Shown: positions 1-64,000 of the stretch, one piece after another
Layout: every line of letters starts with the position of its first letter
Numbering within the stretch: the first letter of the stretch is position 1
The notes under the pieces: model-generated
The model's database searches: none
What the model was told of the DNA's origin: nothing
What the model saw: only the letters and a program-made list of their open reading frames with translations
Made by a program: the position numbers and the translations under genes
Virus record (IMG/VR): IMGVR_UViG_3300049012_000071
Span: 1 to 64,000 of that record
DNA: 64,000 nucleotides
From: a virus
Taxonomy: Duplodnaviria > Caudoviricetes
Direction: 5' to 3' (one strand)

Positions 1-209
1 ATCTGGTCAGCGCCGCCCCAGCGCCTCGCCGTTTAGGACGTGAGGCCCGCGGCTATCGGGTAGGAGAGTTCCCACTCTTCTCGTGCTCCTCCCGTATCAG
101 AAGGTCGTCCGGGTCCGGATCTTCCCCGCAGCGGTACGCTTCCACGATCCGCTTCTCCACGCATTCCCATTGTTTGCGATCGTTCATATGTCCTCCATGC
201 GGTCAAAAT

Positions 210-791
210 TCAGTCACCCCAGCCGATGGTCCCGCTGATCTGTGGGTCCAACGTGATGCCGTAGCGCGCGAGCCCCGAGAAGCCAGCATTCATCGGCGAG
301 TCCACGTGGCGCACTCCAAGAGACGCCCTGAGCGACACGCCTCGCGTGGGCTCGTAGGCGATGCCAGGAGCTACGCGGACCTGCGTCCCCCACACCCGAG
401 CGGGCCACCCCCAGTTGGTCACCATCGGCCACTGACCGTAGTCAAGGCCGACCATCGCCGTCCCGTACAAGCCCCACGCGTCAGGCACGGTCGGCAACGG
501 GAAGGTAGCGCCCACCTCTGGGCCTGCCAGAACCGCCATCCAGTACCATGACGAAAAATTGAACGCCGTGACGCGGGCGCCAGCGACGATGCTCAGGTGC
601 CCGCTGCCTCTGGCAATCGGACCGTGCACGAACAGTTGTGGCGCTGGTCCTCCGGTAGGCCGTTCGTCGCCCACGATGAGATAGGACAAGCCTGCTCCGG
701 CGGTCCACTTCGTAGGCTTCTCCTGCTGGGCCATCGCGGACGTCGTCGCCGTGAGCATCACGATCGCGCCGAGTGCAGCAACGAACTTCAT
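210..791 (-). CDS. Secreted protein, possible small outer-membrane beta-barrel
   Basis: Signal peptide (MKFVAALGAIVMLTATTSAMA) followed by alternating Gly/aromatic strand-like segments; overlaps the stop of the upstream gene. Confidence 0.6.
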   Translation of the reverse strand: MKFVAALGAIVMLTATTSAMAQQEKPTKWTAGAGLSYLIVGDERPTGGPAPQLFVHGPIARGSGHLSIVAGARVTAFNFSSWYWMAVLAGPEVGATFPLPTVPDAWGLYGTAMVGLDYGQWPMVTNWGWPARVWGTQVRVAPGIAYEPTRGVSLRASLGVRHVDSPMNAGFSGLARYGITLDPQISGTIGWGD

Positions 792-1471
792 CGGTCACCC
801 CCGTGATCGGGCGGCGCCGGCTCCTGCCACGTGCCTGGATCCGTAGGGTCGTCTGGGCATCCGTCGATCTCCAGAGGACACAGGACCCCCATGCGCCCCA
901 GCAAGCCGACTGCGGCGAGTATGGCCTGGATCTCAGGCGGCGGCGGCTCGTGCAGCCCGAGGATGACCCGGATAACGTCGCTCAGGTCGTGCTCGCTTTC
1001 GTCGTAGTACGGGTCTTCTTCCGGATGAAAGCTCGGCGTCCATTTTATGTCCTCGTAGTCGCGGCCACATGTTGGGTGCTCGCCGGTCGGGTTGGCCGAC
1101 TTGAATTCGACGAGGCGCTCGCGTATGAAATCACTCGCGCATGTGAAGTATGTATTGGTCGAGCTTTTTAGCAGACAGTCGAGCATGTCCTCGACAAGGA
1201 AGTCGTACTTGACCTCCGGTTTCTTGTCGTCCTCGTCGGCGAAGCACTCAACCGTGCCGATCTTGAGCGTCTGCCGCTTCCCGGACAAGCGACCCTGCGC
1301 AAATCGGTTCGCAGCGAATCGCTTCAGCCGATCCATTTGGTCGTCGGATAGGCTGACAGCCATCCGCGTTCCTTGCTCCCGCAGCGTGTCGTCGTCCAGC
1401 ATAGAACATCCGGCGAACACGAACACGAGCCCGAGCGCCGACGGTAGCAGTAGTGATAACGATCTTCGCAA
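788..1471 (-). CDS. Putative lipoprotein
   Basis: Hydrophobic leader ending in lipobox FAGC; GGAGGA RBS upstream. Confidence 0.65.
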   Translation of the reverse strand: MRRSLSLLLPSALGLVFVFAGCSMLDDDTLREQGTRMAVSLSDDQMDRLKRFAANRFAQGRLSGKRQTLKIGTVECFADEDDKKPEVKYDFLVEDMLDCLLKSSTNTYFTCASDFIRERLVEFKSANPTGEHPTCGRDYEDIKWTPSFHPEEDPYYDESEHDLSDVIRVILGLHEPPPPEIQAILAAVGLLGRMGVLCPLEIDGCPDDPTDPGTWQEPAPPDHGGDR

Positions 1472-1679
1472 CGTTCCTCCTCTCCCGCACCATCGCGGGC
1501 GCCCGACCCCGCGCGCAGGGGCAGGCGTCCACGGTGCCGCCGCGGTCGCTGCGACGGCACAAACAAGAATCGGACCAAGTCCGCTCGATCTGATTTCGCG
1601 CGGTTATCGGCGATGCCGTGAGACGACTCGGTCACTCTTGGCCGAGACCAGGTCAGATCTGGCCTGTTGCCGACCCCGC

Positions 1680-1889
1680 TCACTCCGCGACGACTTCCTC
1701 CCTGCCGAACTCCTCCACGCGCCCCGCCACGCAGACCCGCGTCCGCCCGTCGCTCGCACGCCCGACCAGCTCGCACGGGATCTCGACGACCTGCCCGCGG
1801 CACCGCGCCAGGACCAGCCCGTCGCGCTCGACCCGCAGGCCCTGCGCCAGCCACGTCGCCTCCAGCACATCGACGCTCCTCACCAGCAT
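1680..1889 (-). CDS. Small hypothetical protein
   Basis: ATG at 1889 (MLVRSVDV) with GGAGGGG RBS. Confidence 0.5.
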   Translation of the reverse strand: MLVRSVDVLEATWLAQGLRVERDGLVLARCRGQVVEIPCELVGRASDGRTRVCVAGRVEEFGREEVVAE

Positions 1890-1966
1890 CAGCCCCTCCG
1901 ACGCGGCGAGCCCAGTCTGGCATGGCCAGCCGAGTTGCGGCGGGATGGGATGTGGCGGCGCGAACG

Positions 1967-2317
1967 TCAGGCGGTGGAGGTCCGCTGCCGGGCCTCCCGC
2001 GCCTCGCGGCGGCACCGGCGCGCCGTGACCAGACAGGCCGTGAAGAGGAGCCGATCGTGCCGGTACCACCGCGCCTCACGCAGCACCTTGCGCGCCCGCT
2101 CGTAGAGCTCGGCGATGAGGGCTGCGCGTCGCCGTGCCCTGGCGCGCTCCCTGGCGTCGATGGCGATGAGCGCGAGATCGAGCGCCCACATCCTGAGGGC
2201 GGTCGCCTCCTCGCGTCGCCCATAGCTTTCGCGCTCCTCGGCGAGACGGATCGCGCGCCGTGCATCCGCGGCGTTGTGGCGAGCACGCATGTAGTAGTCG
2301 CTGATGGTGGTCGTCAT
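1967..2317 (-). CDS. Arg/Ala-rich hypothetical protein
   Basis: ATG at 2317 with GGAGGG RBS. Confidence 0.6.
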   Translation of the reverse strand: MTTTISDYYMRARHNAADARRAIRLAEERESYGRREEATALRMWALDLALIAIDARERARARRRAALIAELYERARKVLREARWYRHDRLLFTACLVTARRCRREAREARQRTSTA

Positions 2318-2386
2318 GGGTCCCTCCACGGCCGAAGGCCCGCCGGGCCGGAGCTGGGCGGGCTGCTGAACGACCGCGGCCTCGGT

Positions 2387-2812
2387 TCACTGCTCGTCGA
2401 GGATGTGGCGCGAGGCGTCCTCCGGGCAAAGCGACCACGTGACGCGCGATCCGGGGAAGGTGAACGCCCCGCCGGCGCCGCGGTGCACACGCACGCCGCG
2501 CACAGTGAATTCGCCGCTCGGGAGCTTGCACAGCTCGGTCGCGAGCGCGCCGACATCGTTGGCGCTGCTCGGCGCCTTCGGGATCTCGACCACCACGTGC
2601 CGGATCACGCGGTACTCGATCCGCCCCTTGCTCGCCTTCGCGTTGATCGCCTCCACCCACCCGAGCGCATCCCGCTCGGACGAGAACGGGAGATCGTTCT
2701 CGATCATGCCGTTCAGGATGTGGCCGGGCATGAACTCCTGCACGTAGACGAGCAGGTGGGAGTACGGGGTCTTACGCGAAACGTGCTTCTCGATCCGCCC
2801 GGAGATATCCAT
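2387..2812 (-). CDS. Hypothetical protein, first gene after the leftward promoter
   Basis: GGAGGAGG RBS; protein-like composition (MDISGRIEKH...). Confidence 0.7.
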   Translation of the reverse strand: MDISGRIEKHVSRKTPYSHLLVYVQEFMPGHILNGMIENDLPFSSERDALGWVEAINAKASKGRIEYRVIRHVVVEIPKAPSSANDVGALATELCKLPSGEFTVRGVRVHRGAGGAFTFPGSRVTWSLCPEDASRHILDEQ

Positions 2813-2854
2813 CCGCACATCCTCCTCCGCGGCACCGCGCCGCTCACACCAGAG

Positions 2855-2883
2855 ACTTTGGCCACAACATGGCCAAACGTCAA
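2855..2883 (-). promoter_or_regulatory. Leftward sigma70-type promoter with palindromic operator O1
   Basis: Minus strand TTGACG-17bp-CAAAGT; palindrome TTTGGCCA-N5-TGGCCAAA in the spacer. Confidence 0.65.
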
Positions 2884-2934
2884 GCTGGCCAGTGCGCTTT
2901 TCTTCGAGTCGACCGGTCGTCGGTGGCACGGGAC

Positions 2935-2963
2935 TTGACTTCGGCCACGGCGTGGCCAAGTCT
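2935..2963 (+). promoter_or_regulatory. Promoter/operator O2 upstream of the RHH gene
   Basis: TTGACT-17bp-AAGTCT containing TTCGGCCA-N5-TGGCCAAG. Confidence 0.6.
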
Positions 2964-2970
2964 CAGCCGG

Positions 2971-3324
2971 GTGACGCAGCAGAAGACGAAGGCCCCCAAG
3001 ATGGGACGGCCGCCCGAGCCGATCCCGAGCGACGCCAGCAAGGCCCGCGTGCGCTTCCGTGTCCCGTCGCGCGTCCTGAGTCGGTTGGACGACATGGCGG
3101 CGGACGCATACCGAAAGCGGCCGGCCGAGGTGCTTGAGGCCCTGCGCGCGTACTTGGCACCCAAGAAGCTGCCGCCAGCGCCAGAGGCGCATGAGGATGG
3201 GGAGGAAGTGCGGGTCCAGCTCCCGGCCGCCCCCGTGCGAGAGCTCGACAGCCGCTCCTCTCCCGAGGAGCGAGACGCGCGTATCGCGGATGCCGTGGTG
3301 CGCTGGACGCAGACGAAGCGGTAG
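2971..3324 (+). CDS. Ribbon-helix-helix DNA-binding regulator, probably tandem RHH
   Basis: GRPP motif, then RVRFRVPSRVLSRLDDMA...EVLEALRAYL, and a second EVRVQLPAAPVRELD...RIADAVVRW unit. Confidence 0.65.
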   Translation: MTQQKTKAPKMGRPPEPIPSDASKARVRFRVPSRVLSRLDDMAADAYRKRPAEVLEALRAYLAPKKLPPAPEAHEDGEEVRVQLPAAPVRELDSRSSPEERDARIADAVVRWTQTKR

Positions 3325-3358
3325 ACGGTGTCTCACGGAAGAAAGTGGTGTGGTCCGG

Positions 3359-3386
3359 TTGACTTTGTCCATTACGTGGCCAAAGT
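3359..3386 (+). promoter_or_regulatory. Promoter/operator O3 for the rightward small-gene operon
   Basis: TTGACT-16bp-CAAAGT containing TTTGTCCA-N5-TGGCCAAA; ATG at 3393. Confidence 0.65.
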
Positions 3387-3392
3387 AGAGGC

Positions 3393-3752
3393 ATGCCCCG
3401 TCGCCCCGCATCCCAGGACTGGCTCGGCACCCCGGAGCAGGCTCTCAAGCTGCTTCGCGTCGAGTACAGCTACCTCCTCGCCGCGCCGGCTGCTCGCCTC
3501 TGTGGCCGGCCGATCTGCCGCCATATCGCCCATGTTCGCGCGCTGCGGTCGATCCCGGGCAGCTACGCCCGCCGGCTCGGCGTCCTCTGCGCGGCGGCTC
3601 CGGCGGAGAAGCGCGCGGCGATCAAGGCGGCGTTCTCGGAGCTGCTCCCCGCCGCCACGCCGCCACCATGCGCGGCGTGGCGGATGGCACGGAGTACGCC
3701 TTCGAGGTCACCGTCTCTGGCGCCGATGGCTTCTACCCGGCCGACCAGGTGA
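3393..3752 (+). CDS. Hypothetical protein
   Basis: ATG directly after the O3 promoter; the 3' end overlaps the next ORF. Confidence 0.5.
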   Translation: MPRRPASQDWLGTPEQALKLLRVEYSYLLAAPAARLCGRPICRHIAHVRALRSIPGSYARRLGVLCAAAPAEKRAAIKAAFSELLPAATPPPCAAWRMARSTPSRSPSLAPMASTRPTR

Positions 3753-3910
3753 TCCTCGACTCGGCGGGCGGCGACGGCGTGCGCCGGCTCGCCTACTGCC
3801 GCCGCGTCCCCGCTGACCGGCAGGGCGCCGAGGAGCTCCGGGAGCAGCTGGAGCGCGAGGCGTGGGACGCGGGCGCGGAGCACGTCGACGTGCGCGTGAG
3901 GGCGGCGTGA
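3668..3910 (+). CDS. Small acidic hypothetical protein
   Basis: Protein-like composition (TEYAFEVTV...EHVDVRVRAA). Confidence 0.5.
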   Translation: MRGVADGTEYAFEVTVSGADGFYPADQVILDSAGGDGVRRLAYCRRVPADRQGAEELREQLEREAWDAGAEHVDVRVRAA

Positions 3911-3928
3911 GCCGCGGAGGGGACTCGA

Positions 3929-4120
3929 ATGCCCAGGAATCAGCCGAAGAGCAAGGCCGACCGAATCGCTCACGCCGAAGCCGAGGCCGCTAGGCACCTC
4001 GGCAACTACAACGAGGAGATCGCGCGCGGAGCAGTCAAGACGGCCGAGAGGAGCCTTGACAAGGCACAACGCTGGCTGGACAAGGCCAACGACCTGCGGG
4101 GCTGGGGCGAAGGCCGATGA
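3929..4120 (+). CDS. Small hypothetical protein
   Basis: GGAGGGG RBS; ATGA overlap with the next gene. Confidence 0.65.
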   Translation: MPRNQPKSKADRIAHAEAEAARHLGNYNEEIARGAVKTAERSLDKAQRWLDKANDLRGWGEGR

Positions 4121-4335
4121 GCGCCGCCCCTGCCCTTGCCGCCGCCCGCCGCTGCATCGCTGGTGCCATGCGTGACCCCGGCGCCGCAGCCGGCCTGCTG
4201 GGCAGGGCCATCGACTACATCAACGCCGCGCTGCTCAGCGTGACGCCGAAGACGCCGGCCGCTGCGCGCGCGGCCATCCAGGCGGAAGCCGACGAGCTGT
4301 CCACGTACATCCAGTGCTTCGAGGAGGGGACATGA
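4117..4335 (+). CDS. Small hypothetical protein
   Basis: Coupled on both sides by ATGA overlaps. Confidence 0.6.
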   Translation: MSAAPALAAARRCIAGAMRDPGAAAGLLGRAIDYINAALLSVTPKTPAAARAAIQAEADELSTYIQCFEEGT

Positions 4336-4757
4336 ACACCGCAGAAACCGAGTCCAGAGCCTGGGCGCTCCTGGCGCAGATCGCCGAGCACGTCCGCTTC
4401 TACCGGCCGCACCTGTACGCCTTCGTCTGGTCGCGCGACGCCGCCGACAGGACCGTGCCAGAGCACCTCCGCCTCATGGGCTGGGAGCTGGCCTGGCTCG
4501 CGGCGTCCGAGAGCGACGAGTTTGTCGAGCTCGTCCAGCGCGCGCTCGCGTGGGCGTGCTCCGGCGACGGCTACGCGACGCGGGAGATCGTTGGGCGCTT
4601 CCGCGGCGCCGTCCGGATGGCGCGCGTCGTGACAGCGAGGCACCCGGAGGAGAGCCGGCCGCACATCCTCATCGGCATCATGGAGCGGTGTCACGCGACG
4701 GCGGGGAGGCGGTCGGTGACGCGGATGACCAGAGAGGTGGCGGCGGAAGCGTGTTAG
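4332..4757 (+). CDS. Hypothetical protein
   Basis: GAGGAGG RBS; coupled start. Confidence 0.65.
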   Translation: MNTAETESRAWALLAQIAEHVRFYRPHLYAFVWSRDAADRTVPEHLRLMGWELAWLAASESDEFVELVQRALAWACSGDGYATREIVGRFRGAVRMARVVTARHPEESRPHILIGIMERCHATAGRRSVTRMTREVAAEAC

Positions 4758-4846
4758 TCGGTGGACGAGACGCAGAGTCTGTGGCAGACCACGTATCCGC
4801 GCCGGCCCGTTCGCGGCGCGAACAACTCAAGAACTTCGGAGGCGAC

Positions 4847-5566
4847 GTGAGCGGAACCGACGAGACCATCATCTATTCGCCGAGCGAATCCGAGCTGGCG
4901 TACTTTGCCGAGGAGGCTCGCAAGGACGAGGAGCGGCGCCAGCACGAAGCGGAGGGGCTACGGAAGCTCGCGGCCCGTTTCGCGGCTGACCCGAGCGCCG
5001 CCGGGCGCTGCGCCCGCATCCTCGCGAGGCTCGCCTCGGACTCGTCGTCCTACTGGGACGCGCGTGATGTCGTGCGAGAGCGGCAAGTGCGCCACATGGG
5101 CACGTTCGACGAGTCCACCACGGATGGTGACCTTGAGGCGATGTGCGGGGCCGGGCTCCTCGAGGCGGAGGAGCGCAACGACGGAGACGAAGACGCGCCG
5201 CCGACGACGTTCTGGGGCGCCTACGCCGTGCGCAGAGACGATCTCGAGGAGATGCTGATGCTCGGGACCGAGCGCTGGCTGGCGCAGAAGATCGCCGCGG
5301 CGTCCCGGGAGCCTGCCGCCGAGGCACCTGCGCCGGGCGCCATGCGGCCCGAGACGCGGCGGCGCATCGAGGAGGCGGTGCGGATCGCGCCGGTCCTGAC
5401 GGGGACTCGTCCTGCCGCGACGTACATCGAGCGGGCCGAGGACGCACTCTTCCTCGCGCGCAGCCCGCGGGCCGCTCCGGAACAGGCCGCCGAGTTCGTC
5501 GCAAACGCCATCGCCTACCTCGTGCGCCGGCTGGAGCTCGAGGCGCCGAAGGATGAGCCGAGATGA
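4847..5566 (+). CDS. Hypothetical protein
   Basis: GTG start with GGAGG RBS; coupled to the next gene. Confidence 0.6.
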   Translation: MSGTDETIIYSPSESELAYFAEEARKDEERRQHEAEGLRKLAARFAADPSAAGRCARILARLASDSSSYWDARDVVRERQVRHMGTFDESTTDGDLEAMCGAGLLEAEERNDGDEDAPPTTFWGAYAVRRDDLEEMLMLGTERWLAQKIAAASREPAAEAPAPGAMRPETRRRIEEAVRIAPVLTGTRPAATYIERAEDALFLARSPRAAPEQAAEFVANAIAYLVRRLELEAPKDEPR

Positions 5567-5760
5567 ACAAGCGATTCAGCAAGGCGACGGTGCTGGAGTA
5601 CATCGAGCAGCGCGCGACCAAACTTCAAATGGAGCACCGACTCGACCCGCACAACGGATGGGCACAGGTCGAGTACCGTGACACGGAAGCCGCCGTGGCC
5701 TATGGCGAGTTCCGCGGGCTGCTCGATCTGCGTGACGCCATCGAGGAGGGCGACCTGTGA
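5563..5760 (+). CDS. Small hypothetical protein
   Basis: ATGA/GTGA coupling. Confidence 0.65.
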   Translation: MNKRFSKATVLEYIEQRATKLQMEHRLDPHNGWAQVEYRDTEAAVAYGEFRGLLDLRDAIEEGDL

Positions 5761-6101
5761 CCATCTCCCCCTCCAAACTCGCCGCCGCCCGCCTCGCTGC
5801 CGCGGAGGTCTTCATCACCGATGGACTCCAGGGGACGAACTGGACGAATCCTGATGGACTGAGAGCCCTTGCCGAGGTGGCCGGCTTCTCGGTCTGGTAT
5901 CGGCTGGACGAAGCTGCCGGCGCGTGGGTCGACGTCCGGGAGCGAGAAGATGGCCTGCGCGTGAGCGTGACGGTTCGTGGATTTCGAGACCTGGCTGTCC
6001 ACCGAGCCATCGAGGCGGCGGCCGTTGTCGCCAAGGCGGCAGAGATCGCCCGCAAGGTCGAGGCAGCCATCGCGAAGGTGGCGGAGGCGGCCGCCCCGTG
6101 A
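5757..6101 (+). CDS. Hypothetical protein
   Basis: GTGA coupling. Confidence 0.6.
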   Translation: MTISPSKLAAARLAAAEVFITDGLQGTNWTNPDGLRALAEVAGFSVWYRLDEAAGAWVDVREREDGLRVSVTVRGFRDLAVHRAIEAAAVVAKAAEIARKVEAAIAKVAEAAAP

Positions 6102-6418
6102 CCACCTTCCGTCTTGCCTCGCACCGGCGCCTCGTTGCCGACCCTCGCCGCGGGCGGCTGCTGCTCCAGGCGGCCTACGTGGCGACGGCGGACGCCGATG
6201 CGATCTGGGACCAATACGCGTGGCCGCCGGTGTCGTTCGAGTCGCTCTCGGAGGAACAGCGCGCCGAGATCGACCGGTTGCGGGCGCTGTCGGACGAGCT
6301 CGCTGCGGACGCTGCCCGGCTCGGGGTGCGCGGCGGCATCCGGGAGGCGTTCGGCGAGGTGTTTGCGGCGGCGGCGAAGATGGATGTGCGGGAGCAGAGG
6401 GAGGAGCGAGCGGCATGA
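6098..6418 (+). CDS. Hypothetical protein
   Basis: GTGA/ATGA coupling. Confidence 0.6.
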   Translation: MTTFRLASHRRLVADPRRGRLLLQAAYVATADADAIWDQYAWPPVSFESLSEEQRAEIDRLRALSDELAADAARLGVRGGIREAFGEVFAAAAKMDVREQREERAA

Positions 6419-6726
6419 GGAGGAAAGCGGGGCAGGAGCAGAAGGTGGCCGAGGCTAAGCCCACCACGTTCTCGACGTGGCTCGACTTTGCCAACGTGGG
6501 GCAGGTGTGCATCGAGGTGCACGAGCGCGACGGCGTGAGGGTGACCGTGGAGCGAACCGATGGCGGGTTCGAGTCCCGGAGCCTCGGGGAGGAGAAGAAC
6601 CGCGAGCTCCACCGCGCCCTCTCCGCCTACATGGAGCCGCGCGAGAAGGCGCGCCTCCAAGCCGAGGCGCTGGCGAAGCTCTCGCCGGCGGAGCGGTGGG
6701 CGCTCGGGCTGGAGGAACGACGATGA
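6415..6726 (+). CDS. Hypothetical protein
   Basis: Coupled; ends in a common phage motif ALAKLSPAERWALGL. Confidence 0.6.
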   Translation: MRRKAGQEQKVAEAKPTTFSTWLDFANVGQVCIEVHERDGVRVTVERTDGGFESRSLGEEKNRELHRALSAYMEPREKARLQAEALAKLSPAERWALGLEERR

Positions 6727-7022
6727 CCAAGCTCACGCCCCTCATCCCCGCCATGGCCGCGCACCCGGTCATGGCTGCCGCTGCGCAGCGGGCGCAGGCG
6801 CGCGAGGAGACCATCGCCAGGATCGCGCTCCTCGTGGGCGACCGCGGAGAGGCGCAACGCGCGGTGGAGCTGGCAGAGCGCGTCGGCTTCGACGCCAGCG
6901 CCATTTACAACATCGCCGCGCGCGGGGAGCCGCTGCCGAAGACGGAGGACGAGCTCCGGGCCACGGGCGAGGTCGGGCGCCGACGGGCCGAGGACCTCGC
7001 CAGGATCCTGGGGCTCCTGTGA
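6723..7022 (+). CDS. Hypothetical protein
   Basis: ATGA coupling. Confidence 0.6.
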   Translation: MTKLTPLIPAMAAHPVMAAAAQRAQAREETIARIALLVGDRGEAQRAVELAERVGFDASAIYNIAARGEPLPKTEDELRATGEVGRRRAEDLARILGLL

Positions 7023-7336
7023 ACCAGGACCAGCGCGCCGCCCTCCTCTCCGCCCTCGCGACCCGCGTCGCGTGCACGGTCTGCCACCACGAGGCCGGAC
7101 GCGACCGCCACCACGGCAACCACCGGCTCGACATGCACCACGCGCCGGTCCTCGGTTCGGTGCCGCTCAGCGGCGGCTACGGCTCTACGCTGGAGTGGTG
7201 GTACGCGCGCGACGCGGTGTCCTGGTACGCCTGGTTCAGGCACCCGGACGGCCGCGAGGAGGTGCTGCGCCGCTGGCCGGACGGGCGGAGCGAAGCGGTG
7301 ACGCTGGAAGCGGCGCGGGGCGGAGGCAATCCATGA
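7019..7336 (+). CDS. His/Cys-rich hypothetical protein
   Basis: GTGA coupling; CTVCHH...HH...HH. Confidence 0.55.
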   Translation: MNQDQRAALLSALATRVACTVCHHEAGRDRHHGNHRLDMHHAPVLGSVPLSGGYGSTLEWWYARDAVSWYAWFRHPDGREEVLRRWPDGRSEAVTLEAARGGGNP

Positions 7337-7614
7337 CGTGTTCGTGTTGCGAGGCGAGTGTCCACGATTGGAAGGCGAGCAACTGGGTAGAGGAGGCGCT
7401 CCGCCAGCGCGGCGCCTGCGAGGAGTGCGGGCGCGAGGTGGCCAAGAGCGTCCTGGAACTCGTGCGCCAACGCGACGCCATGATCGAAGAAGGCGTCCAC
7501 CCGACGATCGCGCATCACGCCACCGTTGGCACGGCGCGGACACGGTACATGGACGCAGCCAAGGCGTACGAGGCTGTACGGCGCGGAGTGAAGACCGGGA
7601 GCGCGGCAAACTGA
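7333..7614 (+). CDS. Small Zn-finger protein
   Basis: CSCC...CEEC; ATGA coupling. Confidence 0.55.
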   Translation: MTCSCCEASVHDWKASNWVEEALRQRGACEECGREVAKSVLELVRQRDAMIEEGVHPTIAHHATVGTARTRYMDAAKAYEAVRRGVKTGSAAN

Positions 7615-7778
7615 CCGGCGATCGACGCTAGCGCAGCGGCGCGGAACGACGCGACCAACAACGGCGGGATCGGCCATGTCTGTGGATGATTCCGTAGAGG
7701 TAACGGCTGGTTAGCGACGCGACCAAGGATTCGCTCGGTGCCACGCAACCCGCCCCGCGCCCGCGTCGACATCCAGGC

Positions 7779-7982
7779 ATGCGCGACCTATCCCACGACG
7801 ACCTGGAAGACCTTGCTGCCCTCGCTGACGCCGCCCTTGACGAGCCCGTCGAGACGCTCGTGGTGCCGCATCCCGCTGCGCCCGGCGTGCTGCTCGAGGT
7901 GACCGTCGACGGCGGCGGGATCCTCGCGGCTACGTGGCGCCTCGGGGACGCGTGGCGGGCGGCCGAAGTGGGGGAGGGGTAG
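7779..7982 (+). CDS. Small acidic hypothetical protein
   Basis: 67-aa ORF ending at a hairpin. Confidence 0.5.
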   Translation: MRDLSHDDLEDLAALADAALDEPVETLVVPHPAAPGVLLEVTVDGGGILAATWRLGDAWRAAEVGEG

Positions 7983-7984
7983 GG

Positions 7985-8011
7985 CAGTTGTTGCGGGATG
8001 CGCAATAACTG
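7985..8011. terminator. Hairpin between convergent genes
   Basis: CAGTTGTTGCG-GGATG-CGCAATAACTG, an 11-bp stem with one G-U pair; no U-tract. Confidence 0.5.
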
Positions 8012-8013
8012 GG

Positions 8014-8283
8014 CTACCGCCGCAGCGCGGCGAGAGCTCGCTTCGCGTCGGCTATCCGACTCGCGAGGGCGACCCCGTTCTTGCCGCAGATCGCGGCATG
8101 CGCGAGCGCCGCGTTGACCTCCGCCTTGCCGAGGGCGGAGGCGACCTCGCGCATGGGGATGGAGGCAAGAACCCTCGCGTCGCCCATGGGAGTCGCGCTG
8201 AACGCGCGGTCGACAGCGCCCATGACGCTGTTGTTGTACTGAATTTCGTGAATTTTCATGGCCTCGTCTAGCGTAATCGCCAT
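8014..8283 (-). CDS. Stand-alone hypothetical protein
   Basis: CAGGAG RBS; AT-richer upstream region. Confidence 0.6.
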   Translation of the reverse strand: MAITLDEAMKIHEIQYNNSVMGAVDRAFSATPMGDARVLASIPMREVASALGKAEVNAALAHAAICGKNGVALASRIADAKRALAALRR

Positions 8284-8540
8284 CGCATACTCCTGTTGAA
8301 TACAACCAGCGTCGTCGCGCTCAACCGCTGCGCGCAATCAATGATCTTCACTCCCCTAAAAACCTGGGATCGTGCAACTGCTAAATGCACAAACGCGATC
8401 CGTGCGCCTCCCGTGCGCGCCAGCAGCTGCGAGGTCAAGTGGCTATCGGACTGGTCACTGAACCGCCGCTCACCACCCCATCCCGATCTGCCGCGGCTCG
8501 GGCTGCCGTCGCGCCGTGGGCACCAGCCTTTCTGGCGGCC

Positions 8541-8729
8541 CTACCTACTCCCGCGCTCCAGCATCACCCGGGCGTCTGCCTCGGCCTCCTCGCGGCTCTT
8601 GTAGAACTCGATCCACGCCGAGCGCGGCGCCGAGCTGTGGACGCACCACGGGTAGCCCGGCACTCCGTCGATGGGCTCGACGAGGAGGTGGCCGACGCTG
8701 GCGCCGGCGAACAGGACGAGCTGCGTCAC
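8541..8729 (-). CDS. Small hypothetical protein, last gene of the leftward operon
   Basis: Coupled GTG start. Confidence 0.5.
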   Translation of the reverse strand: MTQLVLFAGASVGHLLVEPIDGVPGYPWCVHSSAPRSAWIEFYKSREEAEADARVMLERGSR

Positions 8730-9421
8730 ACGAACTCCCGCCACCCGTGCGCCTCGCAGAAGGCCTGCACGGCACGTCGTCGCAGGTCCGCGGCCTCACC
8801 CTTGGCGCTCAGGTAGCGTCGGTGGGCCGTGGGCCTCTCGCTGCTGTCCTCGTCGAGCGCATCCCGCTCGCCACGCAGGACATCCACCTTCCTCTCCGCA
8901 GCCTGGACGTCCGGCAGCGCGCCAGCATGAGCCTCGGCTGCCCGGTGGCGGCGTCGCCCCGGCGTCTCCACGTCCTCGCTGCGGATGGCCGCTTCCAGCA
9001 TCGCGCGCGCCGCGAGCACCATGGCGGCCGCCTCCGCCGCAACCTCGTCCTGGGTGGCGAAGATCTCGTGCTCCGACCACCCGGTCCGGGCCTCGTCGGG
9101 GAGCTCCAGGTAGACGCTCGCCATCCACCGGTGAGGCTTCCAGCCGAAGTGCCGCTCGATGCGGATCCAGAACCCGGCCTTGCACCACGAGCCGAAGTGC
9201 GGGTTCCGGAGGGTCACGTTGCAGAGCGCGACCGTGCGGCCGTCGGCGTCGTACTCGAGGTGCTCCTCGAGCGCGGGCGCGGCGGACGGCGGCGGTCCAG
9301 GTCGCGCGGCAGGTACCGCGGGAGTGGGCACCACCGCGGCCTGTGCCGCCGGAGGCGCGAACGGCTCCGCGGGCACCATGCGCCTGGACGGCGCGTCGTC
9401 GAAGAGGCCGAGCTGGTTCAT
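8726..9421 (-). CDS. Hypothetical protein with N-terminal QLGLF motif
   Basis: MNQLGLFDD resembles a beta-clamp-binding motif; coupled. Confidence 0.6.
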   Translation of the reverse strand: MNQLGLFDDAPSRRMVPAEPFAPPAAQAAVVPTPAVPAARPGPPPSAAPALEEHLEYDADGRTVALCNVTLRNPHFGSWCKAGFWIRIERHFGWKPHRWMASVYLELPDEARTGWSEHEIFATQDEVAAEAAAMVLAARAMLEAAIRSEDVETPGRRRHRAAEAHAGALPDVQAAERKVDVLRGERDALDEDSSERPTAHRRYLSAKGEAADLRRRAVQAFCEAHGWREFV

Positions 9422-9789
9422 GACCAAAACAGCACCACCGGCCATTCCGCCGGCAGCGCGGCCACGTACGCGAACGCCGCCCGGTTCCTCGGCGACACGG
9501 TGACCTGCGGATGCTGCGCCAGCGCGGCGAGATCGCCCGCGCGCGCCCACTTCAGCAGGTTGCCGAAGTCGTCCTCCGTGACCTCACCGAAGGCGTGCTC
9601 GCCCTCCTCGTTCCTGGCCAACCGGCAGCTGAAGTGCCGCGGGACGTCGCGCGACGGAAGGCCCTCGAGATGCTCATCCAGATCTCGGCGCTCGCCGCCC
9701 CAGTCGAGCTCGACGTGGAGCAGGTCGTCTGCGCGGGCATCACGGTCGCTGTTCGTGGCGTACGGCAGCAGGTACACGTTGCGGCTCAT
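9418..9789 (-). CDS. Phage hypothetical protein
   Basis: Coupled; ends AAFAYVAALPAEWPVVLFWS. Confidence 0.65.
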   Translation of the reverse strand: MSRNVYLLPYATNSDRDARADDLLHVELDWGGERRDLDEHLEGLPSRDVPRHFSCRLARNEEGEHAFGEVTEDDFGNLLKWARAGDLAALAQHPQVTVSPRNRAAFAYVAALPAEWPVVLFWS

Positions 9790-10124
9790 CCTTCGGTCCT
9801 CCTCGGCTCCATCCAACACCCCGCCGCCGCCAGCTCGATCACCTCGGCCTCCGCCGGGTACCACCGCGCCAGCTTCATCCGCGCCACGCCCAGGTCGAGC
9901 GGCGTCACCGGCTCCAGCGCCACCACGCGGATGCGCAGCCCGTCGGCGCCAGCGCAGCAGGGGACGCCCAGGGCGAAGAAGCCGATGCGGGCGGCGGCTT
10001 CCAGAGCCTCGGCGCCAGGCTCCGGAGGCGGCCCGATGGCTCGGGTCTTGGCGTGCGCTGCCTCGATGTCGGCCCACGTGAGGCTCGCCGGCGTGCCGTA
10101 GTTGCTGAAGGCGCCGGCGCTCAT
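9786..10124 (-). CDS. Hypothetical protein
   Basis: Coupled ORF. Confidence 0.55.
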   Translation of the reverse strand: MSAGAFSNYGTPASLTWADIEAAHAKTRAIGPPPEPGAEALEAAARIGFFALGVPCCAGADGLRIRVVALEPVTPLDLGVARMKLARWYPAEAEVIELAAAGCWMEPRRTEG

Positions 10125-10558
10125 TCGTCGTCGTCCATGCGGTCTGACCGAAGCGCCTCGAGATGCTCGCGCCACGCAGCATTCGATCGCTCAGCCGCCG
10201 CCAGCTTCTCCCGTAGGGCGTCGCGCTCCCGCTCCGCCTGCTCCAGCGCGTCGAGCAACGCGAGCACGGCGGACGGCTGCGTCTCGACGACATAGCGGGA
10301 GATCGGCTCGACGTGAAAGTACGGGTTCGGCTGGAGAATCACTGCGCGGCTCAGAACTTCACCCGCATCGCCGCTGGCGTCACAGGTGACGTCATGGAAT
10401 CCGAGCCAGATCCCAGCAGCGCCCTTCTCGCCCGTTTGCCACTCCCCCGGCGCCTCGCGCGCAGCAGCCTCCGCCGTCTCCCGCATCCGGCGCCGCCGCT
10501 CGGCGTCCATGGGAGAAGGATCCTTCTGGTCGGCGGTAGCTTTCTTCTGGTCGGTCAT
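10121..10558 (-). CDS. Ead/Ea22-like protein
   Basis: APGEW...QPSAVLALLDALE followed by coiled coil. Confidence 0.6.
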   Translation of the reverse strand: MTDQKKATADQKDPSPMDAERRRRMRETAEAAAREAPGEWQTGEKGAAGIWLGFHDVTCDASGDAGEVLSRAVILQPNPYFHVEPISRYVVETQPSAVLALLDALEQAERERDALREKLAAAERSNAAWREHLEALRSDRMDDDE

Positions 10559-10983
10559 CGCTTGCCCATCGGCGGTGGCCACGGGTTCACCCGCTCGACC
10601 CCGGCGGCCTTGACCCACATCGGGTGGTGAACGGGGCACAGGTGCCGGTCCATGCCGATCTCGCGAGCGTGGTCGTCGCACAGCGGCAGATCGCACGTCT
10701 TCCCGCGGCCCATCGGCCAGTCGCAGAGGTTGTCCCCGACGGCGCCGCATGTCGGCTCGGAGCAGTGCTCGCCGAGGTCACCGCAGATAAAGACCTCGCC
10801 TCCGTCGATGAAGTTGGACTGCTCGCGCACCACCTCCTCTGGCCAAAGGTCCGGATGCTCAGGGTGGCCCTGGCCCTTGCCGGGGCGGCGAGTCTTCCAC
10901 CCGTGCCTGTAGCCCGCCTGCTCCTTGGCCTCCCACATCGTCATGGGCCCCATCTTCTCTCGATAGCAAGGCATAAGACGCAT
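10555..10983 (-). CDS. Cys/His-rich Zn-finger phage protein
   Basis: FICG...LCDWPMGRGKTCDLPLCDDHA...LCPVH. Confidence 0.65.
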   Translation of the reverse strand: MRLMPCYREKMGPMTMWEAKEQAGYRHGWKTRRPGKGQGHPEHPDLWPEEVVREQSNFIDGGEVFICGDLGEHCSEPTCGAVGDNLCDWPMGRGKTCDLPLCDDHAREIGMDRHLCPVHHPMWVKAAGVERVNPWPPPMGKR

Positions 10984-10995
10984 CCCTCCTTGGGC

Positions 10996-11346
10996 TCACC
11001 AGCCAGACGCGACGATGTCCGGCGTGGCGTCGGCTTCCTCGATGAGCGCCGCGTCGTGGATTGCGAAGTAGCGCGCGATCTCTGCGTCCCGTGCGATGTC
11101 CATCATGATCTCCTCCAGCGAGCGGCTCTTGCTCTTTCGCCGCGCCCGCTCCTCCGCGTCGACATGCCCGGTGAGCTCGCGACCGATTCGCTCCATCTCA
11201 TGCTGGATGAACGTCCACTCGACCCGTCGAAACGGCGCGATCTTGTCCATCCACTTGTAGCAAGCGCCGAACGCCGCGCTCCACAGCGCGTCCGGGTCCT
11301 CATGCGGCAGGAACTTCGACGCCTCGGCGAACGGGTCCTTGTTCAA
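10996..11346 (-). CDS. Hypothetical protein
   Basis: Coupled TTG start. Confidence 0.55.
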   Translation of the reverse strand: MNKDPFAEASKFLPHEDPDALWSAAFGACYKWMDKIAPFRRVEWTFIQHEMERIGRELTGHVDAEERARRKSKSRSLEEIMMDIARDAEIARYFAIHDAALIEEADATPDIVASGW

Positions 11347-11756
11347 CGGCTACCCGCGGTCTGCTCTGCTGAGTCACCGAACAGCATCGCGTCGTCTGCG
11401 TGATTGAGCATCAGCACGGCGGAGTCGTCCGCCGGGTCGTAGCTCGCCGCGATCTCCGCCTGGCCCGCCTCGCGCCGCCCGTTCGGCACCACCTCAACCC
11501 CGCGCTCATGCACAAGATCCGCGAGTCGGTTGGCCTCTGTCACAAGGTCCGCCGGGGCTACGATGCAGACCACGTGCGGGTAGTCGAGAACTTCCTCCGC
11601 GTCGAAGCCGGCCTCGATCTTCGATCGGCCGTCTCCGCTGTCCGTCGTATCGAAACCGTGCTCTCGGAGCCACCAGACCGTGCGGCTGATACCGTGATCC
11701 AGCTCCGCCAACGTTCTACCCATCATGGCTTTTCCATCCGTGTTTGATTCAGACAT
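11343..11756 (-). CDS. Phage hypothetical protein
   Basis: LDHGISRTVWWLREHGFDTTDSGDG motif; GGAGAGG RBS. Confidence 0.65.
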   Translation of the reverse strand: MSESNTDGKAMMGRTLAELDHGISRTVWWLREHGFDTTDSGDGRSKIEAGFDAEEVLDYPHVVCIVAPADLVTEANRLADLVHERGVEVVPNGRREAGQAEIAASYDPADDSAVLMLNHADDAMLFGDSAEQTAGSR

Positions 11757-12631
11757 GGCACCTCTCCTCCATCAACCGCACCGAGCGCCGGCAGGATCTC
11801 CGCGCGCAGAATGCCGCGGTGACATCTGCGGTCGTCCATGCAGAAGCAACACAACACCGTTGCGCCGCGCGCCAGCAGCCGCCGCCACGCCTCCGGGTGC
11901 GGCCGCGCACCACGCTCCCAGGCTTCCTCGGCCATCGCTCGCCCCTCGGGCGGCAGCCGAGTCCAGGCTGGCGTCCCGCGCGCGATGCCGTAACTGACCC
12001 GCATCTCGGCCAGGAAGTGCGCCCGGAACCACGTGAACCACTGCGCCTCGACCCGCTCCGCTTCGGCCGTGAGCGCCGCCGCATGCTGCTCCCGCGCCTC
12101 CACGTCGGCCCGGGTATCGCCTAGGTCGAGCTGGCGCTCACGGAGCTCCGCCGCTGCCTCCCGGAGCTTCTCAGCCTGCCCGCGCGCCGCGAGCGCCCGG
12201 TCGAGCAGCGCCTCCGACGGCGCGAACGGCAGCCCGGCCGGGTCGCAGCCGTCCCCGCGGCGGGTGATCTGAAAGCGGCCCGGCCGGGAGTAGGTCGCCC
12301 GCGCCGAGAAGACGAGCAGCCCTTCGGCCCCGATGTCGGGCGCGTGCTCAACCCAGTCGACGCCCGATGCGTCCGCCGCAGCGAGCGCCGTGTCGATGGC
12401 GCCGTCCGGCTCGGCCCAGCGGAATGCCTCCACCCGGTCCGCCAGAGCCAGCTTGAGCGGGTGCGTCTCGACGGCAAGCCCCCGCTGCCGCGCCGCGATG
12501 CTCGCCACGGCCGCGACGTCACCCTCCGGCGGCAGGACCAGCGTGGTGTCCGCCGGGAGCTCGTGGACGCGGCTCCACACCTGGGCCAGGGCGCGGTGGG
12601 CACGGGCGCCGATGATGGCGACGCGGGTCAC
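11723..12631 (-). CDS. SLOG-like N-terminal domain fused to a DUF488-like C-terminal domain
   Basis: N-terminal RVAIIGAR...ARQRGLAVETHP; C-terminal VLCCFC...CHRGIL. Confidence 0.55.
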   Translation of the reverse strand: MTRVAIIGARAHRALAQVWSRVHELPADTTLVLPPEGDVAAVASIAARQRGLAVETHPLKLALADRVEAFRWAEPDGAIDTALAAADASGVDWVEHAPDIGAEGLLVFSARATYSRPGRFQITRRGDGCDPAGLPFAPSEALLDRALAARGQAEKLREAAAELRERQLDLGDTRADVEAREQHAAALTAEAERVEAQWFTWFRAHFLAEMRVSYGIARGTPAWTRLPPEGRAMAEEAWERGARPHPEAWRRLLARGATVLCCFCMDDRRCHRGILRAEILPALGAVDGGEVPCLNQTRMEKP

Positions 12632-13665
12632 GATGCTGCCACCGCCCGGAGAGCCACGTCGCGCGCGGCAGTCAGCGTCTCGAACCGCGCCCGGTCCCCG
12701 CCCTGGTCGGGGTGAGCCCGCTCGGCGGCGATCCGCTGCCGGTAGGCCCGCTGCACCTCGTCGGGCGTCGCGTCAGCGTCGAGGCCCAGCTCCGCGAGCG
12801 CCGCGTTGCGCTCTGCGCTCTGCTGCTGCGACCGCGCTATGGCGCGTCCGAGCGCTTCGCCGAACTCCCGCGCCTCGCGCTTGTAGCGCTCGTCCAGCTC
12901 GACCGCGGCGGCGTGCTCGCGCCAGAACTGATCGAGCTCGGCCTGCGGCGGCGGGGCGAGGTAAAGGCGCACCCCGTCCGGGCGCGGCCCGACGTGGCTC
13001 CAGCCCTGCTCGGCCAGGTCGCACAGGCACGGGGCGCAGGTTTCGACGCGCCACTCGGCCCGCGGGCGCCGGACGTCGAGATCGTACCTGCTCCCGAAGT
13101 CGCGGTAGCCCTCAGGCCGGCGGATCTGCACCTTCTCGACGCGGTAGCGGCCATCTCCCGGGCTCGCGAGATAGGCGTGCTTCGGCGTGCGCTTGAGCAT
13201 GGCCGAGAAGCGTCGGCGGACCTCGAGCCAGCGCGCGCGCTCCTCCTCGGTCGGCTCATGGTCGAAGACGTCGATCTGGAGGTCACAGCCGTAGAAGAAG
13301 CCGCAGATAGGTGGCTCCTTCCGGTAGTCGAATCGGCCTGACCCCGTGGTCCGGGCACGCCCGCCGCTCGCGACGCTCGAGAGGTCGTCGGCGTGAACCG
13401 ACATGTCGCCCCCGGGCGTCTCGATCAGCACGAAGTTCTCGTCGCCCTCGGAGAGCACGCGGCGCCGGACCGCGAGCGGCGGCCCGTCGATGCGCCCAGG
13501 GACGCGATGCAGGGTCCAGACGTGCCGCGGCGTCCAGCGAGAGCAGAGGTTGGCCTTCGCCGGCCCCGGGCGAGCGATCGCGTTCGCGCGCGGCGTCGGA
13601 CTCGGCGCCCAGGGCATCCCCGTCTGCGCGCTCTGCGGCGCGCCGCGGCTGCGCTTCCGGGTCAT
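12628..13665 (-). CDS. Protein with a C-terminal DnaJ J-domain
   Basis: LGLDADATPDEVQRAYRQRIAAERAHPDQGGDRARFETLTAARD with an intact HPD. Confidence 0.8.
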   Translation of the reverse strand: MTRKRSRGAPQSAQTGMPWAPSPTPRANAIARPGPAKANLCSRWTPRHVWTLHRVPGRIDGPPLAVRRRVLSEGDENFVLIETPGGDMSVHADDLSSVASGGRARTTGSGRFDYRKEPPICGFFYGCDLQIDVFDHEPTEEERARWLEVRRRFSAMLKRTPKHAYLASPGDGRYRVEKVQIRRPEGYRDFGSRYDLDVRRPRAEWRVETCAPCLCDLAEQGWSHVGPRPDGVRLYLAPPPQAELDQFWREHAAAVELDERYKREAREFGEALGRAIARSQQQSAERNAALAELGLDADATPDEVQRAYRQRIAAERAHPDQGGDRARFETLTAARDVALRAVAAS

Positions 13666-15032
13666 GCCAGCTCCCACACAGCGCGGTTCGCCTCTGCGCT
13701 GCGAGGCGCGGGCGCCACCGCGTCCTCCACCGGTTTCCTGCTCGGCGGCTTCAGCGGCCGGATGGCGGCGACGCAGGAAGCCTTGGCCTCGGCAGGCGTG
13801 AGCGGCCGCCGGGGCTGCGGAGGGGACGGCGAAGGCGGCGGTGCAGCCGGTGCCGTCCGTGGCTGGATGGCCTTTGCGCGCGGCGGATCAGGGGCAGACG
13901 CGGCGGGTGCGACGACGGAGACGGGGGCAGCATCGACGGCAGGCGCCTCGGGCGGCGGCAGAGTCGGAGGTGGAGGCGCTGGCGGTGGCAGTGGAGGTGG
14001 AGTTTGTCGTCGTGCCGGGATCTCCGGCGGCTCCGCACCCCACAGCACGGCGTCGTCCTCGGCGACCAGCCGGCGAACCGCGCGCTCGAGCTTCTCCAAC
14101 GCCTTCACCTTGATCTGCCGGATGCGCTCCCGCGTGCGGTCGAAGCTGGCGCCGACCTCCTCGAGCGTCTCCGGGTCGTCGGCGAGCACCATGCGCCGGA
14201 CGACCTCCTGCTCCTGGGCGGTGAGCCACGTCATGGCCCGGCCGATCAGCTCCCGCCGGCGCGCCTGCGCGTCCTCGTCGACCACGGCGTCCTCCGGGCC
14301 GGGCTCGGCGTCGGCGGTCATCTCGCCGAGCGTGGAGCCGTCGTCCTCGTGTCCGAGAACGGGAGCGTCGAGGCGGCGCGGCTCCAGGAGCAGGCGTGCC
14401 GCGGCCGCCTTGTCCGACATGCCCTCGCCAGCGCGTCGCTCCTTGCGGATCGTCTGGTGCATGTGCGTCGGCACCCGGATGTCGGACCCCTGGTCGTCGA
14501 GCGCGCACTGGAGACGCTGCCTCATCCAGATGATCGCGTACGTGGAGAGCTTCGCGCCCTCCTCCGCGCGCCACTTCGAGGCCGCGTGGATGAATCCCAT
14601 CCGGGCCCACTGGATGAGGTCGTCGTCGTCGAGGCCCCGGTTCCGGTACTTCATGGCCAGCTTGAGGATCAGGCGCTCATGCGCCTCGAGCAGGATGTCC
14701 CCCGCGCGGCGGTCGCCGGCCTGGTAGCGGCGAATGAGCGCCACCTCCTCGTCGCCAGCGATGTCCGTGTGGGTGGCGCGTGGCTTCGGCGACTCTTCAT
14801 GGGTCGCCGGGCGCGGATGCGTCGGCTTCGGCGCGACGCGATCGGACTGGGGCGGCGCCGGGCGCACGACGGCGCAGGCTTTGACCGCGCGCGACGTGGC
14901 CTCAGCCACGGGCACGACAGCCGCTGCCCTACGGGGCTCTCGGCGGGCGGGCACGTCGAGCAGCAAGACCGGCGCGGGGGCCACCGTCCCCGAGGCGCGG
15001 CGCTTCTCGGCCCAGGAGGCGGCGAGATTCAT
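13662..15032 (-). CDS. RNA polymerase sigma70-family factor (RpoH/RpoD-like) with Pro-rich extensions
   Basis: Region 2 DDLIQWARMGF...KLSTYAIIWMR; region 4 TLEEVGASFDRTRERIRQI. Confidence 0.85.
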   Translation of the reverse strand: MNLAASWAEKRRASGTVAPAPVLLLDVPARREPRRAAAVVPVAEATSRAVKACAVVRPAPPQSDRVAPKPTHPRPATHEESPKPRATHTDIAGDEEVALIRRYQAGDRRAGDILLEAHERLILKLAMKYRNRGLDDDDLIQWARMGFIHAASKWRAEEGAKLSTYAIIWMRQRLQCALDDQGSDIRVPTHMHQTIRKERRAGEGMSDKAAAARLLLEPRRLDAPVLGHEDDGSTLGEMTADAEPGPEDAVVDEDAQARRRELIGRAMTWLTAQEQEVVRRMVLADDPETLEEVGASFDRTRERIRQIKVKALEKLERAVRRLVAEDDAVLWGAEPPEIPARRQTPPPLPPPAPPPPTLPPPEAPAVDAAPVSVVAPAASAPDPPRAKAIQPRTAPAAPPPSPSPPQPRRPLTPAEAKASCVAAIRPLKPPSRKPVEDAVAPAPRSAEANRAVWELA

Positions 15033-15781
15033 GCGCCAACCTGAGGTTGGGTCCGGAGCGCCTTCGTCATCGACGCTTCCTCAGCCGACATGTTGAAGGT
15101 ACGCATGCGGTAAAGGATCGTGGCCACGGCCACACCGGACACCTCGGAGATCTCCTTCATCGTCAAGCTGACGCCATAATATTGGTGCCTCGGAGTCAGA
15201 TCCGCCAAGCGTTTCTTCGTCGCCGCAATCTTTCGGCACCCGCAGGACGTCGTAAATCCGGCCTTCAGGTTGTTGGCCAAGGCAGCAAACGTATTCCCGC
15301 AGCGGTTGCACAGACACTCCCAACGTCGCTTCTTTCGGCCAGCTTCCTTCTCCGCTTGCAGATTCATCGGTCGCAGCACGAGAACGTCTCCGTTTGCAAA
15401 CGTGCGTCCGGCCAGATCTTCGCCGCGCAAGATGGCCCGCTCAGACGCCTTTCTCCGGAACACGCACCCGCATGACACCACGCGACCGGTCTTGAGGTCC
15501 CCGCCAACGATGACCTTTGGCGGACTGCCACAGGCGCACTGGCACAGGTACTGCCTCTTGCGATGGGCGCTGAGGTCCACCTCCCGCAGTACGGCCATCT
15601 GCCCGAATGTCTTGCCTACGATGTCGGCTGATGCTCGAACCGGCTGCGCGATAGCCTTCTCTGGTGCCATCCCGTGTGCCAACCTCGCGCACATCGTGTT
15701 GATTGATGTGCCAGCGATCAGAGCCATCTCCCTCGCGGTGAGGAGCTCGCCGAACACCTCGTACGTGGCGCCGCGGCTCAA
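15029..15781 (-). CDS. DNA-binding protein built from homing-endonuclease-associated repeats
   Basis: Two CxC...G..xSCGC modules between two HTH-like repeats; no nuclease motif seen; AT-richer. Confidence 0.6.
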   Translation of the reverse strand: MSRGATYEVFGELLTAREMALIAGTSINTMCARLAHGMAPEKAIAQPVRASADIVGKTFGQMAVLREVDLSAHRKRQYLCQCACGSPPKVIVGGDLKTGRVVSCGCVFRRKASERAILRGEDLAGRTFANGDVLVLRPMNLQAEKEAGRKKRRWECLCNRCGNTFAALANNLKAGFTTSCGCRKIAATKKRLADLTPRHQYYGVSLTMKEISEVSGVAVATILYRMRTFNMSAEEASMTKALRTQPQVGA

Positions 15782-17193
15782 GCGGCAGCCTCTTCACCAA
15801 ACTTCGCGGCATAAACCTTCTCGGCCCAGCCGGGCGCGAAGCCCTTTGCAGAAGCAAAACGCTGGATGCGCAACAGCTCTGCCGCGCGCTCTTCCGCTGT
15901 GAACGCCGGCTTGTACTCCTCGAGCTCGGCATCTTGCTCGTTCGGCACCGACCCAATACGCGGGAACACCGCCGAGCACTCCGGGCACACCGCGCACCCA
16001 GCCGGCACCACGGCGCTGCACTCCGGGCACACCGCGCACCCAGCCGGCACCACGGCGCTGCACTCCGGGCACGCTTTCGCCGGCGCCTGCCGAGGCCCAC
16101 CGCCGCGCCGCATCTCCAGCGACCACTCCCGGTCCGCATGCGGCAGCCCGTGCCCCTGCACGACGACGTTGCCGGCGTGGTCCAGAATCATCGGCCGCAC
16201 GCCATCCCACGGCCGCATCGCGCGCGACGCCTGCTGGATCATGAGCGCGAGGCTCTTCGTCGGCCGGGCCATGACGACGCACTTCACGGCGGGCACGTTG
16301 ACGCCCTCGCTCAGCACGCCGCAGCTCGACACCACCTGGACCGTGCCCGCTGCGAGCGCCTCCAGGATCCGCTTCCGCTCCGCGCGCGGCGTCTCCCCGT
16401 CAAGGTGTTCCGCCGCGATGCCGGCCGCACGGAACCTGGCGACGATCGCCCGGCTGTGCTGCAGCCCGACCGGGAAAACAATGGTCCGGCGGCCCTCGGC
16501 GAGCCGCTGCCACTCGGAGACGATCGAGCCGACCAGCGTGCGCCGGTTCGTCGCGCGCTCCAGCTCCCCGAGCTCGTAGTCCCCGCCTGTGGTCTTCACG
16601 CCCTTCAGCTCGGGGAGGAGCTCCGGCGGCACCGTGAAGATACGCGGCGCCGGCGCGAGGTGCCCGTCGGCGATCAGCTCGCTCGGCTGGGCGACGACGA
16701 TCATGGTGTCGTACTCCCGGCCGAGCCCGCGCCCGTCGAGGCGACACGGCGTCGCGGTCAGGCCGACATGGAGCGCGTCGGGGTAGAGCCCGCGGAGCTT
16801 CCGGCGTCCGTCGCTCGCGTCGCGGTGGGCCTCGTCGGAGATCACGAGGTCCGCCGGCGGCTTCGTCCGGTGGTGGAGCGTGTCGACGCTGGCGACCTGG
16901 ATCGGTGCCGCTGGGTTGTGCCGCGGGTCGCCGGCCATCACCACACCGAGCAGTTCCCGCGGAACGCCGCACTCGATGAGGTGCTCGTACATGCCATCGA
17001 CGAGCTCGCGGCGATGAGCCCAGGCGAGCCCGCGGAGTCCCTGCTCGACGGCCATGGTCCGGAGCAGCGTGGCGCCGATCAGGGTCTTGCCGCCGCCGCC
17101 CGGGACCACGAGCAGGATGCGCCCGTTGATATGCTCGACGGCGTACGCCAGCACCTGCTGAACGGCGCGCTCTTGATACGGTCGAGGCTGCAT
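15778..17193 (-). CDS. SF2 DEAH-box helicase with C-terminal Zn ribbon
   Basis: RPYQ, PGGGGKT, DEAH, LTATPCR, ARPTKS, DHAGN, and CPEC repeats. Confidence 0.92.
   Translation of the reverse strand: MQPRPYQERAVQQVLAYAVEHINGRILLVVPGGGGKTLIGATLLRTMAVEQGLRGLAWAHRRELVDGMYEHLIECGVPRELLGVVMAGDPRHNPAAPIQVASVDTLHHRTKPPADLVISDEAHRDASDGRRKLRGLYPDALHVGLTATPCRLDGRGLGREYDTMIVVAQPSELIADGHLAPAPRIFTVPPELLPELKGVKTTGGDYELGELERATNRRTLVGSIVSEWQRLAEGRRTIVFPVGLQHSRAIVARFRAAGIAAEHLDGETPRAERKRILEALAAGTVQVVSSCGVLSEGVNVPAVKCVVMARPTKSLALMIQQASRAMRPWDGVRPMILDHAGNVVVQGHGLPHADREWSLEMRRGGGPRQAPAKACPECSAVVPAGCAVCPECSAVVPAGCAVCPECSAVFPRIGSVPNEQDAELEEYKPAFTAEERAAELLRIQRFASAKGFAPGWAEKVYAAKFGEEAAA
15976..16072. repeat. 42-bp tandem repeat (2.3 copies) encoding CPECSAVVPAGCAV
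   Basis: Exact duplication at 15976-16017 and 16018-16059, plus a partial copy. Confidence 0.9.
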
Positions 17194-17262
17194 TGTCAGG
17201 CTCCGATTCTGACACCGTCTCTCGCGGACGCAATCGCTACGTCGCAGATCCGCTGTCTCGCA

Positions 17263-18174
17263 TCACCCGTGCTCCGCCACAGCCTTCCTCGCCGGCCGCA
17301 GCGGGCGCACTGCCGCGGTCTGCTCCGGCGGCTTCCGCGGGGCCACCTTCGCGCGCGGACGTGGAGCCGACGCATGCAGCGGCTCTCGCCTCCGCATCGG
17401 GCCCTTCGGCAGGTCGCCGCCCCAGAGCACGGCGTCGTCCTCTGCCACGACAAGCCGCAGTGCTCTGCCCAGCTTCCGCATCACCTCCGCCTCCACCTGC
17501 CGCGCGCGCTCACGGCAGACGCCCCAGCTTTCGCCGATGGCGACCAGCGTCTCCGGCTCCTCCGCGAGCAGCCGGCGGCAGGCCAACTCGCGCTCCCGCT
17601 CGCTCATGCAGGTCATCGCGCGGTTGAGCAGGCGGCGCATCCGGGTCAGCGCGTCGCCGTCGACCGCGGACTCCTCCGGCAATGGTTCCTCGGCTGGGAC
17701 GATGTCCTCGAGCGTCATGTCGTCGCCGCCCATCGGCGCGCTGAGGCTCAGCGTATTCCGGAGGAGCAGCCGCAGCTGAAGCCGCTCCGGGATCTCATGC
17801 CCGGCCTTCCGGTGCTCCTGGATCTGGTTGTCGACGGTGCGGCCGACGGCGATCGTTGACCCTTCGGCAGCAACGGCCTTCTGGGCGTACGCCCACGCCC
17901 AGTCCTTCGCGTAGGTGTTGAGCCGGTTGCCCAGTGAGGGGTCGAACCGGCGGATCGCCTCCAGGTACCCTTCGCGCCCGGCCTGCATCACATCGTCCTT
18001 GTCGAGGCCTCGGCCGAACCATTGCCGCACCGCCTCGTGGATGAACGGGTCGTGCGCCTGAACCAGCAGGCCGCCAGCAGCGGAGTCTCCAGCCTGGCAT
18101 CTGCGGATGAGGTCCGCCTCGATCTCGCGCGTCAGATGACGGTAGGTGAACCGGCTGGTAGTGAGTAACTGCAT
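17263..18174 (-). CDS. RNA polymerase sigma70-family factor (RpoH-like)
   Basis: HLTREIEADL, DDVMQAGREGYLEAIRRFDP..GNRLNTYA, TLVAIGESWGVCRERARQVE. Confidence 0.88.
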   Translation of the reverse strand: MQLLTTSRFTYRHLTREIEADLIRRCQAGDSAAGGLLVQAHDPFIHEAVRQWFGRGLDKDDVMQAGREGYLEAIRRFDPSLGNRLNTYAKDWAWAYAQKAVAAEGSTIAVGRTVDNQIQEHRKAGHEIPERLQLRLLLRNTLSLSAPMGGDDMTLEDIVPAEEPLPEESAVDGDALTRMRRLLNRAMTCMSERERELACRRLLAEEPETLVAIGESWGVCRERARQVEAEVMRKLGRALRLVVAEDDAVLWGGDLPKGPMRRREPLHASAPRPRAKVAPRKPPEQTAAVRPLRPARKAVAEHG

Positions 18175-18214
18175 TGGTGTCTATTGTGATGCTGTTTCGG
18201 GGAGAAGCAATCGG

Positions 18215-18526
18215 TCAGACGCGTCGCCTCGCCGCGACCTCGACGGCGTCGGCCGCGAACTGCCGCACGAGGACACAGGCCTCGTACGCTCTCGCTCTCT
18301 GGTGACGCTTCGCTGCGAGTTCTCTGTCCACGCACGCCCATAGCGCCTCGGCGGGCCTGCGCAGATGAGCCGCCGCTGACACGGCAGGGCGCCTGGCGAC
18401 ACGCTCGATGTCATCGAGGATGCTGCGGGCCTCCCACCACATGTCCTTCCGCGTGAAACCCGAACGCTGGCAGGCGTCCACCAGGGCGTTGGCCCACGAC
18501 ATGGCGAGCCGAAGGTCCTCGCTCAC
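18215..18526 (-). CDS. Hypothetical protein
   Basis: Coupled GTG start with GGAGG RBS. Confidence 0.55.
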   Translation of the reverse strand: MSEDLRLAMSWANALVDACQRSGFTRKDMWWEARSILDDIERVARRPAVSAAAHLRRPAEALWACVDRELAAKRHQRARAYEACVLVRQFAADAVEVAARRRV

Positions 18527-18867
18527 CCCGCCTCCAAGCTGCTCGCCGCCACCGGCCCGAACTCCGCCGCCAGCCTCGCGCCGAGGTCGAACCACGGCAT
18601 GGGCAACCCGTCGCGCTCGGCGGCTGAGCGATCCCCGTCCCAGCCGTGTTCGATGGCGTCGTACTCGGGTGCGGCGATCTCCACGTCGATGTCGCCGACC
18701 TCGTCGCGCGTGAGGTCGTACGCGCCCCACGCGCAGCAGCCGACTGCGACTCCGGTCCGGCGCACCACGGCCGCCGCCCGCACCAGCACGAGCCCCTGTT
18801 CCCGCGCCTCCGCGCACGCCGCCCGCAGCGCCGTCTCCACGGCGGAGATCCTGTCTTGCTCGGTCAT
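18523..18867 (-). CDS. Hypothetical protein
   Basis: Coupled ORF. Confidence 0.55.
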   Translation of the reverse strand: MTEQDRISAVETALRAACAEAREQGLVLVRAAAVVRRTGVAVGCCAWGAYDLTRDEVGDIDVEIAAPEYDAIEHGWDGDRSAAERDGLPMPWFDLGARLAAEFGPVAASSLEAG

Positions 18868-19202
18868 GACGCCCTCCAGTGTCGCTCGATCATCTCCACC
18901 ATCATCGGCCCGAACCTGCGATTTGCGCTGTGAACCCGCGGCTTCATCCGCGGCCACGCGCCGTGGACCACCATCCACGCCACCAGTTCAAGCCCCGTTG
19001 GCACGTGCGGGCAGTGGTCCGGACCGAGGTCACTCGCGCAGCCCGCACACTGGCCGAGGTCGTGGTCCAGCGAGGCCTCGTCCACGCCGCGCAGGAGAAG
19101 CGCCTTCGCCTCGTCGAGCGTCCGACAGAGCGTCCACGGACCTCCGCCATCATCCGGCGGGTTGCGCATGTCGTCGAGGTAGAGTCGAACCGGCTCGCTC
19201 AT
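18864..19202 (-). CDS. Cyclic-phosphate-processing receiver-domain protein
   Basis: LYLDDxR...SLDHDLG...TG...HSAN signature. Confidence 0.8.
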   Translation of the reverse strand: MSEPVRLYLDDMRNPPDDGGGPWTLCRTLDEAKALLLRGVDEASLDHDLGQCAGCASDLGPDHCPHVPTGLELVAWMVVHGAWPRMKPRVHSANRRFGPMMVEMIERHWRAS

Positions 19203-19468
19203 GACATGTCCTTGATCGCCATCGCGTCGAGCAGGTCGTCCAGATCCCCCAGCGTGCGGGCGTAGTTCTGGTCCGGAGAAAGCCCCCAGAGCCCATCCAC
19301 CTCGCTGTGCACGAGCGCGTCGCCATCAGCGGCCTGCCGCGCCCGCTCCAGCTCGGCGCAGTCGTCGTCGCAGACCACCCGGCCGGCGACGTCCTGCCAG
19401 GAGAAGGGGCGCTTCCGGTGGGGGAAGGCCGGGGTGGTGCCGCAGAAACAGCAGCGCTGGTCGGTCAC
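19199..19468 (-). CDS. Small Zn-finger protein
   Basis: CCFC...CDDDC; coupled. Confidence 0.5.
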   Translation of the reverse strand: MTDQRCCFCGTTPAFPHRKRPFSWQDVAGRVVCDDDCAELERARQAADGDALVHSEVDGLWGLSPDQNYARTLGDLDDLLDAMAIKDMS

Positions 19469-20328
19469 CTCGGCTCCTCTCCGCCGGTCCACCCCTGCGC
19501 GCGCAGCACCGCGGAGACGTCGGCCGGAGCCCACCCGTCCGGCTTCCGCGCTTTGCCGCGCTCATCCTTCCCGCCGCCCGCCTTGTTGACGTTGGCCACG
19601 TGCACGGCGGCAATCACGGGCGCCTCGTCGATCCCCAGCTGCACCGCCGTCCCCGAGACGACGTAGTGGAGGTCGGCGAGCTCGTGGACCAGCGCAGGGA
19701 GGTCGACGGGTCCCACGATCGCCTCGTCGATGAAGTAGCGCACCCGGTCGGCTCGCTCGTCCCAGTCGAGGATCGGAAACATCGCCGCCATCACCTCGAA
19801 GAACTCCTCCGCGATGAGCCGAGCCCGCAGCCGCACCTCATCGTCGCTGGGCACCGTCGGCGCGTCGCGCACCGGGAAGTCCAGCGCGCGGTGGAACTCG
19901 GCAACCTGCTCCTGGAAGCTGCGGCGGGCACGCAGCCGCTCGACCTCAGCCGCATGCTCCGCCGCGCGCCTCTCGGCCTCCTCGGCTCGCGCTTGCATGA
20001 GGCGGAGATCCCCAGCGAGTGCGCCGTTCTTGGCGGCCCAGAAGCCTGTCGCCTTCTCGACCTCGCGCTCGAAGTGCGCGTTCCGCTCCTGGATCTCGCC
20101 GGAATGCTTGTCGCACCACGCCCGGTGGTCATCGCGTGCCTTGTTGAGCTCACCGACGCGCATCACGAGGAGGCCGCTTCGCTCTTCGAGCAACCGCTGC
20201 GTGTCTTCGAGTTCTTCACGCAGCCGTTCAACCTCAGCAACAGCGCGCTCCAGCGTGGCATGCGCACCAGAGCCGGCAGGTTGCGCGGCGAGGAGGGAGC
20301 GGAGGGCGGGGAGGAGGTCGGCCGTCAC
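19465..20328 (-). CDS. Coiled coil fused to a MazG-like (PRA-PH family) NTP pyrophosphohydrolase
   Basis: VAEFH...LRARLIAEEFFE...ELADLHYVVSG...VHVANVNK...GKARKPDGW. Confidence 0.8.
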   Translation of the reverse strand: MTADLLPALRSLLAAQPAGSGAHATLERAVAEVERLREELEDTQRLLEERSGLLVMRVGELNKARDDHRAWCDKHSGEIQERNAHFEREVEKATGFWAAKNGALAGDLRLMQARAEEAERRAAEHAAEVERLRARRSFQEQVAEFHRALDFPVRDAPTVPSDDEVRLRARLIAEEFFEVMAAMFPILDWDERADRVRYFIDEAIVGPVDLPALVHELADLHYVVSGTAVQLGIDEAPVIAAVHVANVNKAGGGKDERGKARKPDGWAPADVSAVLRAQGWTGGEEPR

Positions 20329-21236
20329 GGAGCCACCGTCCGCGCCGGCATCTCCGCCCACACCTTCCCGTCGAGTAGCGGCAGGCTCACCTTGTGGCCG
20401 CGCGCGTCCAGCTTCTGCTTGAAGAACATCTTCACGCCCTGGGCCTTCGCCTGGTCGCGGATGCTGCGCACCCAGTCGTCCCACATCGGGCGCGCGCCGG
20501 GCCCGCTCTCGGCGCCCGCGATGACCTGGTGGATGCCGGCCAGGTCGAGCTCGCCGAGATCCTCGAGCAGCGGTTCCAGCGAGAGGAAGCGGACGGCGGC
20601 GGGTACGCTGCGGAGATGGTCGATGCGAGCCTTCCGCTTCTGGTCCTCCACCGATGCGCCGAGCCAGACGTTCGACAGCGGCCAGATGTCCGGCATCCCG
20701 AGGTAGTCAACGTTGGCGCCGTGGTTCGCTGCCTCCACGCCGCACAGCAGGGCGCTGGGACGACCGCTCAGGCGATCGGACTCACTGCCCACCCACCCGA
20801 AGAAGCAAGGTAGCCGCTCCGCCCGCTTCGTCAGCACCTGAAAAGTATGCTGCGGGCACGCCGCCATCACGCCAAACAGCGCCGCGATCTCCTCGTTCGT
20901 CAGCGCCTCGTGAAACGGGTCGAACATCGACAGGAACCACGTCGTCGGCTTCTTCCGGTGGAGGGGCTCGGCGAGCTTCTCCGGGACGAGCGCGACCTTG
21001 CCGGTCCAGCGCGGCCCGTGCTCGGTCATCTCAGCGAACCCGTGAAACGGCTGCCCGGGGCCCGAGAACCGCGCCGCGATGCCCTCGGCGTAGCAGCCGC
21101 CGCGCTGGCCGGCCGTGCCGCTGTAGGAGCCTCCGCCGCCGCACCCTGGCGAGATGCGGGAACATCCACGGATCGGGTTCCATGTCATGCCGCGCTCGCC
21201 GTGGGCGCCTTGGACCCACTCGATCTTCGTCGTCAT
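20325..21236 (-). CDS. Phage Gp37/Gp68 (DUF5131) protein
   Basis: TKIEW, TWNPIRGC, PQHTFQVLTKR, NVWLGASVE, RFLSLEPLL, GAESG, FFKQ. Confidence 0.92.
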   Translation of the reverse strand: MTTKIEWVQGAHGERGMTWNPIRGCSRISPGCGGGGSYSGTAGQRGGCYAEGIAARFSGPGQPFHGFAEMTEHGPRWTGKVALVPEKLAEPLHRKKPTTWFLSMFDPFHEALTNEEIAALFGVMAACPQHTFQVLTKRAERLPCFFGWVGSESDRLSGRPSALLCGVEAANHGANVDYLGMPDIWPLSNVWLGASVEDQKRKARIDHLRSVPAAVRFLSLEPLLEDLGELDLAGIHQVIAGAESGPGARPMWDDWVRSIRDQAKAQGVKMFFKQKLDARGHKVSLPLLDGKVWAEMPARTVAP

Positions 21237-21853
21237 CGCTCCTCCTCCCGCAGCACCACCGCGCGCCGGTGCGCCTCACGCCACCACCGCACCGGGTGCT
21301 TCTTCAGCCACCCGTCGAGCAGCGCCTGGAGCTCGGCCGTCGCACCGTCCGGGATCCGCGCGCCACTTGCCTCCTGCCGCTCCAGCGCGTCCTCGATGAC
21401 CTGCACCGCGTCGAGCGTGAGCGCCTCTTCCTCGCACTCCCAGACGTACTCCGGCGGCTCCTCGTCCACGTCCTCGTATCGGCCTCGCAACTCGTCGATG
21501 CTGTCGAACAGCTCCTCGAGCCGCTCGCTCCAGACGAACTCGCCGGTCCAGTCCTTGGCGGATACCTTCTCTGCGCGCTCGAACGCCGCGCGCTCCTTCG
21601 CAGCAGCCGCCTCGGCCTGGCGCTTGTAGAGGCAGGGCTCGCACGTCTCCCAGTGCTGGCGCCTCTCCGCGCCGCACCCGCAGAACCACGGACCGCAGTG
21701 CTCCATCGCAGCCGCGCGCGCCGCAGCGATGCGCTCGTCCTCGGTGCCGATGAACCCCTTCGGCGACGACGCCACGACATGGCACTTGCCGCACGCGAAC
21801 GCCGCGGTCTTGCCCGTCGCCTGGTTCAGCAAAACGATCGGCTCCGCTTCCAT
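21233..21853 (-). CDS. Cys-rich hypothetical protein
   Basis: CGKC, CC/CGC and CEPC motifs; coupled. Confidence 0.6.
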   Translation of the reverse strand: MEAEPIVLLNQATGKTAAFACGKCHVVASSPKGFIGTEDERIAAARAAAMEHCGPWFCGCGAERRQHWETCEPCLYKRQAEAAAAKERAAFERAEKVSAKDWTGEFVWSERLEELFDSIDELRGRYEDVDEEPPEYVWECEEEALTLDAVQVIEDALERQEASGARIPDGATAELQALLDGWLKKHPVRWWREAHRRAVVLREEER

Positions 21854-21863
21854 CGCTCCTCCG

Positions 21864-22181
21864 TCAGCCATCCCCGCTCTCCTCTCCCGTCCGCGGCAGC
21901 TTCCCGGTCCACAACGCCAGCAGCGCCTCGTTCGCCCGGCGCACCATCTCCTCGCGCTCCGACGTCTCGTTCTCGCGGTAGTAGGACACCCGCATGTCCC
22001 GCGGCCAGAACTTCCCGCCGGCGCCCAGTTTGCCCATGAAGCGGTACTCGTCGGTCGGGCGCTCGCGGGTAAACTCGTGAACGAAGTGAGCGCGGCTGGG
22101 GTAGGACCATTCGCGGCCCTCAGCAGCGCCGCACTCGCGCACGAGGATGTCGTAGATGGCGTTCGCCTCGTCCTTGGTCAT
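21864..22181 (-). CDS. Conserved phage hypothetical protein
   Basis: IYDILVRECGA...EYRFMGKLGAGGKF...YYRENET. Confidence 0.7.
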   Translation of the reverse strand: MTKDEANAIYDILVRECGAAEGREWSYPSRAHFVHEFTRERPTDEYRFMGKLGAGGKFWPRDMRVSYYRENETSEREEMVRRANEALLALWTGKLPRTGEESGDG

Positions 22182-22714
22182 CGCCCGTTCTCCGTCTGCG
22201 CTCTCACGATCACCTCCGCCATTTCCTGCGCCAGCAGGATCAACTCCGGCCCGGTGACCGGCACGCCGCTGTAGATGCCGGCCTTGAGCGCGGCTTCGAG
22301 GATTGCCTGCCCGAGTGCGTTTCGCTCGTGGGTGAGTCGGGCCTCGCTCTCGCGGAGCCTCCGCACCTCGGCCGTTAGCCGCACCAGCGCATCCGCCCGC
22401 TCCTCCAGCCCGTTCACGGCGCGCTCGATGAGCGCCATGTCGGGCTCCTGGATGGCGATGTCGATCACGCGGTCGTACGGGTGCTGCTGGCCGTGCGCGA
22501 CCGGGTAGCTTCTGCGCCCGGCCTCTGATCGGAGCTCCCGCTGGCTGTTTGCCGTCCACCACTTCCACGGGCGCGCGGTACCGCGGATGGCAGCGACCTT
22601 GTCCTCGCGGGCAGCGGTCTCGATGGCGGCGAGGTCGTCCTCCGCGAGCGCCGCCCGCTGCTCCGGGGAGGCCGCCGCGCGGAAGGGGGCGAGGGGGTCG
22701 GTGGGAGAGGTCAT
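22178..22714 (-). CDS. Ead/Ea22-like hypothetical protein
   Basis: TARPWKW...PDMALIERAVN followed by coiled coil. Confidence 0.55.
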   Translation of the reverse strand: MTSPTDPLAPFRAAASPEQRAALAEDDLAAIETAAREDKVAAIRGTARPWKWWTANSQRELRSEAGRRSYPVAHGQQHPYDRVIDIAIQEPDMALIERAVNGLEERADALVRLTAEVRRLRESEARLTHERNALGQAILEAALKAGIYSGVPVTGPELILLAQEMAEVIVRAQTENGR

Positions 22715-23085
22715 CGCGACGCCCCGACGAGTTTCTCTGTCCCCTCTCGCAGCGAGAACACCACCTCCATCCGGTACGCTTTGCCGCCGCGAATCCGCAG
22801 ACCAGAATGACTGTCGCCGCCCTCCCACGTGAGAAAGAAGTCGGCCTCGCCCTCCAGAACCTTAGCCACCTCGGCCATGTGCTCGCGGAAGAAGTTGCCG
22901 GAGCCCTCGCTGGAGATGCCGAGGTCCACCTCGGCGTAGTCGTCGTCTCCGAACTTCAGGTCGTCGACGAACCAGATCTCCGGCGACTCACCGCGGAACT
23001 TGCGCCGCAACTTCGCGGCGTTCTTCTTCGATATCCGAAGCTTCTCTCCGCCGATCTGCTCCCACGAGTCGATGTTGTAGCTCAC
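22711..23085 (-). CDS. Hypothetical protein
   Basis: AGGAG RBS; LTWEGGDS motif. Confidence 0.6.
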   Translation of the reverse strand: MSYNIDSWEQIGGEKLRISKKNAAKLRRKFRGESPEIWFVDDLKFGDDDYAEVDLGISSEGSGNFFREHMAEVAKVLEGEADFFLTWEGGDSHSGLRIRGGKAYRMEVVFSLREGTEKLVGASR

Positions 23086-23208
23086 GTCGTCCGCTCCTAT
23101 CTGCTCACATCCACAACCACGCCACCACACTCACACCCCGCACCGCCGCATCCGCCGCGATCTCCGCCAGCCACGCGTCGCTCCGCCTCGGCCCGATCCC
23201 GCGCGCGT

Positions 23209-23484
23209 TCAGTCATCGTCATTGGGGCGGCGGGAGTCCGGGGCGTCCTCGTGTCCGGGATCCGTCATCCAGGCAAACGGACGCTCTCCTCCGTTGTATC
23301 CAGCCGCAAGAAGTGCCGTCTCCAGGTCGTCCGAGAACTCGGCGTCGACCACGCGCCGCCTCTGCGCGTACTGCCACAGCAGATCCTGTGCCGTCGGGTC
23401 ATTCACGCTCAGCGGCACCTTCCCGCGAGGCGTCGTCGGGTACTTGTCGCTCTGAAACTCGCCGTCGATCAGATGTGCTCCCAT
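23209..23484 (-). CDS. Conserved phage hypothetical protein
   Basis: AAGGAG RBS; GEFQSDKYP...DPTAQDLLWQYA...EFSDDL. Confidence 0.7.
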   Translation of the reverse strand: MGAHLIDGEFQSDKYPTTPRGKVPLSVNDPTAQDLLWQYAQRRRVVDAEFSDDLETALLAAGYNGGERPFAWMTDPGHEDAPDSRRPNDDD

Positions 23485-23575
23485 CGTCGTCTCCTTTCAA
23501 GATGCGCGTCGTTTCGCTCGTCCAGCGCCGCCCGTGGCGGGTACAGGGTCCACCACGGGCGCACTCGCAGACAGC

Positions 23576-23842
23576 CTAGCCGCCGCTCGCGACCATCCAG
23601 TCCTCCGCAAGCATGTCCGCCTGCGAAGCGAGCCAGCCGGGCTGATGCTTGCCCTGCGCCGTGAACATCACGATCACGGGCTCGTAATGCCGCTCCGTCC
23701 CCTTGTAGATGCCCGCCTTCACCGGCATGCGGTAGCCGTCCTCGAGGTAGACGTGCATGCCCTTCCCGTTCCAGCCGTCTCGGCAGACGCATGCGCCCGC
23801 CTTCATCCGCCGGATCGCCTCACCAAAATCGAACCTATCCAT
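23576..23842 (-). CDS. tad2: DUF2829 / Tad2-like (Thoeris anti-defence sponge family) protein
   Basis: FGEAIRRMKAG..VCRDGWNGKGM...GWLASQADMLAEDW. Confidence 0.8.
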   Translation of the reverse strand: MDRFDFGEAIRRMKAGACVCRDGWNGKGMHVYLEDGYRMPVKAGIYKGTERHYEPVIVMFTAQGKHQPGWLASQADMLAEDWMVASGG

Positions 23843-23979
23843 GCCGATTCTCCTGTCTCTGTTAGCGAAACCGCTTTGACTGAACTTGCTTCATGACAGC
23901 GCCCGCATCGCCGCGAACTGCGCCTCCGCGTCGGTGAGGTGCGCAGGGGAGAGGCGGGGGTAGAGGGAGGCGAGGATGG

Positions 23980-24696
23980 TCACGTGGCGATGCTGACCGA
24001 CTCGTGAAGCGGCATCACGATCGCCACGGGCGCGCCATCGACCACCGCAACGACGGGATGCGGAGACTGTGCCAGCTGTTCCCACGTGGCAGACGGGTAC
24101 AGGTCCGCGATCAAGTCAACGTACCCAGATGCGATGCATCTTGGCCCGAACGCTACGACGTGTCCGCCAAGCGTCCGGGAATACGGCCCACGGCGGCCAG
24201 GGCTCACCGGCGCGCGCATCTCAGCCAGGCGCTCCTCAAGTGAGCGACCCCGACCGTCGGGGCACTCGCTGGTGGCGGGCTCCTTGGATGAGATGGCGGA
24301 GCACCCGTCGGCGATCCACATGGCGCCGCCCACGTTGACCAGAAACAGCGACCTGCCGGCGGAGTACCGATGCCGAGAGCAAGCCGACCGCATCCACTCC
24401 GGCGTCCCCGCTGGCGCGTCAACGATCTGCCCGTCGCGAGCCAGTGAGTCAGTCCAGTCGCCGATCAGGTGGAACTTCCCATCGGCTACGATGGCCGATG
24501 GAGCCGCGTTCTTCACGCGTGCGCCTTCGTACTCCCAGTCGTCATCGTCGTCCAGAAGCCCGGCACGCTCGGCCTCGTACGCGTCCACGTGCCGCTCCAG
24601 GTCGGAGCGGTCCTTGGCGGCAACGTAGACGTGCGTCCGCTTGACGAACTCTACCTTGTAGACCGAATAGCCTTCCGGCAGTTCTACATCGCTCAT
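23980..24696 (-). CDS. Hypothetical protein with a beta-clamp-like C-terminal motif
   Basis: Ends ...PVVAVVDGAPVAIVMP. Confidence 0.55.
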   Translation of the reverse strand: MSDVELPEGYSVYKVEFVKRTHVYVAAKDRSDLERHVDAYEAERAGLLDDDDDWEYEGARVKNAAPSAIVADGKFHLIGDWTDSLARDGQIVDAPAGTPEWMRSACSRHRYSAGRSLFLVNVGGAMWIADGCSAISSKEPATSECPDGRGRSLEERLAEMRAPVSPGRRGPYSRTLGGHVVAFGPRCIASGYVDLIADLYPSATWEQLAQSPHPVVAVVDGAPVAIVMPLHESVSIAT

Positions 24697-24889
24697 CGTC
24701 TCTCCAGCGCGCCTCGCGGCGCCGTCAGGTCCGACAGCCTATCACGCCTCAGCGAGAGTGCCACTCTCCACCGGCCGAATCGGCGCCACGGACCAGCGCA
24801 TCATCGTCGCCTCCGTGCTCCTCGGCCGCTCCGTCGCGGCGGCGTGTCCTCCGCGGCTACCTCGACACCGACCGTCGTCCCTAGCAGGT

Positions 24890-25729
24890 TCAGGAGGCGC
24901 GGGCGGGGAGCGGGAGCGGGCGCCGGCTCGGCCTGGGGCGCCGCCGCGTCCGCCGCTGGCGCGTCCGTCTCCTCGCGCCGTGAGCCTGTCGCGCCCTCAC
25001 CGCCTCTCCCGTCGCCTTGAGCCAAGCTTCCACCTTCTCCTGCACCAGCCGACCTCCGCCATCGGCGCCATCCCGCAGCCCCGACTCCGCATCGCAGCTC
25101 GCCCCGGCCTGGAGGAGCCCGGCCACCTGCGGCACCGTCTCCGCGGAGAGCCCGCCGGCCACGCCGATGCCGAGCGAGGGGAACATGGCCCGGAACTTCT
25201 CGAACCAGAACGCAGCGTACTCCGGGTCTACCGGCTTCCCCGTGCCGCCGCTGGCGTCGATGAGGACGTCGGTGGCGACTCCGCGCCTGACGTACAGTCC
25301 AACCTGTGCCGCCGTGGTGCCGAGCCCGGCCTGGAGCACGATCCGCGGCGTCTTCCCTGCACGTTCGAACATCCGGCAGAGCGTCTCGATGTTCGCCGAC
25401 CAGGGCCACGCCCCGTTGAACTGGAAGCCGTGGCACAGCGGCCCAGCCAGGTCGAACAGCCGCGCCAGCGTCGTGGCATCCGGCGGCTCGTCGGCGCCGA
25501 AGTGGACCAGGTTGAGGCAGCGCGGGTCGTCGAGGAAGACGCCGGCGATGTTCTCGACGCGCGGGTAGCGCCTGAACCAGCGGTTGCGCTGGCCGGCGAG
25601 GGTCTTCTCGCTGGCGAGCACGCCGACCATGAGTTGCCGGCCGAAGTCGGGGAAGGCGGCGAGCGCGGCGAGGACCTCGGCGCGGGAGACCAGCCCCGAG
25701 CAGCCGATGTAGCTTGGCGGCGCGCTCAC
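24890..25729 (-). CDS. TrpF (PRAI)-like TIM-barrel protein
   Basis: VLIDASGGTG, IGVAGGLSAETV, DAESGLR. Confidence 0.7.
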   Translation of the reverse strand: MSAPPSYIGCSGLVSRAEVLAALAAFPDFGRQLMVGVLASEKTLAGQRNRWFRRYPRVENIAGVFLDDPRCLNLVHFGADEPPDATTLARLFDLAGPLCHGFQFNGAWPWSANIETLCRMFERAGKTPRIVLQAGLGTTAAQVGLYVRRGVATDVLIDASGGTGKPVDPEYAAFWFEKFRAMFPSLGIGVAGGLSAETVPQVAGLLQAGASCDAESGLRDGADGGGRLVQEKVEAWLKATGEAVRARQAHGARRRTRQRRTRRRPRPSRRPLPLPARAS

Positions 25730-25847
25730 GCCACACCTCGCGTCCCGTCACCCAGCACCTGCCGCACCTGCTCCCGCCAGAAAAAGCAGCACGCCAGCGC
25801 CTCCACGGCAGTCCGCTGCCCCACCGCTCGAATCGAGAAGATCGGCC

Positions 25848-26123
25848 TCATGAAACCACCGCTCCTTTCCTGATCTCCCGCACCAGCCCCGGCACGTCCG
25901 TCGCGATCCCGCTGTCCTCGCAGTCGACCGGCACCAGCTTCGCCAGCCGCTCGATCATGGTCGCCAGCATCTCGGCCGTGCCGGTCTCAGCCTCCGAGAG
26001 GAAGATTTCGCGCGCCTCCGCCTCGCTCGGGGACAGCGCGCCGAGCCGCAGCGGGATCAGCGTCATCGACAGGTCGCCGTCCTCGTCGAGGTAGACGACC
26101 GCGTGGAGGCCGACGCCGGTCAC
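25848..26123 (-). CDS. Hypothetical protein
   Basis: Coupled GTG start. Confidence 0.5.
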   Translation of the reverse strand: MTGVGLHAVVYLDEDGDLSMTLIPLRLGALSPSEAEAREIFLSEAETGTAEMLATMIERLAKLVPVDCEDSGIATDVPGLVREIRKGAVVS

Positions 26124-27208
26124 GTGGCCTCCGCGCTGGCGAGCGCCGCGGACGGGACCGCCTCGACGCGCTTGAACTCGATCACCCAGACCCACGGATT
26201 GCTCGACCACGGCGCGCTCTCGCCGTTGATGCTGTTCCAGAGGATCGCGAATTCGTCGTAATAGGGCGAGCCGGTCGGATCGAAGTTCTCGTCCCGCCAC
26301 GAGCACGTGGGGAGGTGGTGCGGCCCGGGGTCCTCCTCGTCGCCCTGGCACGGGCACATCGGCGCGTCCTCGTGCAGCTGCACGCCCTCCGCCCGCGCGT
26401 CCTCCTCGCTGATGGTCCGGAGCCGCTGCACCCGCACGCCGGTGACCTCGAGCGTGATGCGCGAAGCCCAGCGTGGCGCGTTCGGCAGATCGGCCGTCGA
26501 TGGTGTCCCCCAGCGCTTTCCGCTCCTGATCTTGGAGATGGTAGGCTGCGTCACGCCGTGTCTACCCGCTAGCAAAGCCTGCGGTTCTGTCGATGACCGA
26601 ATCGCTTGCACGTCGGCCTTCGTAAGTCTCGAGCTAGAGGCTCGCTCGCCGTGGAACGATCCGGCGGCGACAGCGTCGCGTGAGTTCTGCGCCGGGCTGC
26701 CCCAGTCGAGGTTTTCAGGACGGTTGTTGCGCCTGTTCCCGTCCAGGTGCCTACATTGAGACGCCGACGTTGGCGGAGGTCCATAGAAGGCCTCGGCAAC
26801 AAGTCGATTCACTCGAAACGGTCTTTGGTCGCCGTTGTACCGAAGCGAGATCTCTTCGTAGCCATTATGGCTAAGGCGCGGACGCATACGCCGCGGCGAA
26901 ACACCATCTACGCGGTAGACGTGCCCGTCGTCGCCCACGCCGAATCTCCCAGCCCCGAACGCCACCGGCTTGATCGTTATGGCCCACAGCGCGTCCCCAG
27001 GTGCGCCGTGCGGGCACGAGTCCTGGTAGGCGCCGGAGTTGATCGACCACACGGCGATCGACTCCTTCTTGGTATGCCACACCCAGTCACCAAACCAGCC
27101 AGCGTCGCGAACCGGCTGCGGCGTCATGAGTCGTCGCAGCTGCGACTTCCGACCCGCGCTGATCGCGCGCGCCTCCCAGCCGGAGAGTAGGATAGGCCGC
27201 TCCTTCAT
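26120..27208 (-). CDS. ASCH-like phage protein with an in-frame NUMOD4/HNH endonuclease insert
   Basis: MKERPIL..GRKSQLRR..CPHGAPGDALW [insert] PRWASRITLEVTGVRVQRL..NPWVWVIEF; the insert has VNRLVAEAF..CRHLDGNRRNN..NL. Confidence 0.85.
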   Translation of the reverse strand: MKERPILLSGWEARAISAGRKSQLRRLMTPQPVRDAGWFGDWVWHTKKESIAVWSINSGAYQDSCPHGAPGDALWAITIKPVAFGAGRFGVGDDGHVYRVDGVSPRRMRPRLSHNGYEEISLRYNGDQRPFRVNRLVAEAFYGPPPTSASQCRHLDGNRRNNRPENLDWGSPAQNSRDAVAAGSFHGERASSSRLTKADVQAIRSSTEPQALLAGRHGVTQPTISKIRSGKRWGTPSTADLPNAPRWASRITLEVTGVRVQRLRTISEEDARAEGVQLHEDAPMCPCQGDEEDPGPHHLPTCSWRDENFDPTGSPYYDEFAILWNSINGESAPWSSNPWVWVIEFKRVEAVPSAALASAEAT

Positions 27209-27355
27209 CGCCGCCGCTCCACGTCGCCACCCACGGCCGAGCCGAGGCGGAAGAGCATTATCCAGACCAGCAACATCACCTCCGCCTCCTCTCCGCCACC
27301 GCCCCGAAGTCCGTCGCGACCAGCCACCCGAACAGCATCGCCAGCACCAGCCCGC

Positions 27356-27661
27356 TCATCCCGCCGCCTTCCTGCGCACCCGCACGCCAGAGCTCCCGAC
27401 CACCTCACCAGCCGCGTTGACCCGCGCCGACACGGCCTCGACCCAGACGCCCGGTGCCGCCTCGACGCGCTCGCCGGGGAGCATCCGCTCGGCGAGCTCG
27501 GCCCTGGCGCTGGCCGCCGCAGCCTCCGCGAGCACCAGGCGCCTCGCGACCACGTGGAGCGGCAGCGGCGGCTTGCGCTGCGGGCGTGCGCGGACGCCGG
27601 AGGGCTCGTCGGCGTCCCAGGCGAGATCGATGGCGGAGAGGTCGAGGGCGGGGGAGGTCAC
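27356..27661 (-). CDS. Hypothetical protein
   Basis: Coupled ORF. Confidence 0.5.
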   Translation of the reverse strand: MTSPALDLSAIDLAWDADEPSGVRARPQRKPPLPLHVVARRLVLAEAAAASARAELAERMLPGERVEAAPGVWVEAVSARVNAAGEVVGSSGVRVRRKAAG

Positions 27662-27822
27662 AGTGGAAGATCCTCGCCCGGCTCCTCGTCCCAGTCGGCC
27701 AGTTCATCATCGCGGTCGCCTGCTTCAGCCTGGCCGCTGCCACGGCACCAGAAGCAACGACCGTCCCAGCTTGCGTCATCGATCCCTGTCCCGTTGCACA
27801 AGTAGCAGTCGACGTAGTCCAT
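27658..27822 (-). CDS. Mini DnaJ-type Zn-finger protein
   Basis: CYLCNGTG...CFWCRGSG plus an acidic tail. Confidence 0.6.
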   Translation of the reverse strand: MDYVDCYLCNGTGIDDASWDGRCFWCRGSGQAEAGDRDDELADWDEEPGEDLPL

Positions 27823-28069
27823 GGATCGCGTGGTCTCCCAATGCGGCAAGGCCAGGGCCCTGCGGTCGCGGTGCCTCCTGGCCTGGCCTTCGTCGTCTTC
27901 GCCTACCCGTCGCTCTCGGGCACGACGGGCGCCCCGGTTTCTCGCGGAACCACCGGCAGGGCGCGGCGCATAGGCATCCTCCTCGGCATGGACTCGTGTC
28001 CTTTCAACGGCGCGAACCAGCCGCCTCCGGTTTGCCGGAGAGGGGCTGGCCAAGCGGCTCCGCGCGCGG

Positions 28070-28630
28070 TCAGAAGGGCACGTCGTCCATGCTGCCGTTC
28101 GCGTCGAACCCATCCGCGTGCTGCTCGTAGCTGCCGGCCGGAGCTCCACGGCCAGCGCCGCCTCCGTTCGAGTAGCCGCACGCATGGCCGCCGTTGCTCT
28201 GGCCGCCAGACGCCCACCCGGCGCGCAGCCTCGCGGCCCACCCGCGGGCGCGCGCGGCGTCCTTGCGGTTCATCGGGGCCGTCGGCCGCCCCTTGGCGTC
28301 CTTCTTCCCCTGCTCCTCGTCCTTGTCGGCCTGCCAGTCCTTGAACGAGGCGAGTACGTCCAGATACTCGGGCTCCGTCTCGCTGAGCTTGTAGCCGACG
28401 TAGCTCTGGCCATTCCAGCGCGGCGGGTCGCGCTTGATGCTAAAGTTGCCGTACTCGCTGTCGAGATCTCGGTCGTCGGCCACGCCACCACCGCCGCCGT
28501 TCCCGCGTGCCCCGGGCGCGGCGCCGTTGCTCCGCGCGCCGCCCGCCACGGCCGCCTTGATCTCGGCCACGTCGCGCTGGAGTTGGAGCAGCGCCGCGAG
28601 GATCTGCGCGTTGTACTGCTCCGGGCTCAT
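28070..28630 (-). CDS. Putative SSB-like protein
   Basis: Downstream of recT; Gly-rich linker and acidic tail MDDVPF; no canonical OB-fold motif recognised. Confidence 0.55.
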   Translation of the reverse strand: MSPEQYNAQILAALLQLQRDVAEIKAAVAGGARSNGAAPGARGNGGGGGVADDRDLDSEYGNFSIKRDPPRWNGQSYVGYKLSETEPEYLDVLASFKDWQADKDEEQGKKDAKGRPTAPMNRKDAARARGWAARLRAGWASGGQSNGGHACGYSNGGGAGRGAPAGSYEQHADGFDANGSMDDVPF

Positions 28631-29523
28631 GACTGACCCGCCCTCACCTGGAGGCGTTCACGCACGGCGTCGGAGCGGGAGGGCTCGGGGGCGGGCGCGC
28701 CAACGACCTCGCCCGTCTCCAGGTCTGCCACCTCGCCGATCACCTCCACGATGTCGGAGTAGTCCTGCGCCTGCCCGGACTCGGCCCGGTCGTCGATGTC
28801 GAGTGCCTTCGCGAAGCTCTTGTCCTGGCTCATCGGCGTCGTCTTCGAGAGACGGCGGATCGCCGTCTTCTTGCCCATCTCGACGTAGTGTTTGACCCAG
28901 GCATCCGCGTTCGCGCCGGGCGACGCTGCGCGGATCTCGTCCACCTCCGCCTTGGTCATGAAGGCGAAGTCGGTGCCGCCGCGCTTGAACTTCACCACGG
29001 CGTAGAAGCCTACGAGGTCGCCGCGGTCGCCCGTGACGCACGGCTTGTGGAACAGCCGCTTGTTCGTGCCGAGTTCGAGGTCCCAGGCGTCGTTCGTCCG
29101 GATCTCGTGTGCGTAGATACTCTCCACGTCACCGCTGTTGTAGGCCAGCTGGCAGAGGCCGCGGTACTCGACGACGAGCGTCGCTTCCTTCTTGCCCGTG
29201 CTCTTGTTCTTGAACGGCACGAGCGCGCACTGGTGCAAAGGCGTGTTGGGCTCCAAGCCCAGGGTGCCCGCCTGGACGACGGCCAGCAGGACCGACTCTT
29301 TGGTGCAGTCCAGCAGGTCCGGGTTCCTCGACGCGGCCGACGTGGCGATCTTGATGAGCCGCTCCGGCGTCAGGTGCTTCGGGAGCACCGCCGCGATGTT
29401 CGGTTTGGCCTTCTCGAAAAGCTCCTTCAGCGTGTTGAGCCGCGCCTGCGGCCCCTTCACCACCGCCTGGCTCTGGCCGTTGCCGTTCGTCGTCGTCATG
29501 TTCGCCGGTGCCTGATTCGCCAT
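28627..29523 (-). CDS. recT: RecT ssDNA-annealing protein
   Basis: LPKHLTPERL, LGLEPN, LVPFKN, EYRGL, W..HYVEMGKKTAIRRL. Confidence 0.93.
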   Translation of the reverse strand: MANQAPANMTTTNGNGQSQAVVKGPQARLNTLKELFEKAKPNIAAVLPKHLTPERLIKIATSAASRNPDLLDCTKESVLLAVVQAGTLGLEPNTPLHQCALVPFKNKSTGKKEATLVVEYRGLCQLAYNSGDVESIYAHEIRTNDAWDLELGTNKRLFHKPCVTGDRGDLVGFYAVVKFKRGGTDFAFMTKAEVDEIRAASPGANADAWVKHYVEMGKKTAIRRLSKTTPMSQDKSFAKALDIDDRAESGQAQDYSDIVEVIGEVADLETGEVVGAPAPEPSRSDAVRERLQVRAGQS

Positions 29524-29537
29524 CTCGTCCTCCGCGC

Positions 29538-30392
29538 CTACGCGGCGCGCTCCTTCCTCGGGTACGTGCGCAGCGTGCGCACGCCGTTCTTTGCAGACTT
29601 CCAAGTCGCGCGACCCCATGACCCCTCAATCCCCACGGCGTCGCCGATTGCCTCCCGCAACTTGTTCGCGGCCAGCTTCTTCCGGTCGGTCCAGCGCTCG
29701 ATCTCCGCGTCTGCCGCCTCGTGCTCCTGGAACCAGCGCTCAGCCTCGGGCGGCGCCGGCTTCAGCGGCGCGTAGCTCGTCGGGTAGAGCGCGAGCAGCG
29801 TCTGGCGCGCCTCCTCGGTCTCGTCAACCGGCGGCGGCTCGCCGTCGAGCACGCGTTGCCAGAAGCGCTGGCCGATCCGGAACATAGCATCGATTATCGC
29901 GTTGTCTCGGGTGAACTCGTAGATTCTGAACTCTGACGTTGCGCCGAAAATAACGGCGCAGTCGGCGCGGTTGATGCCGCGAACGAACATCTGCCACGCC
30001 ATCTGGAGAGCGACGTAGATCGGGGCCCCATCCGCATCCATCGACCAGTGCGCCATAGGCCGCATCCCGACCCACTTGCACTCGACGATGCGGGCGCCGT
30101 CGGCATGCTCGTAATCGGTCGTCGCGAGCGCCCACGGGTGCTCCGGATGCGCGACCGTGCCGGGCCCAGGCACGATGGTGACGCCCATCTCCTGCGCGTA
30201 CCGGCGGGCGATGATGGGCTCCATCTGATCGCCGAGCCACGTGGCGTCGGTCGGCTCCTGCGGCTCGACGAGTCCGCGCTTCTCCAGCCAAACGCTGTGC
30301 GCGTTCTTGTATGGGTGCTCGCCGGCGACGGCGGCAACGTCCGAACTTCCCAATCCGGCGGCGCGCCGCGCGCGCTGCTCTTCAGTCAGCAT
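29538..30392 (-). CDS. YqaJ-type 5'-3' exonuclease (RecE partner)
   Basis: R..GLGSSDVAAV, HPEHPWALATTD, VECK, QMAWQMFV. Confidence 0.9.
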   Translation of the reverse strand: MLTEEQRARRAAGLGSSDVAAVAGEHPYKNAHSVWLEKRGLVEPQEPTDATWLGDQMEPIIARRYAQEMGVTIVPGPGTVAHPEHPWALATTDYEHADGARIVECKWVGMRPMAHWSMDADGAPIYVALQMAWQMFVRGINRADCAVIFGATSEFRIYEFTRDNAIIDAMFRIGQRFWQRVLDGEPPPVDETEEARQTLLALYPTSYAPLKPAPPEAERWFQEHEAADAEIERWTDRKKLAANKLREAIGDAVGIEGSWGRATWKSAKNGVRTLRTYPRKERAA

Positions 30393-31106
30393 CTACTCCT
30401 CCAGCAAAAACCGTTTCCGGTCGAACCGCTCATGCTCGACGATCGGCCGCAGACCTGGCGTGCGCTCGAACAGCGCGACCAGCGAGCCAGCGCTCTGCCG
30501 GTACCCCTCCACGCTCAGCCGCCCGGCCACGTACTCCTTGCGCAGCCAGATGCCTGCAAGCTGCCCGGCGTCCTGTACGTTGTACTCTCGCAGCACCTGC
30601 CACTGGCCGGCTTCGACCAGCGCCGCGACGTCGCCGCCGTCCACGCCCATCTTCCCAGGCAGGCCGCAGCGCCGGGCCCACGCGTCCTGTCGCCCGGGCC
30701 GACCGGCCTTGTACTGCGACAGCGTGTCCTGGAGGTCCTCGCTCCCCTCCGTGCCGTAGCGGTAGGTCACCTCTCGGCTGAACAGCCACGGGATCTGGAT
30801 GCCGTGCTCCATCGCCGCGGCGACGATGACGCGCAGGTCGAAGCCGTCGCCGTTGTAGGTGAGAAGCCGGGGCTTCTTCGCGAGCGTCTTCGCCAGCTGC
30901 TCCAGGATCTCGTGCTCGTCGGCGCTGCTGCTGAAGGCGCCGGCGCGCGTGGCCTCGTACCAACCATCCCGCTCCTCCAGCACCACCCCCGCCGCCGCGA
31001 CGATCCGGTGATGCGGCGCCGCGGGGCACCGGTCCTCCTCGACGTCCTTGTCGCTCGGCGGCACGTCCGGGTGCCGGATGGTCTCGATGTCGAGGGAGAG
31101 AATCAC
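30393..31106 (-). CDS. PolB-related DEDD 3'-5' exonuclease
   Basis: LDIET, TYNGDGFDL, GLPGKMGVDG, EYNVQD. Confidence 0.85.
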   Translation of the reverse strand: MILSLDIETIRHPDVPPSDKDVEEDRCPAAPHHRIVAAAGVVLEERDGWYEATRAGAFSSSADEHEILEQLAKTLAKKPRLLTYNGDGFDLRVIVAAAMEHGIQIPWLFSREVTYRYGTEGSEDLQDTLSQYKAGRPGRQDAWARRCGLPGKMGVDGGDVAALVEAGQWQVLREYNVQDAGQLAGIWLRKEYVAGRLSVEGYRQSAGSLVALFERTPGLRPIVEHERFDRKRFLLEE

Positions 31107-31537
31107 GCCGCGCTCCGCACCAGCGGCGCCCTCTGCGCCCGCAGGCTCCGCACCGCGCTAACCACCTGGTTGTCGTCGATGCCGTCGCCTTGCTCGACCC
31201 CGGCAGCGTCGGCGACTTGGGCCAGCGTGGCGCCGCGCCGCATGAGCGCGTTGAACAGGTCGCGCGCGCCAGTTCGCTCCTCGGCCAGCTCTTCTCGCAG
31301 CCTCCGGATCAGGTTTGCCGCGCATCGCGCCGCGTGCGGGCTCGGCTCGTCCTCGGGCTCCCCGCGGAGTTCCCGCCGGAGGATGTCCTGCATGTCCATC
31401 TCCTGGAGCTCGATATGCCGGTTCCGCGCGCGCAGACTCCATAGTTCCTGCTCCATCTCCCGGGCGCTCTCCGGCATGAACGATGCGCGCGACGACCATG
31501 AGAGCCTAAAACGACCGATGCGAATATCGATGTCCAT
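31103..31537 (-). CDS. Coiled-coil hypothetical protein
   Basis: GAGGAGG RBS. Confidence 0.55.
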   Translation of the reverse strand: MDIDIRIGRFRLSWSSRASFMPESAREMEQELWSLRARNRHIELQEMDMQDILRRELRGEPEDEPSPHAARCAANLIRRLREELAEERTGARDLFNALMRRGATLAQVADAAGVEQGDGIDDNQVVSAVRSLRAQRAPLVRSAA

Positions 31538-31547
31538 CACATCCTCC

Positions 31548-31763
31548 TCAAGCCAGCCCCACTTCCGCCACCCGATACACACCGACCATCCCATTCCACG
31601 CGAGTCCCGCGCGCAGGCAGAGCGCCGCCTGAGGCACCACGCCGCCCACGCAGCCGGGCGCCTCGCAGTCGACCGTTCGGCTGGCTCGCCACCTCGCGGC
31701 GCGGAGCTCCTCGACGACACGACCGACGCCGCGGCAGCAGGGGCAGTGCTGGGCGGCGGTCAT
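31548..31763 (-). CDS. Small Zn-finger protein
   Basis: CPCCRGVG...CEAPGCVGG. Confidence 0.5.
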   Translation of the reverse strand: MTAAQHCPCCRGVGRVVEELRAARWRASRTVDCEAPGCVGGVVPQAALCLRAGLAWNGMVGVYRVAEVGLA

Positions 31764-32083
31764 CGCAGCCCCGCCGATGCAGCGAACCGGAGCCGCAGCG
31801 CTTCCGTCTTCCGAAGCTCCCTGTCGACCGTCTTGACCAGCGGCGCGTGGTACGCCGGGCCGTGGACCGTCTTGACCTCCACCACGTAGCGATCGCTGCC
31901 CGCCACGTCCTGCGCATGCACGCGCTGCACCTTGCGACCGGCTGCCGCGATCGCCGCGCGGAGCGACTGGCCCGCGGGCAGGATCGCGAGGACGCGCCCG
32001 CGCTTCGCGTCCTGCAAGGCGCCGACGCCGCTGGACCACTCGAGCGGGTCGCCAGGGCGCTTCAGCGGGGAGGGGGAGGTCAT
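31760..32083 (-). CDS. Hypothetical protein
   Basis: Coupled ORF. Confidence 0.55.
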   Translation of the reverse strand: MTSPSPLKRPGDPLEWSSGVGALQDAKRGRVLAILPAGQSLRAAIAAAGRKVQRVHAQDVAGSDRYVVEVKTVHGPAYHAPLVKTVDRELRKTEALRLRFAASAGLR

Positions 32084-32928
32084 CGCCGCGCCTCGGTGCT
32101 GCACGCCTGCACGACGGCCTCGAGTTCGTCGGCGGCCTTGAGGACAATGATGCCGTATGAGTTCCAGCGCTCTTGTCCCGCGCGCATCCTCGCGATGAAT
32201 GGCCAGACGCTTTCGCCATCTCTCGCGGCGCGGATCGCCCGACGGAGCAATCCCATCGCGCGGCTCAGAGCATTGGACTCGTCCCTGTTGATGTTATCCG
32301 CCCACCGTCCAGCGTACTCCTGCACCAGCGCGCGGATGCGGCCGGCGAGGTCGGAGGGCTGCGTCGGGTACACAGTCACCCGCGCCGCCCGTTGCCCCTC
32401 CTCGTACGCCAGCGCGATCGCGTCCTCGATGTCCGACAGCGCGCGGTCGCAGCCCACCAACGCGAGCGCTTGCTGCACATCGTAGCCCATCGATGCGGCG
32501 GGCCGCGTAGCTCGCTCCGCCTTCGCGCCCTCGGCGCGGCTCTGCTCGATGAGGCGAGTCAGCCAGCCCACCGCGTCGTCATGGGCGGCTTTGTAGGTGT
32601 CTTCCTCGTTCATGCACGCCAGAGCGCGCCTATCGTCGCCGTATTTGAGCAGGGCGAACCAGCAAAAGCGCTCCTCCTCGTCCACCCGGACGATCATCTC
32701 CCGCGCGATCTCCTCGGCGGGGCGGAGCGGGCTGGCGGAAGCGGCGGCGGGCGACGGCTGCTCAATCGGCCAGCGGTGATAGACGGGCCGCCCGGCGCCC
32801 ATATCGATGCCTACCGCCAGATGGTGACCGTCGAAGTGCGCCGTGCAGAGGCCGTGGACGGATCCGGCTCGGCAGCCGGCGCCGTCACCGATCAGGTACT
32901 CCGTGTTGCCGCGCTTCTCGATGCGCAT
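32080..32928 (-). CDS. Hypothetical protein
   Basis: Coupled ORF. Confidence 0.55.
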   Translation of the reverse strand: MRIEKRGNTEYLIGDGAGCRAGSVHGLCTAHFDGHHLAVGIDMGAGRPVYHRWPIEQPSPAAASASPLRPAEEIAREMIVRVDEEERFCWFALLKYGDDRRALACMNEEDTYKAAHDDAVGWLTRLIEQSRAEGAKAERATRPAASMGYDVQQALALVGCDRALSDIEDAIALAYEEGQRAARVTVYPTQPSDLAGRIRALVQEYAGRWADNINRDESNALSRAMGLLRRAIRAARDGESVWPFIARMRAGQERWNSYGIIVLKAADELEAVVQACSTEARR

Positions 32929-33119
32929 CACGTCCACCCGTCCTCCTCCATCTGCTCGCCACCATCGACGCCCGCGTCGGCGCAGACGCCGACGTTGCAT
33001 GCCTCGTGGCATGAATCGCGCAGCACGCCGCAGTCGCTGTGGCAGTCGCCACATGTCTGCGGCTCGTCGCTGATGCACGCCGCGAGCAGCAGTGCCGCAA
33101 CCATCAGAATCGCCTTCAT
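32928..33119 (-). CDS. Small Cys-rich lipoprotein
   Basis: MKAILMVAALLLAAC lipobox, six further Cys, DAGVDGG. Confidence 0.7.
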   Translation of the reverse strand: MKAILMVAALLLAACISDEPQTCGDCHSDCGVLRDSCHEACNVGVCADAGVDGGEQMEEDGWT

Positions 33120-33135
33120 GCTCCCACTCCCGTCT

Positions 33136-33771
33136 TCAGAACATCCCCACCTTATCGTCGCGCTCGAAGCGCATCCCGCGGCCCCACGCGGCGCACGCAC
33201 CCGACAGCATCGCGATTGCCTGCTGTTCGGTGGCGTAGATCCCCTGGATGCCCATCGTCGACCGGTCCTCGTCCTCGGCGCAGATGACCGAGATGTGCCG
33301 CGACTCGTCTGCGGGCTCGATGGTGAACACCACCCGGCCGGCGCAGGACCACGACAGGACGTCGTACTTCTCCCCGGCGACCTCGAACCCGGCGCGAAAC
33401 CCGCGATGCTCCGCCGCGCGAACCTGCGGCTGAAGCCCACCGAACCACACCAGGCGCTCAAACTCCTTCGCGGCGCGCTGGACGGCCTCGGTGGAGGTCC
33501 ACGCGCGCGCCAGTGCATCGCGCGCCACCGGGTCCAGCACGCGCTCCCCGTACTCGCGCCGCACGTTCTCGATGCTCGCCCTGATCATGAACGTCGTGGT
33601 CAGGATGCCGGTCTCGATGTACTCCCGCAGCCGCTGCGCATCGTCGCAGTTGAAACATATTGCCTCGATGCGCTCGTTGCCGCGCCTCCGCTCTGACCAC
33701 CCGCGCTCCAAGCTCGCGCGGCATCGGTCGCAGTTCGTCGGATCCGGAAGCTTTGCCGTAGATACGCCCAT
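33136..33771 (-). CDS. Zn-finger hypothetical protein
   Basis: CDRC...CFNC; GAGG RBS. Confidence 0.6.
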   Translation of the reverse strand: MGVSTAKLPDPTNCDRCRASLERGWSERRRGNERIEAICFNCDDAQRLREYIETGILTTTFMIRASIENVRREYGERVLDPVARDALARAWTSTEAVQRAAKEFERLVWFGGLQPQVRAAEHRGFRAGFEVAGEKYDVLSWSCAGRVVFTIEPADESRHISVICAEDEDRSTMGIQGIYATEQQAIAMLSGACAAWGRGMRFERDDKVGMF

Positions 33772-33782
33772 CGCCTCTCTCC

Positions 33783-34049
33783 TCACGCCGCCATCCGCTC
33801 CCCCCGCTGCTCATCCAGCCGCCGCATCACCCGCGCCCGCTCCAGCAGTGCGTTCGCCTCGGCCTGCTCCTCAGCGGTGAACGCGCCGGCCCAGTCGTCG
33901 CCAGTTCGCGTGTCGACCAGCCGCGGCGTCTCGCCTTCGGCCAGCTCGACCACCGCGACGGCGTAGAGCTCGACCCGGCACGTCACCAGCCGGCCGGCGC
34001 GCGTCGTCGCCACACGGCTGACCCACATCAGGCAGGCGACGCGGGTCAC
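33783..34049 (-). CDS. Hypothetical protein
   Basis: Coupled GTG start. Confidence 0.5.
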   Translation of the reverse strand: MTRVACLMWVSRVATTRAGRLVTCRVELYAVAVVELAEGETPRLVDTRTGDDWAGAFTAEEQAEANALLERARVMRRLDEQRGERMAA

Positions 34050-34222
34050 GGCTGCTCCGCCCTGCGCAGGGCCACCCGCGCCGCCATGGCTTTGGCCAGC
34101 GCCGTCTCGGCGGCGAGATGCGCCGCGAGCGCCCCGAGCCACGCCACGCTGCACACGAGCCCCAGAGCCTTCCGCCCCAGGGTCACCACACCAGAATCAC
34201 GCTTTGCCCCCATGAGTGCCTC

Positions 34223-34627
34223 CTACTCCGCCGCCATCGGCTCATCGCCGAGCGTCTCCCCGACGCCCGGCTCGTCCAACCCATCGATCGGCAGCCATTC
34301 CATCGCCTCGTTCAAGCCCGGCTCGTCCAGTCCCATCACCGCCTCGCGCTTCCGCGCCATCGCCGCGCCGATCTCGCCCTCCAGCCGGAGCACCTCGGCG
34401 TAGAGCGCGGCCGCATCGACGCTCTCGACCAGCACGCCGGGGTCGCCTCCTTCCTCACGCAGCCTCGCCGCGAGCCGAACGACTCGGCCGCTCAGGTACG
34501 CAGGGTCCTGCATGACGCCGCGCAGGCTGAGGCGCAGCGCGCGCCGGACGTCGCCGATGCCGTCGATGAGCGCCGCGTCGCGGGCGGCGTCTGGGTCGCC
34601 GAATCCGGCGGTGCCGGAGCGGTTCAT
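34223..34627 (-). CDS. Hypothetical protein
   Basis: Coupled ATG start. Confidence 0.55.
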   Translation of the reverse strand: MNRSGTAGFGDPDAARDAALIDGIGDVRRALRLSLRGVMQDPAYLSGRVVRLAARLREEGGDPGVLVESVDAAALYAEVLRLEGEIGAAMARKREAVMGLDEPGLNEAMEWLPIDGLDEPGVGETLGDEPMAAE

Positions 34628-35013
34628 GCTGCCCTCGCGTCGGTGAAGAGCACCCCGCTCTGGTCGCACGCGCTGCACCCGAACGAGGCACACGCCTCGC
34701 AAGACTCCTTCGCCGGCTCGTCCTCCGGGAGCTCCCGCAGCACCTCGCGCAGGCCGAGCATCAGCTCGTAAGCCTGCCGCCATGCCGCGCGGCGCTCCGG
34801 GGACACAGCCGAGCTGCTGGCGAGCCGCGCGTCGAGGATCAAGCCGCCCGTGCCGTCGAGCCCGGCCAGCGCGCAGAGCCACGTTGCAACGGCGCCGGGC
34901 TCCGAGAGATGCGGGAGGGCGCGCACGCCGCGGACAACGTGATCGCCGAGGCCAGCCGTCGCCGTCGACAGCGCAGCGAGGAGGGCAGAGCGGAACGTCT
35001 CGAATGCGCCCAT
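34624..35013 (-). CDS. Hypothetical protein with C-terminal CxxC pairs
   Basis: CEACASFGCSACDQSG. Confidence 0.55.
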   Translation of the reverse strand: MGAFETFRSALLAALSTATAGLGDHVVRGVRALPHLSEPGAVATWLCALAGLDGTGGLILDARLASSSAVSPERRAAWRQAYELMLGLREVLRELPEDEPAKESCEACASFGCSACDQSGVLFTDARAA

Positions 35014-35014
35014 G

Positions 35015-35539
35015 TCAGCACCTCACCGTCGGCACGTCATCCCACCACTGCACCGAGGCCGGCGGCTCCGTGTCCGCGCCGCAACAAGCCATCTCCCCGA
35101 GCTCCACCTCGCCAGACGGCGGCAGCGTGTCGCCCGTGGCATCGCGCGCGGCGCGGAGCTCCGTGGCCAAGTCGTCCCCGTCGTCGGAGGGCGGGGGATG
35201 GATGACCGGCGTGTGGCGCGGCGTTGACGCCGGGGAGGCGTCTAGAGCCTCGTCGAGCGCCAGCAGCTCTCCGAGTCGCTCGATCAGCTCCCCCGACTCC
35301 TCCGTCCAGTCGGCGCGCCACGTCTCCTCGTCGAGAAGCGACGCGAGCCGCCACCGGATCCACGGGGGAGCGCCGCACGCCTCGGCGAGGCGCTCCAGGG
35401 CCGCAATCGTCTCCCGGCGGTGGGTGTCGACGAGGTACTCCGGGCCGCGCCAGACGACGCCTGAGAGCTTCGCCGCCGCGAGTACGGCCGTCGCGAAGGC
35501 GCTGTGGCCGGAGAGGGGGATGGCAACGGCGGCGCTCAC
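35015..35539 (-). CDS. Hypothetical protein
   Basis: Coupled GTG start. Confidence 0.55.
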   Translation of the reverse strand: MSAAVAIPLSGHSAFATAVLAAAKLSGVVWRGPEYLVDTHRRETIAALERLAEACGAPPWIRWRLASLLDEETWRADWTEESGELIERLGELLALDEALDASPASTPRHTPVIHPPPSDDGDDLATELRAARDATGDTLPPSGEVELGEMACCGADTEPPASVQWWDDVPTVRC

Positions 35540-35889
35540 GCGGCCTCCAGAGCGGACAACGCGATCACGCCGTGCTCCGCCGCCAGGGCCCAAACGCGAG
35601 CCAAGCCCCACCCGGGCAGCGCCGCGAGCGTCGCCAGCGCCTGCTCCTGGGACCACAGGCTCTCCCGCGGACAGGCAGCGTGCGCCGCAGCCAGGGTCCA
35701 GGCGACAGCCTCGCCTCGCAGGTCGTCGCCGAGCGCGAGCAGCAGCCCGTAGTAGTCCGAGGCGACCGGCTCCTCGCCGGTGGACCAGTCCTGAGCAGCG
35801 GCCAGCGCATCGCGGTCGGCCACGTCGAGGGTATCGGCGAGAACGACGCGGCACACCGCGACGAGGGCAGCAACGGAGGGGCGGATCAC
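35536..35889 (-). CDS. Hypothetical protein
   Basis: Coupled GTG start. Confidence 0.5.
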   Translation of the reverse strand: MIRPSVAALVAVCRVVLADTLDVADRDALAAAQDWSTGEEPVASDYYGLLLALGDDLRGEAVAWTLAAAHAACPRESLWSQEQALATLAALPGWGLARVWALAAEHGVIALSALEAA

Positions 35890-36206
35890 TGCGTCACCCG
35901 CCCACGGCAGATGGTCAGTCGGCCGAGCTTGGGGCTCGCCAGCACGCGATAGCCGCGTCGCGACATCCAGAGCGCCGCGCACTCCACGGCCGCGCGCTCG
36001 GAGGCCCATGGCGACTCGACGACCTCGACCCGCACGCGGCCGGACGGGAGCTCCGTGGCGAACCAGCGCAGCGCGCCCACGGGCAGGCTGCTGCGGAAGC
36101 TGGCGAGCTCACCGCCAGACCGGAGCAGGACCTCGACGGCTCGGTCAGCGAAGGTGGCAGCCGGCGTGGGGCGCGGCGCAGAAGCAAGGGCGGAGACGGA
36201 CAGCAT
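35886..36206 (-). CDS. First gene of the leftward early operon
   Basis: GAGGAGG RBS downstream of the PL promoter. Confidence 0.6.
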   Translation of the reverse strand: MLSVSALASAPRPTPAATFADRAVEVLLRSGGELASFRSSLPVGALRWFATELPSGRVRVEVVESPWASERAAVECAALWMSRRGYRVLASPKLGRLTICRGRVTQ

Positions 36207-36240
36207 CGGGCCTCCTCGGACGCGGCGGCGTCCTGACGAC

Positions 36241-36272
36241 CCTTAACTTAACTAAAGTTAAGAACGGCGCAA
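36241..36272 (-). promoter_or_regulatory. PL-like promoter with repressor operator
   Basis: CTTAACTT-N5-AAGTTAAG at 36242-36262; minus strand TTGCGC-16bp-TAAGTT. Confidence 0.75.
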
Positions 36273-36288
36273 GACAAAATCGTCAGCC

Positions 36289-36313
36289 GGAGACCACCGC
36301 CCCGGGTGGCTCC
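36289..36313 (-). terminator. Hairpin after the ImmA-like gene
   Basis: GGAG.CCACC...GGTGG.CTCC stem, followed by a T-rich stretch on the minus strand. Confidence 0.35.
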
Positions 36314-36328
36314 GCTGCTGCCCGGGGA

Positions 36329-36832
36329 CTACCTGCCAACGATCTGGCTGGAGGGCGGGCCGACGATGCTGCGCTCGCAGGCGCGCAGGAACCATGCTGG
36401 GAGGTGGCGCTGCCGCTCGAGAAGTGGAGCGACGCCGCGTCGCAGCACAAATCCGGCAGGCGCGGCGATCTCGGCCGCCAAGAGCACGACGTCGGAACTC
36501 GAATGGCGACCGAAGACGTCCGCGAGCCACAGCCGCGCGATGCCGCAGAGCACCATCAGTCCGCGCTCTCGCTCATCTAAGCCTGCGCGCACGATGATGC
36601 GGCCCGGGAGCGTGACCACATCGATATCGTCCGGTGGCTCACCATCCCGAACCGAAATCCCCAGCGCGGCAGCCAAGTCTTCTGGCGACGTCAGCCAATG
36701 CGCACCACTCTCGTCCCTCAGCCGATCAGCTAAGTCGACGACGGTCGCCGCCCCTACCTTTGGGGGCTCCACGCCAGCATCTTCGAATCTGTCGCGGAGG
36801 ATGAGCTCGATCCGTGCCCGTGCTTGCGCCAT
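36329..36832 (-). CDS. ImmA/IrrE-like protein lacking HExxH
   Basis: PEDLAAALGISV...IIVRAGLDERERGLMVLCGIARLWL...LAAEIAAP; downstream of the repressor. Confidence 0.6.
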   Translation of the reverse strand: MAQARARIELILRDRFEDAGVEPPKVGAATVVDLADRLRDESGAHWLTSPEDLAAALGISVRDGEPPDDIDVVTLPGRIIVRAGLDERERGLMVLCGIARLWLADVFGRHSSSDVVLLAAEIAAPAGFVLRRGVAPLLERQRHLPAWFLRACERSIVGPPSSQIVGR

Positions 36833-36927
36833 GCCACCCCTCCGTGTGCGATCAGAATCATTATCCGCTATGGAGGGCGTGGTGATCCAGTGATTGTTTC
36901 AGCAAAGTAACAACGCTGCCGTGCGTC

Positions 36928-37431
36928 TTACGGTGGGCGTCTGCTGCGCTCCCGGCGGTCGACAAACAGCATGTAGGCCATATTCCCGACGAACCTGGGC
37001 GTCAGTGGTCTCGGGTACACGTCGCTATCGTGGACCTGTCCAGCAAGCTCGAACGACTCGTCGTCGAGTTCTGGTCGATCGGCCCGCGCTTCTTCGAGTA
37101 CCCGAGGCCACTCCTCGCGCTCACTGAGGCGAGGGTGCTCAACCTTCGACCGGGATCCAGATTTCGGGACGCCGCCGGACGACGCGTACCATTCACGGGC
37201 CGCCGCCTCGAGTTCGCCGACGCTGCTGTAGCCCAGCACCCGGCCGATCCCCTCCGCCGCCATCCAGCCGCCGCCCTTGCCCTGGTTGATAAGGCGGCTT
37301 ACGTGCGACTCCTTAAGGCCAGAGCGGCGCGCGAGGTCTGCCGCCGACCGGTGGTCTCGGTCCTCGTCGAGCCACTCCAGGATCTTCTTCTTCAGGAACG
37401 GACCAATGTGGGGACCGATGGCTCTCGACAT
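36928..37431 (-). CDS. CI-like XRE HTH repressor (no S24 peptidase domain)
   Basis: SAADLARRSGLKESHVSRLIN; divergent from the cro-like gene. Confidence 0.75.
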   Translation of the reverse strand: MSRAIGPHIGPFLKKKILEWLDEDRDHRSAADLARRSGLKESHVSRLINQGKGGGWMAAEGIGRVLGYSSVGELEAAAREWYASSGGVPKSGSRSKVEHPRLSEREEWPRVLEEARADRPELDDESFELAGQVHDSDVYPRPLTPRFVGNMAYMLFVDRRERSRRPP

Positions 37432-37451
37432 ACCGGTGGACCGTATCACGC

Positions 37452-37523
37452 CGTAACTTAACGATAATTTAGACGTCACGTTGGCCAACCTTGACGCTGT
37501 TCTTAACTTGAGTTAAGTTAAGG
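37452..37523 (+). promoter_or_regulatory. OR operators and PR promoter
   Basis: Perfect CTTAACTT-N5-AAGTTAAG at 37502-37522; degenerate CGTAACTT-N5-TAATTTAG at 37452-37472; TTGACG-17bp-TAAGTT. Confidence 0.8.
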
Positions 37524-37525
37524 CC

Positions 37526-37810
37526 ATGCCCAAGAAGCCGAGCCCCGGCGCCGCGCTGCGGCACATGATCGAGGCCGCCAAGTCCCTCGACCCGGAACTC
37601 ACCGACTCAGCCGTCGCGCGCGCGATCGGCGTGTCCCAGCCGGCGCTGACCAGCTGGTGTGATGAGGACAAGACCCCCACCGCCAGGAACAGGCTGGCCA
37701 TCGAGCGGTGGATGAGCGGCCTGCTGGCGGCCCTGCCGAAGGCGTGGACCGACATCGAGGCCGCCGATGTCGCCGCGAACGTCACTCCGTTCACCGCCAA
37801 GGCGAGCTGA
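37526..37810 (+). CDS. Cro-like HTH protein, probably leaderless
   Basis: TDSAVARAIGVSQPALTSW...P; ATG 7 nt after the -10 element, no SD. Confidence 0.75.
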   Translation: MPKKPSPGAALRHMIEAAKSLDPELTDSAVARAIGVSQPALTSWCDEDKTPTARNRLAIERWMSGLLAALPKAWTDIEAADVAANVTPFTAKAS

Positions 37811-37813
37811 CCC

Positions 37814-38245
37814 ATGCCATCCCTCCTCCAGACCATCGCCGACCGCCTCGTCCAGCTCCACGCGCGCCGTGACCCCGACCGCGGCCAGGTGGCGATTGCC
37901 GGAGCCGGCGTCGCGGTGACCCGTGGCCAGCCGGTCGCCGACGCTCGCCGCGATCTCACCGCGCTCCGGGCTGCCATGGCGCAGGTACTCGGCCGAGAGC
38001 TGCCTCTGAAAGCAGAGGACGTCGAGGCGCTGGTCGACCGGCTCGTGGTCCTCGAGGAGGCCGACGGCGTCGCCACCATCCGCGTCTGCGGCTCCGAGCT
38101 CTGCGGCGTCGAGGATCTCCAGACGGCGACCGCTCGCGCCCGCGCGATGCGCGCCTTCCTCGCGGCGGAGCTCCAGCGCGCGCTCTCCGATGAGCCGCCC
38201 GTGACGCGCCGGTCGGCGCCACCCAGCAGCGTGGAGGCGAGATAG
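37814..38245 (+). CDS. Hypothetical protein
   Basis: ORF in operon. Confidence 0.6.
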   Translation: MPSLLQTIADRLVQLHARRDPDRGQVAIAGAGVAVTRGQPVADARRDLTALRAAMAQVLGRELPLKAEDVEALVDRLVVLEEADGVATIRVCGSELCGVEDLQTATARARAMRAFLAAELQRALSDEPPVTRRSAPPSSVEAR

Positions 38246-38248
38246 TCC

Positions 38249-38629
38249 ATGACGTACGTCGAGCAGCAGCAGAGCGACGCCGATGACTCCGTGGTGACGA
38301 GCGCGCGCCCGCTGAACGGTATCCAGGCCGGCTTCGACCCCGAGGCGACCTGGACCGGCGACGAGGAGGTGAGCGAGCTCGACGGCCTCCGCAGGCGCAA
38401 CGCCTTCGTCGAGCGATGGGTGGAGAACCTGCGGGAGCAGCTGCCCCGCGAGCGAGCCCGCGCCTCCGCATGCATCTCGCGCGGCCTCTCCGCCGTCCCC
38501 GACGACGACCTCCTCGCCGAGGTCCAGCGCCGTGGGTTCGAGCGGCCCGTACCCGCCACCGCCGTTTCCGTTGCCCGGGACGATGCCGGCGATCACGCGG
38601 CTCAGAATGCTTCCGAGCGACTCAGGTGA
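38249..38629 (+). CDS. Hypothetical protein
   Basis: GGAGG RBS. Confidence 0.55.
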   Translation: MTYVEQQQSDADDSVVTSARPLNGIQAGFDPEATWTGDEEVSELDGLRRRNAFVERWVENLREQLPRERARASACISRGLSAVPDDDLLAEVQRRGFERPVPATAVSVARDDAGDHAAQNASERLR

Positions 38630-38668
38630 GTCGCTGTCGTTCAACCGTCTTCGGGGGATTGAGGACTC

Positions 38669-39160
38669 ATGAGTATCTTCCGTGACAAGCGACGTATGTC
38701 TCCCACCGGAGAGCGCACCAGCGCGCCTCCGCCGGCCAGCGGCGTCAGTCATATCGCAGAGCTTGCGGCGGCGGCGGCGGCCCGCAACGCTGAAGCGCTG
38801 GTGACCCCGTCACCTGTTCGGGTGAGCAGCGCCGTCAGAATCCGCAGTGAAATCAGAGCGGGAGCTCGACCCCGAGCGGTCGAGTTGCTTCGCAAGGCGT
38901 TCCGGTCGATCCCGCAGGCGGAGCTGGCCGTCATTCTCGATGAGCAGCCGCAGCACCTCCATCGGGCGCTGTCGCCGGAGTGCGCCAGTAAGCCATTCCC
39001 CGCCGAGAACTTCGTTCTTGTCGCCGAGCGGAGGCCGCAGCTCGGCGCTGACGTGGTGCGAGCCTACGTGACGTTGCTGTCAGCAGATCTGATTGATGCG
39101 CTCGCGGACGATCTGCGGCGCATGGCGCGGGAGAAGCGAGAGAACGAGGTGGGGTCATGA
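38669..39160 (+). CDS. CII-like HTH regulator
   Basis: IPQAELAVILDEQPQHLHRALS; position downstream of cro. Confidence 0.5.
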   Translation: MSIFRDKRRMSPTGERTSAPPPASGVSHIAELAAAAAARNAEALVTPSPVRVSSAVRIRSEIRAGARPRAVELLRKAFRSIPQAELAVILDEQPQHLHRALSPECASKPFPAENFVLVAERRPQLGADVVRAYVTLLSADLIDALADDLRRMAREKRENEVGS

Positions 39161-39468
39161 TGGCATTGCTTGGACTCATCGCGATTGGCTCCGTGTTCAT
39201 GTTCTTCAGCGGACTCGTCGTCGGCCTCACCTACGAGCGCTCGCTGCGCCGGTGGTGGTACCGGAGCACCGTGGAATCGGCCGTGTACCGGCTTCTCGAT
39301 GCCGAAGCGGCGGTGTGCAACCCGAGGTCGAAGTCCTCGGCCGTGCTGGAGTACGAGGAGGCAAGGGCGCGTGTGGCTCGGCTGGTCGCGTGGCGGCGTC
39401 CGGCGCTCCCGGTGCGTGCGCCCGCGCGGTCGACGGCGGCGCCCGCAGCAACGGAGCTCGCATCATGA
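39157..39468 (+). CDS. Small membrane protein
   Basis: N-terminal TM segment; coupled. Confidence 0.55.
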   Translation: MMALLGLIAIGSVFMFFSGLVVGLTYERSLRRWWYRSTVESAVYRLLDAEAAVCNPRSKSSAVLEYEEARARVARLVAWRRPALPVRAPARSTAAPAATELAS

Positions 39469-39899
39469 TCCGTCGGGGGGCAATGCTGATCCCGTGGGGC
39501 GTCGTCGGGGCGCTGCTGCTCGCCTACCACGTCGCAGAGACCCGGCGCGCCGCGAGCGCAGCCGCCATGGATGATCGACTGCGGCGGGCTCGCTCGCGGG
39601 TGCGTGTCGTGGCCGACATCGCCAGGCGCTTCCGCGACGAGCGTGACGAGGCGCGTGCAGGGCTCGATGCGGCGGTCGAGTACGTGGCGAACATCAAGGA
39701 CCACGGGCTGACGATCCTGCGGATCGCCGACGTGGACCACCTGCGCGCCGAGCGCGACCGGGCTGCGCTGGCAGACGCTGAGGCCTGTCAGCTACGGGGC
39801 GCTCTGGAGCTCATCGCGGACGGGTGCGAGGTGCCGCAGCGGATCGCTGTCGAGGCGCTGGAGCGAGGACGGGAGGAGGAGTCATGTCGAGCGAATTGA
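39465..39899 (+). CDS. TM/coiled-coil protein
   Basis: N-terminal TM segment; coupled. Confidence 0.55.
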   Translation: MIRRGAMLIPWGVVGALLLAYHVAETRRAASAAAMDDRLRRARSRVRVVADIARRFRDERDEARAGLDAAVEYVANIKDHGLTILRIADVDHLRAERDRAALADAEACQLRGALELIADGCEVPQRIAVEALERGREEESCRAN

Positions 39900-40588
39900 G
39901 CGATACGGTGCAGGTGCCCCAGGTCTTCGAGCCGGGGGCGAGGCTGCGCGGCGGTCGAGAGGGCGCCTGCTTTGTCCTCGGGCCGCAGCAGGAAGGTCTC
40001 TGGTTCGTGTACGGCATGCCGTTCACGGACGACGAGCTTCGGTCGCAGTTCACGGTCGTCGCACCGGCTCCGCGCGCGGGGCAGCGGTGGCTCGGCGGCG
40101 GCCGGCTCGTGGTGCTTGGCGAGAGTACGGTCCCTGTGTCGAAGGGTCTGTGGCTGCTGGAGCGCGGGCTCCGGTTCGACGGCTTCGTCGCCGACGCCGC
40201 GCCCGCGACCCTCCGCGCTTCGGAGGCAGCGACCCGCGAGCCGTCGCCGCCCGCGCCGTGGACCCGAGCCGCCGCTCGCCGTCTCATCACCGAGACGATC
40301 ACCAGCGCCAAGCCGCGCCGGCCGGGCGCGTTCACCTCGGCGATGTGCTCGATGGCGGAGACCGAGACGCCCGACGCGTCCGTAATCCTCGCGGCGTGCC
40401 TCGCGATCTGCTGCCTGGAAGAAGACCTGCCGGAGCATGGCGCGCCAGCGGCTTGGCAGGTGGAGCGTGCGCGGGTCCTCGCCGACGACGTGTTCCGGAG
40501 CGCGGCGAAGCTGGAGAAGCGCGAGAAGGTGCCGGCGCGCGTGCGCGAGGCGTTCGAGATGTACGTGGCGCGGAGAGCAAGGAGCTGA
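39884..40588 (+). CDS. Hypothetical protein
   Basis: GGAGGAG RBS. Confidence 0.6.
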   Translation: MSSELSDTVQVPQVFEPGARLRGGREGACFVLGPQQEGLWFVYGMPFTDDELRSQFTVVAPAPRAGQRWLGGGRLVVLGESTVPVSKGLWLLERGLRFDGFVADAAPATLRASEAATREPSPPAPWTRAAARRLITETITSAKPRRPGAFTSAMCSMAETETPDASVILAACLAICCLEEDLPEHGAPAAWQVERARVLADDVFRSAAKLEKREKVPARVREAFEMYVARRARS

Positions 40589-40593
40589 GGAAC

Positions 40594-40959
40594 ATGGCGA
40601 GAGCGAATCTGATGACGGCGAGCGACGTTGCGGTCTTTTGCGAGGTCGACCTCAAGACGATCCACAACTGGGCGGACAGAGGGCACATCCACTGCTTCCG
40701 CACGCCCGGGCGGCACCTTCGGTTCAAGCCGGAGGACGTCGCGACGTTCATGCAGCGCCAGGGCTACGACGTGCCCAAGGCGCTGCGGGCCTACCTGCCG
40801 GAGGAGCGGCCGTCGACCGGGCCGCGAGCGCGCGTGGCGGAAGTCCTCGGCGACGGCTCGGTGACGCTGACGATCGGCCCCGCCGACGCGGAGGCGTTCC
40901 GCGCGATGCAGGGCCGCGACGTGGTGCTGGCGCTCGCACCGACGGGAGCGGCCGCGTGA
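40594..40959 (+). CDS. Excisionase/MerR-type HTH protein
   Basis: LMTASDVAVFCEVDLKTIHNWADRG.I..FRTPGRHLRF. Confidence 0.85.
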   Translation: MARANLMTASDVAVFCEVDLKTIHNWADRGHIHCFRTPGRHLRFKPEDVATFMQRQGYDVPKALRAYLPEERPSTGPRARVAEVLGDGSVTLTIGPADAEAFRAMQGRDVVLALAPTGAAA

Positions 40960-41111
40960 TGGAGACCGAGACGCACCGCGGGTCGTCGCTCGACGCAGCG
41001 ATGGACGATCGCGAGCGCGACATCGAGGAGCGCCGGCGGCGGCGCGGGAACAGCGACGTGAACTACGGCGCCAGCGAGGAACAGGTGCCCGAGATCGGGT
41101 GGATCCCGTGA
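40959..41111 (+). CDS. Small hypothetical protein
   Basis: Coupled ORF. Confidence 0.45.
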   Translation: METETHRGSSLDAAMDDRERDIEERRRRRGNSDVNYGASEEQVPEIGWIP

Positions 41112-41122
41112 GGAGGAGCGAG

Positions 41123-41515
41123 ATGGCGTTGCAGGACCAGGCCAAGAAGCCCCGCGGGTTTGCGGCCATGACGCCGGAGCGTCGCCGCGAGGTCGCCAGC
41201 GCCGCCGGGAAGGCTGCGCATGCGCAAGGGCGTGCGCCCGAGTTCACTCCAGAGCAGGCGCGCGCGGCGGGCCGGAAGGGCGGGGAAGCCGTGAGCGCCG
41301 ACCGGGAGCACATGCGGGCGATCGGGCGGCGCGGCGGCGAGAGAACGAGCGCAGACCCGGCGCACATGGCCGAGATCGGTCGCGCCGGAGGTAATGCCGC
41401 CCACGCGAACGGCGCGGCGCATCAGTGGACTGCCGAGGAGGCCCGCGCCGCTCGCCGGAAGGTGGGTGGGAAGCGGAAGACGGAAGCGCTGCAGAGCCGC
41501 AACGCGGAGAGCTGA
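41123..41515 (+). CDS. KGG-repeat stress-induced (GsiB/YciG-like) protein
   Basis: RGFAAM.PE..RE.AS..GK, AGRKGG, DREHMRAIGRRGG repeats. Confidence 0.85.
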   Translation: MALQDQAKKPRGFAAMTPERRREVASAAGKAAHAQGRAPEFTPEQARAAGRKGGEAVSADREHMRAIGRRGGERTSADPAHMAEIGRAGGNAAHANGAAHQWTAEEARAARRKVGGKRKTEALQSRNAES

Positions 41516-41726
41516 GGAGGGCGTCATGGGCGAGACGATGGTCACCGGCGGGCTTCAAAAAAATCGACATGCGTCGTCGGTCTTAGAAACCGCTGCTCGT
41601 GAGCGCAACACCGCGCAGCGTGTGAGCATTGGCCCGTCGGCGACAGCGCAATTCAGCGCATACTGCGCGCAACGGCCGAGTGTGCGGCGGTTTGCCCACA
41701 TTCGTCCGTTCTGCCACGGTCGGCCC

Positions 41727-42389
41727 ATGCGGTTTCCGATTGCTGGCGATCCGATCGCACTGACGCACCTTGTGCCTGGTGAACTGGTCAATCTTCGCGA
41801 CGGAAGCAGCGAAGATGTCGTGGTCGGCGTCGACCTACCGACGTGCCACCGCGTGCCGAAGCGCCGAGGCATGTACGCGTTCGCGCGCAACGGTGTCGAG
41901 GCCTGCATCTACCGGCGCAGGTGGCGCTGGTACATCGCCGTGGGCGACCATCCGGAGCGCGGTCTGCACAAGACCGAAGACGCGTCGCTCGCACAGGCCT
42001 TGTGGGTCGCCGAGTGCCACATCGACCGGTTCTACTTCAGTGACGGGACGCGGCGCCCGTGCCCAGAGGGCCACGTCTACTTCCTCCAGTCGGTCCGCGG
42101 CGGCCCGATCAAGGTCGGGTACGCGGCCGACCTCCGTGCGCGGGTCTCGAATATCCAGGTCGGCCACCCAGAGGAGCTGGAGGTGATCGGCGTGGTGCGC
42201 GGTACGCCGGAACTTGAAGAGGCGCTCCACAAGGAATTCGCCTGGTGCCACGTCCGCGGGGAGTGGTTCGCCCCCAGCGAGGCCTTGCGCTTGGCGATCG
42301 ATGACCTTGAGGAGCGCGACGAACTGGGGGAGCGACTGGTCGACGTCGTGCGGAGCGGCTTGTTCGAGGAGGAGGACTGCGATGCGTGA
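41727..42389 (+). CDS. GIY-YIG-like (T5orf172/MUG113) protein
   Basis: VYFLQ..GPIKVGY..RV..IQVGHP..LEEALHKEF..RGEWF; start uncertain. Confidence 0.8.
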   Translation: MRFPIAGDPIALTHLVPGELVNLRDGSSEDVVVGVDLPTCHRVPKRRGMYAFARNGVEACIYRRRWRWYIAVGDHPERGLHKTEDASLAQALWVAECHIDRFYFSDGTRRPCPEGHVYFLQSVRGGPIKVGYAADLRARVSNIQVGHPEELEVIGVVRGTPELEEALHKEFAWCHVRGEWFAPSEALRLAIDDLEERDELGERLVDVVRSGLFEEEDCDA

Positions 42390-42729
42390 CGTCACGGTGG
42401 ACCAGATCGTCGAGCGTGTGGTCGCGGTGCTGCGTCCTGAGCTGGACGCCATCCGCCAGCTCGTCGAGCGCTCTCCCGTTCCGGGTAACGACGCCCAGAC
42501 GGGCCAGCTCCTCACGCGCGAGGAGCTCGCCGCAGCGCTCCGCCTCAGCGAGGCGACGCTGAAGCGTTGGGACCAGGACGGCTGCCCGCGCGTGCTCATC
42601 GGCAACCGGCTCCCGCGATACCGGCTCGCCGACGTTCTGGCATGGCGCAGCACGGCGCCGTCGAAGCCGGCGCGGGTCTCGGCGGTGAAGCCCGCGCCCG
42701 TGCGGCTGCTCTCGCGGGGGAGGAGGTAG
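42382..42729 (+). CDS. xis: Excisionase (AlpA/HTH_17-like)
   Basis: LLTREELAAALRLSEATLKRW..GCP..PRY..DVLAW, immediately upstream of int. Confidence 0.75.
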   Translation: MRDVTVDQIVERVVAVLRPELDAIRQLVERSPVPGNDAQTGQLLTREELAAALRLSEATLKRWDQDGCPRVLIGNRLPRYRLADVLAWRSTAPSKPARVSAVKPAPVRLLSRGRR

Positions 42730-42731
42730 CC

Positions 42732-44573
42732 ATGGGCAGGCCCAGGACCGGCAACTTCAAGCTCATCAACGGCACGTGGCACGTCCGCAACACCGTCGAG
42801 CCCGGCGTGCGCAAGACGTTCGACATGGGCACGTCCTCGCTCACCGAGGCGAAGCGCCTGAACAAGCAGATCCTGGCGAGGATAGCAAAGGGCGAGAGCC
42901 TCGACGACCTCGCCGAGGCCGCCGCCTCGCCGGGGACCTTCGCCGAGTACGCCAAGACGGTGAACGACCGCCGCCGCGCGCGCGGCATCGTGAGCGCGAC
43001 CGACGAGTGGCAGCGCCTCCGCGACCACGCCTTCCCCATCGTCGGCGGCATGACCCTCCGCGACGTCAGGCCGCGCCATATTCGCGACGTCCTCGAGGCA
43101 GCCGTCGCCACCGGCGCCGCGCCGCAGACGATCCGCCACCTTCGTGCCGCGATGTACAAGGTGTTCCGCTCCGCGGTGGTCGACGAGCTCGTCGAGGAGA
43201 ACGTCGTCGCCAAGGTCGACCCACCCGCCGGGGTGCGCGTGAAGAAGGTCCGCGTTCAGCTCACGGACGATGAGTTCTCGCGTCTCATCGACCACCTGAC
43301 CGAGACCATCGAAACCGAGGATGCCGATGCGAAGGCGGCTGCGGCGCCGACGTGGATGCGCAACGCGCGCACACGCGCCGCGTATGACAAATGGCGGCCG
43401 CACATCGAGGCGTGCGCCGCGTCCGGCATGGACCACGTCGCGTATGCGAAGCAGCACCGGCTTCGATCCGACGTCCTCCTCGGCTACATCCGACGGGCGC
43501 AGGACTACAGCAGCCGCGAGCAGGCGCGCGTCTTCGGCCGGCGGACACCAGCTGGCGAACTCCGGATGCTCGCGATCGGCGCCCGCACCATCGGCGGGCA
43601 GCGCACCAGCGACCTCATCCGCGCCGACTGGCTCAACTTCGACCTCCCGGCGTTCACGCGTGGGATCGTCGTCAGCAGCAAGACCAAGAAGCCGCGTCCG
43701 CTCCTCATCCCTGATGAAGTGCGCCCGCTCCTCATCGACTGGTGGCGGCGCAGCGGGTCGCCCACGCACGGCCCGGTCTTTCCCGTCCTCCGCGGCCCGA
43801 GGCTGGGGCAGCGCCGGCGCGAGCGCGGCGTCTCGTTCGCTGCTCGCCTTCGGACCGCGTGTCGCGCGGCCGGGCTTACGCGCCCAGGGCTCTACGAGGA
43901 GACCGACTACACCCTGCCGGCGGACTTCCACAGCTTCCGCCGCGCCTTCGTGACGGCACTGCGGCGCGCAGGCGTCCCCGCCGATGTGGCGATGAAGTTG
44001 AGCGGTCACTCCAGTCGCGAGATCCACGAGATCTACGTGGGCGACGACCCGGCCTTCCAGGCAATGCCGGCCGGCGCAATCCCGCGCCTTCCCAACCTGA
44101 GCCTGACGTCACAGGTGGTCCCGCTGACTCTGCCCGGGGCTTCCGCTTCTGCCTCGCTCGACGGCGAAACCGCCATCGTCCAGCGAGATCCCTCGCGCGC
44201 CACGCAGGATTCGAACCTGCGGCCTTCGGCTCCGGAGGCCGACGGAGAGAGCTCAGAGGAGCCTCCAAGTACCTGTCCTGCGCCTCTGGCGCGGGACGAA
44301 AGCAGCTCAGAAGAGCTCACGGCGGCTCACGGCGGATCAGGGTTTCGGCTTTTTCTGCCACAAGGATCCGACGTGTCCGGAGCCATTCCGCCACGGGTTC
44401 CGCCGCACCGAAGCGAGCGGGCTGGGCAGCGGCTGGAGGAGGGGCTCCGGGTGGCCATGGGTCCTGGCCCGGTGCGGGTCCGCGAGGAGCGTGTCCTTGA
44501 GCTTCTCGCCGGCGCCTGCGCTGACCTCTGCCTGACCCCCTCGCGCTCCGGCGCGGCTGGAGGTGGCCGGTGA
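42732..44573 (+). CDS. int: Tyrosine integrase with internal attP and long C-terminal tail
   Basis: GQRTSDL (R), SSKTK (K), FHSFRR, SGHS, EIY; GGAGG RBS. Confidence 0.92.
   Translation: MGRPRTGNFKLINGTWHVRNTVEPGVRKTFDMGTSSLTEAKRLNKQILARIAKGESLDDLAEAAASPGTFAEYAKTVNDRRRARGIVSATDEWQRLRDHAFPIVGGMTLRDVRPRHIRDVLEAAVATGAAPQTIRHLRAAMYKVFRSAVVDELVEENVVAKVDPPAGVRVKKVRVQLTDDEFSRLIDHLTETIETEDADAKAAAAPTWMRNARTRAAYDKWRPHIEACAASGMDHVAYAKQHRLRSDVLLGYIRRAQDYSSREQARVFGRRTPAGELRMLAIGARTIGGQRTSDLIRADWLNFDLPAFTRGIVVSSKTKKPRPLLIPDEVRPLLIDWWRRSGSPTHGPVFPVLRGPRLGQRRRERGVSFAARLRTACRAAGLTRPGLYEETDYTLPADFHSFRRAFVTALRRAGVPADVAMKLSGHSSREIHEIYVGDDPAFQAMPAGAIPRLPNLSLTSQVVPLTLPGASASASLDGETAIVQRDPSRATQDSNLRPSAPEADGESSEEPPSTCPAPLARDESSSEELTAAHGGSGFRLFLPQGSDVSGAIPPRVPPHRSERAGQRLEEGLRVAMGPGPVRVREERVLELLAGACADLCLTPSRSGAAGGGR
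44194..44244 (-). other. attP: attP core: 3' half of tRNA-Arg(CCG)
   Basis: Minus strand TCGGC-CTCCGGA-GCCGA (anticodon CCG), GCAGG-TTCGAAT-CCTGC (T-arm), GTGGCGC-G; no D-arm or 5' half. Confidence 0.88.
44315..44334. repeat. Tandem GCTCACGGCG x2, candidate integrase arm sites
   Basis: Exact 10-bp tandem about 70 bp from the core; a TTCCGCC pair follows near 44386-44404. Confidence 0.45.
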
Positions 44574-44992
44574 GGCGCCGCCCCCTTCAGACCGAAGCTC
44601 AGCGCGTCGTCGGCGCCGCGGTTCGTGAGCAGTTCGGCTACCCGCGCGTCAGCAACGTCCGGATGCGTCAGCTCAAGCTGGCGTGCCTCGAGTGCGGCGC
44701 GCCCATGGAGACATGGCGCATGCACCGGGCGTGCTGGGTCTGTCCCAACCTGGCGCACTACACCGGCGCTGAGTGGTTCTGGTCGCGGCGTCTGGACCGG
44801 AAGCGCTACGGCCTGAAGCTCCAGAAGAAGTTCGGCAACCGCTACGTGCGCCGGTACCTCGTTCGCGTGCCGCCCCGCCGCGTCCGCCGCGCGGTCGTCT
44901 TCGGACTGATCGCGATGGTGAGGTTCGCGCAGGCGCACTCGTGCGCCTCGTGCCCGGCCGTTCCTTCCACTGCCCAGGAGACCGCCCGATGA
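44570..44992 (+). CDS. Basic Zn-ribbon protein
   Basis: CLECG...WVCPN; GTGA-coupled to the int stop. Confidence 0.55.
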   Translation: MRRRPLQTEAQRVVGAAVREQFGYPRVSNVRMRQLKLACLECGAPMETWRMHRACWVCPNLAHYTGAEWFWSRRLDRKRYGLKLQKKFGNRYVRRYLVRVPPRRVRRAVVFGLIAMVRFAQAHSCASCPAVPSTAQETAR

Positions 44993-45534
44993 GCGACCAC
45001 GTTGCGATGCAAGGCAGCGCGTTCGTCTGCCTCCACTGCGGCCAGAGGTACGAGCCCGCGATGCCGTGCCCGATCAACATCTGGCTGGCTTCCTCCAAGG
45101 CGTTCCAGAAGGACCACCGGCGGTGCAAGGCGCCTGAGACGCCGGTCTGCCGGTTCTGTCGGTCGGCCACGCACGACGACGAGAACCACGTCGCCGCGAC
45201 CGTGAAGCACCCGATGGACTGGCCTGGCTGCGGCGACACCGGCCTGAGCTCGCAGGCGATCTGGCAGCACATGACCGGGCTCACCCTCCCAGGAAGGTGG
45301 AGCGGCCGCATGGAGTACCCGCTCGACCCGGACGACTTCGGCCGCTGCTACCGGCTGCTGTCCGCGCCGTGGGCCGCTGAATGGCGCGCCCGCGTCGGCG
45401 AGATGGCGAAGTACCCGGGGTGGCCCGGGCTCGTGGCCCGCTGGGATGAACTGGAGGCGCTCTATCGAAAGGAGCGCCCGAAGGGCAGGGCCCCGAAGCT
45501 CTACGCGGCGATGCAGGAGGCGCTCGGCCGATGA
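44989..45534 (+). CDS. Conserved phage protein with Zn finger
   Basis: CLHCG; DTGLSSQAI; PLDPDDFGRCYRLL. Confidence 0.75.
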   Translation: MSDHVAMQGSAFVCLHCGQRYEPAMPCPINIWLASSKAFQKDHRRCKAPETPVCRFCRSATHDDENHVAATVKHPMDWPGCGDTGLSSQAIWQHMTGLTLPGRWSGRMEYPLDPDDFGRCYRLLSAPWAAEWRARVGEMAKYPGWPGLVARWDELEALYRKERPKGRAPKLYAAMQEALGR

Positions 45535-45851
45535 AGCGCCACCGCTCAACCCCGCGCACCTTCCGCCTCTACGAGCGCCTCGCCGACGGTCCGCGCGGCT
45601 ACGTCGCGTCGCTTGGCTGCCCCGCGTGCGGCGGCATCGACGACGACCACGCGCCTGGGTGCCGCCAGGCCAGCCGGGCGCAGTTCGGTGCCCACCACGT
45701 CGGCAAGGTGAACGCGAGCTTGCCCGGCGACTACGCCGCGCTCAGCGATGAGCCCGGCGCGGCGGGGCCTTCGCGCGCCCGGAGCACGCACACGTCCAGG
45801 TCGTCGACGGTGCAGCGGGACCCGGCTCCGGTTGGGAGGTCGCCCCGATGA
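45531..45851 (+). CDS. Hypothetical protein
   Basis: CPACGG..H..GC; coupled. Confidence 0.5.
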   Translation: MKRHRSTPRTFRLYERLADGPRGYVASLGCPACGGIDDDHAPGCRQASRAQFGAHHVGKVNASLPGDYAALSDEPGAAGPSRARSTHTSRSSTVQRDPAPVGRSPR

Positions 45852-46309
45852 GCATCGCCTCCCTCATCGACCGGGCGCAGGGCGCGCACGAGGCCGCTCT
45901 CCTCCGCCGCGGCGTCACCGCTGCCGAGATCGCCGACGCGCCCGATGCTGACCGCGAGCGCCTCGAGCGTGTCCGCGGCAGCGCGAACGAGCGGCGCGTC
46001 CTCGCTGCCCTCCACCGGGCCGCGCTCCCGAACTGGATCGTCGGCATCCGCGCCGGCCGGACGACAGAGGACCGGCGCGGCGGCGACATCGCCGTGCTCT
46101 GCGACGACGGGAAGCGGTGCTGGCTCCAGGTGAAGAGCAGCACTGCGGGCGCGCAGAAGTTCATCGCGGAGGCGCGGCGCCGGGGCCGCGTCGGCGTGAT
46201 CGGCATCGTGGTCGTGCCCGACCGGATCACCGATCGCCAGATCGTCGGCCGCGTGCTCGCGACGCTGATCGAGATGCGGGCCCAGCGCGCGGGGGAGGCT
46301 GGCCGATGA
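45848..46309 (+). CDS. PD-(D/E)xK nuclease-like protein
   Basis: ED..GGDIAV...LQVKSS. Confidence 0.6.
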   Translation: MSIASLIDRAQGAHEAALLRRGVTAAEIADAPDADRERLERVRGSANERRVLAALHRAALPNWIVGIRAGRTTEDRRGGDIAVLCDDGKRCWLQVKSSTAGAQKFIAEARRRGRVGVIGIVVVPDRITDRQIVGRVLATLIEMRAQRAGEAGR

Positions 46310-46620
46310 GCGTCGACGAGCTGCTCACCGCCGTCGCGTCCGACCTCCGGGCCATCGGCCACGTCGTCCCGGAGTCGCTCGCGACCGACACCGAGCGCGC
46401 CGATGCACTATTCGCCGCCGGCGCCGCGGTCCGCTGCATCGACCGCCGCATCCACCTCCGCTTCGCCGCGCGCTTCCTCGCGTGTGCCTTCGAGGCTCGT
46501 GCCGAGGGCGAGCGCGAGGAAGCGGATCGCTGGGCCGCGAAGAGCGCGGCGGAGCTTGAGCTCTACCGCGCGCCGGCCCCGGAACTCCAGCCGTACGTGA
46601 CCCACGGAGGTGCCTCGTGA
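46306..46620 (+). CDS. Hypothetical protein
   Basis: Coupled ORF. Confidence 0.55.
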   Translation: MSVDELLTAVASDLRAIGHVVPESLATDTERADALFAAGAAVRCIDRRIHLRFAARFLACAFEARAEGEREEADRWAAKSAAELELYRAPAPELQPYVTHGGAS

Positions 46621-47231
46621 CGCAGCTCGCCTTCGCTCTCGACATCGCCGCGCCGGCTGAGTCGCCGGCTCCCACGCCAGCCACAGGGCGCGCCGCGCGC
46701 AGCCCGGATCGGAGTTCTCAGCAGGTGCAGCAACAACAGCAACGTCAGGGACCCGCCGTCGACTTCTCGCAGTGGCTCTCTCCGGACGAGATGGAGCGCG
46801 TCCAGGCCTACGCCGACGAGGTGATGCGCCAGCTTCACGAGCGGCCGGCGTTCCGCGATGGCGACGCGAAGGACCGCGCCCACCTGCTGCGCCGGTACGC
46901 GGCCGGTCTGCTCCTCGCCGGCGGGAAGGCGCTCGCGCTGGCGGATCTGGCCGAGGCCTCTGGCGCCGCGGAGAAGGACTCGGCCGAGCCCGCGCCTGCG
47001 CCGGTGAAACGCGGCCCCGGCCGGCCCAAGAAGGGCCCGAGCGCTCCGTCCGCCGACCACCCCGCCGCGGTTAGGATGCGCATGCCGTCTGCGCCGCGCC
47101 TCAGACGTGGCCTGGAGGAGAGCGCCGCGCCCGCGCCTGCCGCGACGAGGAAGCCGCAGCCAACGGCCGACGAGGTGCTGGCGAAGTACCGCGGGCTGAA
47201 GACGCCGCAGCGCGCCGGGAGGTCGGGGTGA
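46617..47231 (+). CDS. Hypothetical protein with AT-hook-like motif
   Basis: KRGPGRPKK; coupled. Confidence 0.55.
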   Translation: MTQLAFALDIAAPAESPAPTPATGRAARSPDRSSQQVQQQQQRQGPAVDFSQWLSPDEMERVQAYADEVMRQLHERPAFRDGDAKDRAHLLRRYAAGLLLAGGKALALADLAEASGAAEKDSAEPAPAPVKRGPGRPKKGPSAPSADHPAAVRMRMPSAPRLRRGLEESAAPAPAATRKPQPTADEVLAKYRGLKTPQRAGRSG

Positions 47232-47713
47232 TGCTCGACGTCCTCCAGATCGCCGCGAGCATCGCGCCCGGGGACCTCGCGGCGCTCCAGGCGCACGCGT
47301 CCGAGATCGTCGCCGAGGAGATCCGCGACGCGGGCGCTCGCTTCGTCGGGCCGGAGTTGCTCTACCGGCTCGAGCACACGGCGATCCTGCACCTGCTCGT
47401 GACCGGGCTCCTCATGCGTCACGTCGAGGCGACCGAGGCCGAGCCCGTCGAGATCGTCTCTGCCGGCCGGCGTCGCCGGTGCGCTCCTCTTCGCCGATGG
47501 CACGGACGTCTGCGCGCGCTGGCCTTCGTGACACAGCGCCGGCGCGGGCGACGAACCCAGCTCCGCGTGCGCTGCCGTTGCGCCTGCGGAGAGATCGTCA
47601 CCGTGCTGAAAGACGACCTCCGGCGCCGCAAGGTGCGGAGTTGCGGGTGCCGCCGAGACGAGCTGACGGCGCAGCGGAACCGCGAGCGAGCGGAGATGAG
47701 GAGGGCGGCTTGA
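47228..47713 (+). CDS. Protein with one CxC..SCGC module
   Basis: CRCACG...L..KVRSCGC. Confidence 0.55.
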   Translation: MMLDVLQIAASIAPGDLAALQAHASEIVAEEIRDAGARFVGPELLYRLEHTAILHLLVTGLLMRHVEATEAEPVEIVSAGRRRRCAPLRRWHGRLRALAFVTQRRRGRRTQLRVRCRCACGEIVTVLKDDLRRRKVRSCGCRRDELTAQRNRERAEMRRAA

Positions 47714-48777
47714 GTCGCAACGATCCAATTCCTTTGCAAGAGCGCTACGGCCGCCTGCGTGTGCTGCGTCCCGCGGAAAGTGGGAAGAGCGGGCGCAGGA
47801 TGGTTCTAGTTCAATGTGACTGTGGCTCTAAGCCCAAAACCGTCGCATGGACGAACCTGCGCGACGGATTGACTAGAAGCTGCGGGTGTCTCCAAACCGA
47901 ACGTGCACGAGAACGGATGAAGATTCTAGCGACAGCCACAACAAACGGCACCGCGACCGGGCGGGTACACGTGCCGCTTCAGGTTGGCGATGTGTTCGAG
48001 CGCCTCACCGTGCTCGCAAAGGCGCCAGTGAATCGCGGGGGCGTGCGCTACTGGTGCCTTTGCGAGTGCGGCAACTTCGCCTGCGTGCCAGCATGTCGAC
48101 TGCGCGCGGGTCGAAGCAGGAGCTGCGGCTGCCTCGCTGTCGACGTGCGCCGGGCGAATCATGCGGCCAAGATCGCCGAAGCAGCCGCGTCGGCCACGGC
48201 GAGCATCGCATCGGCGACGCGCGAACCGCACGTCGACACAGCAGTCCATCCAGGCAATTCTGGAAAGAAGAAGCGCGCCCCAGAGAGACAGCCAGGCCAA
48301 TCCGTGGAGGAGTGGTTCTGGTCGCGGACTCTGCGGGCTGCGAACGGGTGCCTGGAATGGCAGAACGCCATTCACGACACTGGGTATGGTGTTTTCGCCA
48401 TCGGCAAGAAGATGTTTCGTGCACACCGGTACGCTTGGGAGATCACCAACGGACAGATCCCGGTCGGGCTCTTCGTCTGCCACCGATGCGACAACAGGAA
48501 ATGCGTAGACCCGGCTCATCTGTTTCTTGGCACGCAGATGGACAACATGCGCGACATGTCCAGCAAAGGCAGGTCGGGCAGTGTTGTACGCCCGGAAAAG
48601 TTGAGCCGCGGCAGCCACAGGTACAACGCGAAACTGTCGGAGGAAGCTGTCCGATTCATTCGCGCAGCGTACGCCGAAGGTGGCGTCACACAGAAGGAGC
48701 TTGGTCGCAAGTACGGCGTGCCGAGAGCACTGATCACTAAGGTGATCAACTGGGAAGCGTGGAGGCACGTCCAATGA
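47710..48777 (+). CDS. HNH homing endonuclease
   Basis: CLEW..GYG..AHRYAW..VCHRCDNRKCVDPAHL..N, two SCGC modules and a C-terminal HTH; AT-richer. Confidence 0.9.
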   Translation: MSRNDPIPLQERYGRLRVLRPAESGKSGRRMVLVQCDCGSKPKTVAWTNLRDGLTRSCGCLQTERARERMKILATATTNGTATGRVHVPLQVGDVFERLTVLAKAPVNRGGVRYWCLCECGNFACVPACRLRAGRSRSCGCLAVDVRRANHAAKIAEAAASATASIASATREPHVDTAVHPGNSGKKKRAPERQPGQSVEEWFWSRTLRAANGCLEWQNAIHDTGYGVFAIGKKMFRAHRYAWEITNGQIPVGLFVCHRCDNRKCVDPAHLFLGTQMDNMRDMSSKGRSGSVVRPEKLSRGSHRYNAKLSEEAVRFIRAAYAEGGVTQKELGRKYGVPRALITKVINWEAWRHVQ

Positions 48778-49412
48778 CGGCTCTGTTCGTCGTGCTGGAG
48801 TCCCCTGACGGCGCCGGCAAGTCCACCCAGGCCAAGCGCCTCGTCTCGACGCTCTCCGCCTCTGGCCGCAGTGTCGCGCTGACGGTCGAGCCCACCCACG
48901 GCCCGATCGGTCGCCGGATCCGCGAGCTGACGGTCGCCGGGTCGCAGTCCGACCCGAAGGAGATCGCGCTGCTCTTCGCCGCCGATCGCCAGGCGCACAG
49001 CCGGAGCATCCGCGACCTCCTCGACAGCGGGGTCATCGTCGTCTGCGACCGATACGCGCTCTCGACGGCCGTCTACCAGGGCGCCGCGTCGGGCGACCTC
49101 GAGGTGGAGCTCTGGGCCGACAGTCTCTCCCGCTACGCCTGCCCGCCGGACCTGACGCTCGTCCTGGAGGCGCCGCTCGATGTTTGCGCGGCGCGGCTGC
49201 GAGCCCGGGGGAAGCCGGCTGACCTGTTCGAGGCCGCGGAGACGCAGCGCCGGGTGCACGAGGCGTACGGCCGGGCGGAGACCTTCCTGTGGGGCGAGAC
49301 GGTGCAGCGCATCGACGCGACCGGCACCGAAGACGAGGTGGCGGCGCGGGTGCTGGAAGCGGTGGAGCGGAGGCTTGCTGAGGGGCCGGCGGCGGAGAGG
49401 AGCGCCGGGTGA
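48774..49412 (+). CDS. tmk: Thymidylate kinase
   Basis: ESPDGAGKSTQ, EP, LLFAADR, VVCDRY..S..YQG, PDL. Confidence 0.92.
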   Translation: MTALFVVLESPDGAGKSTQAKRLVSTLSASGRSVALTVEPTHGPIGRRIRELTVAGSQSDPKEIALLFAADRQAHSRSIRDLLDSGVIVVCDRYALSTAVYQGAASGDLEVELWADSLSRYACPPDLTLVLEAPLDVCAARLRARGKPADLFEAAETQRRVHEAYGRAETFLWGETVQRIDATGTEDEVAARVLEAVERRLAEGPAAERSAG

Positions 49413-49530
49413 TGCAACACCGATGCTCTCGGATTGGCCACCTTCTCTCATGGCGCCTCGGCTCCGCGCGTGACAGAGTCCGCTTCTGCGTCGAATCCGC
49501 TCATGTCGGCACGCACTCCGGAGGTGGCCT

Positions 49531-50064
49531 TTGAGCCAAAGCATTCTCTTCACCGAGCCGCGGACGTCAGACGCGCGCATCAGCAGCTGCGGTCGGTACC
49601 GGTACTGGCTCATGCGGCGCTGGGCACCTGGCCAGCGGATGCTCTACGTGATGCTCAATCCGAGCACTGCCGACGCGTCGCTCGACGACCCGACGATCCG
49701 CCGCTGCATCGGCTTCGCGAAGGCGCTCGGCTTTGGCGGCCTCGAGGTGGTGAACCTGTTCGCCTGGAGATCGACGAGCCCGGACGCCATGTTCGGCGTG
49801 GCTCGGGGTGGGCAGGACATCGTCGGCCCGGACTGCGACACGACGATCCTCGATGCCGCCCGCGGGGCCGGACTGGTTGTCGCGGCGTGGGGTGCCGACC
49901 ATCGGGCCTCCGAGCGCGCATCCGCGGTGCTCGCCATGATCTCCAACGTTGCCGACGTCCACTGCTTGGGGCGCTCGGGAAGCGGCGCGCCTCGACACCC
50001 GCTCTACCTGCCAGGTGCGGCGCGCCCTGAACTCTTCCGCGCGAAGGAGGCTGGTGCGTCATGA
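49531..50064 (+). CDS. DUF1643 protein
   Basis: YRYWL.R.W, MLNPSTAD..DDPTIRRC, NLFA, AAWG, PRHPLY. Confidence 0.9.
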   Translation: MSQSILFTEPRTSDARISSCGRYRYWLMRRWAPGQRMLYVMLNPSTADASLDDPTIRRCIGFAKALGFGGLEVVNLFAWRSTSPDAMFGVARGGQDIVGPDCDTTILDAARGAGLVVAAWGADHRASERASAVLAMISNVADVHCLGRSGSGAPRHPLYLPGAARPELFRAKEAGAS

Positions 50065-50230
50065 CGGAGCATAGACCCTGGTGCCCGCTGCTCGGCGGCG
50101 GCCGGTGCGCATGCGCGGAGACGCGCGACGACAGGACGCTCGACCTGTTCGCGGGCGTGGAGCAGCCTGGTCTCGCGGAGGCGCTGGCTCTGGTCGAGGA
50201 AGCGGTCAAGCGCGCATCCAAGGAGGATCC

Positions 50231-50884
50231 GTGAAGCGCGCCGCATTTCGCCGCCGCAAGGCTGCTGCTCCGTCCGGTGCCGCGGCGACGAAGCGGCCGA
50301 AGAAGCCGGCGAAGGCGTTCGACGTGGCCGCCGCGATCGCGTTCGTCGATGCGCGCCTCGCCGAGCCGCCTCCGCCGGAGAAGCGTCTCAAGGCCGGCCG
50401 CGTGCGCCCCGGTGTGCGGCGCGTGGAGGGGGCTGGAGCCTGCATCCTCCGGTGCGTCCTGCCGCTTGAGGACGCCCCGACAGCGAACCGGCTGATCGAA
50501 CTCGGTCGAATCGGCCCGTGGGCGCTCGCGAAGCTCAAGAAGCGGGTGCTCTCGCGGATGCTGCTCCAGGTTCGCGCCCGCGCCGCCAAGCCACTCCAGG
50601 GCCGAGCGATGGTCCGCATGGTGCGTTTCACGCACACCGCCCAGGACTACGACACGAGCTGGACCAAGATCCCGCTCGACCGCCTCCAGGTCGGCAAGCG
50701 CGAGAGGCCGGAGCACCTGACCGCGGAGCAGTGGTCCTCCGTGCAGGCGCAGTTGGGCCTCGCCGAACTCGGCTACATCCGCGGCGACTCGCAGCACGAG
50801 ATCGACTTGGCCGCCTGGAGCGAGCCCGCGCCGCCAGGCCGGGGCTGCGTGCTGGTCGAGGTGTGGACGGGGAGGGTGGGGTGA
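50231..50884 (+). CDS. RusA-like resolvase/endonuclease (divergent)
   Basis: PTAN...DYDT..KIPLDRL...GYIRGDS...VLVEV. Confidence 0.45.
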   Translation: MKRAAFRRRKAAAPSGAAATKRPKKPAKAFDVAAAIAFVDARLAEPPPPEKRLKAGRVRPGVRRVEGAGACILRCVLPLEDAPTANRLIELGRIGPWALAKLKKRVLSRMLLQVRARAAKPLQGRAMVRMVRFTHTAQDYDTSWTKIPLDRLQVGKRERPEHLTAEQWSSVQAQLGLAELGYIRGDSQHEIDLAAWSEPAPPGRGCVLVEVWTGRVG

Positions 50885-51570
50885 AAGAGCCGTTTCGCGT
50901 TCTGCTCGCCGACCCGCCGTGGCTCTTCCGGGACAAGCTGCCTGGTCGCGGCCGTGGGGCCAGCAAGCACTACAGCTGCATGGGAATCGATGCGCTGAAG
51001 CGCTTCGAGCTCCCGCCGCTCGCCGACGACTGCGCGCTCTTCCTCTGGCGCTGCTCGGCCATGCCGCAAGAGGCGCTCGACCTCATCAAGGCGTGGGGCT
51101 TCACCGTCAAGAGCGAGATCGTCTGGGAGAAGTGCAGGCCGTGCGGCCCGTGCAAGGGCGCCGGCGCGGTCGTCCGCCGAGGCGCTAAGTCGAAGTGCCG
51201 CGGCTGCAACGGTCTCGGGGTGCGCCCGTTCTTCGGCATGGGCCGCTACGTGCGGAACAGCCACGAGACGTGCCACATCGCCGTTCGCGGCCGGCCGCAG
51301 CGTCGCAACGCAACCTCGGCGCGGAACATCCTGTCGCGGTTCGCCGCCCCGATGCCGATTGGCGCCAACGGCCGCCCGATCCACAGCGCGAAGCCCGACG
51401 CGATCCACCAGTTCATCGAGCGGATGTACCCGGGCCCGTACGTTGAAATCTTCGCCAGGAGGCACCGGCCCGGGTGGGTGTGCCTCGGGGATGAACTGCC
51501 AGGCCAGAAAAGCGAAACGCCGGCGGGTGGAGCCGCCGGCGTCTCAGGTGCGGAGGTAACGCAGCGATGA
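50881..51570 (+). CDS. MT-A70 family adenine methyltransferase with Zn-finger insert
   Basis: VLLADPPW, HY, LFLW, WGF, FGMGRY.R, HSAKP, EIFAR, GW..LGDE. Confidence 0.9.
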   Translation: MKEPFRVLLADPPWLFRDKLPGRGRGASKHYSCMGIDALKRFELPPLADDCALFLWRCSAMPQEALDLIKAWGFTVKSEIVWEKCRPCGPCKGAGAVVRRGAKSKCRGCNGLGVRPFFGMGRYVRNSHETCHIAVRGRPQRRNATSARNILSRFAAPMPIGANGRPIHSAKPDAIHQFIERMYPGPYVEIFARRHRPGWVCLGDELPGQKSETPAGGAAGVSGAEVTQR

Positions 51571-51902
51571 AGGTCTTACAGCAGCAGAAGGAACACGTCA
51601 AGGCGCTCCGGCAGAAGCTCGATGAGCTGGAGACTCGCGGCCTCCTCCAGGACGTCAGGCTCATCTGCTCGCGGGAGGGCGCGATCGTCGAGGAGATCTT
51701 CGGCGACCGTCGCAGCGCCCACATCGCGCGGGCGCGCCGCATGGTCTGGTGGGAGCTCAAGGACCGCGGCTGGACGTACGCCTTCATCGGCGAGTTCTTC
51801 AACCGCGAGCACTCGACAGTGATGAGCGGCATCCAGCGCGCGGCGCGGGAGCTGGGACTCAAGGCGCTGCCTGGGGCGCGCGCGATGAAGGAGGCGGCGT
51901 AG
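51567..51902 (+). CDS. DnaA domain IV-like HTH protein
   Basis: R...IARARRM...IGEFFNREHSTVMSG. Confidence 0.75.
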   Translation: MKVLQQQKEHVKALRQKLDELETRGLLQDVRLICSREGAIVEEIFGDRRSAHIARARRMVWWELKDRGWTYAFIGEFFNREHSTVMSGIQRAARELGLKALPGARAMKEAA

Positions 51903-52613
51903 ATGGGAAGCGTTCGACGCGTCGATCCATGGAACCACAGGCAGCGTCCGGCTCTCCTTCGCCTCATCAGGCTGACCGAGAGCCCGGCCGAGGCGCTGCT
52001 CCTCCCCGCGCTGCTCGCCCACGGTGGCCCCGAAGCGCACGTGATCGGTCCGGCGGGGCACTGGACCCTGGAGGCGCAGGTCAGCGTCCAGACGCGCGGC
52101 CGCGCGTACCGGGTCGACTTCGCTGCAACCTGGGGCGATCGCAAAGTCGCCATCGAGGTCGACGGATGGGCGCACCATCACGCGACTGAGGACCAGGAGT
52201 GCTACGACGCGACCCGCGACTGGGCCATGGGCAACGTCGGCTGGGTCGTGATCCGCCTCGATGCCTACAGGGTCTTCAAAGACCCAATGGGTTGCGCCGC
52301 TGAGGTGGCCGAGCAGCTGCACCAGGTCGATATCCAGGCGCGGACGGTGGCGAAGACGCCGGTCGAGCATCAGACGGAGGAGGAGTTCGCGGCCCTCGTC
52401 CTCGAGTGGGAGGGCTACATCGCCGAGTGCGAGAAGAACGGCTACCCGGAGGGCGCCGCCGAGAACCGTCGGAAGCTCGACCGCATGAAGATGGCGCGGT
52501 CGAAGGCGAAGGCGGTGCGAGACATGGTCAAGGCGGCCGGGTCCAGCGAAGGTGAAAACGAAATCCTGCGAAAGCTCTTCTCCGAGCGCGCGCGTCAAAA
52601 GGGGCTGGAGTGA
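51903..52613 (+). CDS. DUF559/Vsr-like endonuclease
   Basis: ESPAE, Q..YRVDFA, VAIEVDG..HH, D..RD, GW.VIR. Confidence 0.85.
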   Translation: MGSVRRVDPWNHRQRPALLRLIRLTESPAEALLLPALLAHGGPEAHVIGPAGHWTLEAQVSVQTRGRAYRVDFAATWGDRKVAIEVDGWAHHHATEDQECYDATRDWAMGNVGWVVIRLDAYRVFKDPMGCAAEVAEQLHQVDIQARTVAKTPVEHQTEEEFAALVLEWEGYIAECEKNGYPEGAAENRRKLDRMKMARSKAKAVRDMVKAAGSSEGENEILRKLFSERARQKGLE

Positions 52614-54244
52614 TGGCGGCACCCGACCTGTTTTCGAAGGTCTCGCGGCGGATGTGGCGCGACGAGAAGTTCGTCGCCCTCAGTGCTCCGCCGCCGAACG
52701 CGCGCGACCTATGGGTCTACCTGCTGACCGGTCCGCACAACGGGACGATCCCCGGCCTCTTCGTGCTGGGCGAGCTCGCGCTTGCCGAGGACATGGAGTG
52801 GGACCCCGAGCCGACCCGATCCTGTCTCCATGAGATCCTCGCGAAGGGGATGGCCCGCTTCGACCGGAAGCGGCGCCTCTTCTGGCTGCCGAACGCCATC
52901 GCCCACAACCTGCCGCGGAGCCCGAAGCAGGTGATCGGGTGGTCCAAGGCATGGAAGCTGCTACCCGAGTGCTCGCTCCTGGCCGAGGCTGCGGCGGGCA
53001 TCCGGGGGCATCTTGCCGCGAAGAGCCCCAAGCTGGCCGAGGCATTCGACCAGGTGGTCATGGGCCTGGTCGAGCCAGTCGACTCGTCCGGTGAGCTCGA
53101 CCTTGGCGACGAGGTGGATCCTCCGCCCCCCACAGCCAGGTCCGCTACCTCAGAAACCCGCGGGATTTCTCTATCGGATAGAGAACGCGATTCCTATCCG
53201 ATAGAGAACGCGGTTCCTATCCGATTCCAAGAGCAAGAGAAAGAGCAAGAGAAAGATCCCCCCTTCGGGGGAGTACGCGCGTGCGCGCGGGAGGCACCCT
53301 CTGGGGTGGGCGAGGACCGTTCTGGGTTCGGCGACTCGCCGGCGGGCCAGGAGCGGCGCGACGTCCAGCGTGACGAGCCGGAGGCCGAGGGGTCCCGCAT
53401 CGGCGCGTCCACGGGGCAGCGGCGTGGGGGGGATTGGCAGCGACGCTCTGGGGCCGCAGCACGCTCGACGGTCGAGTCCGACGAGGAGCGGGCGATCCTC
53501 CAGATGCTCAGGTCCATCCCGAGCCTCCGGTCGGTGGCCAACGGCGGCCTGGCATGCCGGATCGCTGACCACGTAGCCGGGGGCCCGCACACCGGGAAGC
53601 TTCCGCTGGAGGACGCCATGCTGGCCGTGCAGCGCGCTGGCGAGCGGGAGGCCGACGAGGCGGCCGGCAGGGGCATCGGGCGGGAACAGGGGCAGCTCTC
53701 TGGGTTCGTGATGTCCTTCGTGAAGTCGCAGCAGATCGGCGAGGCGCGGGCGGTGGCCGCGCGCGAAGCGGCTCTCGACCCTGGCCTGGTCACCCGCTTT
53801 CGGGAGTACTTCGACAAGGAGTGGTCGAAGGCCAAGCGCGGGCGCACGAGAGCTCACGCTGCCGGCGACGCGGATCACGCCGAGCGCCTGGCGCTGCTCG
53901 CGCAAGATGGGGCCACGCGCGCCGGCGGAGGCATATCGGCGGAGGCTGTCTTGGCGCACTGGACCCACGAGCACCTCAGGTGCATGGAGAAGTTCATCGC
54001 CGACGCGGACCACCCGCTGCGCCTGATGGCGAGCCGCGTGGACAGCTACGGCTTGCCTCGGCCGAAGGCCGCCCGCGCGGTCGAGCAGACCACGAGCGCC
54101 AGGCCGCCGGCCAGCAGCCCCGAGGACGCGGCTGCCGCGCTGCACCGGATGAAGGCTGGCGCCGCAGCTGCGCGCGCTGCCTTGACCCAGCAGGTCGGGT
54201 CCGTCGACGCCTACGCGCCTCGCCGCGCGATGGGGGCCCAATGA
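52610..54244 (+). CDS. Phage replication initiator (lambda O analogue)
   Basis: MWRDEKF..L..LWVYLLTGPH..IPGLF; internal iterons and EQEKEQEK linker; upstream of dnaB. Confidence 0.75.
   Translation: MMAAPDLFSKVSRRMWRDEKFVALSAPPPNARDLWVYLLTGPHNGTIPGLFVLGELALAEDMEWDPEPTRSCLHEILAKGMARFDRKRRLFWLPNAIAHNLPRSPKQVIGWSKAWKLLPECSLLAEAAAGIRGHLAAKSPKLAEAFDQVVMGLVEPVDSSGELDLGDEVDPPPPTARSATSETRGISLSDRERDSYPIENAVPIRFQEQEKEQEKDPPFGGVRACAREAPSGVGEDRSGFGDSPAGQERRDVQRDEPEAEGSRIGASTGQRRGGDWQRRSGAAARSTVESDEERAILQMLRSIPSLRSVANGGLACRIADHVAGGPHTGKLPLEDAMLAVQRAGEREADEAAGRGIGREQGQLSGFVMSFVKSQQIGEARAVAAREAALDPGLVTRFREYFDKEWSKAKRGRTRAHAAGDADHAERLALLAQDGATRAGGGISAEAVLAHWTHEHLRCMEKFIADADHPLRLMASRVDSYGLPRPKAARAVEQTTSARPPASSPEDAAAALHRMKAGAAAARAALTQQVGSVDAYAPRRAMGAQ
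53167..53256. repeat. Candidate origin: 23-bp iterons, inverted half-site and A/G-rich tract
   Basis: GATAGAGAACGCGRTTCCTATCC at 53177 and 53200; inverted TTCTCTATC at 53167; GAGCAAGAGAAA repeats. Confidence 0.7.
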
Positions 54245-55758
54245 GGGGCAGCCGTCTCGCTCGGAACATCCGCGATCGCGGCGAGGCCGGAGCTCGCCCT
54301 CAGCGCGTCGCGGGGAAGGTTGCTCAGATCGACCTGCACCTCGAGGGAGGCGTCCTCGGCACGTGCCTAACGGTCGAGCAGCGGCGGACCGAGGCGCTTG
54401 AGTACGTGCGCCCGGAGTACTTCTGGAGCGGGCCGAACGAGTGGCTTTTCCGGGCGATCGTTGACCTGAGCCTGACTGGCTCGGTCGTTGACGCGATCTC
54501 GCTCGCTGCTTGGCTCAAGGACCGCGGGCGATTCGAGGTGGTCGGCGGCTTCGAGTACATGAAGGAACTCAGCAATACATTCGCCGAGGTCCACGACATG
54601 CGCTCTGCCGGAAAGCGGCTCTGCGATCTGTGGCGCATGCGGCGTGTCATCGAGGTGTGTACGCGCGCGAACGCGGAAGCGTACGCCGACGAGGTGGACG
54701 ACAGGAGCGCGTGGATCGAGCGCGTGGAGGCGTCCATCTACGAGGTGGCGCACCCGGTCGAGCGATCTGAAGTCAAGCACATCAACGACGTTCTCAAGGT
54801 GTCGTTCGATCGGATGGTCGCCGCAGCCGAATCGGGGCAGAGGATGCGCGGTATCCCCACGAGGTACGATCTACTGGACGCGATGCTCGCGGGGCTGCAC
54901 GACGGCGCCCTCACGCTCGTGGCCGGTAGGCCAGGTCAAGGGAAGACGTCGTTTGCTTTGAACCTAGCCGTGAATGTCGCGTCGCCACGCAAGGCGGCAG
55001 TGGCCGATGGTGCTACCGGCGAGCTGCGCGACGTCGACGCCCCGGGGTTCGGCGTTGCGGTGTTCTCGCTGGAGATGATGAAGGAAGAGCTCGGCGAGAA
55101 GATGGCTTGCTGCGAGGGGCGCGTCGACATGGAGCGCCTCCGCACCGGTATGGCGCAGCCGGACGATTGGCGACGCTTGACCGATGCGTCCCAGTATTTG
55201 TCGACGCTGCCGATTTGGATCGACGAGCAGACGTCGACCACGCTCCTCGAGATTCGGTCGAAGCTGCGGCGGATTCAGGCGCAGTGGAACCGGCCGGCAA
55301 CGGACGGGCAGCCAGAGCGCCGGATCGGACTCGTGGTGATCGACTACATCCAGCTTATGAAGGGGTCCGGTGAGACGGATAGCCGCGAGCAGGAGGTGGC
55401 CGAGATATCGCGCGGGCTCAAGCAGCTGGCCAAGGACTTCAAGGTGCCGGTGGTGGCGCTGTCGCAGCTAAACAGAAGGGTCGAACAGCGGAGCGACAAG
55501 AATAAGCGGCCGCAGCTCTCCGACCTCCGCGAGTCGGGATCGCTGGAGCAGGACGCGGACAACGTGCTTTTCGTTCATCGCGAGGAGTACTATCTCGGCG
55601 CCGACACGCCCGCGGATCTCAAGGGCATCGCTGAGATCATCGTCGCGAAGCAAAGAAATGGGCCGACTGGCAAGGTACTGATGCGTTTCGCGAAGGCGTA
55701 CACGCGCTTCGATACGCTTCAGCGCCATGAGTACCCCGACGGGCTTTGCGATGAATAA
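54241..55758 (+). CDS. dnaB: Replicative DNA helicase DnaB
   Basis: AGRPGQGKT, FSLEM, IDYIQLM, LSQLNR, DLRESGSLEQDAD, KQRNGPTG. Confidence 0.96.
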   Translation: MRGSRLARNIRDRGEAGARPQRVAGKVAQIDLHLEGGVLGTCLTVEQRRTEALEYVRPEYFWSGPNEWLFRAIVDLSLTGSVVDAISLAAWLKDRGRFEVVGGFEYMKELSNTFAEVHDMRSAGKRLCDLWRMRRVIEVCTRANAEAYADEVDDRSAWIERVEASIYEVAHPVERSEVKHINDVLKVSFDRMVAAAESGQRMRGIPTRYDLLDAMLAGLHDGALTLVAGRPGQGKTSFALNLAVNVASPRKAAVADGATGELRDVDAPGFGVAVFSLEMMKEELGEKMACCEGRVDMERLRTGMAQPDDWRRLTDASQYLSTLPIWIDEQTSTTLLEIRSKLRRIQAQWNRPATDGQPERRIGLVVIDYIQLMKGSGETDSREQEVAEISRGLKQLAKDFKVPVVALSQLNRRVEQRSDKNKRPQLSDLRESGSLEQDADNVLFVHREEYYLGADTPADLKGIAEIIVAKQRNGPTGKVLMRFAKAYTRFDTLQRHEYPDGLCDE

Positions 55759-55842
55759 CCACTCCCGCCTTGCCCTCCCAACCCCATCTGCTAAACCCCA
55801 CTTGCGCAGCCTGGAGACAGTGAGCGCGGAGGAGAATTGACG

Positions 55843-56172
55843 ATGTGTGTTGTCTCGATGGTTCATGACCACTTCGAGCCGAAGATTCCGTCGGATTGGA
55901 ACCCGCACGGCATCCAGATCGGTCCGGCTGTCACGCCGCCGTTCGTGATTCCAGTGCCAGTCGATGCAGCGACCGTCGAGGCGCTGCGTGCGGAGATCGC
56001 GAACCTGACGAAGGTGGTTGCCGACTTCAAGACCGCCGTGGAGGCCGCCCGCAAGGTCGACTCGCTCACCGCACAGCCAGACTGCGCGGACCCCGAGAAG
56101 GCGAAGCTGGAGGCTCGGGTCGCGGAGCTTGAGCGGCGCCTCGACGCCGTGTCGAGGGCGCTCGGAGCGTGA
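55843..56172 (+). CDS. Conserved phage hypothetical protein
   Basis: MCVVSMVHDH...QPDCADPEK. Confidence 0.7.
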   Translation: MCVVSMVHDHFEPKIPSDWNPHGIQIGPAVTPPFVIPVPVDAATVEALRAEIANLTKVVADFKTAVEAARKVDSLTAQPDCADPEKAKLEARVAELERRLDAVSRALGA

Positions 56173-57047
56173 TGCTGGTCCCTGTAACCGACCTTCTCGT
56201 CTCCTCGTCGCACCACGCGGCCAGCGACTCCCTCAAGGACGCCGACAACCTCGCCTTTCTCGCCGACCAGCCTGCCGACGTGCGCGCGGTGTGGATCGAG
56301 CGCTGCCGGCTGCTGCGGTGGGTCGACCAGCTGGCGGAGAGCGACCGGTGGGCGTTCGCCCAGTTCGTGCGGCAGTGGCTGAGGGTGACGACGCAAGGCG
56401 CCGCTGGCCCTGGAGGCCTGGAGGAGATGGCGTTCGCCGTGCGTGCGGCGTGGGGGCACGGCTACGCGGGACGCAGGGTGCTGGCATGGTCCACGTGGCT
56501 GCATGCCATCGCCGCCGACTACGGCAGTTCCCTGGCGCCTGTGACGCTCGAGCAGCACGACGCGATGGTGGAGCACGTCGGCGGCTTCTTCCGGCTCTTC
56601 CCGTACCTGACGGCGGATCGGTGGGAGGCGATCGGCGCGTTCGGCGCGCTCGACCAAGCCTGGAACAACGTGCGCGACATCGCCGAGGATGCCGCGGCGG
56701 GCAAGTGTTACTTCCCGGAGCAGGAGCTCTACCGATTCGGCATCGATCGCCAGGTTGTTCTGGATACGTCGTACAGCCGGGGTGTCGGGTGGCGCCGCTT
56801 CGCTGCGTGGTGGCTCTCCGAGTACCTCCCCACGCTCCGCGAGCGCGCCCGTCCGTTCCTCTCGGCCACGGACCTGCACCCGTCCGTCGAGGCGATGCGC
56901 GACGCAAGCCTGCGCCGGTACGCGCGGGTCGAGCGGGTGCTGCGGGGGCTGGACTTCGACTACCGCGCCTTCCCCGAGGCGTACGAGGGCGAGGTGAAGC
57001 GGGAGATCGGGGAGATGGCGATGGGCTCGAAGGAGATCACGACGTGA
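56169..57047 (+). CDS. Squalene/phytoene synthase family protein
   Basis: RWVDQLAE (first motif variant) and QAWNNVRDIAEDAAAGKCYFP..EL..FG. Confidence 0.8.
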   Translation: MMLVPVTDLLVSSSHHAASDSLKDADNLAFLADQPADVRAVWIERCRLLRWVDQLAESDRWAFAQFVRQWLRVTTQGAAGPGGLEEMAFAVRAAWGHGYAGRRVLAWSTWLHAIAADYGSSLAPVTLEQHDAMVEHVGGFFRLFPYLTADRWEAIGAFGALDQAWNNVRDIAEDAAAGKCYFPEQELYRFGIDRQVVLDTSYSRGVGWRRFAAWWLSEYLPTLRERARPFLSATDLHPSVEAMRDASLRRYARVERVLRGLDFDYRAFPEAYEGEVKREIGEMAMGSKEITT

Positions 57048-57397
57048 GAGCGAACGAATTTTGCTACTGGCTGCAAGGATACTTCGAGATCGGTGAGGCA
57101 GACGGCGGCGTGCGCGATGTGCTCACGGCTGCGGGTGTCCGCTGCGTCAAGGCGCATCTCGCCCTGGTAAAGAAGGTGGAGCCTGAACACGCGAACGTGT
57201 TTGTGGCGTGGCTGAGCGAGCGCCTGGAGCGCGCCGACGGCAACAAGGCGATTGACTCCGCGGACATCCGCCGCTTCCTTGCTGCGCAGTTTCAGCACGC
57301 GATCGACCCGTCCTACGGCGGAGATCAGAAGGAGCTGGGCAAGGTTCACGGGACCAGCGGCTCGGGCTGGCCCACGGACGGACTGATCCGGTGCTGA
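57044..57397 (+). CDS. Conserved phage hypothetical protein
   Basis: FCYWLQGYFE...KAHLALV...HAIDP; ends LIRC. Confidence 0.7.
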   Translation: MRANEFCYWLQGYFEIGEADGGVRDVLTAAGVRCVKAHLALVKKVEPEHANVFVAWLSERLERADGNKAIDSADIRRFLAAQFQHAIDPSYGGDQKELGKVHGTSGSGWPTDGLIRC

Positions 57398-57410
57398 AGG
57401 AGGCTCCCTG

Positions 57411-59141
57411 ATGTCGAAGACACAGACGGTGCCCGTGCGCTGCGAGCCGACGGCCTTCTGCGACATGCCGGATCAGGCCGCCCAGGTGGCGAGCGCCATC
57501 GCAGCGGCCACGGGCCGAGGCGTGGAGGGCGAGCGGGTGGTGGCGGCAACGCCGGCGTCGCCCATCCCCGGCCCCACGGCGCGTGATGCCGTCGCCGGCA
57601 TGCTACTGCGGCTCGGCTGGGACGACACCGCGGTCGATCTCGCAACCAGCAACATCTGCGTCGCGGACGCCGCTGGACGCATCAGGCGCGCATACGCCTG
57701 GCCGAGTCCGAGCCCGACACCGCCCGAGGACGCCGCCTGCATCGCCGCCCTCGAAGCCCTCGCCACGCGCGAGGCATGCACCGTCGGCCACGGCGTCAAC
57801 GACGCCTGCGCGGAGTGCGCGCCGGGGGAGCAGGTGGAGGGCGCCGCGCCGGATCGGGAAACGCTCGGGCGCGCGGTGCATGAGGTGTGGCGTCGCCACG
57901 GCGTGCTGCCTGTCGAGTGGGAGGAGATCGGCGCGCAGGCTCAGGACGTTTACCGCCTCATCGGCGAGCGCCTCTTCGCCATGGGCGTGGAGCATGGCCG
58001 GGCGCATCATGATGACGGCGGGATCCGGGAGGTCTGGGCTCTGAAAGCTCAGCTGAGCGGCGTCATGGTCGCGCTCGGGGGCCGAGACGGCGAGAGCGCG
58101 GTTGATGCGGCTGTGCGGGTGGCCGGCGAGGCGATGAGCCTGAAGGCCGAGCGCGAGGAGATCCAGCGGCAGTGGGAGGAGCAGGGCGCGCGGCTGCATG
58201 CGCTGGAACAGCAGCACGAGGCGCACCGCGACGCGATCTGGGAGGTCAAGGGCATCCTGGGCGCTCCGTCCGTCGAGAGCCTGAAGACGCACGCGGAGAA
58301 AGTGAAGGATGCGCTCTTCGGTGCGGTGGCCGAGGCGCGCGAGAGCAAGGACGCGCTGGAGCGCGCGGCCAAGGAGCGTGAGGCGCTGCGGAAGCGGGTG
58401 GCGGAACTGGAGGAGGAGAACTCGAAGCTGTATCGCGCGGCGCAGGATGCGAAACGAGAGGGGCGCCTCGAGGGTCAGATGGAGATCGACCGCCTCGGCA
58501 AGGCCCACGAGAGCGCCTGTGCCAGGGCACGAGACGCCCGCTCTGCCGGCGCCGCCGAGATACGGGAGCGGGCGGCGTCGCTGGTGCTGAACTGGGAGCC
58601 GTGGGAGGGGCTGCTGAAGCTCGCCGAGCGCATCAGGGAGCTGCCGATCGGCGATGCTGGCGCGGCCACGGTGGAGGCGAAGCGCCCGCCCCTTGCGGCA
58701 GGGCAGGCCTGGCGTGACGGGAAGGGGCGGCCGATCGCGATCCGACCCGGAGCAGTGGACGGCTTACTCCAGGCCGTCGGCCCGTTCGGGCAAATCGCTG
58801 TGTTCTGCGATGGCGCGGCGGCGCCGGAGGAGTGGAGCCTTGACGAGCCGGCGGCGACCAACCCCGGAGGCTCCGAGGTCGAGCCGCCGAAGCCGAGCCG
58901 CGTCGAGGTGGGCCAGGTGTGGCGCTGCGTTGGCATCCGCGGCGATCTGGAGGTTGTTGAGGTTCTCCCGACCCGCGCGCGGCTGACCGACGGCCGCGAA
59001 GGCGGATCGGAACCAGAGCAGGCCCCGTACGGGGCTCGCATGGACGCGATGCTCGATCTGCCGCAGTGGACCTTCGTCCGCTGGCCTGTTCGCTCGCCCG
59101 CCGACGTCCGCGCCGCGCAGGACGCTGGGGGTGGGCCGTGA
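57411..59141 (+). CDS. Large mosaic coiled-coil protein
   Basis: AAGGAGG RBS; central coiled coil; two GQxWR SH3-like segments. Confidence 0.7.
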   Translation: MSKTQTVPVRCEPTAFCDMPDQAAQVASAIAAATGRGVEGERVVAATPASPIPGPTARDAVAGMLLRLGWDDTAVDLATSNICVADAAGRIRRAYAWPSPSPTPPEDAACIAALEALATREACTVGHGVNDACAECAPGEQVEGAAPDRETLGRAVHEVWRRHGVLPVEWEEIGAQAQDVYRLIGERLFAMGVEHGRAHHDDGGIREVWALKAQLSGVMVALGGRDGESAVDAAVRVAGEAMSLKAEREEIQRQWEEQGARLHALEQQHEAHRDAIWEVKGILGAPSVESLKTHAEKVKDALFGAVAEARESKDALERAAKEREALRKRVAELEEENSKLYRAAQDAKREGRLEGQMEIDRLGKAHESACARARDARSAGAAEIRERAASLVLNWEPWEGLLKLAERIRELPIGDAGAATVEAKRPPLAAGQAWRDGKGRPIAIRPGAVDGLLQAVGPFGQIAVFCDGAAAPEEWSLDEPAATNPGGSEVEPPKPSRVEVGQVWRCVGIRGDLEVVEVLPTRARLTDGREGGSEPEQAPYGARMDAMLDLPQWTFVRWPVRSPADVRAAQDAGGGP

Positions 59142-59479
59142 GACACCTGCGATTCGTGGCCCTGTGGGGTGCGGCGTGCATCGGACAACTTCTGTCGATC
59201 CTGCTCGGCGCGCCGTGGTGGGCGTACCCGGTCATCATCGTAGTGGCCGCCATCGTCGAGCGACGGCTGCTCTCCTACGAGCGCCGACGCCACGAGATAT
59301 ACGAGATGGTAGAGAAGTGGATGACGGCCCATCCGGGCCGCTGCCCGGTCTGCCACTTCCACGCGGACGCGGTCTCGCGCTACGGGGCAGACCGCATCAG
59401 GCCGCTGCCACTCCACGACTGCCCGGAGCACGGGCCGACCGGGCACTGCTCGCGCTTCGGCGGGGAAGGAGCCCGATGA
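59138..59479 (+). CDS. Two-TM protein with Cys/His motif
   Basis: Two hydrophobic segments; CPVC. Confidence 0.55.
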   Translation: MRHLRFVALWGAACIGQLLSILLGAPWWAYPVIIVVAAIVERRLLSYERRRHEIYEMVEKWMTAHPGRCPVCHFHADAVSRYGADRIRPLPLHDCPEHGPTGHCSRFGGEGAR

Positions 59480-59673
59480 GAACCGCCGCGGCCCTGCTCG
59501 CGGTCATGGCGATGCCGCTCTCCGTGGTAGCCGGCGTGCAGCGCGCGGAGGCTCCCCAGGCGGCGAGCCTCGCTGCGACGATGGCGGGCGCGTACGGCGT
59601 CGGGGCGGTCGTGCTGTGGCTCGCGGCCGAGGCGATAAGGTGGAGAGGGCGGAGAGGCGGAGGGTGGAGATGA
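59476..59673 (+). CDS. Small two-TM protein
   Basis: Two hydrophobic segments; coupled. Confidence 0.5.
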   Translation: MRTAAALLAVMAMPLSVVAGVQRAEAPQAASLAATMAGAYGVGAVVLWLAAEAIRWRGRRGGGWR

Positions 59674-59760
59674 CCGCGCACCTCACGCCGCGCCGCTGCC
59701 GCCCGAGCCCGACGACGAGGGGAGCCGCTACGACGCCGAGGTGGCGGAGAGGATGGGGAG

Positions 59761-60297
59761 ATGACGTCGGAAGCGCGCGAGACCCAGCTCTCGGACGAGG
59801 AGATCGAGGAGGTGGTCTGCCCGCGGTGCTTCGCCAACACGGGCGAATCGTGCGAGACGCCGGCCGGCGAAGTCGCCGTGACGACCCACGCCGCGCGCAG
59901 GAGGAAGGCCGAGAGCATCCTCGAGGACCTCGCGACGCTGGGGCATCTGCCGGAGCTCGGGCCGGAGACGGAGCATGCTGCGGGGCCGCCGCCGGCGCTG
60001 GTGGAGGACCAGCCGGCCCAGGATGACGAGACGGACCCTGAGCCGGCGGTGGCGAGGGGGAGGCTACAGGCCCAGGGACCGCTCGATGAGCGCCGCGACG
60101 ATCATGGCCACCGCCATGGGGACGGCGACGCACATCCGACGGAAGCGGCTGCGGGAGGAGTACCAGGGATGCAGCTCGAGGAGCCCGCTGGTGAGGGTCA
60201 GGAGGAAGAGAGCGACGAGGTAGAAGGCAGGGGTCATTACCCCGATGTGTCCGGGGGCCATGTTGCGGTGATTCCGGAGGGAGGCGCGCGTGGCTGA
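59761..60297 (+). CDS. Zn-finger protein with acidic tail
   Basis: CPRCFANTGESC...HAAR. Confidence 0.5.
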   Translation: MTSEARETQLSDEEIEEVVCPRCFANTGESCETPAGEVAVTTHAARRRKAESILEDLATLGHLPELGPETEHAAGPPPALVEDQPAQDDETDPEPAVARGRLQAQGPLDERRDDHGHRHGDGDAHPTEAAAGGVPGMQLEEPAGEGQEEESDEVEGRGHYPDVSGGHVAVIPEGGARG

Positions 60298-60550
60298 CCC
60301 CAGGCTCTGGCTCGCTCTGGTAGCCATCTTCGTCGCCTATTTCTCCGGCCGGAAGGCCGCGGCCTCTCTGCGCGCCGCTGCCACGCCCCTCGTCTGGCGC
60401 AACCTCGCCACGAGCGTCGCCGTCGAGCAGGGCGAGATCCGGATCCGCGTCGAGCTCGACAACGAGGTGGCCGTCAACCTGCACATGGGCGCCGACACCT
60501 CGCGGCGCATCGCGGAGAAGGTGCAGCAGGAGGAGGTGGCTGGTGGATGA
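60290..60550 (+). CDS. Small membrane-anchored protein
   Basis: N-terminal TM segment; GGAGG RBS. Confidence 0.55.
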   Translation: MADPRLWLALVAIFVAYFSGRKAAASLRAAATPLVWRNLATSVAVEQGEIRIRVELDNEVAVNLHMGADTSRRIAEKVQQEEVAGG

Positions 60551-61331
60551 ACCGCAGGTCTTCTACTTCGGCGCGTGGGGTGCAGCGGGCCACTACCTGT
60601 GGACGCCGGACGGGCGGACCGCTTGGGACGCGCAGCGGATGCTTCCGTGGAGGGACCTCGACGGCGTGCTGGCCGGCGACCCCGCGCTCGAGGACACGTG
60701 CCGACGACGCTATTGGTCGAGCGACAACCAGCCAGAGGGCTGGGCGCGACTGCATCGCCTCAACGGCTGGACGGCGCTCGCGTTCTGGGATCGGTCCTGC
60801 GACACGAGAGGCGGGTCCAACTCGGCGCTCATCGCCCGCGGCGAGCACACGGCGGCCGAGATGGTGGAGCTGTTCCGGCGGGCGTTCCCGGCGGTGTGGG
60901 AGCGGATCACGCGGCGGTTCCAGCTGGTGTTGCCGATCGAGGAGGGCCGGTCGAGCAACGACTTCGAGCGCGGGCGTCAGGCGGCGATCACGTGGGGCGG
61001 GGACACGTCCGGTGTCCGGGCAACGGCGCAGCGGGTCCTGAGCGCTCTTCGGCACGAGGCGGCGACGCACTCTGCCCCCTCCGGCGTCCCCGCGGGGCTC
61101 CGGGAGCTCGCCGACGAGGTGGAGAAGATGGCCAGGGAGGCGAGGGAGCGGGCGGAATCGGGCGGCGCTAGCCAGGAGCCGTCGGGGCGCCACGGCGTCT
61201 GTGTCCGTCAAGCTGAGCGCGTTGACGCTGTCTCCGGCTGTGACGGGGGTAGTAGGGGGTTGACCGAGGATCCGTGTCAAGAGAAATCGCCAGAGCCTCC
61301 GGATGTCGAGGCTCCGGAGGGCAACCGATGA
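60543..61331 (+). CDS. Conserved phage hypothetical protein
   Basis: YFGAW..GHYLW...GWTALAFWDRS.D.RGGSNS. Confidence 0.7.
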   Translation: MDEPQVFYFGAWGAAGHYLWTPDGRTAWDAQRMLPWRDLDGVLAGDPALEDTCRRRYWSSDNQPEGWARLHRLNGWTALAFWDRSCDTRGGSNSALIARGEHTAAEMVELFRRAFPAVWERITRRFQLVLPIEEGRSSNDFERGRQAAITWGGDTSGVRATAQRVLSALRHEAATHSAPSGVPAGLRELADEVEKMAREARERAESGGASQEPSGRHGVCVRQAERVDAVSGCDGGSRGLTEDPCQEKSPEPPDVEAPEGNR

Positions 61332-62278
61332 GCGGGGCGTGCTGCTCGGTGGGGGCCCGTCCCGACGCGGCGGAGATCGACGCGGCGCTGAGGGCATCAG
61401 CCGAGGCTATCGCGTCCGGGAAGGACCCGCCGGAGAGCATCAACGCACTGGCGCGGCGCACCGCGGCGTCGAAGACATCCATCCTGCGGCACCGGGATCG
61501 GTGTCTTGGACTGGTCCATCTGGCTCGTGGTCCAGACCAAGTGGAGGTGGACCGGGTGGCAAGAACGCCGGATTTGTCCGGTGGACCGGCGGTGGACCGG
61601 CCAGTCCAGCTCGGTCCGAGCGCGGCGCCGCTCGAGGAGGCGGTCGACGAGCTCGCGCGGCCCCTGGCCAAGGTCCCCAACCCAGGGGACGACCCGGTGA
61701 CGGCCCCGCGGAAGCTCATCACGGCCGAGGTGGAACGGCGCGTGGTCCGGCTACGGGTCCGAGGCAAGACATGGGAGGAGATCGGGGAACAGGTGGGCGT
61801 CGACTGGGGCGCCGCGATGGACGCAGCGGAGCGGGTGCTGCTCCGGACGCGGGGCAGAGCCGACCGGCTGGCTGACCAGTACCGCGAGATCGAACTCCGT
61901 CGCTGCGACGAGCTCATCGACGCCCTCTGGGACCGGGCAACGAACCCTGACATGGCCCGCGTCGAGGTGCCCACCGAGGAGACGGTCAAGGAATACGACC
62001 TCCAGGACAAGGCCGTCGAGCGCATCGTGAAGCTTATGGAGCGCCGAGCAAAGCTGCTCGGACTCGACGCACCGACAGGCCCTGTGGTGCAGGTCAATAT
62101 CGGCCTGGATGAGGCCAGCCGCGCCATGGCCGCGTTCCTCCTGGCCGCTGCGCCGCAGGTGCGCCCGTTGTTCGTCGAGTGGCTGTCGGCCATCCGGTCC
62201 GGCGACGCACAGGCCAAGACGGACCCGGCGGCCTGGGTTGCCGCGCGACCAGTCGAGTACGCGGAGGCCAGCCGCTAA
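61328..62278 (+). CDS. terS: Terminase small subunit
   Basis: HTH RLRVRGKTWEEIGEQVG; ERRAKLLGLDAP; coupled to terL. Confidence 0.7.
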   Translation: MSGACCSVGARPDAAEIDAALRASAEAIASGKDPPESINALARRTAASKTSILRHRDRCLGLVHLARGPDQVEVDRVARTPDLSGGPAVDRPVQLGPSAAPLEEAVDELARPLAKVPNPGDDPVTAPRKLITAEVERRVVRLRVRGKTWEEIGEQVGVDWGAAMDAAERVLLRTRGRADRLADQYREIELRRCDELIDALWDRATNPDMARVEVPTEETVKEYDLQDKAVERIVKLMERRAKLLGLDAPTGPVVQVNIGLDEASRAMAAFLLAAAPQVRPLFVEWLSAIRSGDAQAKTDPAAWVAARPVEYAEASR

Positions 62279-63909
62279 TGGGGGAGCCCGCAGACAACCT
62301 GGAGCGCTTCGCTGAGGCAGCTCTGGAGGTAGCCAGCGGGGACGTCGCCAACGACAACGGCCCAGCGCTCGGCCCAGGTCTCTCCTTCGAGACACTGGTC
62401 ACACACCGGGACCTCGCCGCCTTCCGGGCGTCGCCGACCCAGCTCGCACTCATCCGCTCCGCCGATGGGCGCGGGGACGAGGTGCAGCTCCCGCCCGACC
62501 GGATGCTGTTCCACTTCAACCAGGAGCGCCTGCCGAGCGGTCGCCCTCGCCTTGTGGTGCTCCGGACCGGGGTTCGCGCGGGGAAGAGCTTCCTGGCCGC
62601 GATGGCGCTGCTCCTCTCGGTGCTCACCTGCACGTTCCGGCGCGCGCCGCTCGAGCACGAGGTCGCCGATCCGGACGGCATGGTGGGCGTCCGCAAGGGG
62701 GAGTTCGTCCGGGCGCTCATCGTGGCCCCGGTGATGGAGCTGTCGAAAGCCGTCCTCTACCACCTCGTGGGGACGATGCAGTCATCGCCGAGGCTGGCGA
62801 AGCTGCTCGTGAAGGTCGGCAGCAACTTCTGCGTCATCCGTCGGGAGGACGGGCACAATGTCCTTGTCAAGCTCGTGGCCGCGTCGGGCGGCGGCACGAA
62901 CCTGCGATCGACGTGGCTTGCTGGGGTGGTGTTCGACGAGGGGGCGTTCTTCGACGAGGACGGCAAGGCTGTCACGCTGAAGGACCAGCTCCGCGCGGCG
63001 ATGGCGCGCCTGCTGAAGGGCGCCCAGGCATGGGTGCCGAGCTCACCGTGGAACGACTCGGACCCGTTCCACGAGCTCTTTGAGAGGCACTTCGGCAAGC
63101 CTGGGCACGCGCTGGCGTTCCACAGCGACTCGCGCAGCATGAACCCAACGCTCGACCCGGATGAGGAACAGGCCGAGCGCGAGCGGGACCCCGACAACGC
63201 GGCGCGGGAGTACGACGCGGTGCCGCTCCCGACAGGCTCGTCGCTGTTCTTCCCGCCGGACGCGTTGGTCAAGTCGGTGAACAAGGACAGGGAGATGTAC
63301 CTGGCGCCGCTGCGCGGGGTGGCGCACTCTGCGGCGTCCGACCTCGGCCTGCGGAAGAACAGCAGCGCGGTGGCCACGGCCCGCTTCGAGGGCGGCAAGG
63401 TGCGGCTCGCCTACCACGAGGAGCTCCGGCCCGAACGCGGTGCCTCGCTGAAGCCGTCGGCCACTTGCGCCCACGTCGCGAGGAAGGCGCTCGCGTACGG
63501 GTGCAGGACGGTGCGCGGCGACATCCACTACGCCGACACCGCGAAAGAGGAGTTCGAGAAGCTGCGCGGCGAAGGTCACGAGATCTACTACGACGAGTGG
63601 ACACCGCGTGCGGAGGCGACCACGGCGATGTTCACGGAGTTCCGCCGGCGCATGCAGGAGGGGCTCGTCGAGCTGCCAAACGACCCGCGGCTACTCGGGC
63701 AGCTGAAGGCGGTGACGTGGAAGGCGATGGAGGGCGGCGTCATCAAGGTGCTGCTGCCCAAGCAGGGGCAGACCCACGGCGATCTGGCGCAGGTGGTGGT
63801 CAGCGCCTGCACAATGGTCGAGATCCCGACTCCGGGCGGCGTGGCATCGATCAAGGACTACACCTTCAGCGCCGACTACCGCTTCGGCCGGGGCAGGGGC
63901 TTCGGGTGA
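62278..63909 (+). CDS. terL: Terminase large subunit
   Basis: Walker A GVRAGKS, Walker B VVFDEGAF, SSP coupling motif, nuclease SDLG...HGD. Confidence 0.85.
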   Translation: MGEPADNLERFAEAALEVASGDVANDNGPALGPGLSFETLVTHRDLAAFRASPTQLALIRSADGRGDEVQLPPDRMLFHFNQERLPSGRPRLVVLRTGVRAGKSFLAAMALLLSVLTCTFRRAPLEHEVADPDGMVGVRKGEFVRALIVAPVMELSKAVLYHLVGTMQSSPRLAKLLVKVGSNFCVIRREDGHNVLVKLVAASGGGTNLRSTWLAGVVFDEGAFFDEDGKAVTLKDQLRAAMARLLKGAQAWVPSSPWNDSDPFHELFERHFGKPGHALAFHSDSRSMNPTLDPDEEQAERERDPDNAAREYDAVPLPTGSSLFFPPDALVKSVNKDREMYLAPLRGVAHSAASDLGLRKNSSAVATARFEGGKVRLAYHEELRPERGASLKPSATCAHVARKALAYGCRTVRGDIHYADTAKEEFEKLRGEGHEIYYDEWTPRAEATTAMFTEFRRRMQEGLVELPNDPRLLGQLKAVTWKAMEGGVIKVLLPKQGQTHGDLAQVVVSACTMVEIPTPGGVASIKDYTFSADYRFGRGRGFG

Positions 63910-64000
63910 GCGCGGCGTCGCGACCTAAGACGGCAGACGCTCTCCCACGCTAACATAGTACGCCGTGGCGTATCAACGTGCAAGGGTGCAACGCACGTGG

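Follow-up and report, generated by a model that had tools for sequence, protein, structure and literature searches.

Near the left end of the phage record studied here, a gene for a small ribbon-helix-helix (RHH) protein lies between three 21-bp palindromes, each of which is placed within a promoter-like frame. Judging from the sequence, we find it moderately likely that this protein is an autoregulated repressor, which occludes its own promoter, a leftward promoter in front of at least five orphan genes, and a rightward promoter in front of about 13 orphan genes. The pairing of protein and operators is suggested by their adjacency and their geometric fit. The most economical reading is an autorepressed circuit that gives a burst of expression and then shuts off. 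An independent circuit of this kind had already been proposed in the initial annotation of the locus, and we retain it. Its logic is known from P22 Arc, Reg576, Aca14 and AvtR, and by our comparison it would here be built from a new protein family.

The window, that is the whole stretch of DNA that was analysed, comprises the first 64 kb of a linear 101,652-bp IMG/VR virus record, with a GC content of 69.5% and a completeness of 81% as estimated by CheckV. The record encodes a tyrosine integrase, RecT, DUF5131, a helicase and two sigma-70-family factors, and genes of structural size occupy 45-101 kb. The gene content is that of a temperate tailed phage, and a host among Sorangium-like myxobacteria, which are soil bacteria, would fit the presence of an RHH homologue in Sorangium sp. 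So ce118. The three-operator locus is situated near the left contig end, at the far end of a long leftward early operon, and ~34 kb away from a CI-type switch at about 37.4-37.5 kb. A megablast search with 12 kb gave no match.

The palindromes follow the pattern TTTGGCCA-N5-TGGCCAAA. With up to three mismatches allowed, this pattern had exactly three matches in the window, while 0.06 matches were expected by chance (dinucleotide shuffles, n = 100, none of which reached three). A looser form of the pattern, run over the whole 101,652-bp record, retrieved no site beyond these three. The initial annotation had listed three copies of the motif; their number and positions were correct, although the second and third are imperfect. 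Operator O1 (2857-2877), which belongs to the leftward promoter, is a perfect 8-N5-8 palindrome with no mismatch. O2 (2940-2960) belongs to the promoter of the regulator gene and has two mismatches (TTCGGCCA...TGGCCAAG), and O3 (3364-3384), of the rightward promoter, has one (TTTGTCCA); all three lie in the promoter spacers. Every 21-bp operator consists of two TGGCCA boxes, each a 6-bp palindrome in itself, with their centres 11 bp apart; in O1 the boxes are read at 2859-2864 and 2870-2875. When the sites are aligned in promoter orientation, the N5 spacers vary (CAACA, CGGCG, TTACG), as do the flanks and the sequence further downstream, whereas TTGAC and the boxes are conserved.

TGGCCA as such is not over-represented in the whole record (46 copies vs 34 expected from base composition). 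Five of the 46 copies fall within 520 bp, inside 2859-3377, and one of them is an additional box that stands alone, at 2886-2891, and precedes the leftward -35 box by 2 nt. Two boxes in the operator arrangement, when one core mismatch at most is tolerated, are present in the record only at O1-O3 and at 72510-72526, in coding sequence; by our own estimate, ~0.4 such positions are expected by chance. The site at 72510-72526, outside the window, reads TGGCGA-N5-TGGCCA at a stop/start gene junction, and has neither TTGAC nor T/A flanks. It is probably not an operator but a chance-level occurrence. The centres of O1 and O2 are 83 bp apart, or ~7.9 helical turns, and co-operation of the two through looping is possible.

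Beyond this record, the operator pattern had three matches in IMG/VR, all in contigs of ~41-42% GC without an RHH homologue, and 101 single matches in JGI metagenomes, none of them beside a convincing homologue. In one JGI contig (L068), a weak tblastn match 1.7 kb from the motif was judged to be chance and was discarded. A reading of the palindromes as RNA hairpins or terminators was also rejected: the substitutions in O2 and O3 are non-compensatory, a U-tract is missing downstream, and the fold of O3 is no more stable than those of shuffled sequences (z -1.5).

A TTGAC -35 box abuts each of the three operators. The palindrome occupies the whole spacer of 16-17 nt and extends into a -10-like hexamer. 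The position in the spacer directly after the -35 box and the direction of the frames, one facing left, one towards the RHH gene and one towards the rightward operon, had been described at the outset, and we could read them at every site. The predicted promoter P_left (2855..2883, minus strand) has the -35 box TTGACG at 2883..2878, a 17-nt spacer and a -10-like CAAAGT at 2860..2855. Its transcripts would start near 2848 and carry a leader of ~36 nt, with GGAGGAGGA-N7-ATG at the start codon at 2812. P_RHH is predicted at 2935..2963 on the plus strand, with TTGACT (2935-2940), a 17-nt spacer and a -10-like AAGTCT (2958-2963), which is separated by 7 nt from the GTG at 2971. P_left and P_RHH are divergent and lie 52 bp apart. 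The third predicted promoter, P_right (3359..3386, plus strand), combines TTGACT (3359-3364), a 16-nt spacer and a -10-like CAAAGT (3381-3386), and 6 nt lie between this hexamer and the ATG at 3393.

The -10-like hexamers are weak, with three of six consensus matches, and all three have an A at position 2 and a T at position 6. Their conserved AAGT lends no independent support to the promoters, because it also forms the outer end of the extended palindrome. A generic sigma-70 promoter scan reported nothing in 20 kb apart from the CI switch, and no promoter at O1-O3; we judge such a scan too strict for a phage of 70% GC, and do not read it as evidence against them. The gene at 3393 provides a further indication. 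Its ATG is the sole possible start of the ORF and the GC3 frame signal is clear, but the gene has no usable ribosome-binding site, the only purine-rich stretch (GAGG) ending 1 nt before the ATG. The P_right mRNA is probably leaderless, and a leaderless mRNA would need a promoter exactly at the position of P_right.

The two cargo promoters share an A-rich element, GAAGAAA(A)G, which is absent from P_RHH. It is found as GAAGAAAAG at 2897..2905 on the minus strand and as GAAGAAAG at 3338..3345 on the plus strand, at an identical distance of 13 nt upstream of the -35 of P_left and P_right, respectively. Because this element occupies an UP-element-like position in a genome of 70% GC, the cargo promoters would be stronger than P_RHH. 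The likeness between P_left and P_right extends over about 60 nt (about -60 to -7), A-rich element included, and part of it could stem from a duplicated cassette.

This likeness also suits a reading without any repressor, in which a promoter cassette was copied three times and the palindromy of an early promoter core, possibly read by a phage sigma factor, is incidental. The phage does encode two sigma factors, and the right palindrome arm doubles as the -10-like hexamer. A promoter core, however, has no need of dyad symmetry, and O1 is a perfect 8+8 palindrome. Moreover, the -35-proximal box mirrors the -10-proximal box at three of three sites, and the N5 spacers vary while both boxes are kept. 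A sigma-specific promoter would also be expected elsewhere in the 101 kb, where none was found. We thus consider a bare promoter cassette very unlikely.

The interpretation of O1-O3 as working promoter-operator composites is best supported by an internal comparison, because the promoter of the CI switch shares the same design. Its rightward promoter consists of TTGACG (37491-37496), 17 nt, TAAGTT and 6 nt before the ATG at 37526, and it looks leaderless as well. The spacer holds a palindrome of its own, CTTAAC-N4-GTTAAG at 37503-37518. As the initial annotation had stated for the CI operator, this sequence is distinct from the motif of O1-O3.

The gene between the operators was initially called an RHH gene, and this call holds by fold, not by a family match; what the gene encodes is a single-chain double RHH protein. 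The protein had no Pfam match at E <= 0.1, TraY included, and no PHROG family match, and the curated RHH models (RHH_1/CopG, PF01402) had no six-frame match in the record at E <= 0.01. An exhaustive phmmer search over 1.84 billion representatives yielded only nine relatives, to which a profile search added two. All of them come from Logan soil-type assemblies or from NCBI, among them MGK3981233.1 from Sorangium sp. So ce118 and a homologue with 87% identity (P0004). One distant family member, P0011, carries PF01402. Related loci were sought in viral and genome contigs with the protein, P0005, P0009, P0014, P0008 and the phage sigma factor as queries, and none was found; a tblastn search against INPHARED phages was likewise without a match.

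The family alignment displays a strand-helix-helix pattern in two repeats. Compared with the PDB, the family profile matches CopG-type RHH chains with repeat 1 (E 2e-4 to 7e-4). AlphaFold2, provided with the family alignment, returned a model with a pLDDT of 90.8 and a pTM of 0.83. In this model, repeat 1 comprises a strand (14-21) and two helices (23-35 and 40-52), followed by a linker, and repeat 2 comprises a strand (68-75) and helices 76-85 and 88-105. In Foldseek, the top ten matches were all TraY chains from the relaxosome of the F plasmid, the lowest E value being 3e-4. The VIA-align comparison with TraY gave a Z of 11.8 and an rmsd of 2.4 A over 99 of 107 residues, at a sequence identity of 15-18%. 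Further structural matches were a permuted single-chain Arc (Z 8.2), DndE (Z 8.2), AvtR (Z 5.7) and VirC2 (Z 4.2), while CopG matched repeat 1 alone. By the fold of the model, the protein belongs to the RHH (MetJ/Arc) superfamily. The protein family is new, and the single-chain double-RHH fold class is rare but known.

Many RHH proteins are antitoxins, and the best PDB sequence match of the family profile is the antitoxin EndoAI. The protein could accordingly be imagined as the antitoxin of a toxin-antitoxin module, or as a ParG/omega-like centromere binder of a partition module, with the next gene as its partner. Omega-type RHH proteins also regulate several promoters, which would suit such a role. 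Yet in place of a toxin-binding tail the protein has a second RHH unit, and the next gene (3393-3752), which had no match among toxin families, is equipped with a promoter and an operator of its own. For partition, a ParA- or ParB-like neighbour is missing. A module of either type is extremely unlikely.

The start of the regulator gene (2971..3324 or 3001..3324, plus strand) can be placed in two ways. From the GTG at 2971, which is also IMG's call, the protein would have 117 aa and its mRNA would possibly be leaderless. From the ATG at 3001, it would have 107 aa, and a GAAGG-N8 ribosome-binding site is present upstream. Most homologues have 3-14 mostly basic residues before a conserved GRPP, which fits the GTG; both starts are equally possible. 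A form of 151 aa from the ATG at 2869 was rejected, as the ORF would then include the gene's own promoter, and no homologue has more than 14 residues ahead of GRPP.

In the proposed repressor circuit, each monomer, which contains a whole RHH 'dimer' in one chain, would read one TGGCCA box through its two-stranded sheet. A single-chain RHH unit suits a palindromic 6-bp box because the sheet is pseudo-two-fold. Counted from the ATG at 3001, the residues of the modelled sheet that would face outwards are R16, R18 and R20 in the first strand, together with E69, R71 and Q73 in the second. In our reading of the model, the four arginines would be matched to the four guanines of TGGCCA. At each 21-bp operator, two monomers would bind along the same face of the helix with an offset of 11 bp, similar to the two Arc dimers on their operator, and the conserved N-terminal GRPP arm could contact the T/A flanks via the minor groove, comparable to the arm of TraY.

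The bound protein should repress, because the boxes lie directly against the -35 and extend into the -10, with a normal spacing of 16-17 nt between the two hexamers. MerR-type activators, which bind in the spacer, require over-long spacers. The bound protein would block or stall RNA polymerase at P_left, P_RHH and P_right. When no repressor is present, either in a fresh infection or because the protein was lost, all three promoters would fire. As the protein accumulates, it would close the best operators first, that is O1 (perfect) and O3 (one mismatch), both of which control cargo. P_RHH would close last, with O2 as the weakest operator (two mismatches), and the resulting steady level would keep the cargo off. 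The operator in the repressor's own promoter is the most degenerate and O1 is perfect, a layout that would be expected if autoregulation set a repressor level at which the cargo promoters stay shut, and one that would also give a burst upon entry into a cell without repressor. The graded affinity of the operators, the direction of regulation and the start sites are all predictions from the DNA.

The palindromes could instead serve another protein, a host factor or another phage regulator, and the TraY-like double RHH protein could be architectural, for example by bending DNA at an origin, packaging or recombination site. This would be consistent with TraY as the best structural match, given that TraY is a relaxosome accessory protein binding as a train of monomers. 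In addition, the pairing of protein and sites is positional, and a half-site spacing of 11 bp suits helix-turn-helix dimers too. However, the RHH protein is the only recognisable DNA-binding protein among the ~19 ORFs of the locus, and no relaxase, replication or packaging gene is nearby. The three sites lie in the same register inside -35/-10 frames, with none elsewhere in the record, and a box that is itself a 6-bp palindrome goes well with the two-fold symmetry of the RHH sheet. A different partner for the palindromes is in our view quite unlikely.

The cargo of the putative circuit is formed by two sets of orphan genes. To the left, the first gene (2387..2812, minus strand, placed by its GC3 frame) encodes 141 aa, and ~4 further orphan ORFs follow at 210..2386 on the minus strand. 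This leftward set of at least five genes spans 2812 to at least 210, and the operon runs towards the contig end. To the right, the GC3 frame plot and the ORFs delimit an operon of about 13 small, tightly packed and overlapping orphan genes (3393..7614, plus strand). None of the ~18 cargo ORFs matched a family in Pfam or PHROG. The first leftward gene had no relative besides itself in 5.8 billion clusters, and for the first gene of either operon the ESM Atlas provided no usable lead. The rightward operon ends near 7614, where it meets the leftward ORFs 7515-7772 and 8014-8337, which are situated at the tail end of the long early operon. Across this convergent stretch (7515-8337), we found no convincing intrinsic terminator.

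Contigs with ~86% identity to 3393-4201 were detected in root and soil metagenome runs, one of which is an RNA-seq library; the reads of four runs were compared, and the contigs obtained do not cover 2769-2902. In the ~86% relative, the homologue of gene 3393 is preceded by a canonical GAGGAG ribosome-binding site and by unrelated upstream sequence, which replace the operator. Because the upstream region differs, cargo and promoter cassette are separable modules.

The initial annotation had compared the locus to an Aca, or anti-CRISPR, architecture. This label is unsupported, because no cargo gene matches any Pfam or PHROG family, and the gene order is not that of a usual acr-aca operon. As a rival reading, the same circuit could nevertheless be run by an Aca-type anti-defence regulator that times anti-CRISPR or counter-defence genes in the two cargo operons. 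This would be in line with the nature of the cargo, whose numerous orphan genes are small, closely packed and placed at the margin of the early region; the cargo is also mobile, since relatives of 3393-4201 occur behind a different upstream region elsewhere. There is also a precedent in the RHH regulator Aca14, which represses its own and the neighbouring operon via inverted repeats in promoters (10.64898/2026.07.27.740549). Against it, known anti-defence families are included among the Pfam and PHROG families that no cargo gene matches, and the regulator lies outside any acr operon, ahead of the cargo and with a separate promoter. The protein lacks an HTH, its sequence could not be related to known regulator families, and small orphan early genes are equally typical of host takeover or superinfection exclusion. 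An Aca-type role is therefore possible but unlikely.

Several known systems resemble the repressor circuit proposed here, although no membership in the Arc/Mnt, Reg576, AvtR or TraY families was detected at the sequence level. The operator of P22 Arc reportedly measures ~21 bp, with two subsites about one helical turn apart, and lies in the core of divergent promoters. In the immI region of P22, the RHH repressors Arc and Mnt act at Pant and Pmnt, in a second regulatory region apart from CI, and Arc is made from a promoter that Arc then shuts off (PMC2724298). Our locus would be alike in having an RHH operator in divergent promoter cores, as read from the sequence, far from the CI switch. Unlike the locus described here, where both RHH halves are in one chain, P22 has Arc and Mnt as separate chains of 53-82 aa, which form a dimer and then a tetramer on DNA. 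Further differences are three operators here vs two, another operator sequence, and the lack of a recognisable antirepressor gene in our locus.

A similar timing is known from Reg576 of the Bacillus plasmid p576, an autoregulated RHH repressor acting on four promoters, its own included (PMC6294495). Upon entry into a new cell, the establishment genes are de-repressed until enough repressor is made, and two RHH modules per operator, in different operator configurations, lead to graded responses (PMC6294495). Reg576 is a conventional dimeric RHH protein with a dual TTATCCC heptamer operator and a cargo that includes the anti-restriction gene ardC, whereas the cargo here is orphan. Aca14 is an RHH regulator that binds inverted repeats overlapping promoter elements and represses its own and the neighbouring operon (10.64898/2026.07.27.740549). 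It is a homodimeric RHH protein with a helical extension, is located inside acr operons and uses an AT-rich inverted repeat. Compared by description, our protein differs by its single-chain double RHH, its own promoter and the absence of a known acr gene.

Two further comparisons concern single-chain RHH proteins. AvtR of Acidianus filamentous virus 6 has two tandem RHH motifs in one chain and binds DNA as a monomer (PMC5569661). It represses its own gene and regulates a neighbour, filling strong sites first and degenerate ones later (PMC5569661). AvtR belongs, however, to an archaeal virus with archaeal promoters and spreads over ~100 nt of DNA, and its structural match to our model is moderate (Z 5.7). 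TraY of the F plasmid is a monomer with the whole RHH-dimer fold in one polypeptide, whose N-terminal arm reaches the minor groove, and neighbouring monomers bind adjacent sites (10.1101/2024.12.19.629322). Like TraY, our protein combines two RHH units in a single chain. TraY acts at oriT as an accessory factor of the relaxosome, whereas our locus has no transfer genes and its neighbours are orphan phage genes.

If the proposed circuit is true, the natural single-chain RHH regulators, which are few in number (TraY, AvtR, VirC2), would gain a bacteriophage example. The logic of regulation as such is already well documented by P22, plasmid p576 and the Aca systems. To our knowledge, gene control in myxobacterial phages is almost unstudied. 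The locus would, if the circuit is true, offer a compact regulatory part for these phages, consisting of a small protein, a defined operator of 21 bp and a set of three promoters that differ stepwise in strength. The ~18 orphan genes would also be marked as a co-regulated early set, and hence as candidates for host-takeover or anti-defence activity.

Two further observations concern the lysogeny region. At 37482-37487, 3 nt before the -35 box of the CI-switch promoter, there is a single TGGCCA box, comparable to the one at 2886-2891 next to P_left. It could reflect cross-talk between the two switches, or chance. A more far-reaching scenario, quite improbable as a whole, would have a TraY-fold RHH protein of an undescribed family act as an immediate-early timer. 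This timer would gate two islands with ~18 genes for counter-defence or host takeover, and would also contact the lysogeny switch through the box at 37482-37487, so that a second layer of immunity would be linked to the first one. Separately, ARAGORN detected a tRNA-Arg(TCT)-like sequence at 44195-44292 (minus strand), inside the integrase ORF (42489-44573). This sequence may be the core of an attachment site within the int gene; the myxophage Mx8 reportedly also has its attachment-site core embedded in int.

Follow-up and report, generated by a model that had tools for sequence, protein, structure and literature searches.

Analysis of a 64,000-nt stretch of viral DNA (the window) supports, as judged from the sequence, that a temperate phage encodes two paralogues of the sigma-70 family, both intact and differing in their promoter-recognition residues. 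The explanation that best covers the observations as a whole, and which we consider probable, is that these two proteins, SigA and SigB, are ordinary phage sigmas for two promoter classes, encoded in a mosaic slot, and that the helicase, Cys-repeat and J-domain genes found with them are movable neighbours. A sequence-only reading of the same DNA had instead proposed an undescribed system of sigmas, J-domain protein and DnaK, in place of which ordinary phage transcription factors are most likely. The sole new feature here is a conserved Pro/Arg-rich module at the C-terminus of the sigmas.

The phage and its two sigma genes

The window belongs to a 101.6-kb IMG/VR record of a temperate, myovirus-like phage, whose closest gene relatives are prophages within Sorangium genomes. 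No other cultured bacteria have genomes as large as those of Sorangium, an important natural-product producer; we know of no description of transcription control in its phages. The integrase, terL, portal, head, sheath and baseplate genes are located elsewhere in the phage, away from the sigma genes, which belong to a leftward gene block also carrying, on the same strand, RecT, a RecE-like exonuclease and a polymerase-exonuclease. From 11723 to 18174 the minus-strand order is SigB, SF2 DEAH helicase, Cys-repeat protein, SigA, HPD J-domain protein and SLOG-DUF488 protein (Table 1). An ORF check bore out on the minus strand the gene set, coordinates and motifs claimed in the sequence-only reading, together with the translational coupling of the helicase, Cys-repeat, SigA and J genes, which overlap by 4 nt of start and stop codon at every junction (TTGA for helicase/Cys-repeat, ATGA for both Cys-repeat/SigA and SigA/J). 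The J gene overlaps the SLOG-DUF488 gene in the same manner (GTGA), and a gap of 69 nt separates SigB from the helicase.

The search of deposited phages revealed no DNA similarity and, at the protein level, only distant sigmas (at most 37% identity) with none from myxophages. No relatives were returned by a viral-contig scan with a single sequence, a metagenome scan gave remote sigmas only, and the species-representative genomes contained two matches, both in Sorangium. Most neighbouring genes gave nothing informative in Pfam and PHROG scans.

Table 1. Features of the sigma gene block (window coordinates).
Feature	Position	Strand	Basis or content
YspA/SLOG + DUF488-N3a protein, 302 aa	11723..12631	-	protein atlas 0.85 to viral DUF488-N3a/YAcAr cluster; weak PF22751 match
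J-domain protein, ~345 aa	12628..13665	-	two beta-rich N-terminal domains, long helix, C-terminal HPD J-domain
SigA, 456 aa, sigma-70-family, A-type	13662..15032	-	Pfam r2 1.6e-12, r4 5.8e-10; phrog_351 7e-48
SigA C-terminal module	13665..14012	-	Pro-rich linker, PRAK, LTPAE..A..AAIRPLKPPSRKP, terminal WELA
Cys-repeat protein, 250 aa	15029..15781	-	HTH-like end, two CxCxCG...SCGC units, second HTH-like end
SF2 DEAH helicase, 471 aa, RadD-like, C-terminal zinc-ribbon repeat	15778..17193	-	ResIII 2.8e-14, Helicase_C 6e-14, phrog_16 1e-83
SigB, 303 aa, sigma-70-family, B-type	17263..18174	-	Pfam r2 3.9e-10, r4 9e-6; phrog_351 2e-29
SigB C-terminal module, residues 243-303	17266..17448	-	DDAVLWG, PxGPxRRR, PRAK, VRPLRPxRK islands

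Both sigmas, full-length and non-ECF, exceeded the Pfam cut-offs for region 2 (PF04542, 47.4 bits for SigA and 39.8 for SigB, cut-off 24, with agreement of the six-frame search) and for region 4 (PF04545, 39.0 and 25.5 bits, cut-off 24.1). Region 3 (PF04539) was undetected by Pfam in either protein; regions 2 and 4 are, however, about 85 residues apart, and alignments to the RpoS and RpoD models span these from one end to the other, as exemplified by SigB residues 14-249, which correspond to model positions 28-284 of 285. The conserved parts of region 2.2/2.3 are the D..Q core-binding segment and TYA..W, with D61, Q64, T87, Y88 and A89 invariant across the clade described below and W92 present in at least 90% of the sequences. 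Six-frame searches of the whole genome identified SigA and SigB as its only sigma genes. The two share 39% identity over 283 residues (E=1e-52). SigA, which is 76-79% identical to the Sorangium prophage sigmas P0105-P0107, carries as extras a Pro/Ala-rich N-terminus of 85 aa and a C-terminal tail of 115 aa; a remnant of the ~200-aa N-terminal domain of A-type sigmas was not found elsewhere in this genome. The SigB gene can be dispensable, since its orthologue in one relative has an in-frame stop. The match to the defence-system sigma MzaA is partial and reaches 124 bits against a cut-off of 800.

Ancestry, recognition residues and C-terminal module

The phylogenetic tree placed both sigmas in one phage-specific clade (support 100/99) with members mainly from Sorangium prophages. 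The A-type subclade was supported at 100/99 and SigB was grouped with P0002 at 100/100, while the AU test rejected SigA and SigB as sisters (p = 6e-63), ruling out a recent tandem duplication of the sigmas. SigA and SigB are thus best read as old paralogues, one A-type and one B-type. The phylogeny against RpoH-like and other sigmas, suggested earlier as a check, gave both a common origin in the phage lineage, and to this extent the claimed duplication within that lineage stands; the 17-bp DNA identity cited in its favour reflects a conserved peptide and codon bias, and is not evidence of recent duplication.

The phage clade is sister to the myxobacterial RpoH-like clade (itself 100/99) and not within it, with the joint node at 93/85, and SigA falls outside the RpoD clade (100/98). 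Neither SigA nor SigB classifies as RpoH by the sequence criteria applied, because both missed the NCBIfam cut-off and both lack the RpoH box. Against TIGR02392 (rpoH) SigA scored 102.4 bits and SigB 90.1, with a cut-off of 323.1; the rpoH model is the best NCBIfam match of SigB, and SigA is far below the RpoD model cut-offs. The QRKLFFNLR-like box after region 2.4 is missing from SigA (DIRVPTHMHQTIRK) and SigB (TIAVGRTVDNQIQE); at the same columns the RpoH-like rows read G(S/T)(S/T)xxQR/ER (LVKIGTTQSQRF, IVRLGSSKSERL), and the full QRKLFFNLR was in no printed row of this comparison, RpoH-like rows included. Among solved structures SigA was nearest to SigA/RpoD (1e-30), with RpoH far weaker (3e-12), and SigB was nearest to RpoS. 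The label 'RpoH-like' used in the earlier reading is hence correct only as regards the nearest cellular sister group, and is not supported by the model cut-off, by the RpoH box or by the structures nearest to SigA.

As previously proposed, regions 2.4 and 4.2 are unlike between the two sigmas in the alignment. Compared with the host RpoD-like sigma, identity in region 2.3-3.0 amounts to 18/36 positions for SigA and 9/36 for SigB, and in region 4.2 to 20/30 and 14/30, respectively. SigA retains TYA..W.RQ (2.3/2.4), IRVP.HM (3.0) and TRERIRQI (4.2); SigB is diverged in regions 2.4/3.0 and partly canonical in region 4.2 (CRERARQVE). The promoter scans relied on crude, GC3-based gene calls, hence on impure 'intergenic' sets, and neither 10-mer over-representation nor 5-mer/spacer/5-mer dyads (60 upstream regions vs random segments) revealed a promoter class above background. 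The sigma-70 consensus scan gave 0 sites between 10 and 24 kb, and the direct-repeat families across the window were codon-derived or GC-rich noise only.

The motif VAEDDAVLWG, reported earlier as common to both sigmas, was indeed found at two places only, 14038-14066 and 17420-17448, with the 17-nt run of identical DNA between the two copies, and was matched in none of 100 shuffles. The columns of the SigB module are invariant or nearly so throughout the clade, its tail motifs occur in this genome on the two sigmas only, and a search with the tail alone returned the clade sigmas and nothing else. The module is also present on region-4-only proteins of two related phages, L050 and L051, and the terminal motif of SigA overlaps the ribosome-binding site and the start of the J gene. 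We advance with little confidence the idea that this module (Pro-rich linker, PxGPxRRR, PRAK, TPAE..A..IA..RPL[KR]PP.R[KR]) is a portable docking element that amounts to an additional sigma region and would tether the A-type, B-type and region-4-only proteins of these Sorangium phages to a common partner, with a phage protein, DnaK, DNA and the host polymerase as candidates. On this view the slot may code for an initiation device of two proteins, the B-type sigma being helped by a second one with a canonical region 4.

The sigma slot and its neighbours

Synteny among the relatives suggests that the sigma slot is a mosaic, occupied by one sigma, by a B + A pair or by a B-type sigma and a region-4-only protein. 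The paired arrangement recurs in a Sorangium prophage, that of So ce1024, in the same order, upstream B then downstream A, with different genes between. A single sigma is present in So ce388, So ce233, So ce134, L002 and L035, and in L050 and L051 the B-type sigma is followed by a protein consisting of the region 4.2 helix-turn-helix only. The commonest conserved gene directly 3' of the slot is the SLOG-DUF488 gene, whose homologues (57-71% identity) directly follow the sigma or region-4 gene in L002, L003, L005, L008 and L050. Of the linkage expected across relatives, the sigma pair was thus recovered in So ce1024, but the J-protein, helicase and Cys-repeat genes are not conserved with the sigmas.

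The helicase, previously taken as a fixed element flanked by sigmas, turned out to be a variable neighbour: in So ce388 an 84% identical helicase is upstream of a single sigma, So ce1024 has no helicase at the locus, and in L037 a 96% identical helicase lies beside a sigma of only 47% identity. The protein scored above the cut-offs for ResIII (53.8 bits, cut-off 22.5) and Helicase_C (52.6 bits, cut-off 23.5), with its DEAH in ..VISDEAHRD.., and missed that of the RadD equivalog NF053632 (81.9 bits, cut-off 720); its gene contains a perfect 42-bp tandem repeat (15976-16072). The Cys-repeat protein shows internal duplication of the CxCxCG...SCGC unit (E=5e-9). Its gene, absent at the related loci and with a GC3 of 0.75 compared to 0.87-0.90 in the neighbours, was probably acquired recently and is selfish or accessory in the phage. 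An HNH homing endonuclease was considered for this protein and rejected, as Pfam HNH gave no match even at E up to 1 and the phrog_374 match covers profile positions 179-258 of 617 only; Pfam detected no nuclease domain in it.

The J gene ORF extends over 12628-13677, and the ATG at 13665 is the likelier start because of its ATGA overlap with the SigA stop and of a GGGAG ribosome-binding site. The J-domain scored 19.4 bits against PF00226 (E=1.2e-3), below the cut-off of 27.8; it is divergent, with helix I merged into the long helix in the structure model. The HPD lies in AHPDQGGD, with H322 and D324 invariant and P present in 13 of 16 aligned homologues. Residues 288-349 of the model (local pLDDT >90) matched Tim14/16 with Z 7.9 and rmsd 2.1 A over 60 residues and 8iuf_E6 with Z 7.8 and rmsd 1.1 A over 56 residues, and further fold matches were Rbj, DNAJC12, ERdj5 and HscB. 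We take the protein to be a genuine J-domain co-chaperone. Its N-terminal domains, modelled with a pLDDT of 88, gave no Foldseek match to solved structures at E<=1e-3 and a best VIA-align Z of 3.5, and this missing match is no proof of a new fold.

No homologue of the J-protein was found at the ten related sigma loci, in which the sigma (or a region-4-only protein; other genes in two) directly precedes the next conserved gene. The J-protein family occurs on four other mobile elements, integrase-bearing and beside primase and DnaB or repressor-like genes, none of which has a sigma nearby, in agreement with tblastn for the three with DNA. The position of the J gene at the sigma/SLOG-DUF488 junction of the relatives has the signature of an insertion, and from this comparison the gene appears to have been inserted, specifically in this phage, downstream of SigA and ahead of the SLOG-DUF488 gene. 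Its tight ATGA coupling to SigA is also compatible with a functional link. We flag it as a J-domain family of mobile elements with a client domain that has no structural match.

Proposed action, alternatives and known systems

The explanation we favour builds on what was observed of the genes and their domains, of phylogeny and synteny, and of conserved residues, and predicts core binding, promoter classes, timing and a role for the J-protein. SigA and SigB would bind the host RNA polymerase core and redirect it to two different phage promoter classes, as with known phage sigma factors. SigA keeps the housekeeping-type residues for the -35, extended -10 and -10 elements and is predicted to use a TTGAC-type -35 and a TATAAT-like -10, whereas the divergence of SigB in regions 2.4 and 3.0 predicts another -10 region for it. 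The helicase, Cys-repeat and J genes would be independently movable and only by chance in or beside the slot of this phage, and the J-protein would probably bring host DnaK to a client other than the sigmas. As a counterpoint, there is no obvious need for a housekeeping-like SigA in a phage able to use the host primary sigma. Also weighing against this explanation are the scans that recovered no promoter class, the region 3 undetected by Pfam, the in-frame stop in a SigB orthologue and the tight coupling of the J gene to SigA.

By analogy with the control of sigma-32 by DnaK/DnaJ, the J-domain protein could instead be a dedicated adaptor delivering the sigmas to host DnaK or shielding them, in a self-contained, chaperone-controlled two-sigma cascade. 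The ATGA overlap with the SigA stop and the common ribosome-binding site, the real J-domain with its HPD and fold match, the sister position of the clade to RpoH-like sigmas and the Pro/Arg-rich motifs on the sigma tails are compatible with such an adaptor, and a precedent is Rki of phage RB43, a J-domain protein that acts on DnaK and stabilises sigma-32 (PMC3486835). We nevertheless judge it very unlikely, given that J homologues are lacking from all ten related sigma loci, that the four other J-family loci have no sigma, that the J gene sits exactly at the junction where relatives pass from sigma to SLOG-DUF488 gene, and that the sigmas are not RpoH members. The earlier claim that the J-protein is the sigmas' own DnaK adaptor was not borne out, and the self-contained circuit, attractive as an idea, was removed as unsupported.

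Host stress or sporulation reprogramming, also claimed previously, found no support. It seems improbable that host promoters are the main target of one sigma or both, during lysogeny or at an early stage of infection, with altered stress response, development or dormancy as the outcome: the housekeeping-like -35/-10 residues of SigA could read such promoters, the phage is temperate with an integrase, and a role of this kind has been proposed in Bacillus phages for their sporulation-like sigmas (PMC9429907), but both sigma genes lie within a long co-directional recombination/replication block with overlapping junctions, and the consensus scan of 10000-24000 found no sigma-70-type promoter and no minus-strand terminator that would mark a moron-like unit. 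We give equally slight credence as to the adaptor to a paired action, in which the downstream slot gene (A-type here, region-4-only in L050 and L051) would provide a canonical region 4 and the C-terminal module and work with the upstream B-type sigma, like split or two-subunit sigmas. So ce1024, L050 and L051 do have B-type sigmas with a degenerate 4.2 helix (TKQGAEEL, TKQRAQQV and TKQRTEQI) followed by a protein with canonical TRERIRQI, and at single-sigma loci the 4.2 helix is for the most part canonical or nearly so. These loci, however, are few and related to one another, in L002, as far as its DNA was seen, the SLOG-DUF488 gene comes straight after a degenerate B-type sigma, and in the present phage SigB retains R-E-R-x-R-Q while SigA is complete and needs no partner.

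What emerges from the analysis is a small sigma clade, specific to phages, in which two old subtypes share a conserved tail, testable in the cultured lysogens that carry it (So ce1024, So ce388, So ce233 and So ce134). Several sigma factors per phage are known from SPO1 and SP10 (PMC9429907). The phage resembles SPO1 (gp28, gp33/34) and SP10 in having several sigma-family genes per genome, which are placed among early/middle genes and presumed to redirect the host core to successive promoter classes (PMC9429907; PMC13401047). Those phages are lytic, infect Bacillota and have short, very divergent sigmas; the present one is temperate and myxobacterial, and its two sigmas, both full-length, are paralogues from a single clade with kinship to group 1-3 sigmas and bear the Pro/Arg-rich module. 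With regard to an SPO1-type cascade, in which each sigma reads a promoter class of its own, the recognition residues differ between the two, and a promoter motif was not recovered in the scans. RpoH and the myxobacterial RpoH-like sigmas are the nearest cellular sister group (93/85), from which SigA and SigB are set apart by scores of 90-102 bits vs a cut-off of 323 and by the missing RpoH box. In regions 2.3/2.4, 3.0 and 4.2 SigA shares 50-67% identity with the RpoD-like sigma of Sorangium; unlike a primary sigma, it has neither region 1.1 nor the non-conserved insert and carries an extra C-terminal tail. With the 'sigma factor-like HTH' region-4-only proteins of L050 and L051 SigA has the C-terminal module in common; this window has no such protein and presents a complete A-type sigma in that position. 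The J-protein is, like Rki, phage-encoded and combines an HPD motif with a client domain that is non-canonical; unlike in Rki, its J-domain is C-terminal, its N-terminal beta-rich domains have no match in solved structures, and a link of its family to sigmas is not supported.

Gene order and setting of the sigma region

The window (70% G+C) covers the opening 64 kb of one 101,652-bp IMG/VR record, which is listed as linear and as 81% complete by CheckV; this record is a tailed, myovirus-like, temperate phage. The sigma region sits within a long minus-strand gene block, in which RecT, a RecE-like exonuclease and a polymerase-exonuclease subunit are also encoded. Domain and motif checks upheld the genes recognized by the sequence-only reading, namely two sigma factors, a helicase, a repeat protein and an HPD J-domain protein. 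Its proposal of translational coupling from the helicase to the J-domain gene was also borne out by 4-nt start/stop overlaps, present at every junction downstream of the helicase start, through the SLOG-DUF488 gene. The third-position G+C (GC3) of the genes from SigB to SLOG-DUF488 is 0.86-0.90, with the exception of the Cys-repeat gene.

Features of the phage record and of related contigs (window positions unless stated otherwise)
Feature	Position	Strand	Remark
SigB	17263-18174	-	first in transcription order
SF2 DEAH helicase	15778-17193	-	after SigB and a 69-nt gap
42-bp tandem repeat	15976-16072		inside helicase gene
Cys-repeat protein	15029-15781	-	after helicase
SigA	13662-15032	-	after Cys-repeat gene
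J-domain protein	12628-13665	-	after SigA
J-protein residues 25-250	12928-13605		beta-rich domains
SLOG-DUF488 protein	11723-12631	-	after J-domain gene
VAEDDAVLWG motif and 17-nt run	14038-14066; 17420-17448
Tyrosine integrase	42567-44573
Sigma70_r4-like match	48628-48726	+	17.5 bits, under cut-off
terL	62179-63909
Portal, maturation protease, major head, tail sheath, baseplate hub genes	74-91 kb of record
SigB orthologue	L035:3058-3930		same in L036
Region-4-only proteins	L050:2623-3378; L051:10822-11586		251-254 aa

Both SigA and SigB, the sigma-70-family proteins of the region, scored above the Pfam cut-offs for regions 2 and 4 and, in a whole-record search, they are the only sigma genes of the genome. 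The weak Sigma70_r4-like match listed in the table lies inside a 525-codon open frame, in a 1-kb gap of the approximate gene calls.

Origin of the sigma pair

SigA and SigB are 39% identical (E=1e-52). The VAEDDAVLWG motif and the identical 17-nt run that the sequence-only reading had noticed in both were found at these two sites only (0 in 100 shuffles). Close relatives are scarce, and nearly all of them come from Sorangium chromosomes, soil metagenomes or viral contigs. In a maximum-likelihood tree of 36 sigmas, including four taken from the genome of the Sorangium strain So ce388, the phage sigmas formed a single clade (support 100/99), clearly apart from the RpoD group and with the myxobacterial RpoH-like sigma clade as its sister (93/85). 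The earlier label "RpoH-like" is therefore appropriate for the nearest cellular kin, but it does not extend to membership: the phage sigmas reach 90-102 bits with the rpoH model, whose cut-off is 323, the RpoH box is absent from SigA and SigB in the alignment, and the nearest solved structure is SigA/RpoD for SigA (1e-30, versus 3e-12 for RpoH) and RpoS for SigB. An assignment of either protein as RpoH was rejected on these grounds.

A tight subclade (A-type; 100/99) unites SigA with the prophage sigmas of So ce233, So ce1024 and So ce134; the other sequences of the clade (B-type) are more diverse, and among them SigB groups with one metagenomic protein. Forcing SigA and SigB as sisters cost 333 log-likelihood units (AU p=6e-63), and sisterhood of the two So ce1024 sigmas was likewise rejected (AU p=0.01), which argues that the duplication is old within the phage lineage. 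The duplication proposed from the sequence thus stands, with an old date, but the 17-nt identity cited for it comes from a conserved peptide encoded with biased codon usage.

The sigma slot and its neighbouring genes

Synteny was compared at the DNA level in ten related loci. The So ce1024 prophage carries, in this order, a B-type sigma, a 214-aa gene, an A-type sigma and the SLOG-DUF488 gene; in So ce233 and So ce134 an A-type sigma alone, and in L002 one B-type sigma, is directly followed by SLOG-DUF488. So ce388 has a helicase (84% identical to that of the window) and then a single sigma, while L037 has a B-type sigma (47% identical to SigB) and then a helicase 96% identical to ours, where the contig ends. 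Two viral contigs, L050 and L051, carry a B-type sigma and then a protein with a Cys/His N-terminus and sigma region 4.2 only; in a distant viral contig, L053, a lone remote sigma (26% identity) is present and the other genes are all absent. Homologues of the J-protein and of the Cys-repeat protein occur in none of the ten loci and the helicase in some only, so the sigma-helicase-J-protein system put forward earlier was not supported, and the sigma/J-protein linkage is not conserved. What is conserved is instead a sigma slot of mosaic make-up with, in most relatives, the SLOG-DUF488 gene after it; this gene is the commonest immediate successor of the slot, and its product (YspA/SLOG plus DUF488-N3a) belongs to an all-viral family. 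A Macro-domain gene directly precedes the sigma in L037, and a weak Macro match does so in L035; together, the SLOG-DUF488 and Macro neighbours hint that functions around the slot are related to nucleotides or ADP-ribose.

In the closest contig-borne SigB orthologue (64-71% identity; L035, the remaining one of the ten loci, and L036), two independent assemblies agree on an in-frame stop where ..ESWGVCRER.. has its Trp codon; the remaining frame is intact, tail motifs included. Four A-type sigmas of Sorangium prophages (P0105-P0108) carry ahead of the sigma core a conserved N-terminal domain of ~200 aa (LTPTEHALLERLH...IRNLYDAYDDQVGL), which has no Pfam match and is absent from SigA and from the rest of the phage genome.

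In the helicase, ResIII and Helicase_C domains were found along with a DEAH motif. Its gene contains a perfect 42-bp tandem repeat (2.3 copies) encoding repeated CPECSAVVPAGCAV zinc-ribbon units, and the orthologue in So ce388 is shorter by 13 residues. The Cys-repeat protein is internally duplicated (E=5e-9), and Pfam shows no nuclease domain in it. Its gene has a G+C of 0.75 at the third codon position, where the neighbouring genes have 0.87-0.90, and of 0.57 at the first, where they have 0.74-0.77; from this GC3 the gene looks recently acquired. P0108 (670 aa) has a similar Cys unit as its N-terminus.

The J-protein scores 19.4 bits in Pfam against a cut-off of 27.8. Its HPD motif is conserved across 16 homologues and, in the predicted model (pLDDT 83), residues 288-349 superpose on solved J-domains (Z 7.9, rmsd 2.1 Å, 60 residues; several further ones at Z 6-7.8); the protein is a genuine J-domain protein, though a divergent one. 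The N-terminal 225 residues are predicted with confidence to form two beta-rich domains (pLDDT 88, pTM 0.82), for which the best Z against solved structures was 3.5 and no Foldseek match was obtained at E<=1e-3, a result that does not in itself prove a new fold. This region is conserved in about 27 members of the family (27 representatives at E<=1e-10), and on inspection of the alignment many homologues appear to add, at the N-terminus, a segment resembling a DNA-binding ribbon-helix-helix motif.

The sequence-only reading had the J-protein as the sigmas' own DnaK adaptor, a reasonable idea given that Rki, the J-protein of phage RB43, acts on DnaK and stabilises sigma-32 (PMC3486835). The sole tie between the J-protein and the sigmas here is adjacency: besides its absence from the sigma loci, called sigma genes are missing from the flanks of all four other genomic contexts of the J family, and tblastn in the DNA of three of these found neither sigma nor SLOG-DUF488. 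An integrase lies nearby in three of the four, including one with primase and DnaB genes close downstream. Moreover, the J gene is placed exactly at the junction joining the A-type sigma to SLOG-DUF488 in relatives and reuses the ribosome-binding site and ATGA signal within the last codons of SigA, so that it resembles an insertion rather than a co-evolved partner. Our best guess is a co-chaperone bringing host DnaK to a mobile-element client, for example a replication or repressor complex.

Promoter recognition and the C-terminal module

Sigma-70 regions 2.3-3.0 and 4.2 read the -10, extended -10 and -35 elements. Compared with the host RpoD-like sigma, SigA is identical at 18/36 positions in region 2.3-3.0 and SigB at 9/36; in region 4.2 the values are 20/30 and 14/30, in agreement with the divergence in regions 2.4 and 4.2 described earlier. 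SigA retains TYA..W.RQ, IRVP.HM and TRERIRQI; SigB has WAWAYA and IAVGRTVDN at the matching places, and its -35 helix keeps only the R-E-R-x-R-Q pattern. Judging from these recognition residues, SigA and SigB should prefer different promoters. A search for a promoter class found none.

All sigmas of the phage clade have in common a C-terminal extension past region 4. DDAVLWG, invariant in 13 sequences (mean column identity 38%), sits, by inspection, where primary sigmas have their hydrophobic C-terminal end (..LRSFLD) and is followed by PxGPxRRR, a Pro-rich linker, PRAK and (TPAE..A..IA..)RPL[KR]PP.R[KR]. In the whole genome these tail motifs occur in the two sigmas only, and a database search with the tail alone returned clade sigmas only. 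The final W-E-R/L-A residues are conserved because the same DNA provides the following gene with its ribosome-binding site and start, an overlap that does not explain conservation of the RPL[KR]PP island, 20-30 codons before the stop.

This module also stands at the end of the region-4-only proteins encoded in L050 and L051, and is therefore portable. These proteins combine a Cys/His-rich N-terminus (..PCPYVSCxHHLYLDV..) with a lone region 4.2 helix-turn-helix (TRERIRQIE) and a Pro/Arg module as in A-type sigmas, and directly follow a B-type sigma with a degenerate 4.2 helix. Such an order, degenerate B-type sigma then canonical 4.2 protein, was seen in three of the four resolvable loci, and single sigmas mostly have a canonical helix, the loci being few and interrelated in both cases; complementary 4.2 helices across the slot may thus be a suggestive lead. 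Overall interest is modest; what deserves experiment is the conserved tail, together with the region-4-only partners.

The presence of two sigma factors in one phage is of a known kind, since SPO1 and SP10 have multiple sigma factors (PMC9429907), and the present phage resembles them in this respect. The new element is that its sigmas belong to a new, narrowly distributed clade from Sorangium phages.

Follow-up and report, generated by a model that had tools for sequence, protein, structure and literature searches.

The closest described counterpart of the locus treated here is found in the Myxococcus phage Mx8, whose attP reportedly lies inside the integrase gene int and whose target is said to be a tRNA-Asp gene; the two enzyme forms, IntP and IntX, are reported from the work of Tojo et al. 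in 1996 and of Tojo and Komano in 2003. These long and short Int forms are said to differ in recombination activity, and the peptide that replaces the original C-terminus reportedly consists of 13 residues. For phage Mx9, Julien is likewise said to have placed attP within int in 2003, in this case with a tRNA-Gly gene as the target. In SSV-type elements, the split of the gene takes away a portion without which the protein is inactive, and the enzyme is lost. A different link between integration and int is known from phage lambda, where integration at attP changes the 3' context of int (int-sib retroregulation) and int expression thus depends on the state of the DNA; this effect acts on mRNA stability via a non-coding site beyond the stop codon. 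In the literature, the Islander paper names Mx8 and SSV as examples of integrases that reach across attP, and the review PMC8371274 refers to SSV1-type integrases as 'suicidal' and as exclusive to archaea.

The locus under study is located in the first 64 kb (the window) of a virus record of 101,652 bp from IMG/VR, IMGVR_UViG_3300049012_000071. With a probability of roughly 0.85, the window covers the greater part of the genome, in unintegrated form, of a large temperate Sorangium phage of approximately 100 kb that carries attP within int in the manner of Mx8, and whose long and short Int forms would differ by analogy with this phage. The likeness to Mx8 concerns several features: a tyrosine integrase gene that harbors, past the codon of the catalytic tyrosine, the antisense of a tRNA 3' part as attP core; a tail of about 110 residues that would be swapped for a few host-encoded residues upon integration; and an arm of uniform gene direction in which a small HTH gene immediately precedes int and HNH, replication and terminase genes come after it. 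The Mx8 record has an antisense tRNA T arm and acceptor inside int at about 6440–6470, approximately 110 codons before the stop, and HNH, replication and terminase genes follow int on the same strand. In contrast to Mx8, the target here would be a tRNA-Arg(CCG) gene and the host a Sorangium (Polyangiaceae) instead of a Myxococcus, the two domains of the integrase are separated by about 90 additional aa, the genome measures approximately 100–127 kb versus 49.5 kb, and the replacement peptide comprises four residues. BLASTP aligns the two integrases merely over 134 N-terminal residues (28% identity, E 2e-9), leaving the catalytic domain and the tail unaligned. The proposal of the initial annotation that the Mx8 logic operates here with a different tRNA holds for the architecture, while the integrases are only distantly related. 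With the SSV1-type systems, the locus shares an attachment site within the integrase gene and the partitioning of this gene by integration; yet, neither domain and no catalytic residue is missing from the 508-aa form retained here, where the exchange concerns a C-terminal extension only. As in lambda, integration at attP alters what lies 3' of int, but here the coding sequence itself is changed.

The integrase gene and its tRNA-like segment

The integrase gene extends from 42732 to 44573 on the plus strand and encodes 613 aa in its attP (unintegrated, IntP-like) form. Its reading frame is open from a TTG at 42567, and the likely start is the ATG at 42732, which corresponds to the methionine shared with the homologues. 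The protein harbors a central Phage_int_M and a catalytic Phage_integrase domain (Pfam PF22022 and PF00589), and the residues R291, H400, R403, H426 and Y435 are invariant in two alignments (A1 and A2), which characterizes Int as a predicted tyrosine recombinase with a complete catalytic set; the codon of Tyr435 is located at 44034–44036. Five full-length homologues of 603–617 aa with at least 50% identity have a frame that remains open to the same end. No match was obtained by tblastn of Int against a phage collection at a cut-off of 1e-5, and a profile search based on alignment A1 retrieved no relatives from genome contigs or viral contigs and merely three, all distant, from metagenome contigs. 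Directly upstream, an ORF at 42214–42729 on the plus strand (start possibly at 42382) stops 2 nt ahead of the int ATG. Its high GC3 and a sub-threshold match to Pfam HTH_17 (E 0.0088) make it a weak candidate for an excisionase or Uoi-like HTH protein.

The putative attP core is a 50-bp segment at 44195–44244 on the minus strand, i.e. antisense to int, that is identical to the 3' part of a Sorangium tRNA-Arg(CCG). It corresponds to Int codons 488–505 read in antisense, with 159 bp separating it from the Tyr435 codon upstream. A match to the Rfam tRNA model covers positions 44196–44262 of the minus strand (35.2 bits, E 5.6e-05). In this alignment, the anticodon arm (CCG), the variable loop, the T arm and the 3' acceptor strand are all perfect, while two of the seven pairs of the 5' acceptor strand do not match and a D arm is lacking. 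When one genome per prokaryotic species was scanned, the core had a single exact match, in Sorangium sp. So ce1014, where it belongs to the tRNA-Arg(CCG) gene; among viral contigs, the same exact-pattern scan gave no match. The identity starts two bases ahead of the anticodon stem, extends to the base following the discriminator and drops sharply on both sides. Since no homologue of the integrase was found in the So ce1014 genome, its site looks like an empty attB. These results agree to within a base or two with the initial annotation, which had placed a tRNA 3' half at 44194–44244 on the minus strand, about 160 bp past the catalytic tyrosine codon, and had suggested comparing it with host tRNA-Arg(CCG) genes. 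The further claim that the ORF continues for about 110 codons and is coupled to the next gene is matched by 109 codons and a TGA that overlaps with a GTG. Near the core, short repeats such as 44223–44262 versus 44277–44316 (70% identity) could be regarded as possible arm-type sites, with a similarity that is not clearly above chance.

Phage genes are distributed along the entire record. They include cI/cro-like genes, those for RecT, a helicase, a DnaD-like protein, DnaB, TerL, the portal, a protease, the major head and the baseplate proteins, as well as two sigma-factor genes. The attP core occurs in a single copy across the 101,652 bp. That the record might be an integrated prophage was rejected, given that both ends are devoid of host genes, that only one core copy is present and that the record is circularly permuted relative to an integrated relative (see below). 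Among contigs from four public runs, one from the source soil metagenome bridges attP. Many loose contig ends at 44195–44244 were considered as attL or attR and dismissed; they represent tRNA-Arg genes of other organisms with 4–6 mismatches. In addition, a contig of about 93% identity from an RNA library spans int through to 44552, for which DNA carry-over is possible.

Integration product and an integrated relative

Recombination of the attP of the record with the attB of So ce1014 in silico affords an Int of 508 aa that terminates in PEAD-ALSS followed by a stop, with residues 505–613 exchanged for four. The new stop codon is the antisense of a TCA in the D arm of the tRNA. The same ALSS is found at the C-terminus of an integrase from an NCBI genome (P0006).

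A naturally integrated counterpart emerged when the DNA immediately downstream of the core was used to search 19 genomes from the genus of So ce1014. In one Sorangium-genus genome, G305, the match begins at the first base past the core. This genome contains two copies of the tRNA 3' part in direct orientation, 127,124 bp apart. At the right copy, a frame with 74% identity to Int residues 1–509 enters a complete tRNA-Arg(CCG) gene and ends, after 508 aa, in ALSS and a stop. At the left copy, a displaced tRNA fragment is followed by a frame that is 83% identical to Int residues 487–613. The identity block common to both ends measures 50 bp, and joining of the two halves in silico yields an ORF of 608 aa that meets the next gene in the same GGTGA. 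Moreover, 1.6 kb of host DNA next to the int end share 94% identity with the attB flank of So ce1014. Hence, G305 provides the picture of the Campbell model with a natural attL/attR pair in a relative, and the expectation that integration rewrites the Int C-terminus, for which a search for attL and attR in genomes had been suggested, is confirmed by a prophage of about 127 kb that is split exactly at the 50-bp block. According to blastn, the record is collinear with this prophage when circularly permuted, the break being at attP: positions 44195–101642 map inward from the left end and 3392–44244 up to the right end. It follows from this collinearity that the record is unintegrated and close to complete. 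An integrated copy of the exact phage did not turn up; G305, the closest integrated relative, is 74–83% identical and carries a tRNA variant with a different T stem; that the phage of the record itself uses a site of the So ce1014 type is suggested by the sequence identity.

For the phage of the record, a Campbell-type recombination with the chromosomal tRNA-Arg(CCG) gene would thus rebuild an intact tRNA, probably via a crossover where the identity block has its tRNA-5' edge, in the anticodon stem-loop. The body of int would stay at one prophage end, where the enzyme would be shortened from 613 to 508 aa and end in ALSS after four new codons, while the last 109 codons and the overlapping genes behind them would end up at the opposite end, some 100–127 kb away. 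Excision would restore the long form. The core, read as codons 488–505, would be accommodated in a probably disordered linker 53 residues past the catalytic tyrosine. By analogy with IntP and IntX of Mx8, the long Int, which would be encoded by excised or infecting DNA only, may be the integration-proficient enzyme, and the prophage form may behave differently despite keeping every catalytic residue. As a consequence of such different behavior, the state of the DNA would set the form of the enzyme. A difference in activity between the two Int forms is suggested by this analogy; the behavior of Mx8 may not transfer, because its Int is only a distant relative and the tails are without detectable similarity.

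The exchanged tail and the genes beyond attP

The tail that would be replaced by ALSS, and that is split off in G305, comprises residues 505–613 (44244–44570, plus strand). Over 104 codons aligned with G305, differences amount to 8, 10 and 26 at codon positions 1, 2 and 3, respectively, indels comprise whole codons, and the changed codons divide into 20 synonymous and 16 non-synonymous ones. For the Int body, the corresponding values are 91, 70 and 175 differences with 121 synonymous and 127 non-synonymous codon changes. Judged by these substitution patterns, the tail is real coding sequence that appears to be under purifying selection at least as strong as that on the Int body. An exhaustive profile-free search with the tail alone gave few matches, including two integrases (P0033 and P0034) that are 26% identical to Int overall and contain other antisense-tRNA peptides, while their terminal module is approximately 50% identical. 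This module (residues 558–598, 44403–44525 on the plus strand) is predicted by AlphaFold2 to consist of two helices (558–576 and 581–598) with a pLDDT of about 72, in a model that is poor overall (mean pLDDT 52.8, six sequences). Residues 457–555, which include the tRNA-encoded peptide, remain below 50 in this model and are probably a disordered linker, as far as such low values can suggest.

These data bear on whether the overlap of attP and int has any functional meaning. It could reflect genome compaction only, with a tail that is translated but leaves recombination the same in its presence or absence. The short form loses no catalytic residue and retains 69 residues past Tyr435, and the tail sequences diverge strongly between lineages, as would be expected in this case. 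Yet, the coding-type purifying selection on the tail, which equals or exceeds that on the body, would then be difficult to understand, as would a two-helix module with about 50% identity in integrases that share 26% overall, or the recurrence of tails of 88–109 aa in independent lineages, joined by an Mx8 tail of about 112 aa by sequence reading. Compaction as the sole explanation therefore seems unlikely. Far less probable, to the point of being nearly negligible, is that the segment is a functional phage tRNA gene and not an attachment site. ARAGORN calls a 98-nt tRNA-Arg(TCT) at 44195–44292, as the gene caller of the source database presumably does too, and in the source gene calls on this contig the tail is split off as a separate protein of 66 aa. 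Against this stand the absent D arm and the two mismatched acceptor pairs in the Rfam alignment, which leave the cloverleaf incomplete, and a 98-nt fold that is no better than that of shuffled sequence (z = -1.3) and marks the ARAGORN call as an artefact. Furthermore, the segment lies within a conserved and selected reading frame, and the relative has recombined exactly at its edges.

An Mx8-like attP within int, as preferred here, also has consequences for the genes beyond it. The first downstream gene (44570–44992, plus strand) encodes a protein of 140 aa without family assignment; its GTG overlaps with the int TGA at 44571–44573 (GTGA), and the arrangement is kept in G305. It is followed on the same strand by small genes with overlapping stop and start codons at 44989–45534, 45531–45851 and 45848–46309 and, after about 300 bp without a settled gene call between 46309 and 46617, by a further small gene (46617–47231) and an HNH gene (47228–47713) that overlap each other. 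A stretch of about 1 kb with low GC content and no clear gene (47.7–48.8 kb), which is not part of the conservation with G305, separates this chain from tmk, and the rightward arm continues with genes for a methyltransferase, a DnaD-like protein, DnaB, TerL and structural proteins. The arm is headed by a cro-like HTH gene (37526–37810, plus strand) that forms a divergent switch region (36928–37810) with a cI-like HTH gene (36928–37488, minus strand), both being assigned by weak, sub-threshold HTH matches. A scan for the sigma-70 consensus gave no hit in 36–49 kb and two in the whole record, where this consensus says little for a myxobacterial phage.

According to the initial annotation, integration would sever the replication and terminase genes from PR, which would turn recombination into a genetic switch. 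As geometry this is correct, since everything past 44244 is moved to the far prophage end, but not beyond that. In its full form, the idea amounts to an operon gated by excision, in which the genes after attP are severed from the rightward early promoter and replication and packaging genes are expressed only after excision. It draws on the placement of int in a single-direction arm that runs from the cro-like gene at 37526 through the DnaD-like, DnaB, TerL and structural genes, on the distance of 2 nt between the upstream ORF and the int ATG and the overlaps of the int stop and the next three genes, on the separation of the two parts by about 127 kb in G305, and on the same gene order in Mx8. 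On the other hand, the low-GC stretch of about 1 kb lies between the gene chain and tmk, the phage carries two sigma-factor genes of its own, and transcription of a 60-kb arm from one promoter is unlikely; at most, 44570–47713 would be gated. Owing to the low-GC stretch and the two sigma-factor genes, internal promoters are likely for the genes located 8–18 kb downstream, and a dependence of these replication and terminase genes on PR is unlikely. The genes that depend on int may plausibly be restricted to the overlapping chain at 44570–46309 and probably extend on to 47713. Gating of the entire operon by excision hence appears improbable. A more far-reaching combination can be put forward only tentatively and with considerable doubt: the two-helix module could act as a state-sensing domain that is attached to Int on excised or infecting DNA only, promotes integration or blocks excision there and is itself removed by recombination, excision could, in concert with the overlapping genes downstream, be required before readthrough of the early operon, and the disordered linker could accept any antisense-tRNA peptide and thus allow the tRNA target to change freely.

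Distribution among the Polyangiaceae and implications

In the family of So ce1014 (Polyangiaceae, NCBI lineage), 301 genomes were sampled and 109 of them contain matches to the integrase profile, a tally that takes in one unpublished genome (G257) on which nothing else stated here depends. ARAGORN detects a complete tRNA gene at 24 of the best 30 loci; with few exceptions, this gene converges with int and abuts its 3' end. The tRNAs at these loci are Arg-CCG, Arg-TCG, Arg-TCT, Gly-CCC, Asn, Thr, Ser, Met, two Val, Pro and Asp. Many of the Polyangiaceae relatives adjoin tRNA-Gly(CCC), which resembles the tRNA-Gly target that is reported for Mx9. The int ORF ends 48–92 nt (mostly 63–70 nt) inside the tRNA gene in 23 of the 24 integrated loci, most often in the antisense of the D arm. 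Where both prophage ends were used to rebuild the attP form, tails of 96 aa (G034) and about 88 aa (G113) resulted, and tail sequences differ greatly between lineages. As judged from these loci, the layout with attP inside int is general in a large Polyangiaceae integrase lineage, with at least 12 different tRNA targets.

Taken together, the system is of the same kind as IntP/IntX of Mx8, the new aspects being the tRNA target, the host genus and the much larger phage. Two results go beyond the first observation at this locus, i.e. the generality of the layout in the lineage and the presence of a conserved module within the exchanged tail. For annotation, the case is instructive because tRNA finders call the attP fragment a tRNA, which is probably why the end of int is split off as a 66-aa protein; for these two reasons, such integrases are mis-annotated. 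For Sorangium, a genetically difficult genus of natural product producers, a defined attP, a matching attB in tRNA-Arg(CCG) and the associated integrase are now at hand. The rewriting of a recombinase gene by the recombination event is thus not peculiar to one Myxococcus phage, but a conserved strategy of a large integrase lineage in the Polyangiaceae.

The integrase gene and its upstream neighbours

The gene of the 613-aa tyrosine integrase (Int; 42732-44573, plus strand) is directly preceded on the same strand by an ORF with high GC3 at 42214-42729, whose stop lies 2 nt 5' of the int ATG. As judged from a sub-threshold match to the excisionase-type domain HTH_17, its product is a candidate excisionase, and its position relative to int matches that of uoi in Mx8, a Myxococcus phage with attP inside int. 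Just 5' of this xis-like ORF, a plus-strand gene (41394-42389) encodes a T5orf172/MUG113 (GIY-YIG-like) domain protein. Within Int itself, the core-binding and catalytic domains are separated by some 90 additional aa (residues ~186-275, 43287-43556), an insert that is predicted to be helical. Among the Int homologues, this insert is restricted to the close clade P0002-P0005, while it is missing from P0006, P0033 and P0034 as well as from every match among the 301 sampled Polyangiaceae genomes.

Annotation and possible transcription across the attP core

The attP core (44195-44244, minus strand), a copy of the 3' part of a tRNA-Arg(CCG) gene that lies antisense to int, constitutes an annotation trap, as ARAGORN reports a 98-nt tRNA-Arg(TCT) at 44195-44292. 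Such a call recurs at the end of the G305 prophage, an integrated relative split at the core, that carries the Int C-terminal tail (residues 505-613 in the phage). For the record's contig, the source database lists the end of int (44373-44573) as a separate 66-aa protein (P0027), probably because the tRNA was called first; on a different contig (40,451 bp), the identical 613-aa Int was called (P0032). An imperfect direct repeat (44223-44262 and 44277-44316; 70% over 40 nt, 54 bp apart) begins with its first copy within the core and has its second in the early part of the tail. These copies could represent Int binding sites or the relic of an older core.

A 2,701-nt contig from a root-metagenome RNA-seq library, about 93% identical over 42500-44552, spans int, core and tail unbroken. 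This may hint that the long, unintegrated form of a relative is transcribed, with DNA carry-over as the alternative.

The leftward arm, a low-GC stretch and a related prophage

Two sigma-70-like genes with regions 2 and 4 (13662-15032 and 17263-18174, both minus strand) are located in the leftward arm next to helicase, RecT, HNH and DUF5131 genes, which suggests promoter switching directed by the phage. At 47713-48759, GC content falls to 57-66% over about 1 kb, compared with about 70% elsewhere. No ORF in it shows the codon bias of the genome, and the G305 prophage lacks an equivalent of this stretch, which could have a regulatory role or represent a gene acquired recently.

The G305 prophage comprises about 127 kb (G305:C1:2704859-2832032, loci L059-L069) of a 15.5-Mb Sorangium-genus genome. 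It is collinear with the 101,652-bp virus record, with a blastn-alignable part of only about 16.6 kb at 66-83% identity, and the two ends of the record map only about 9 kb apart on it. This prophage reveals a family of very large temperate Sorangium phages.
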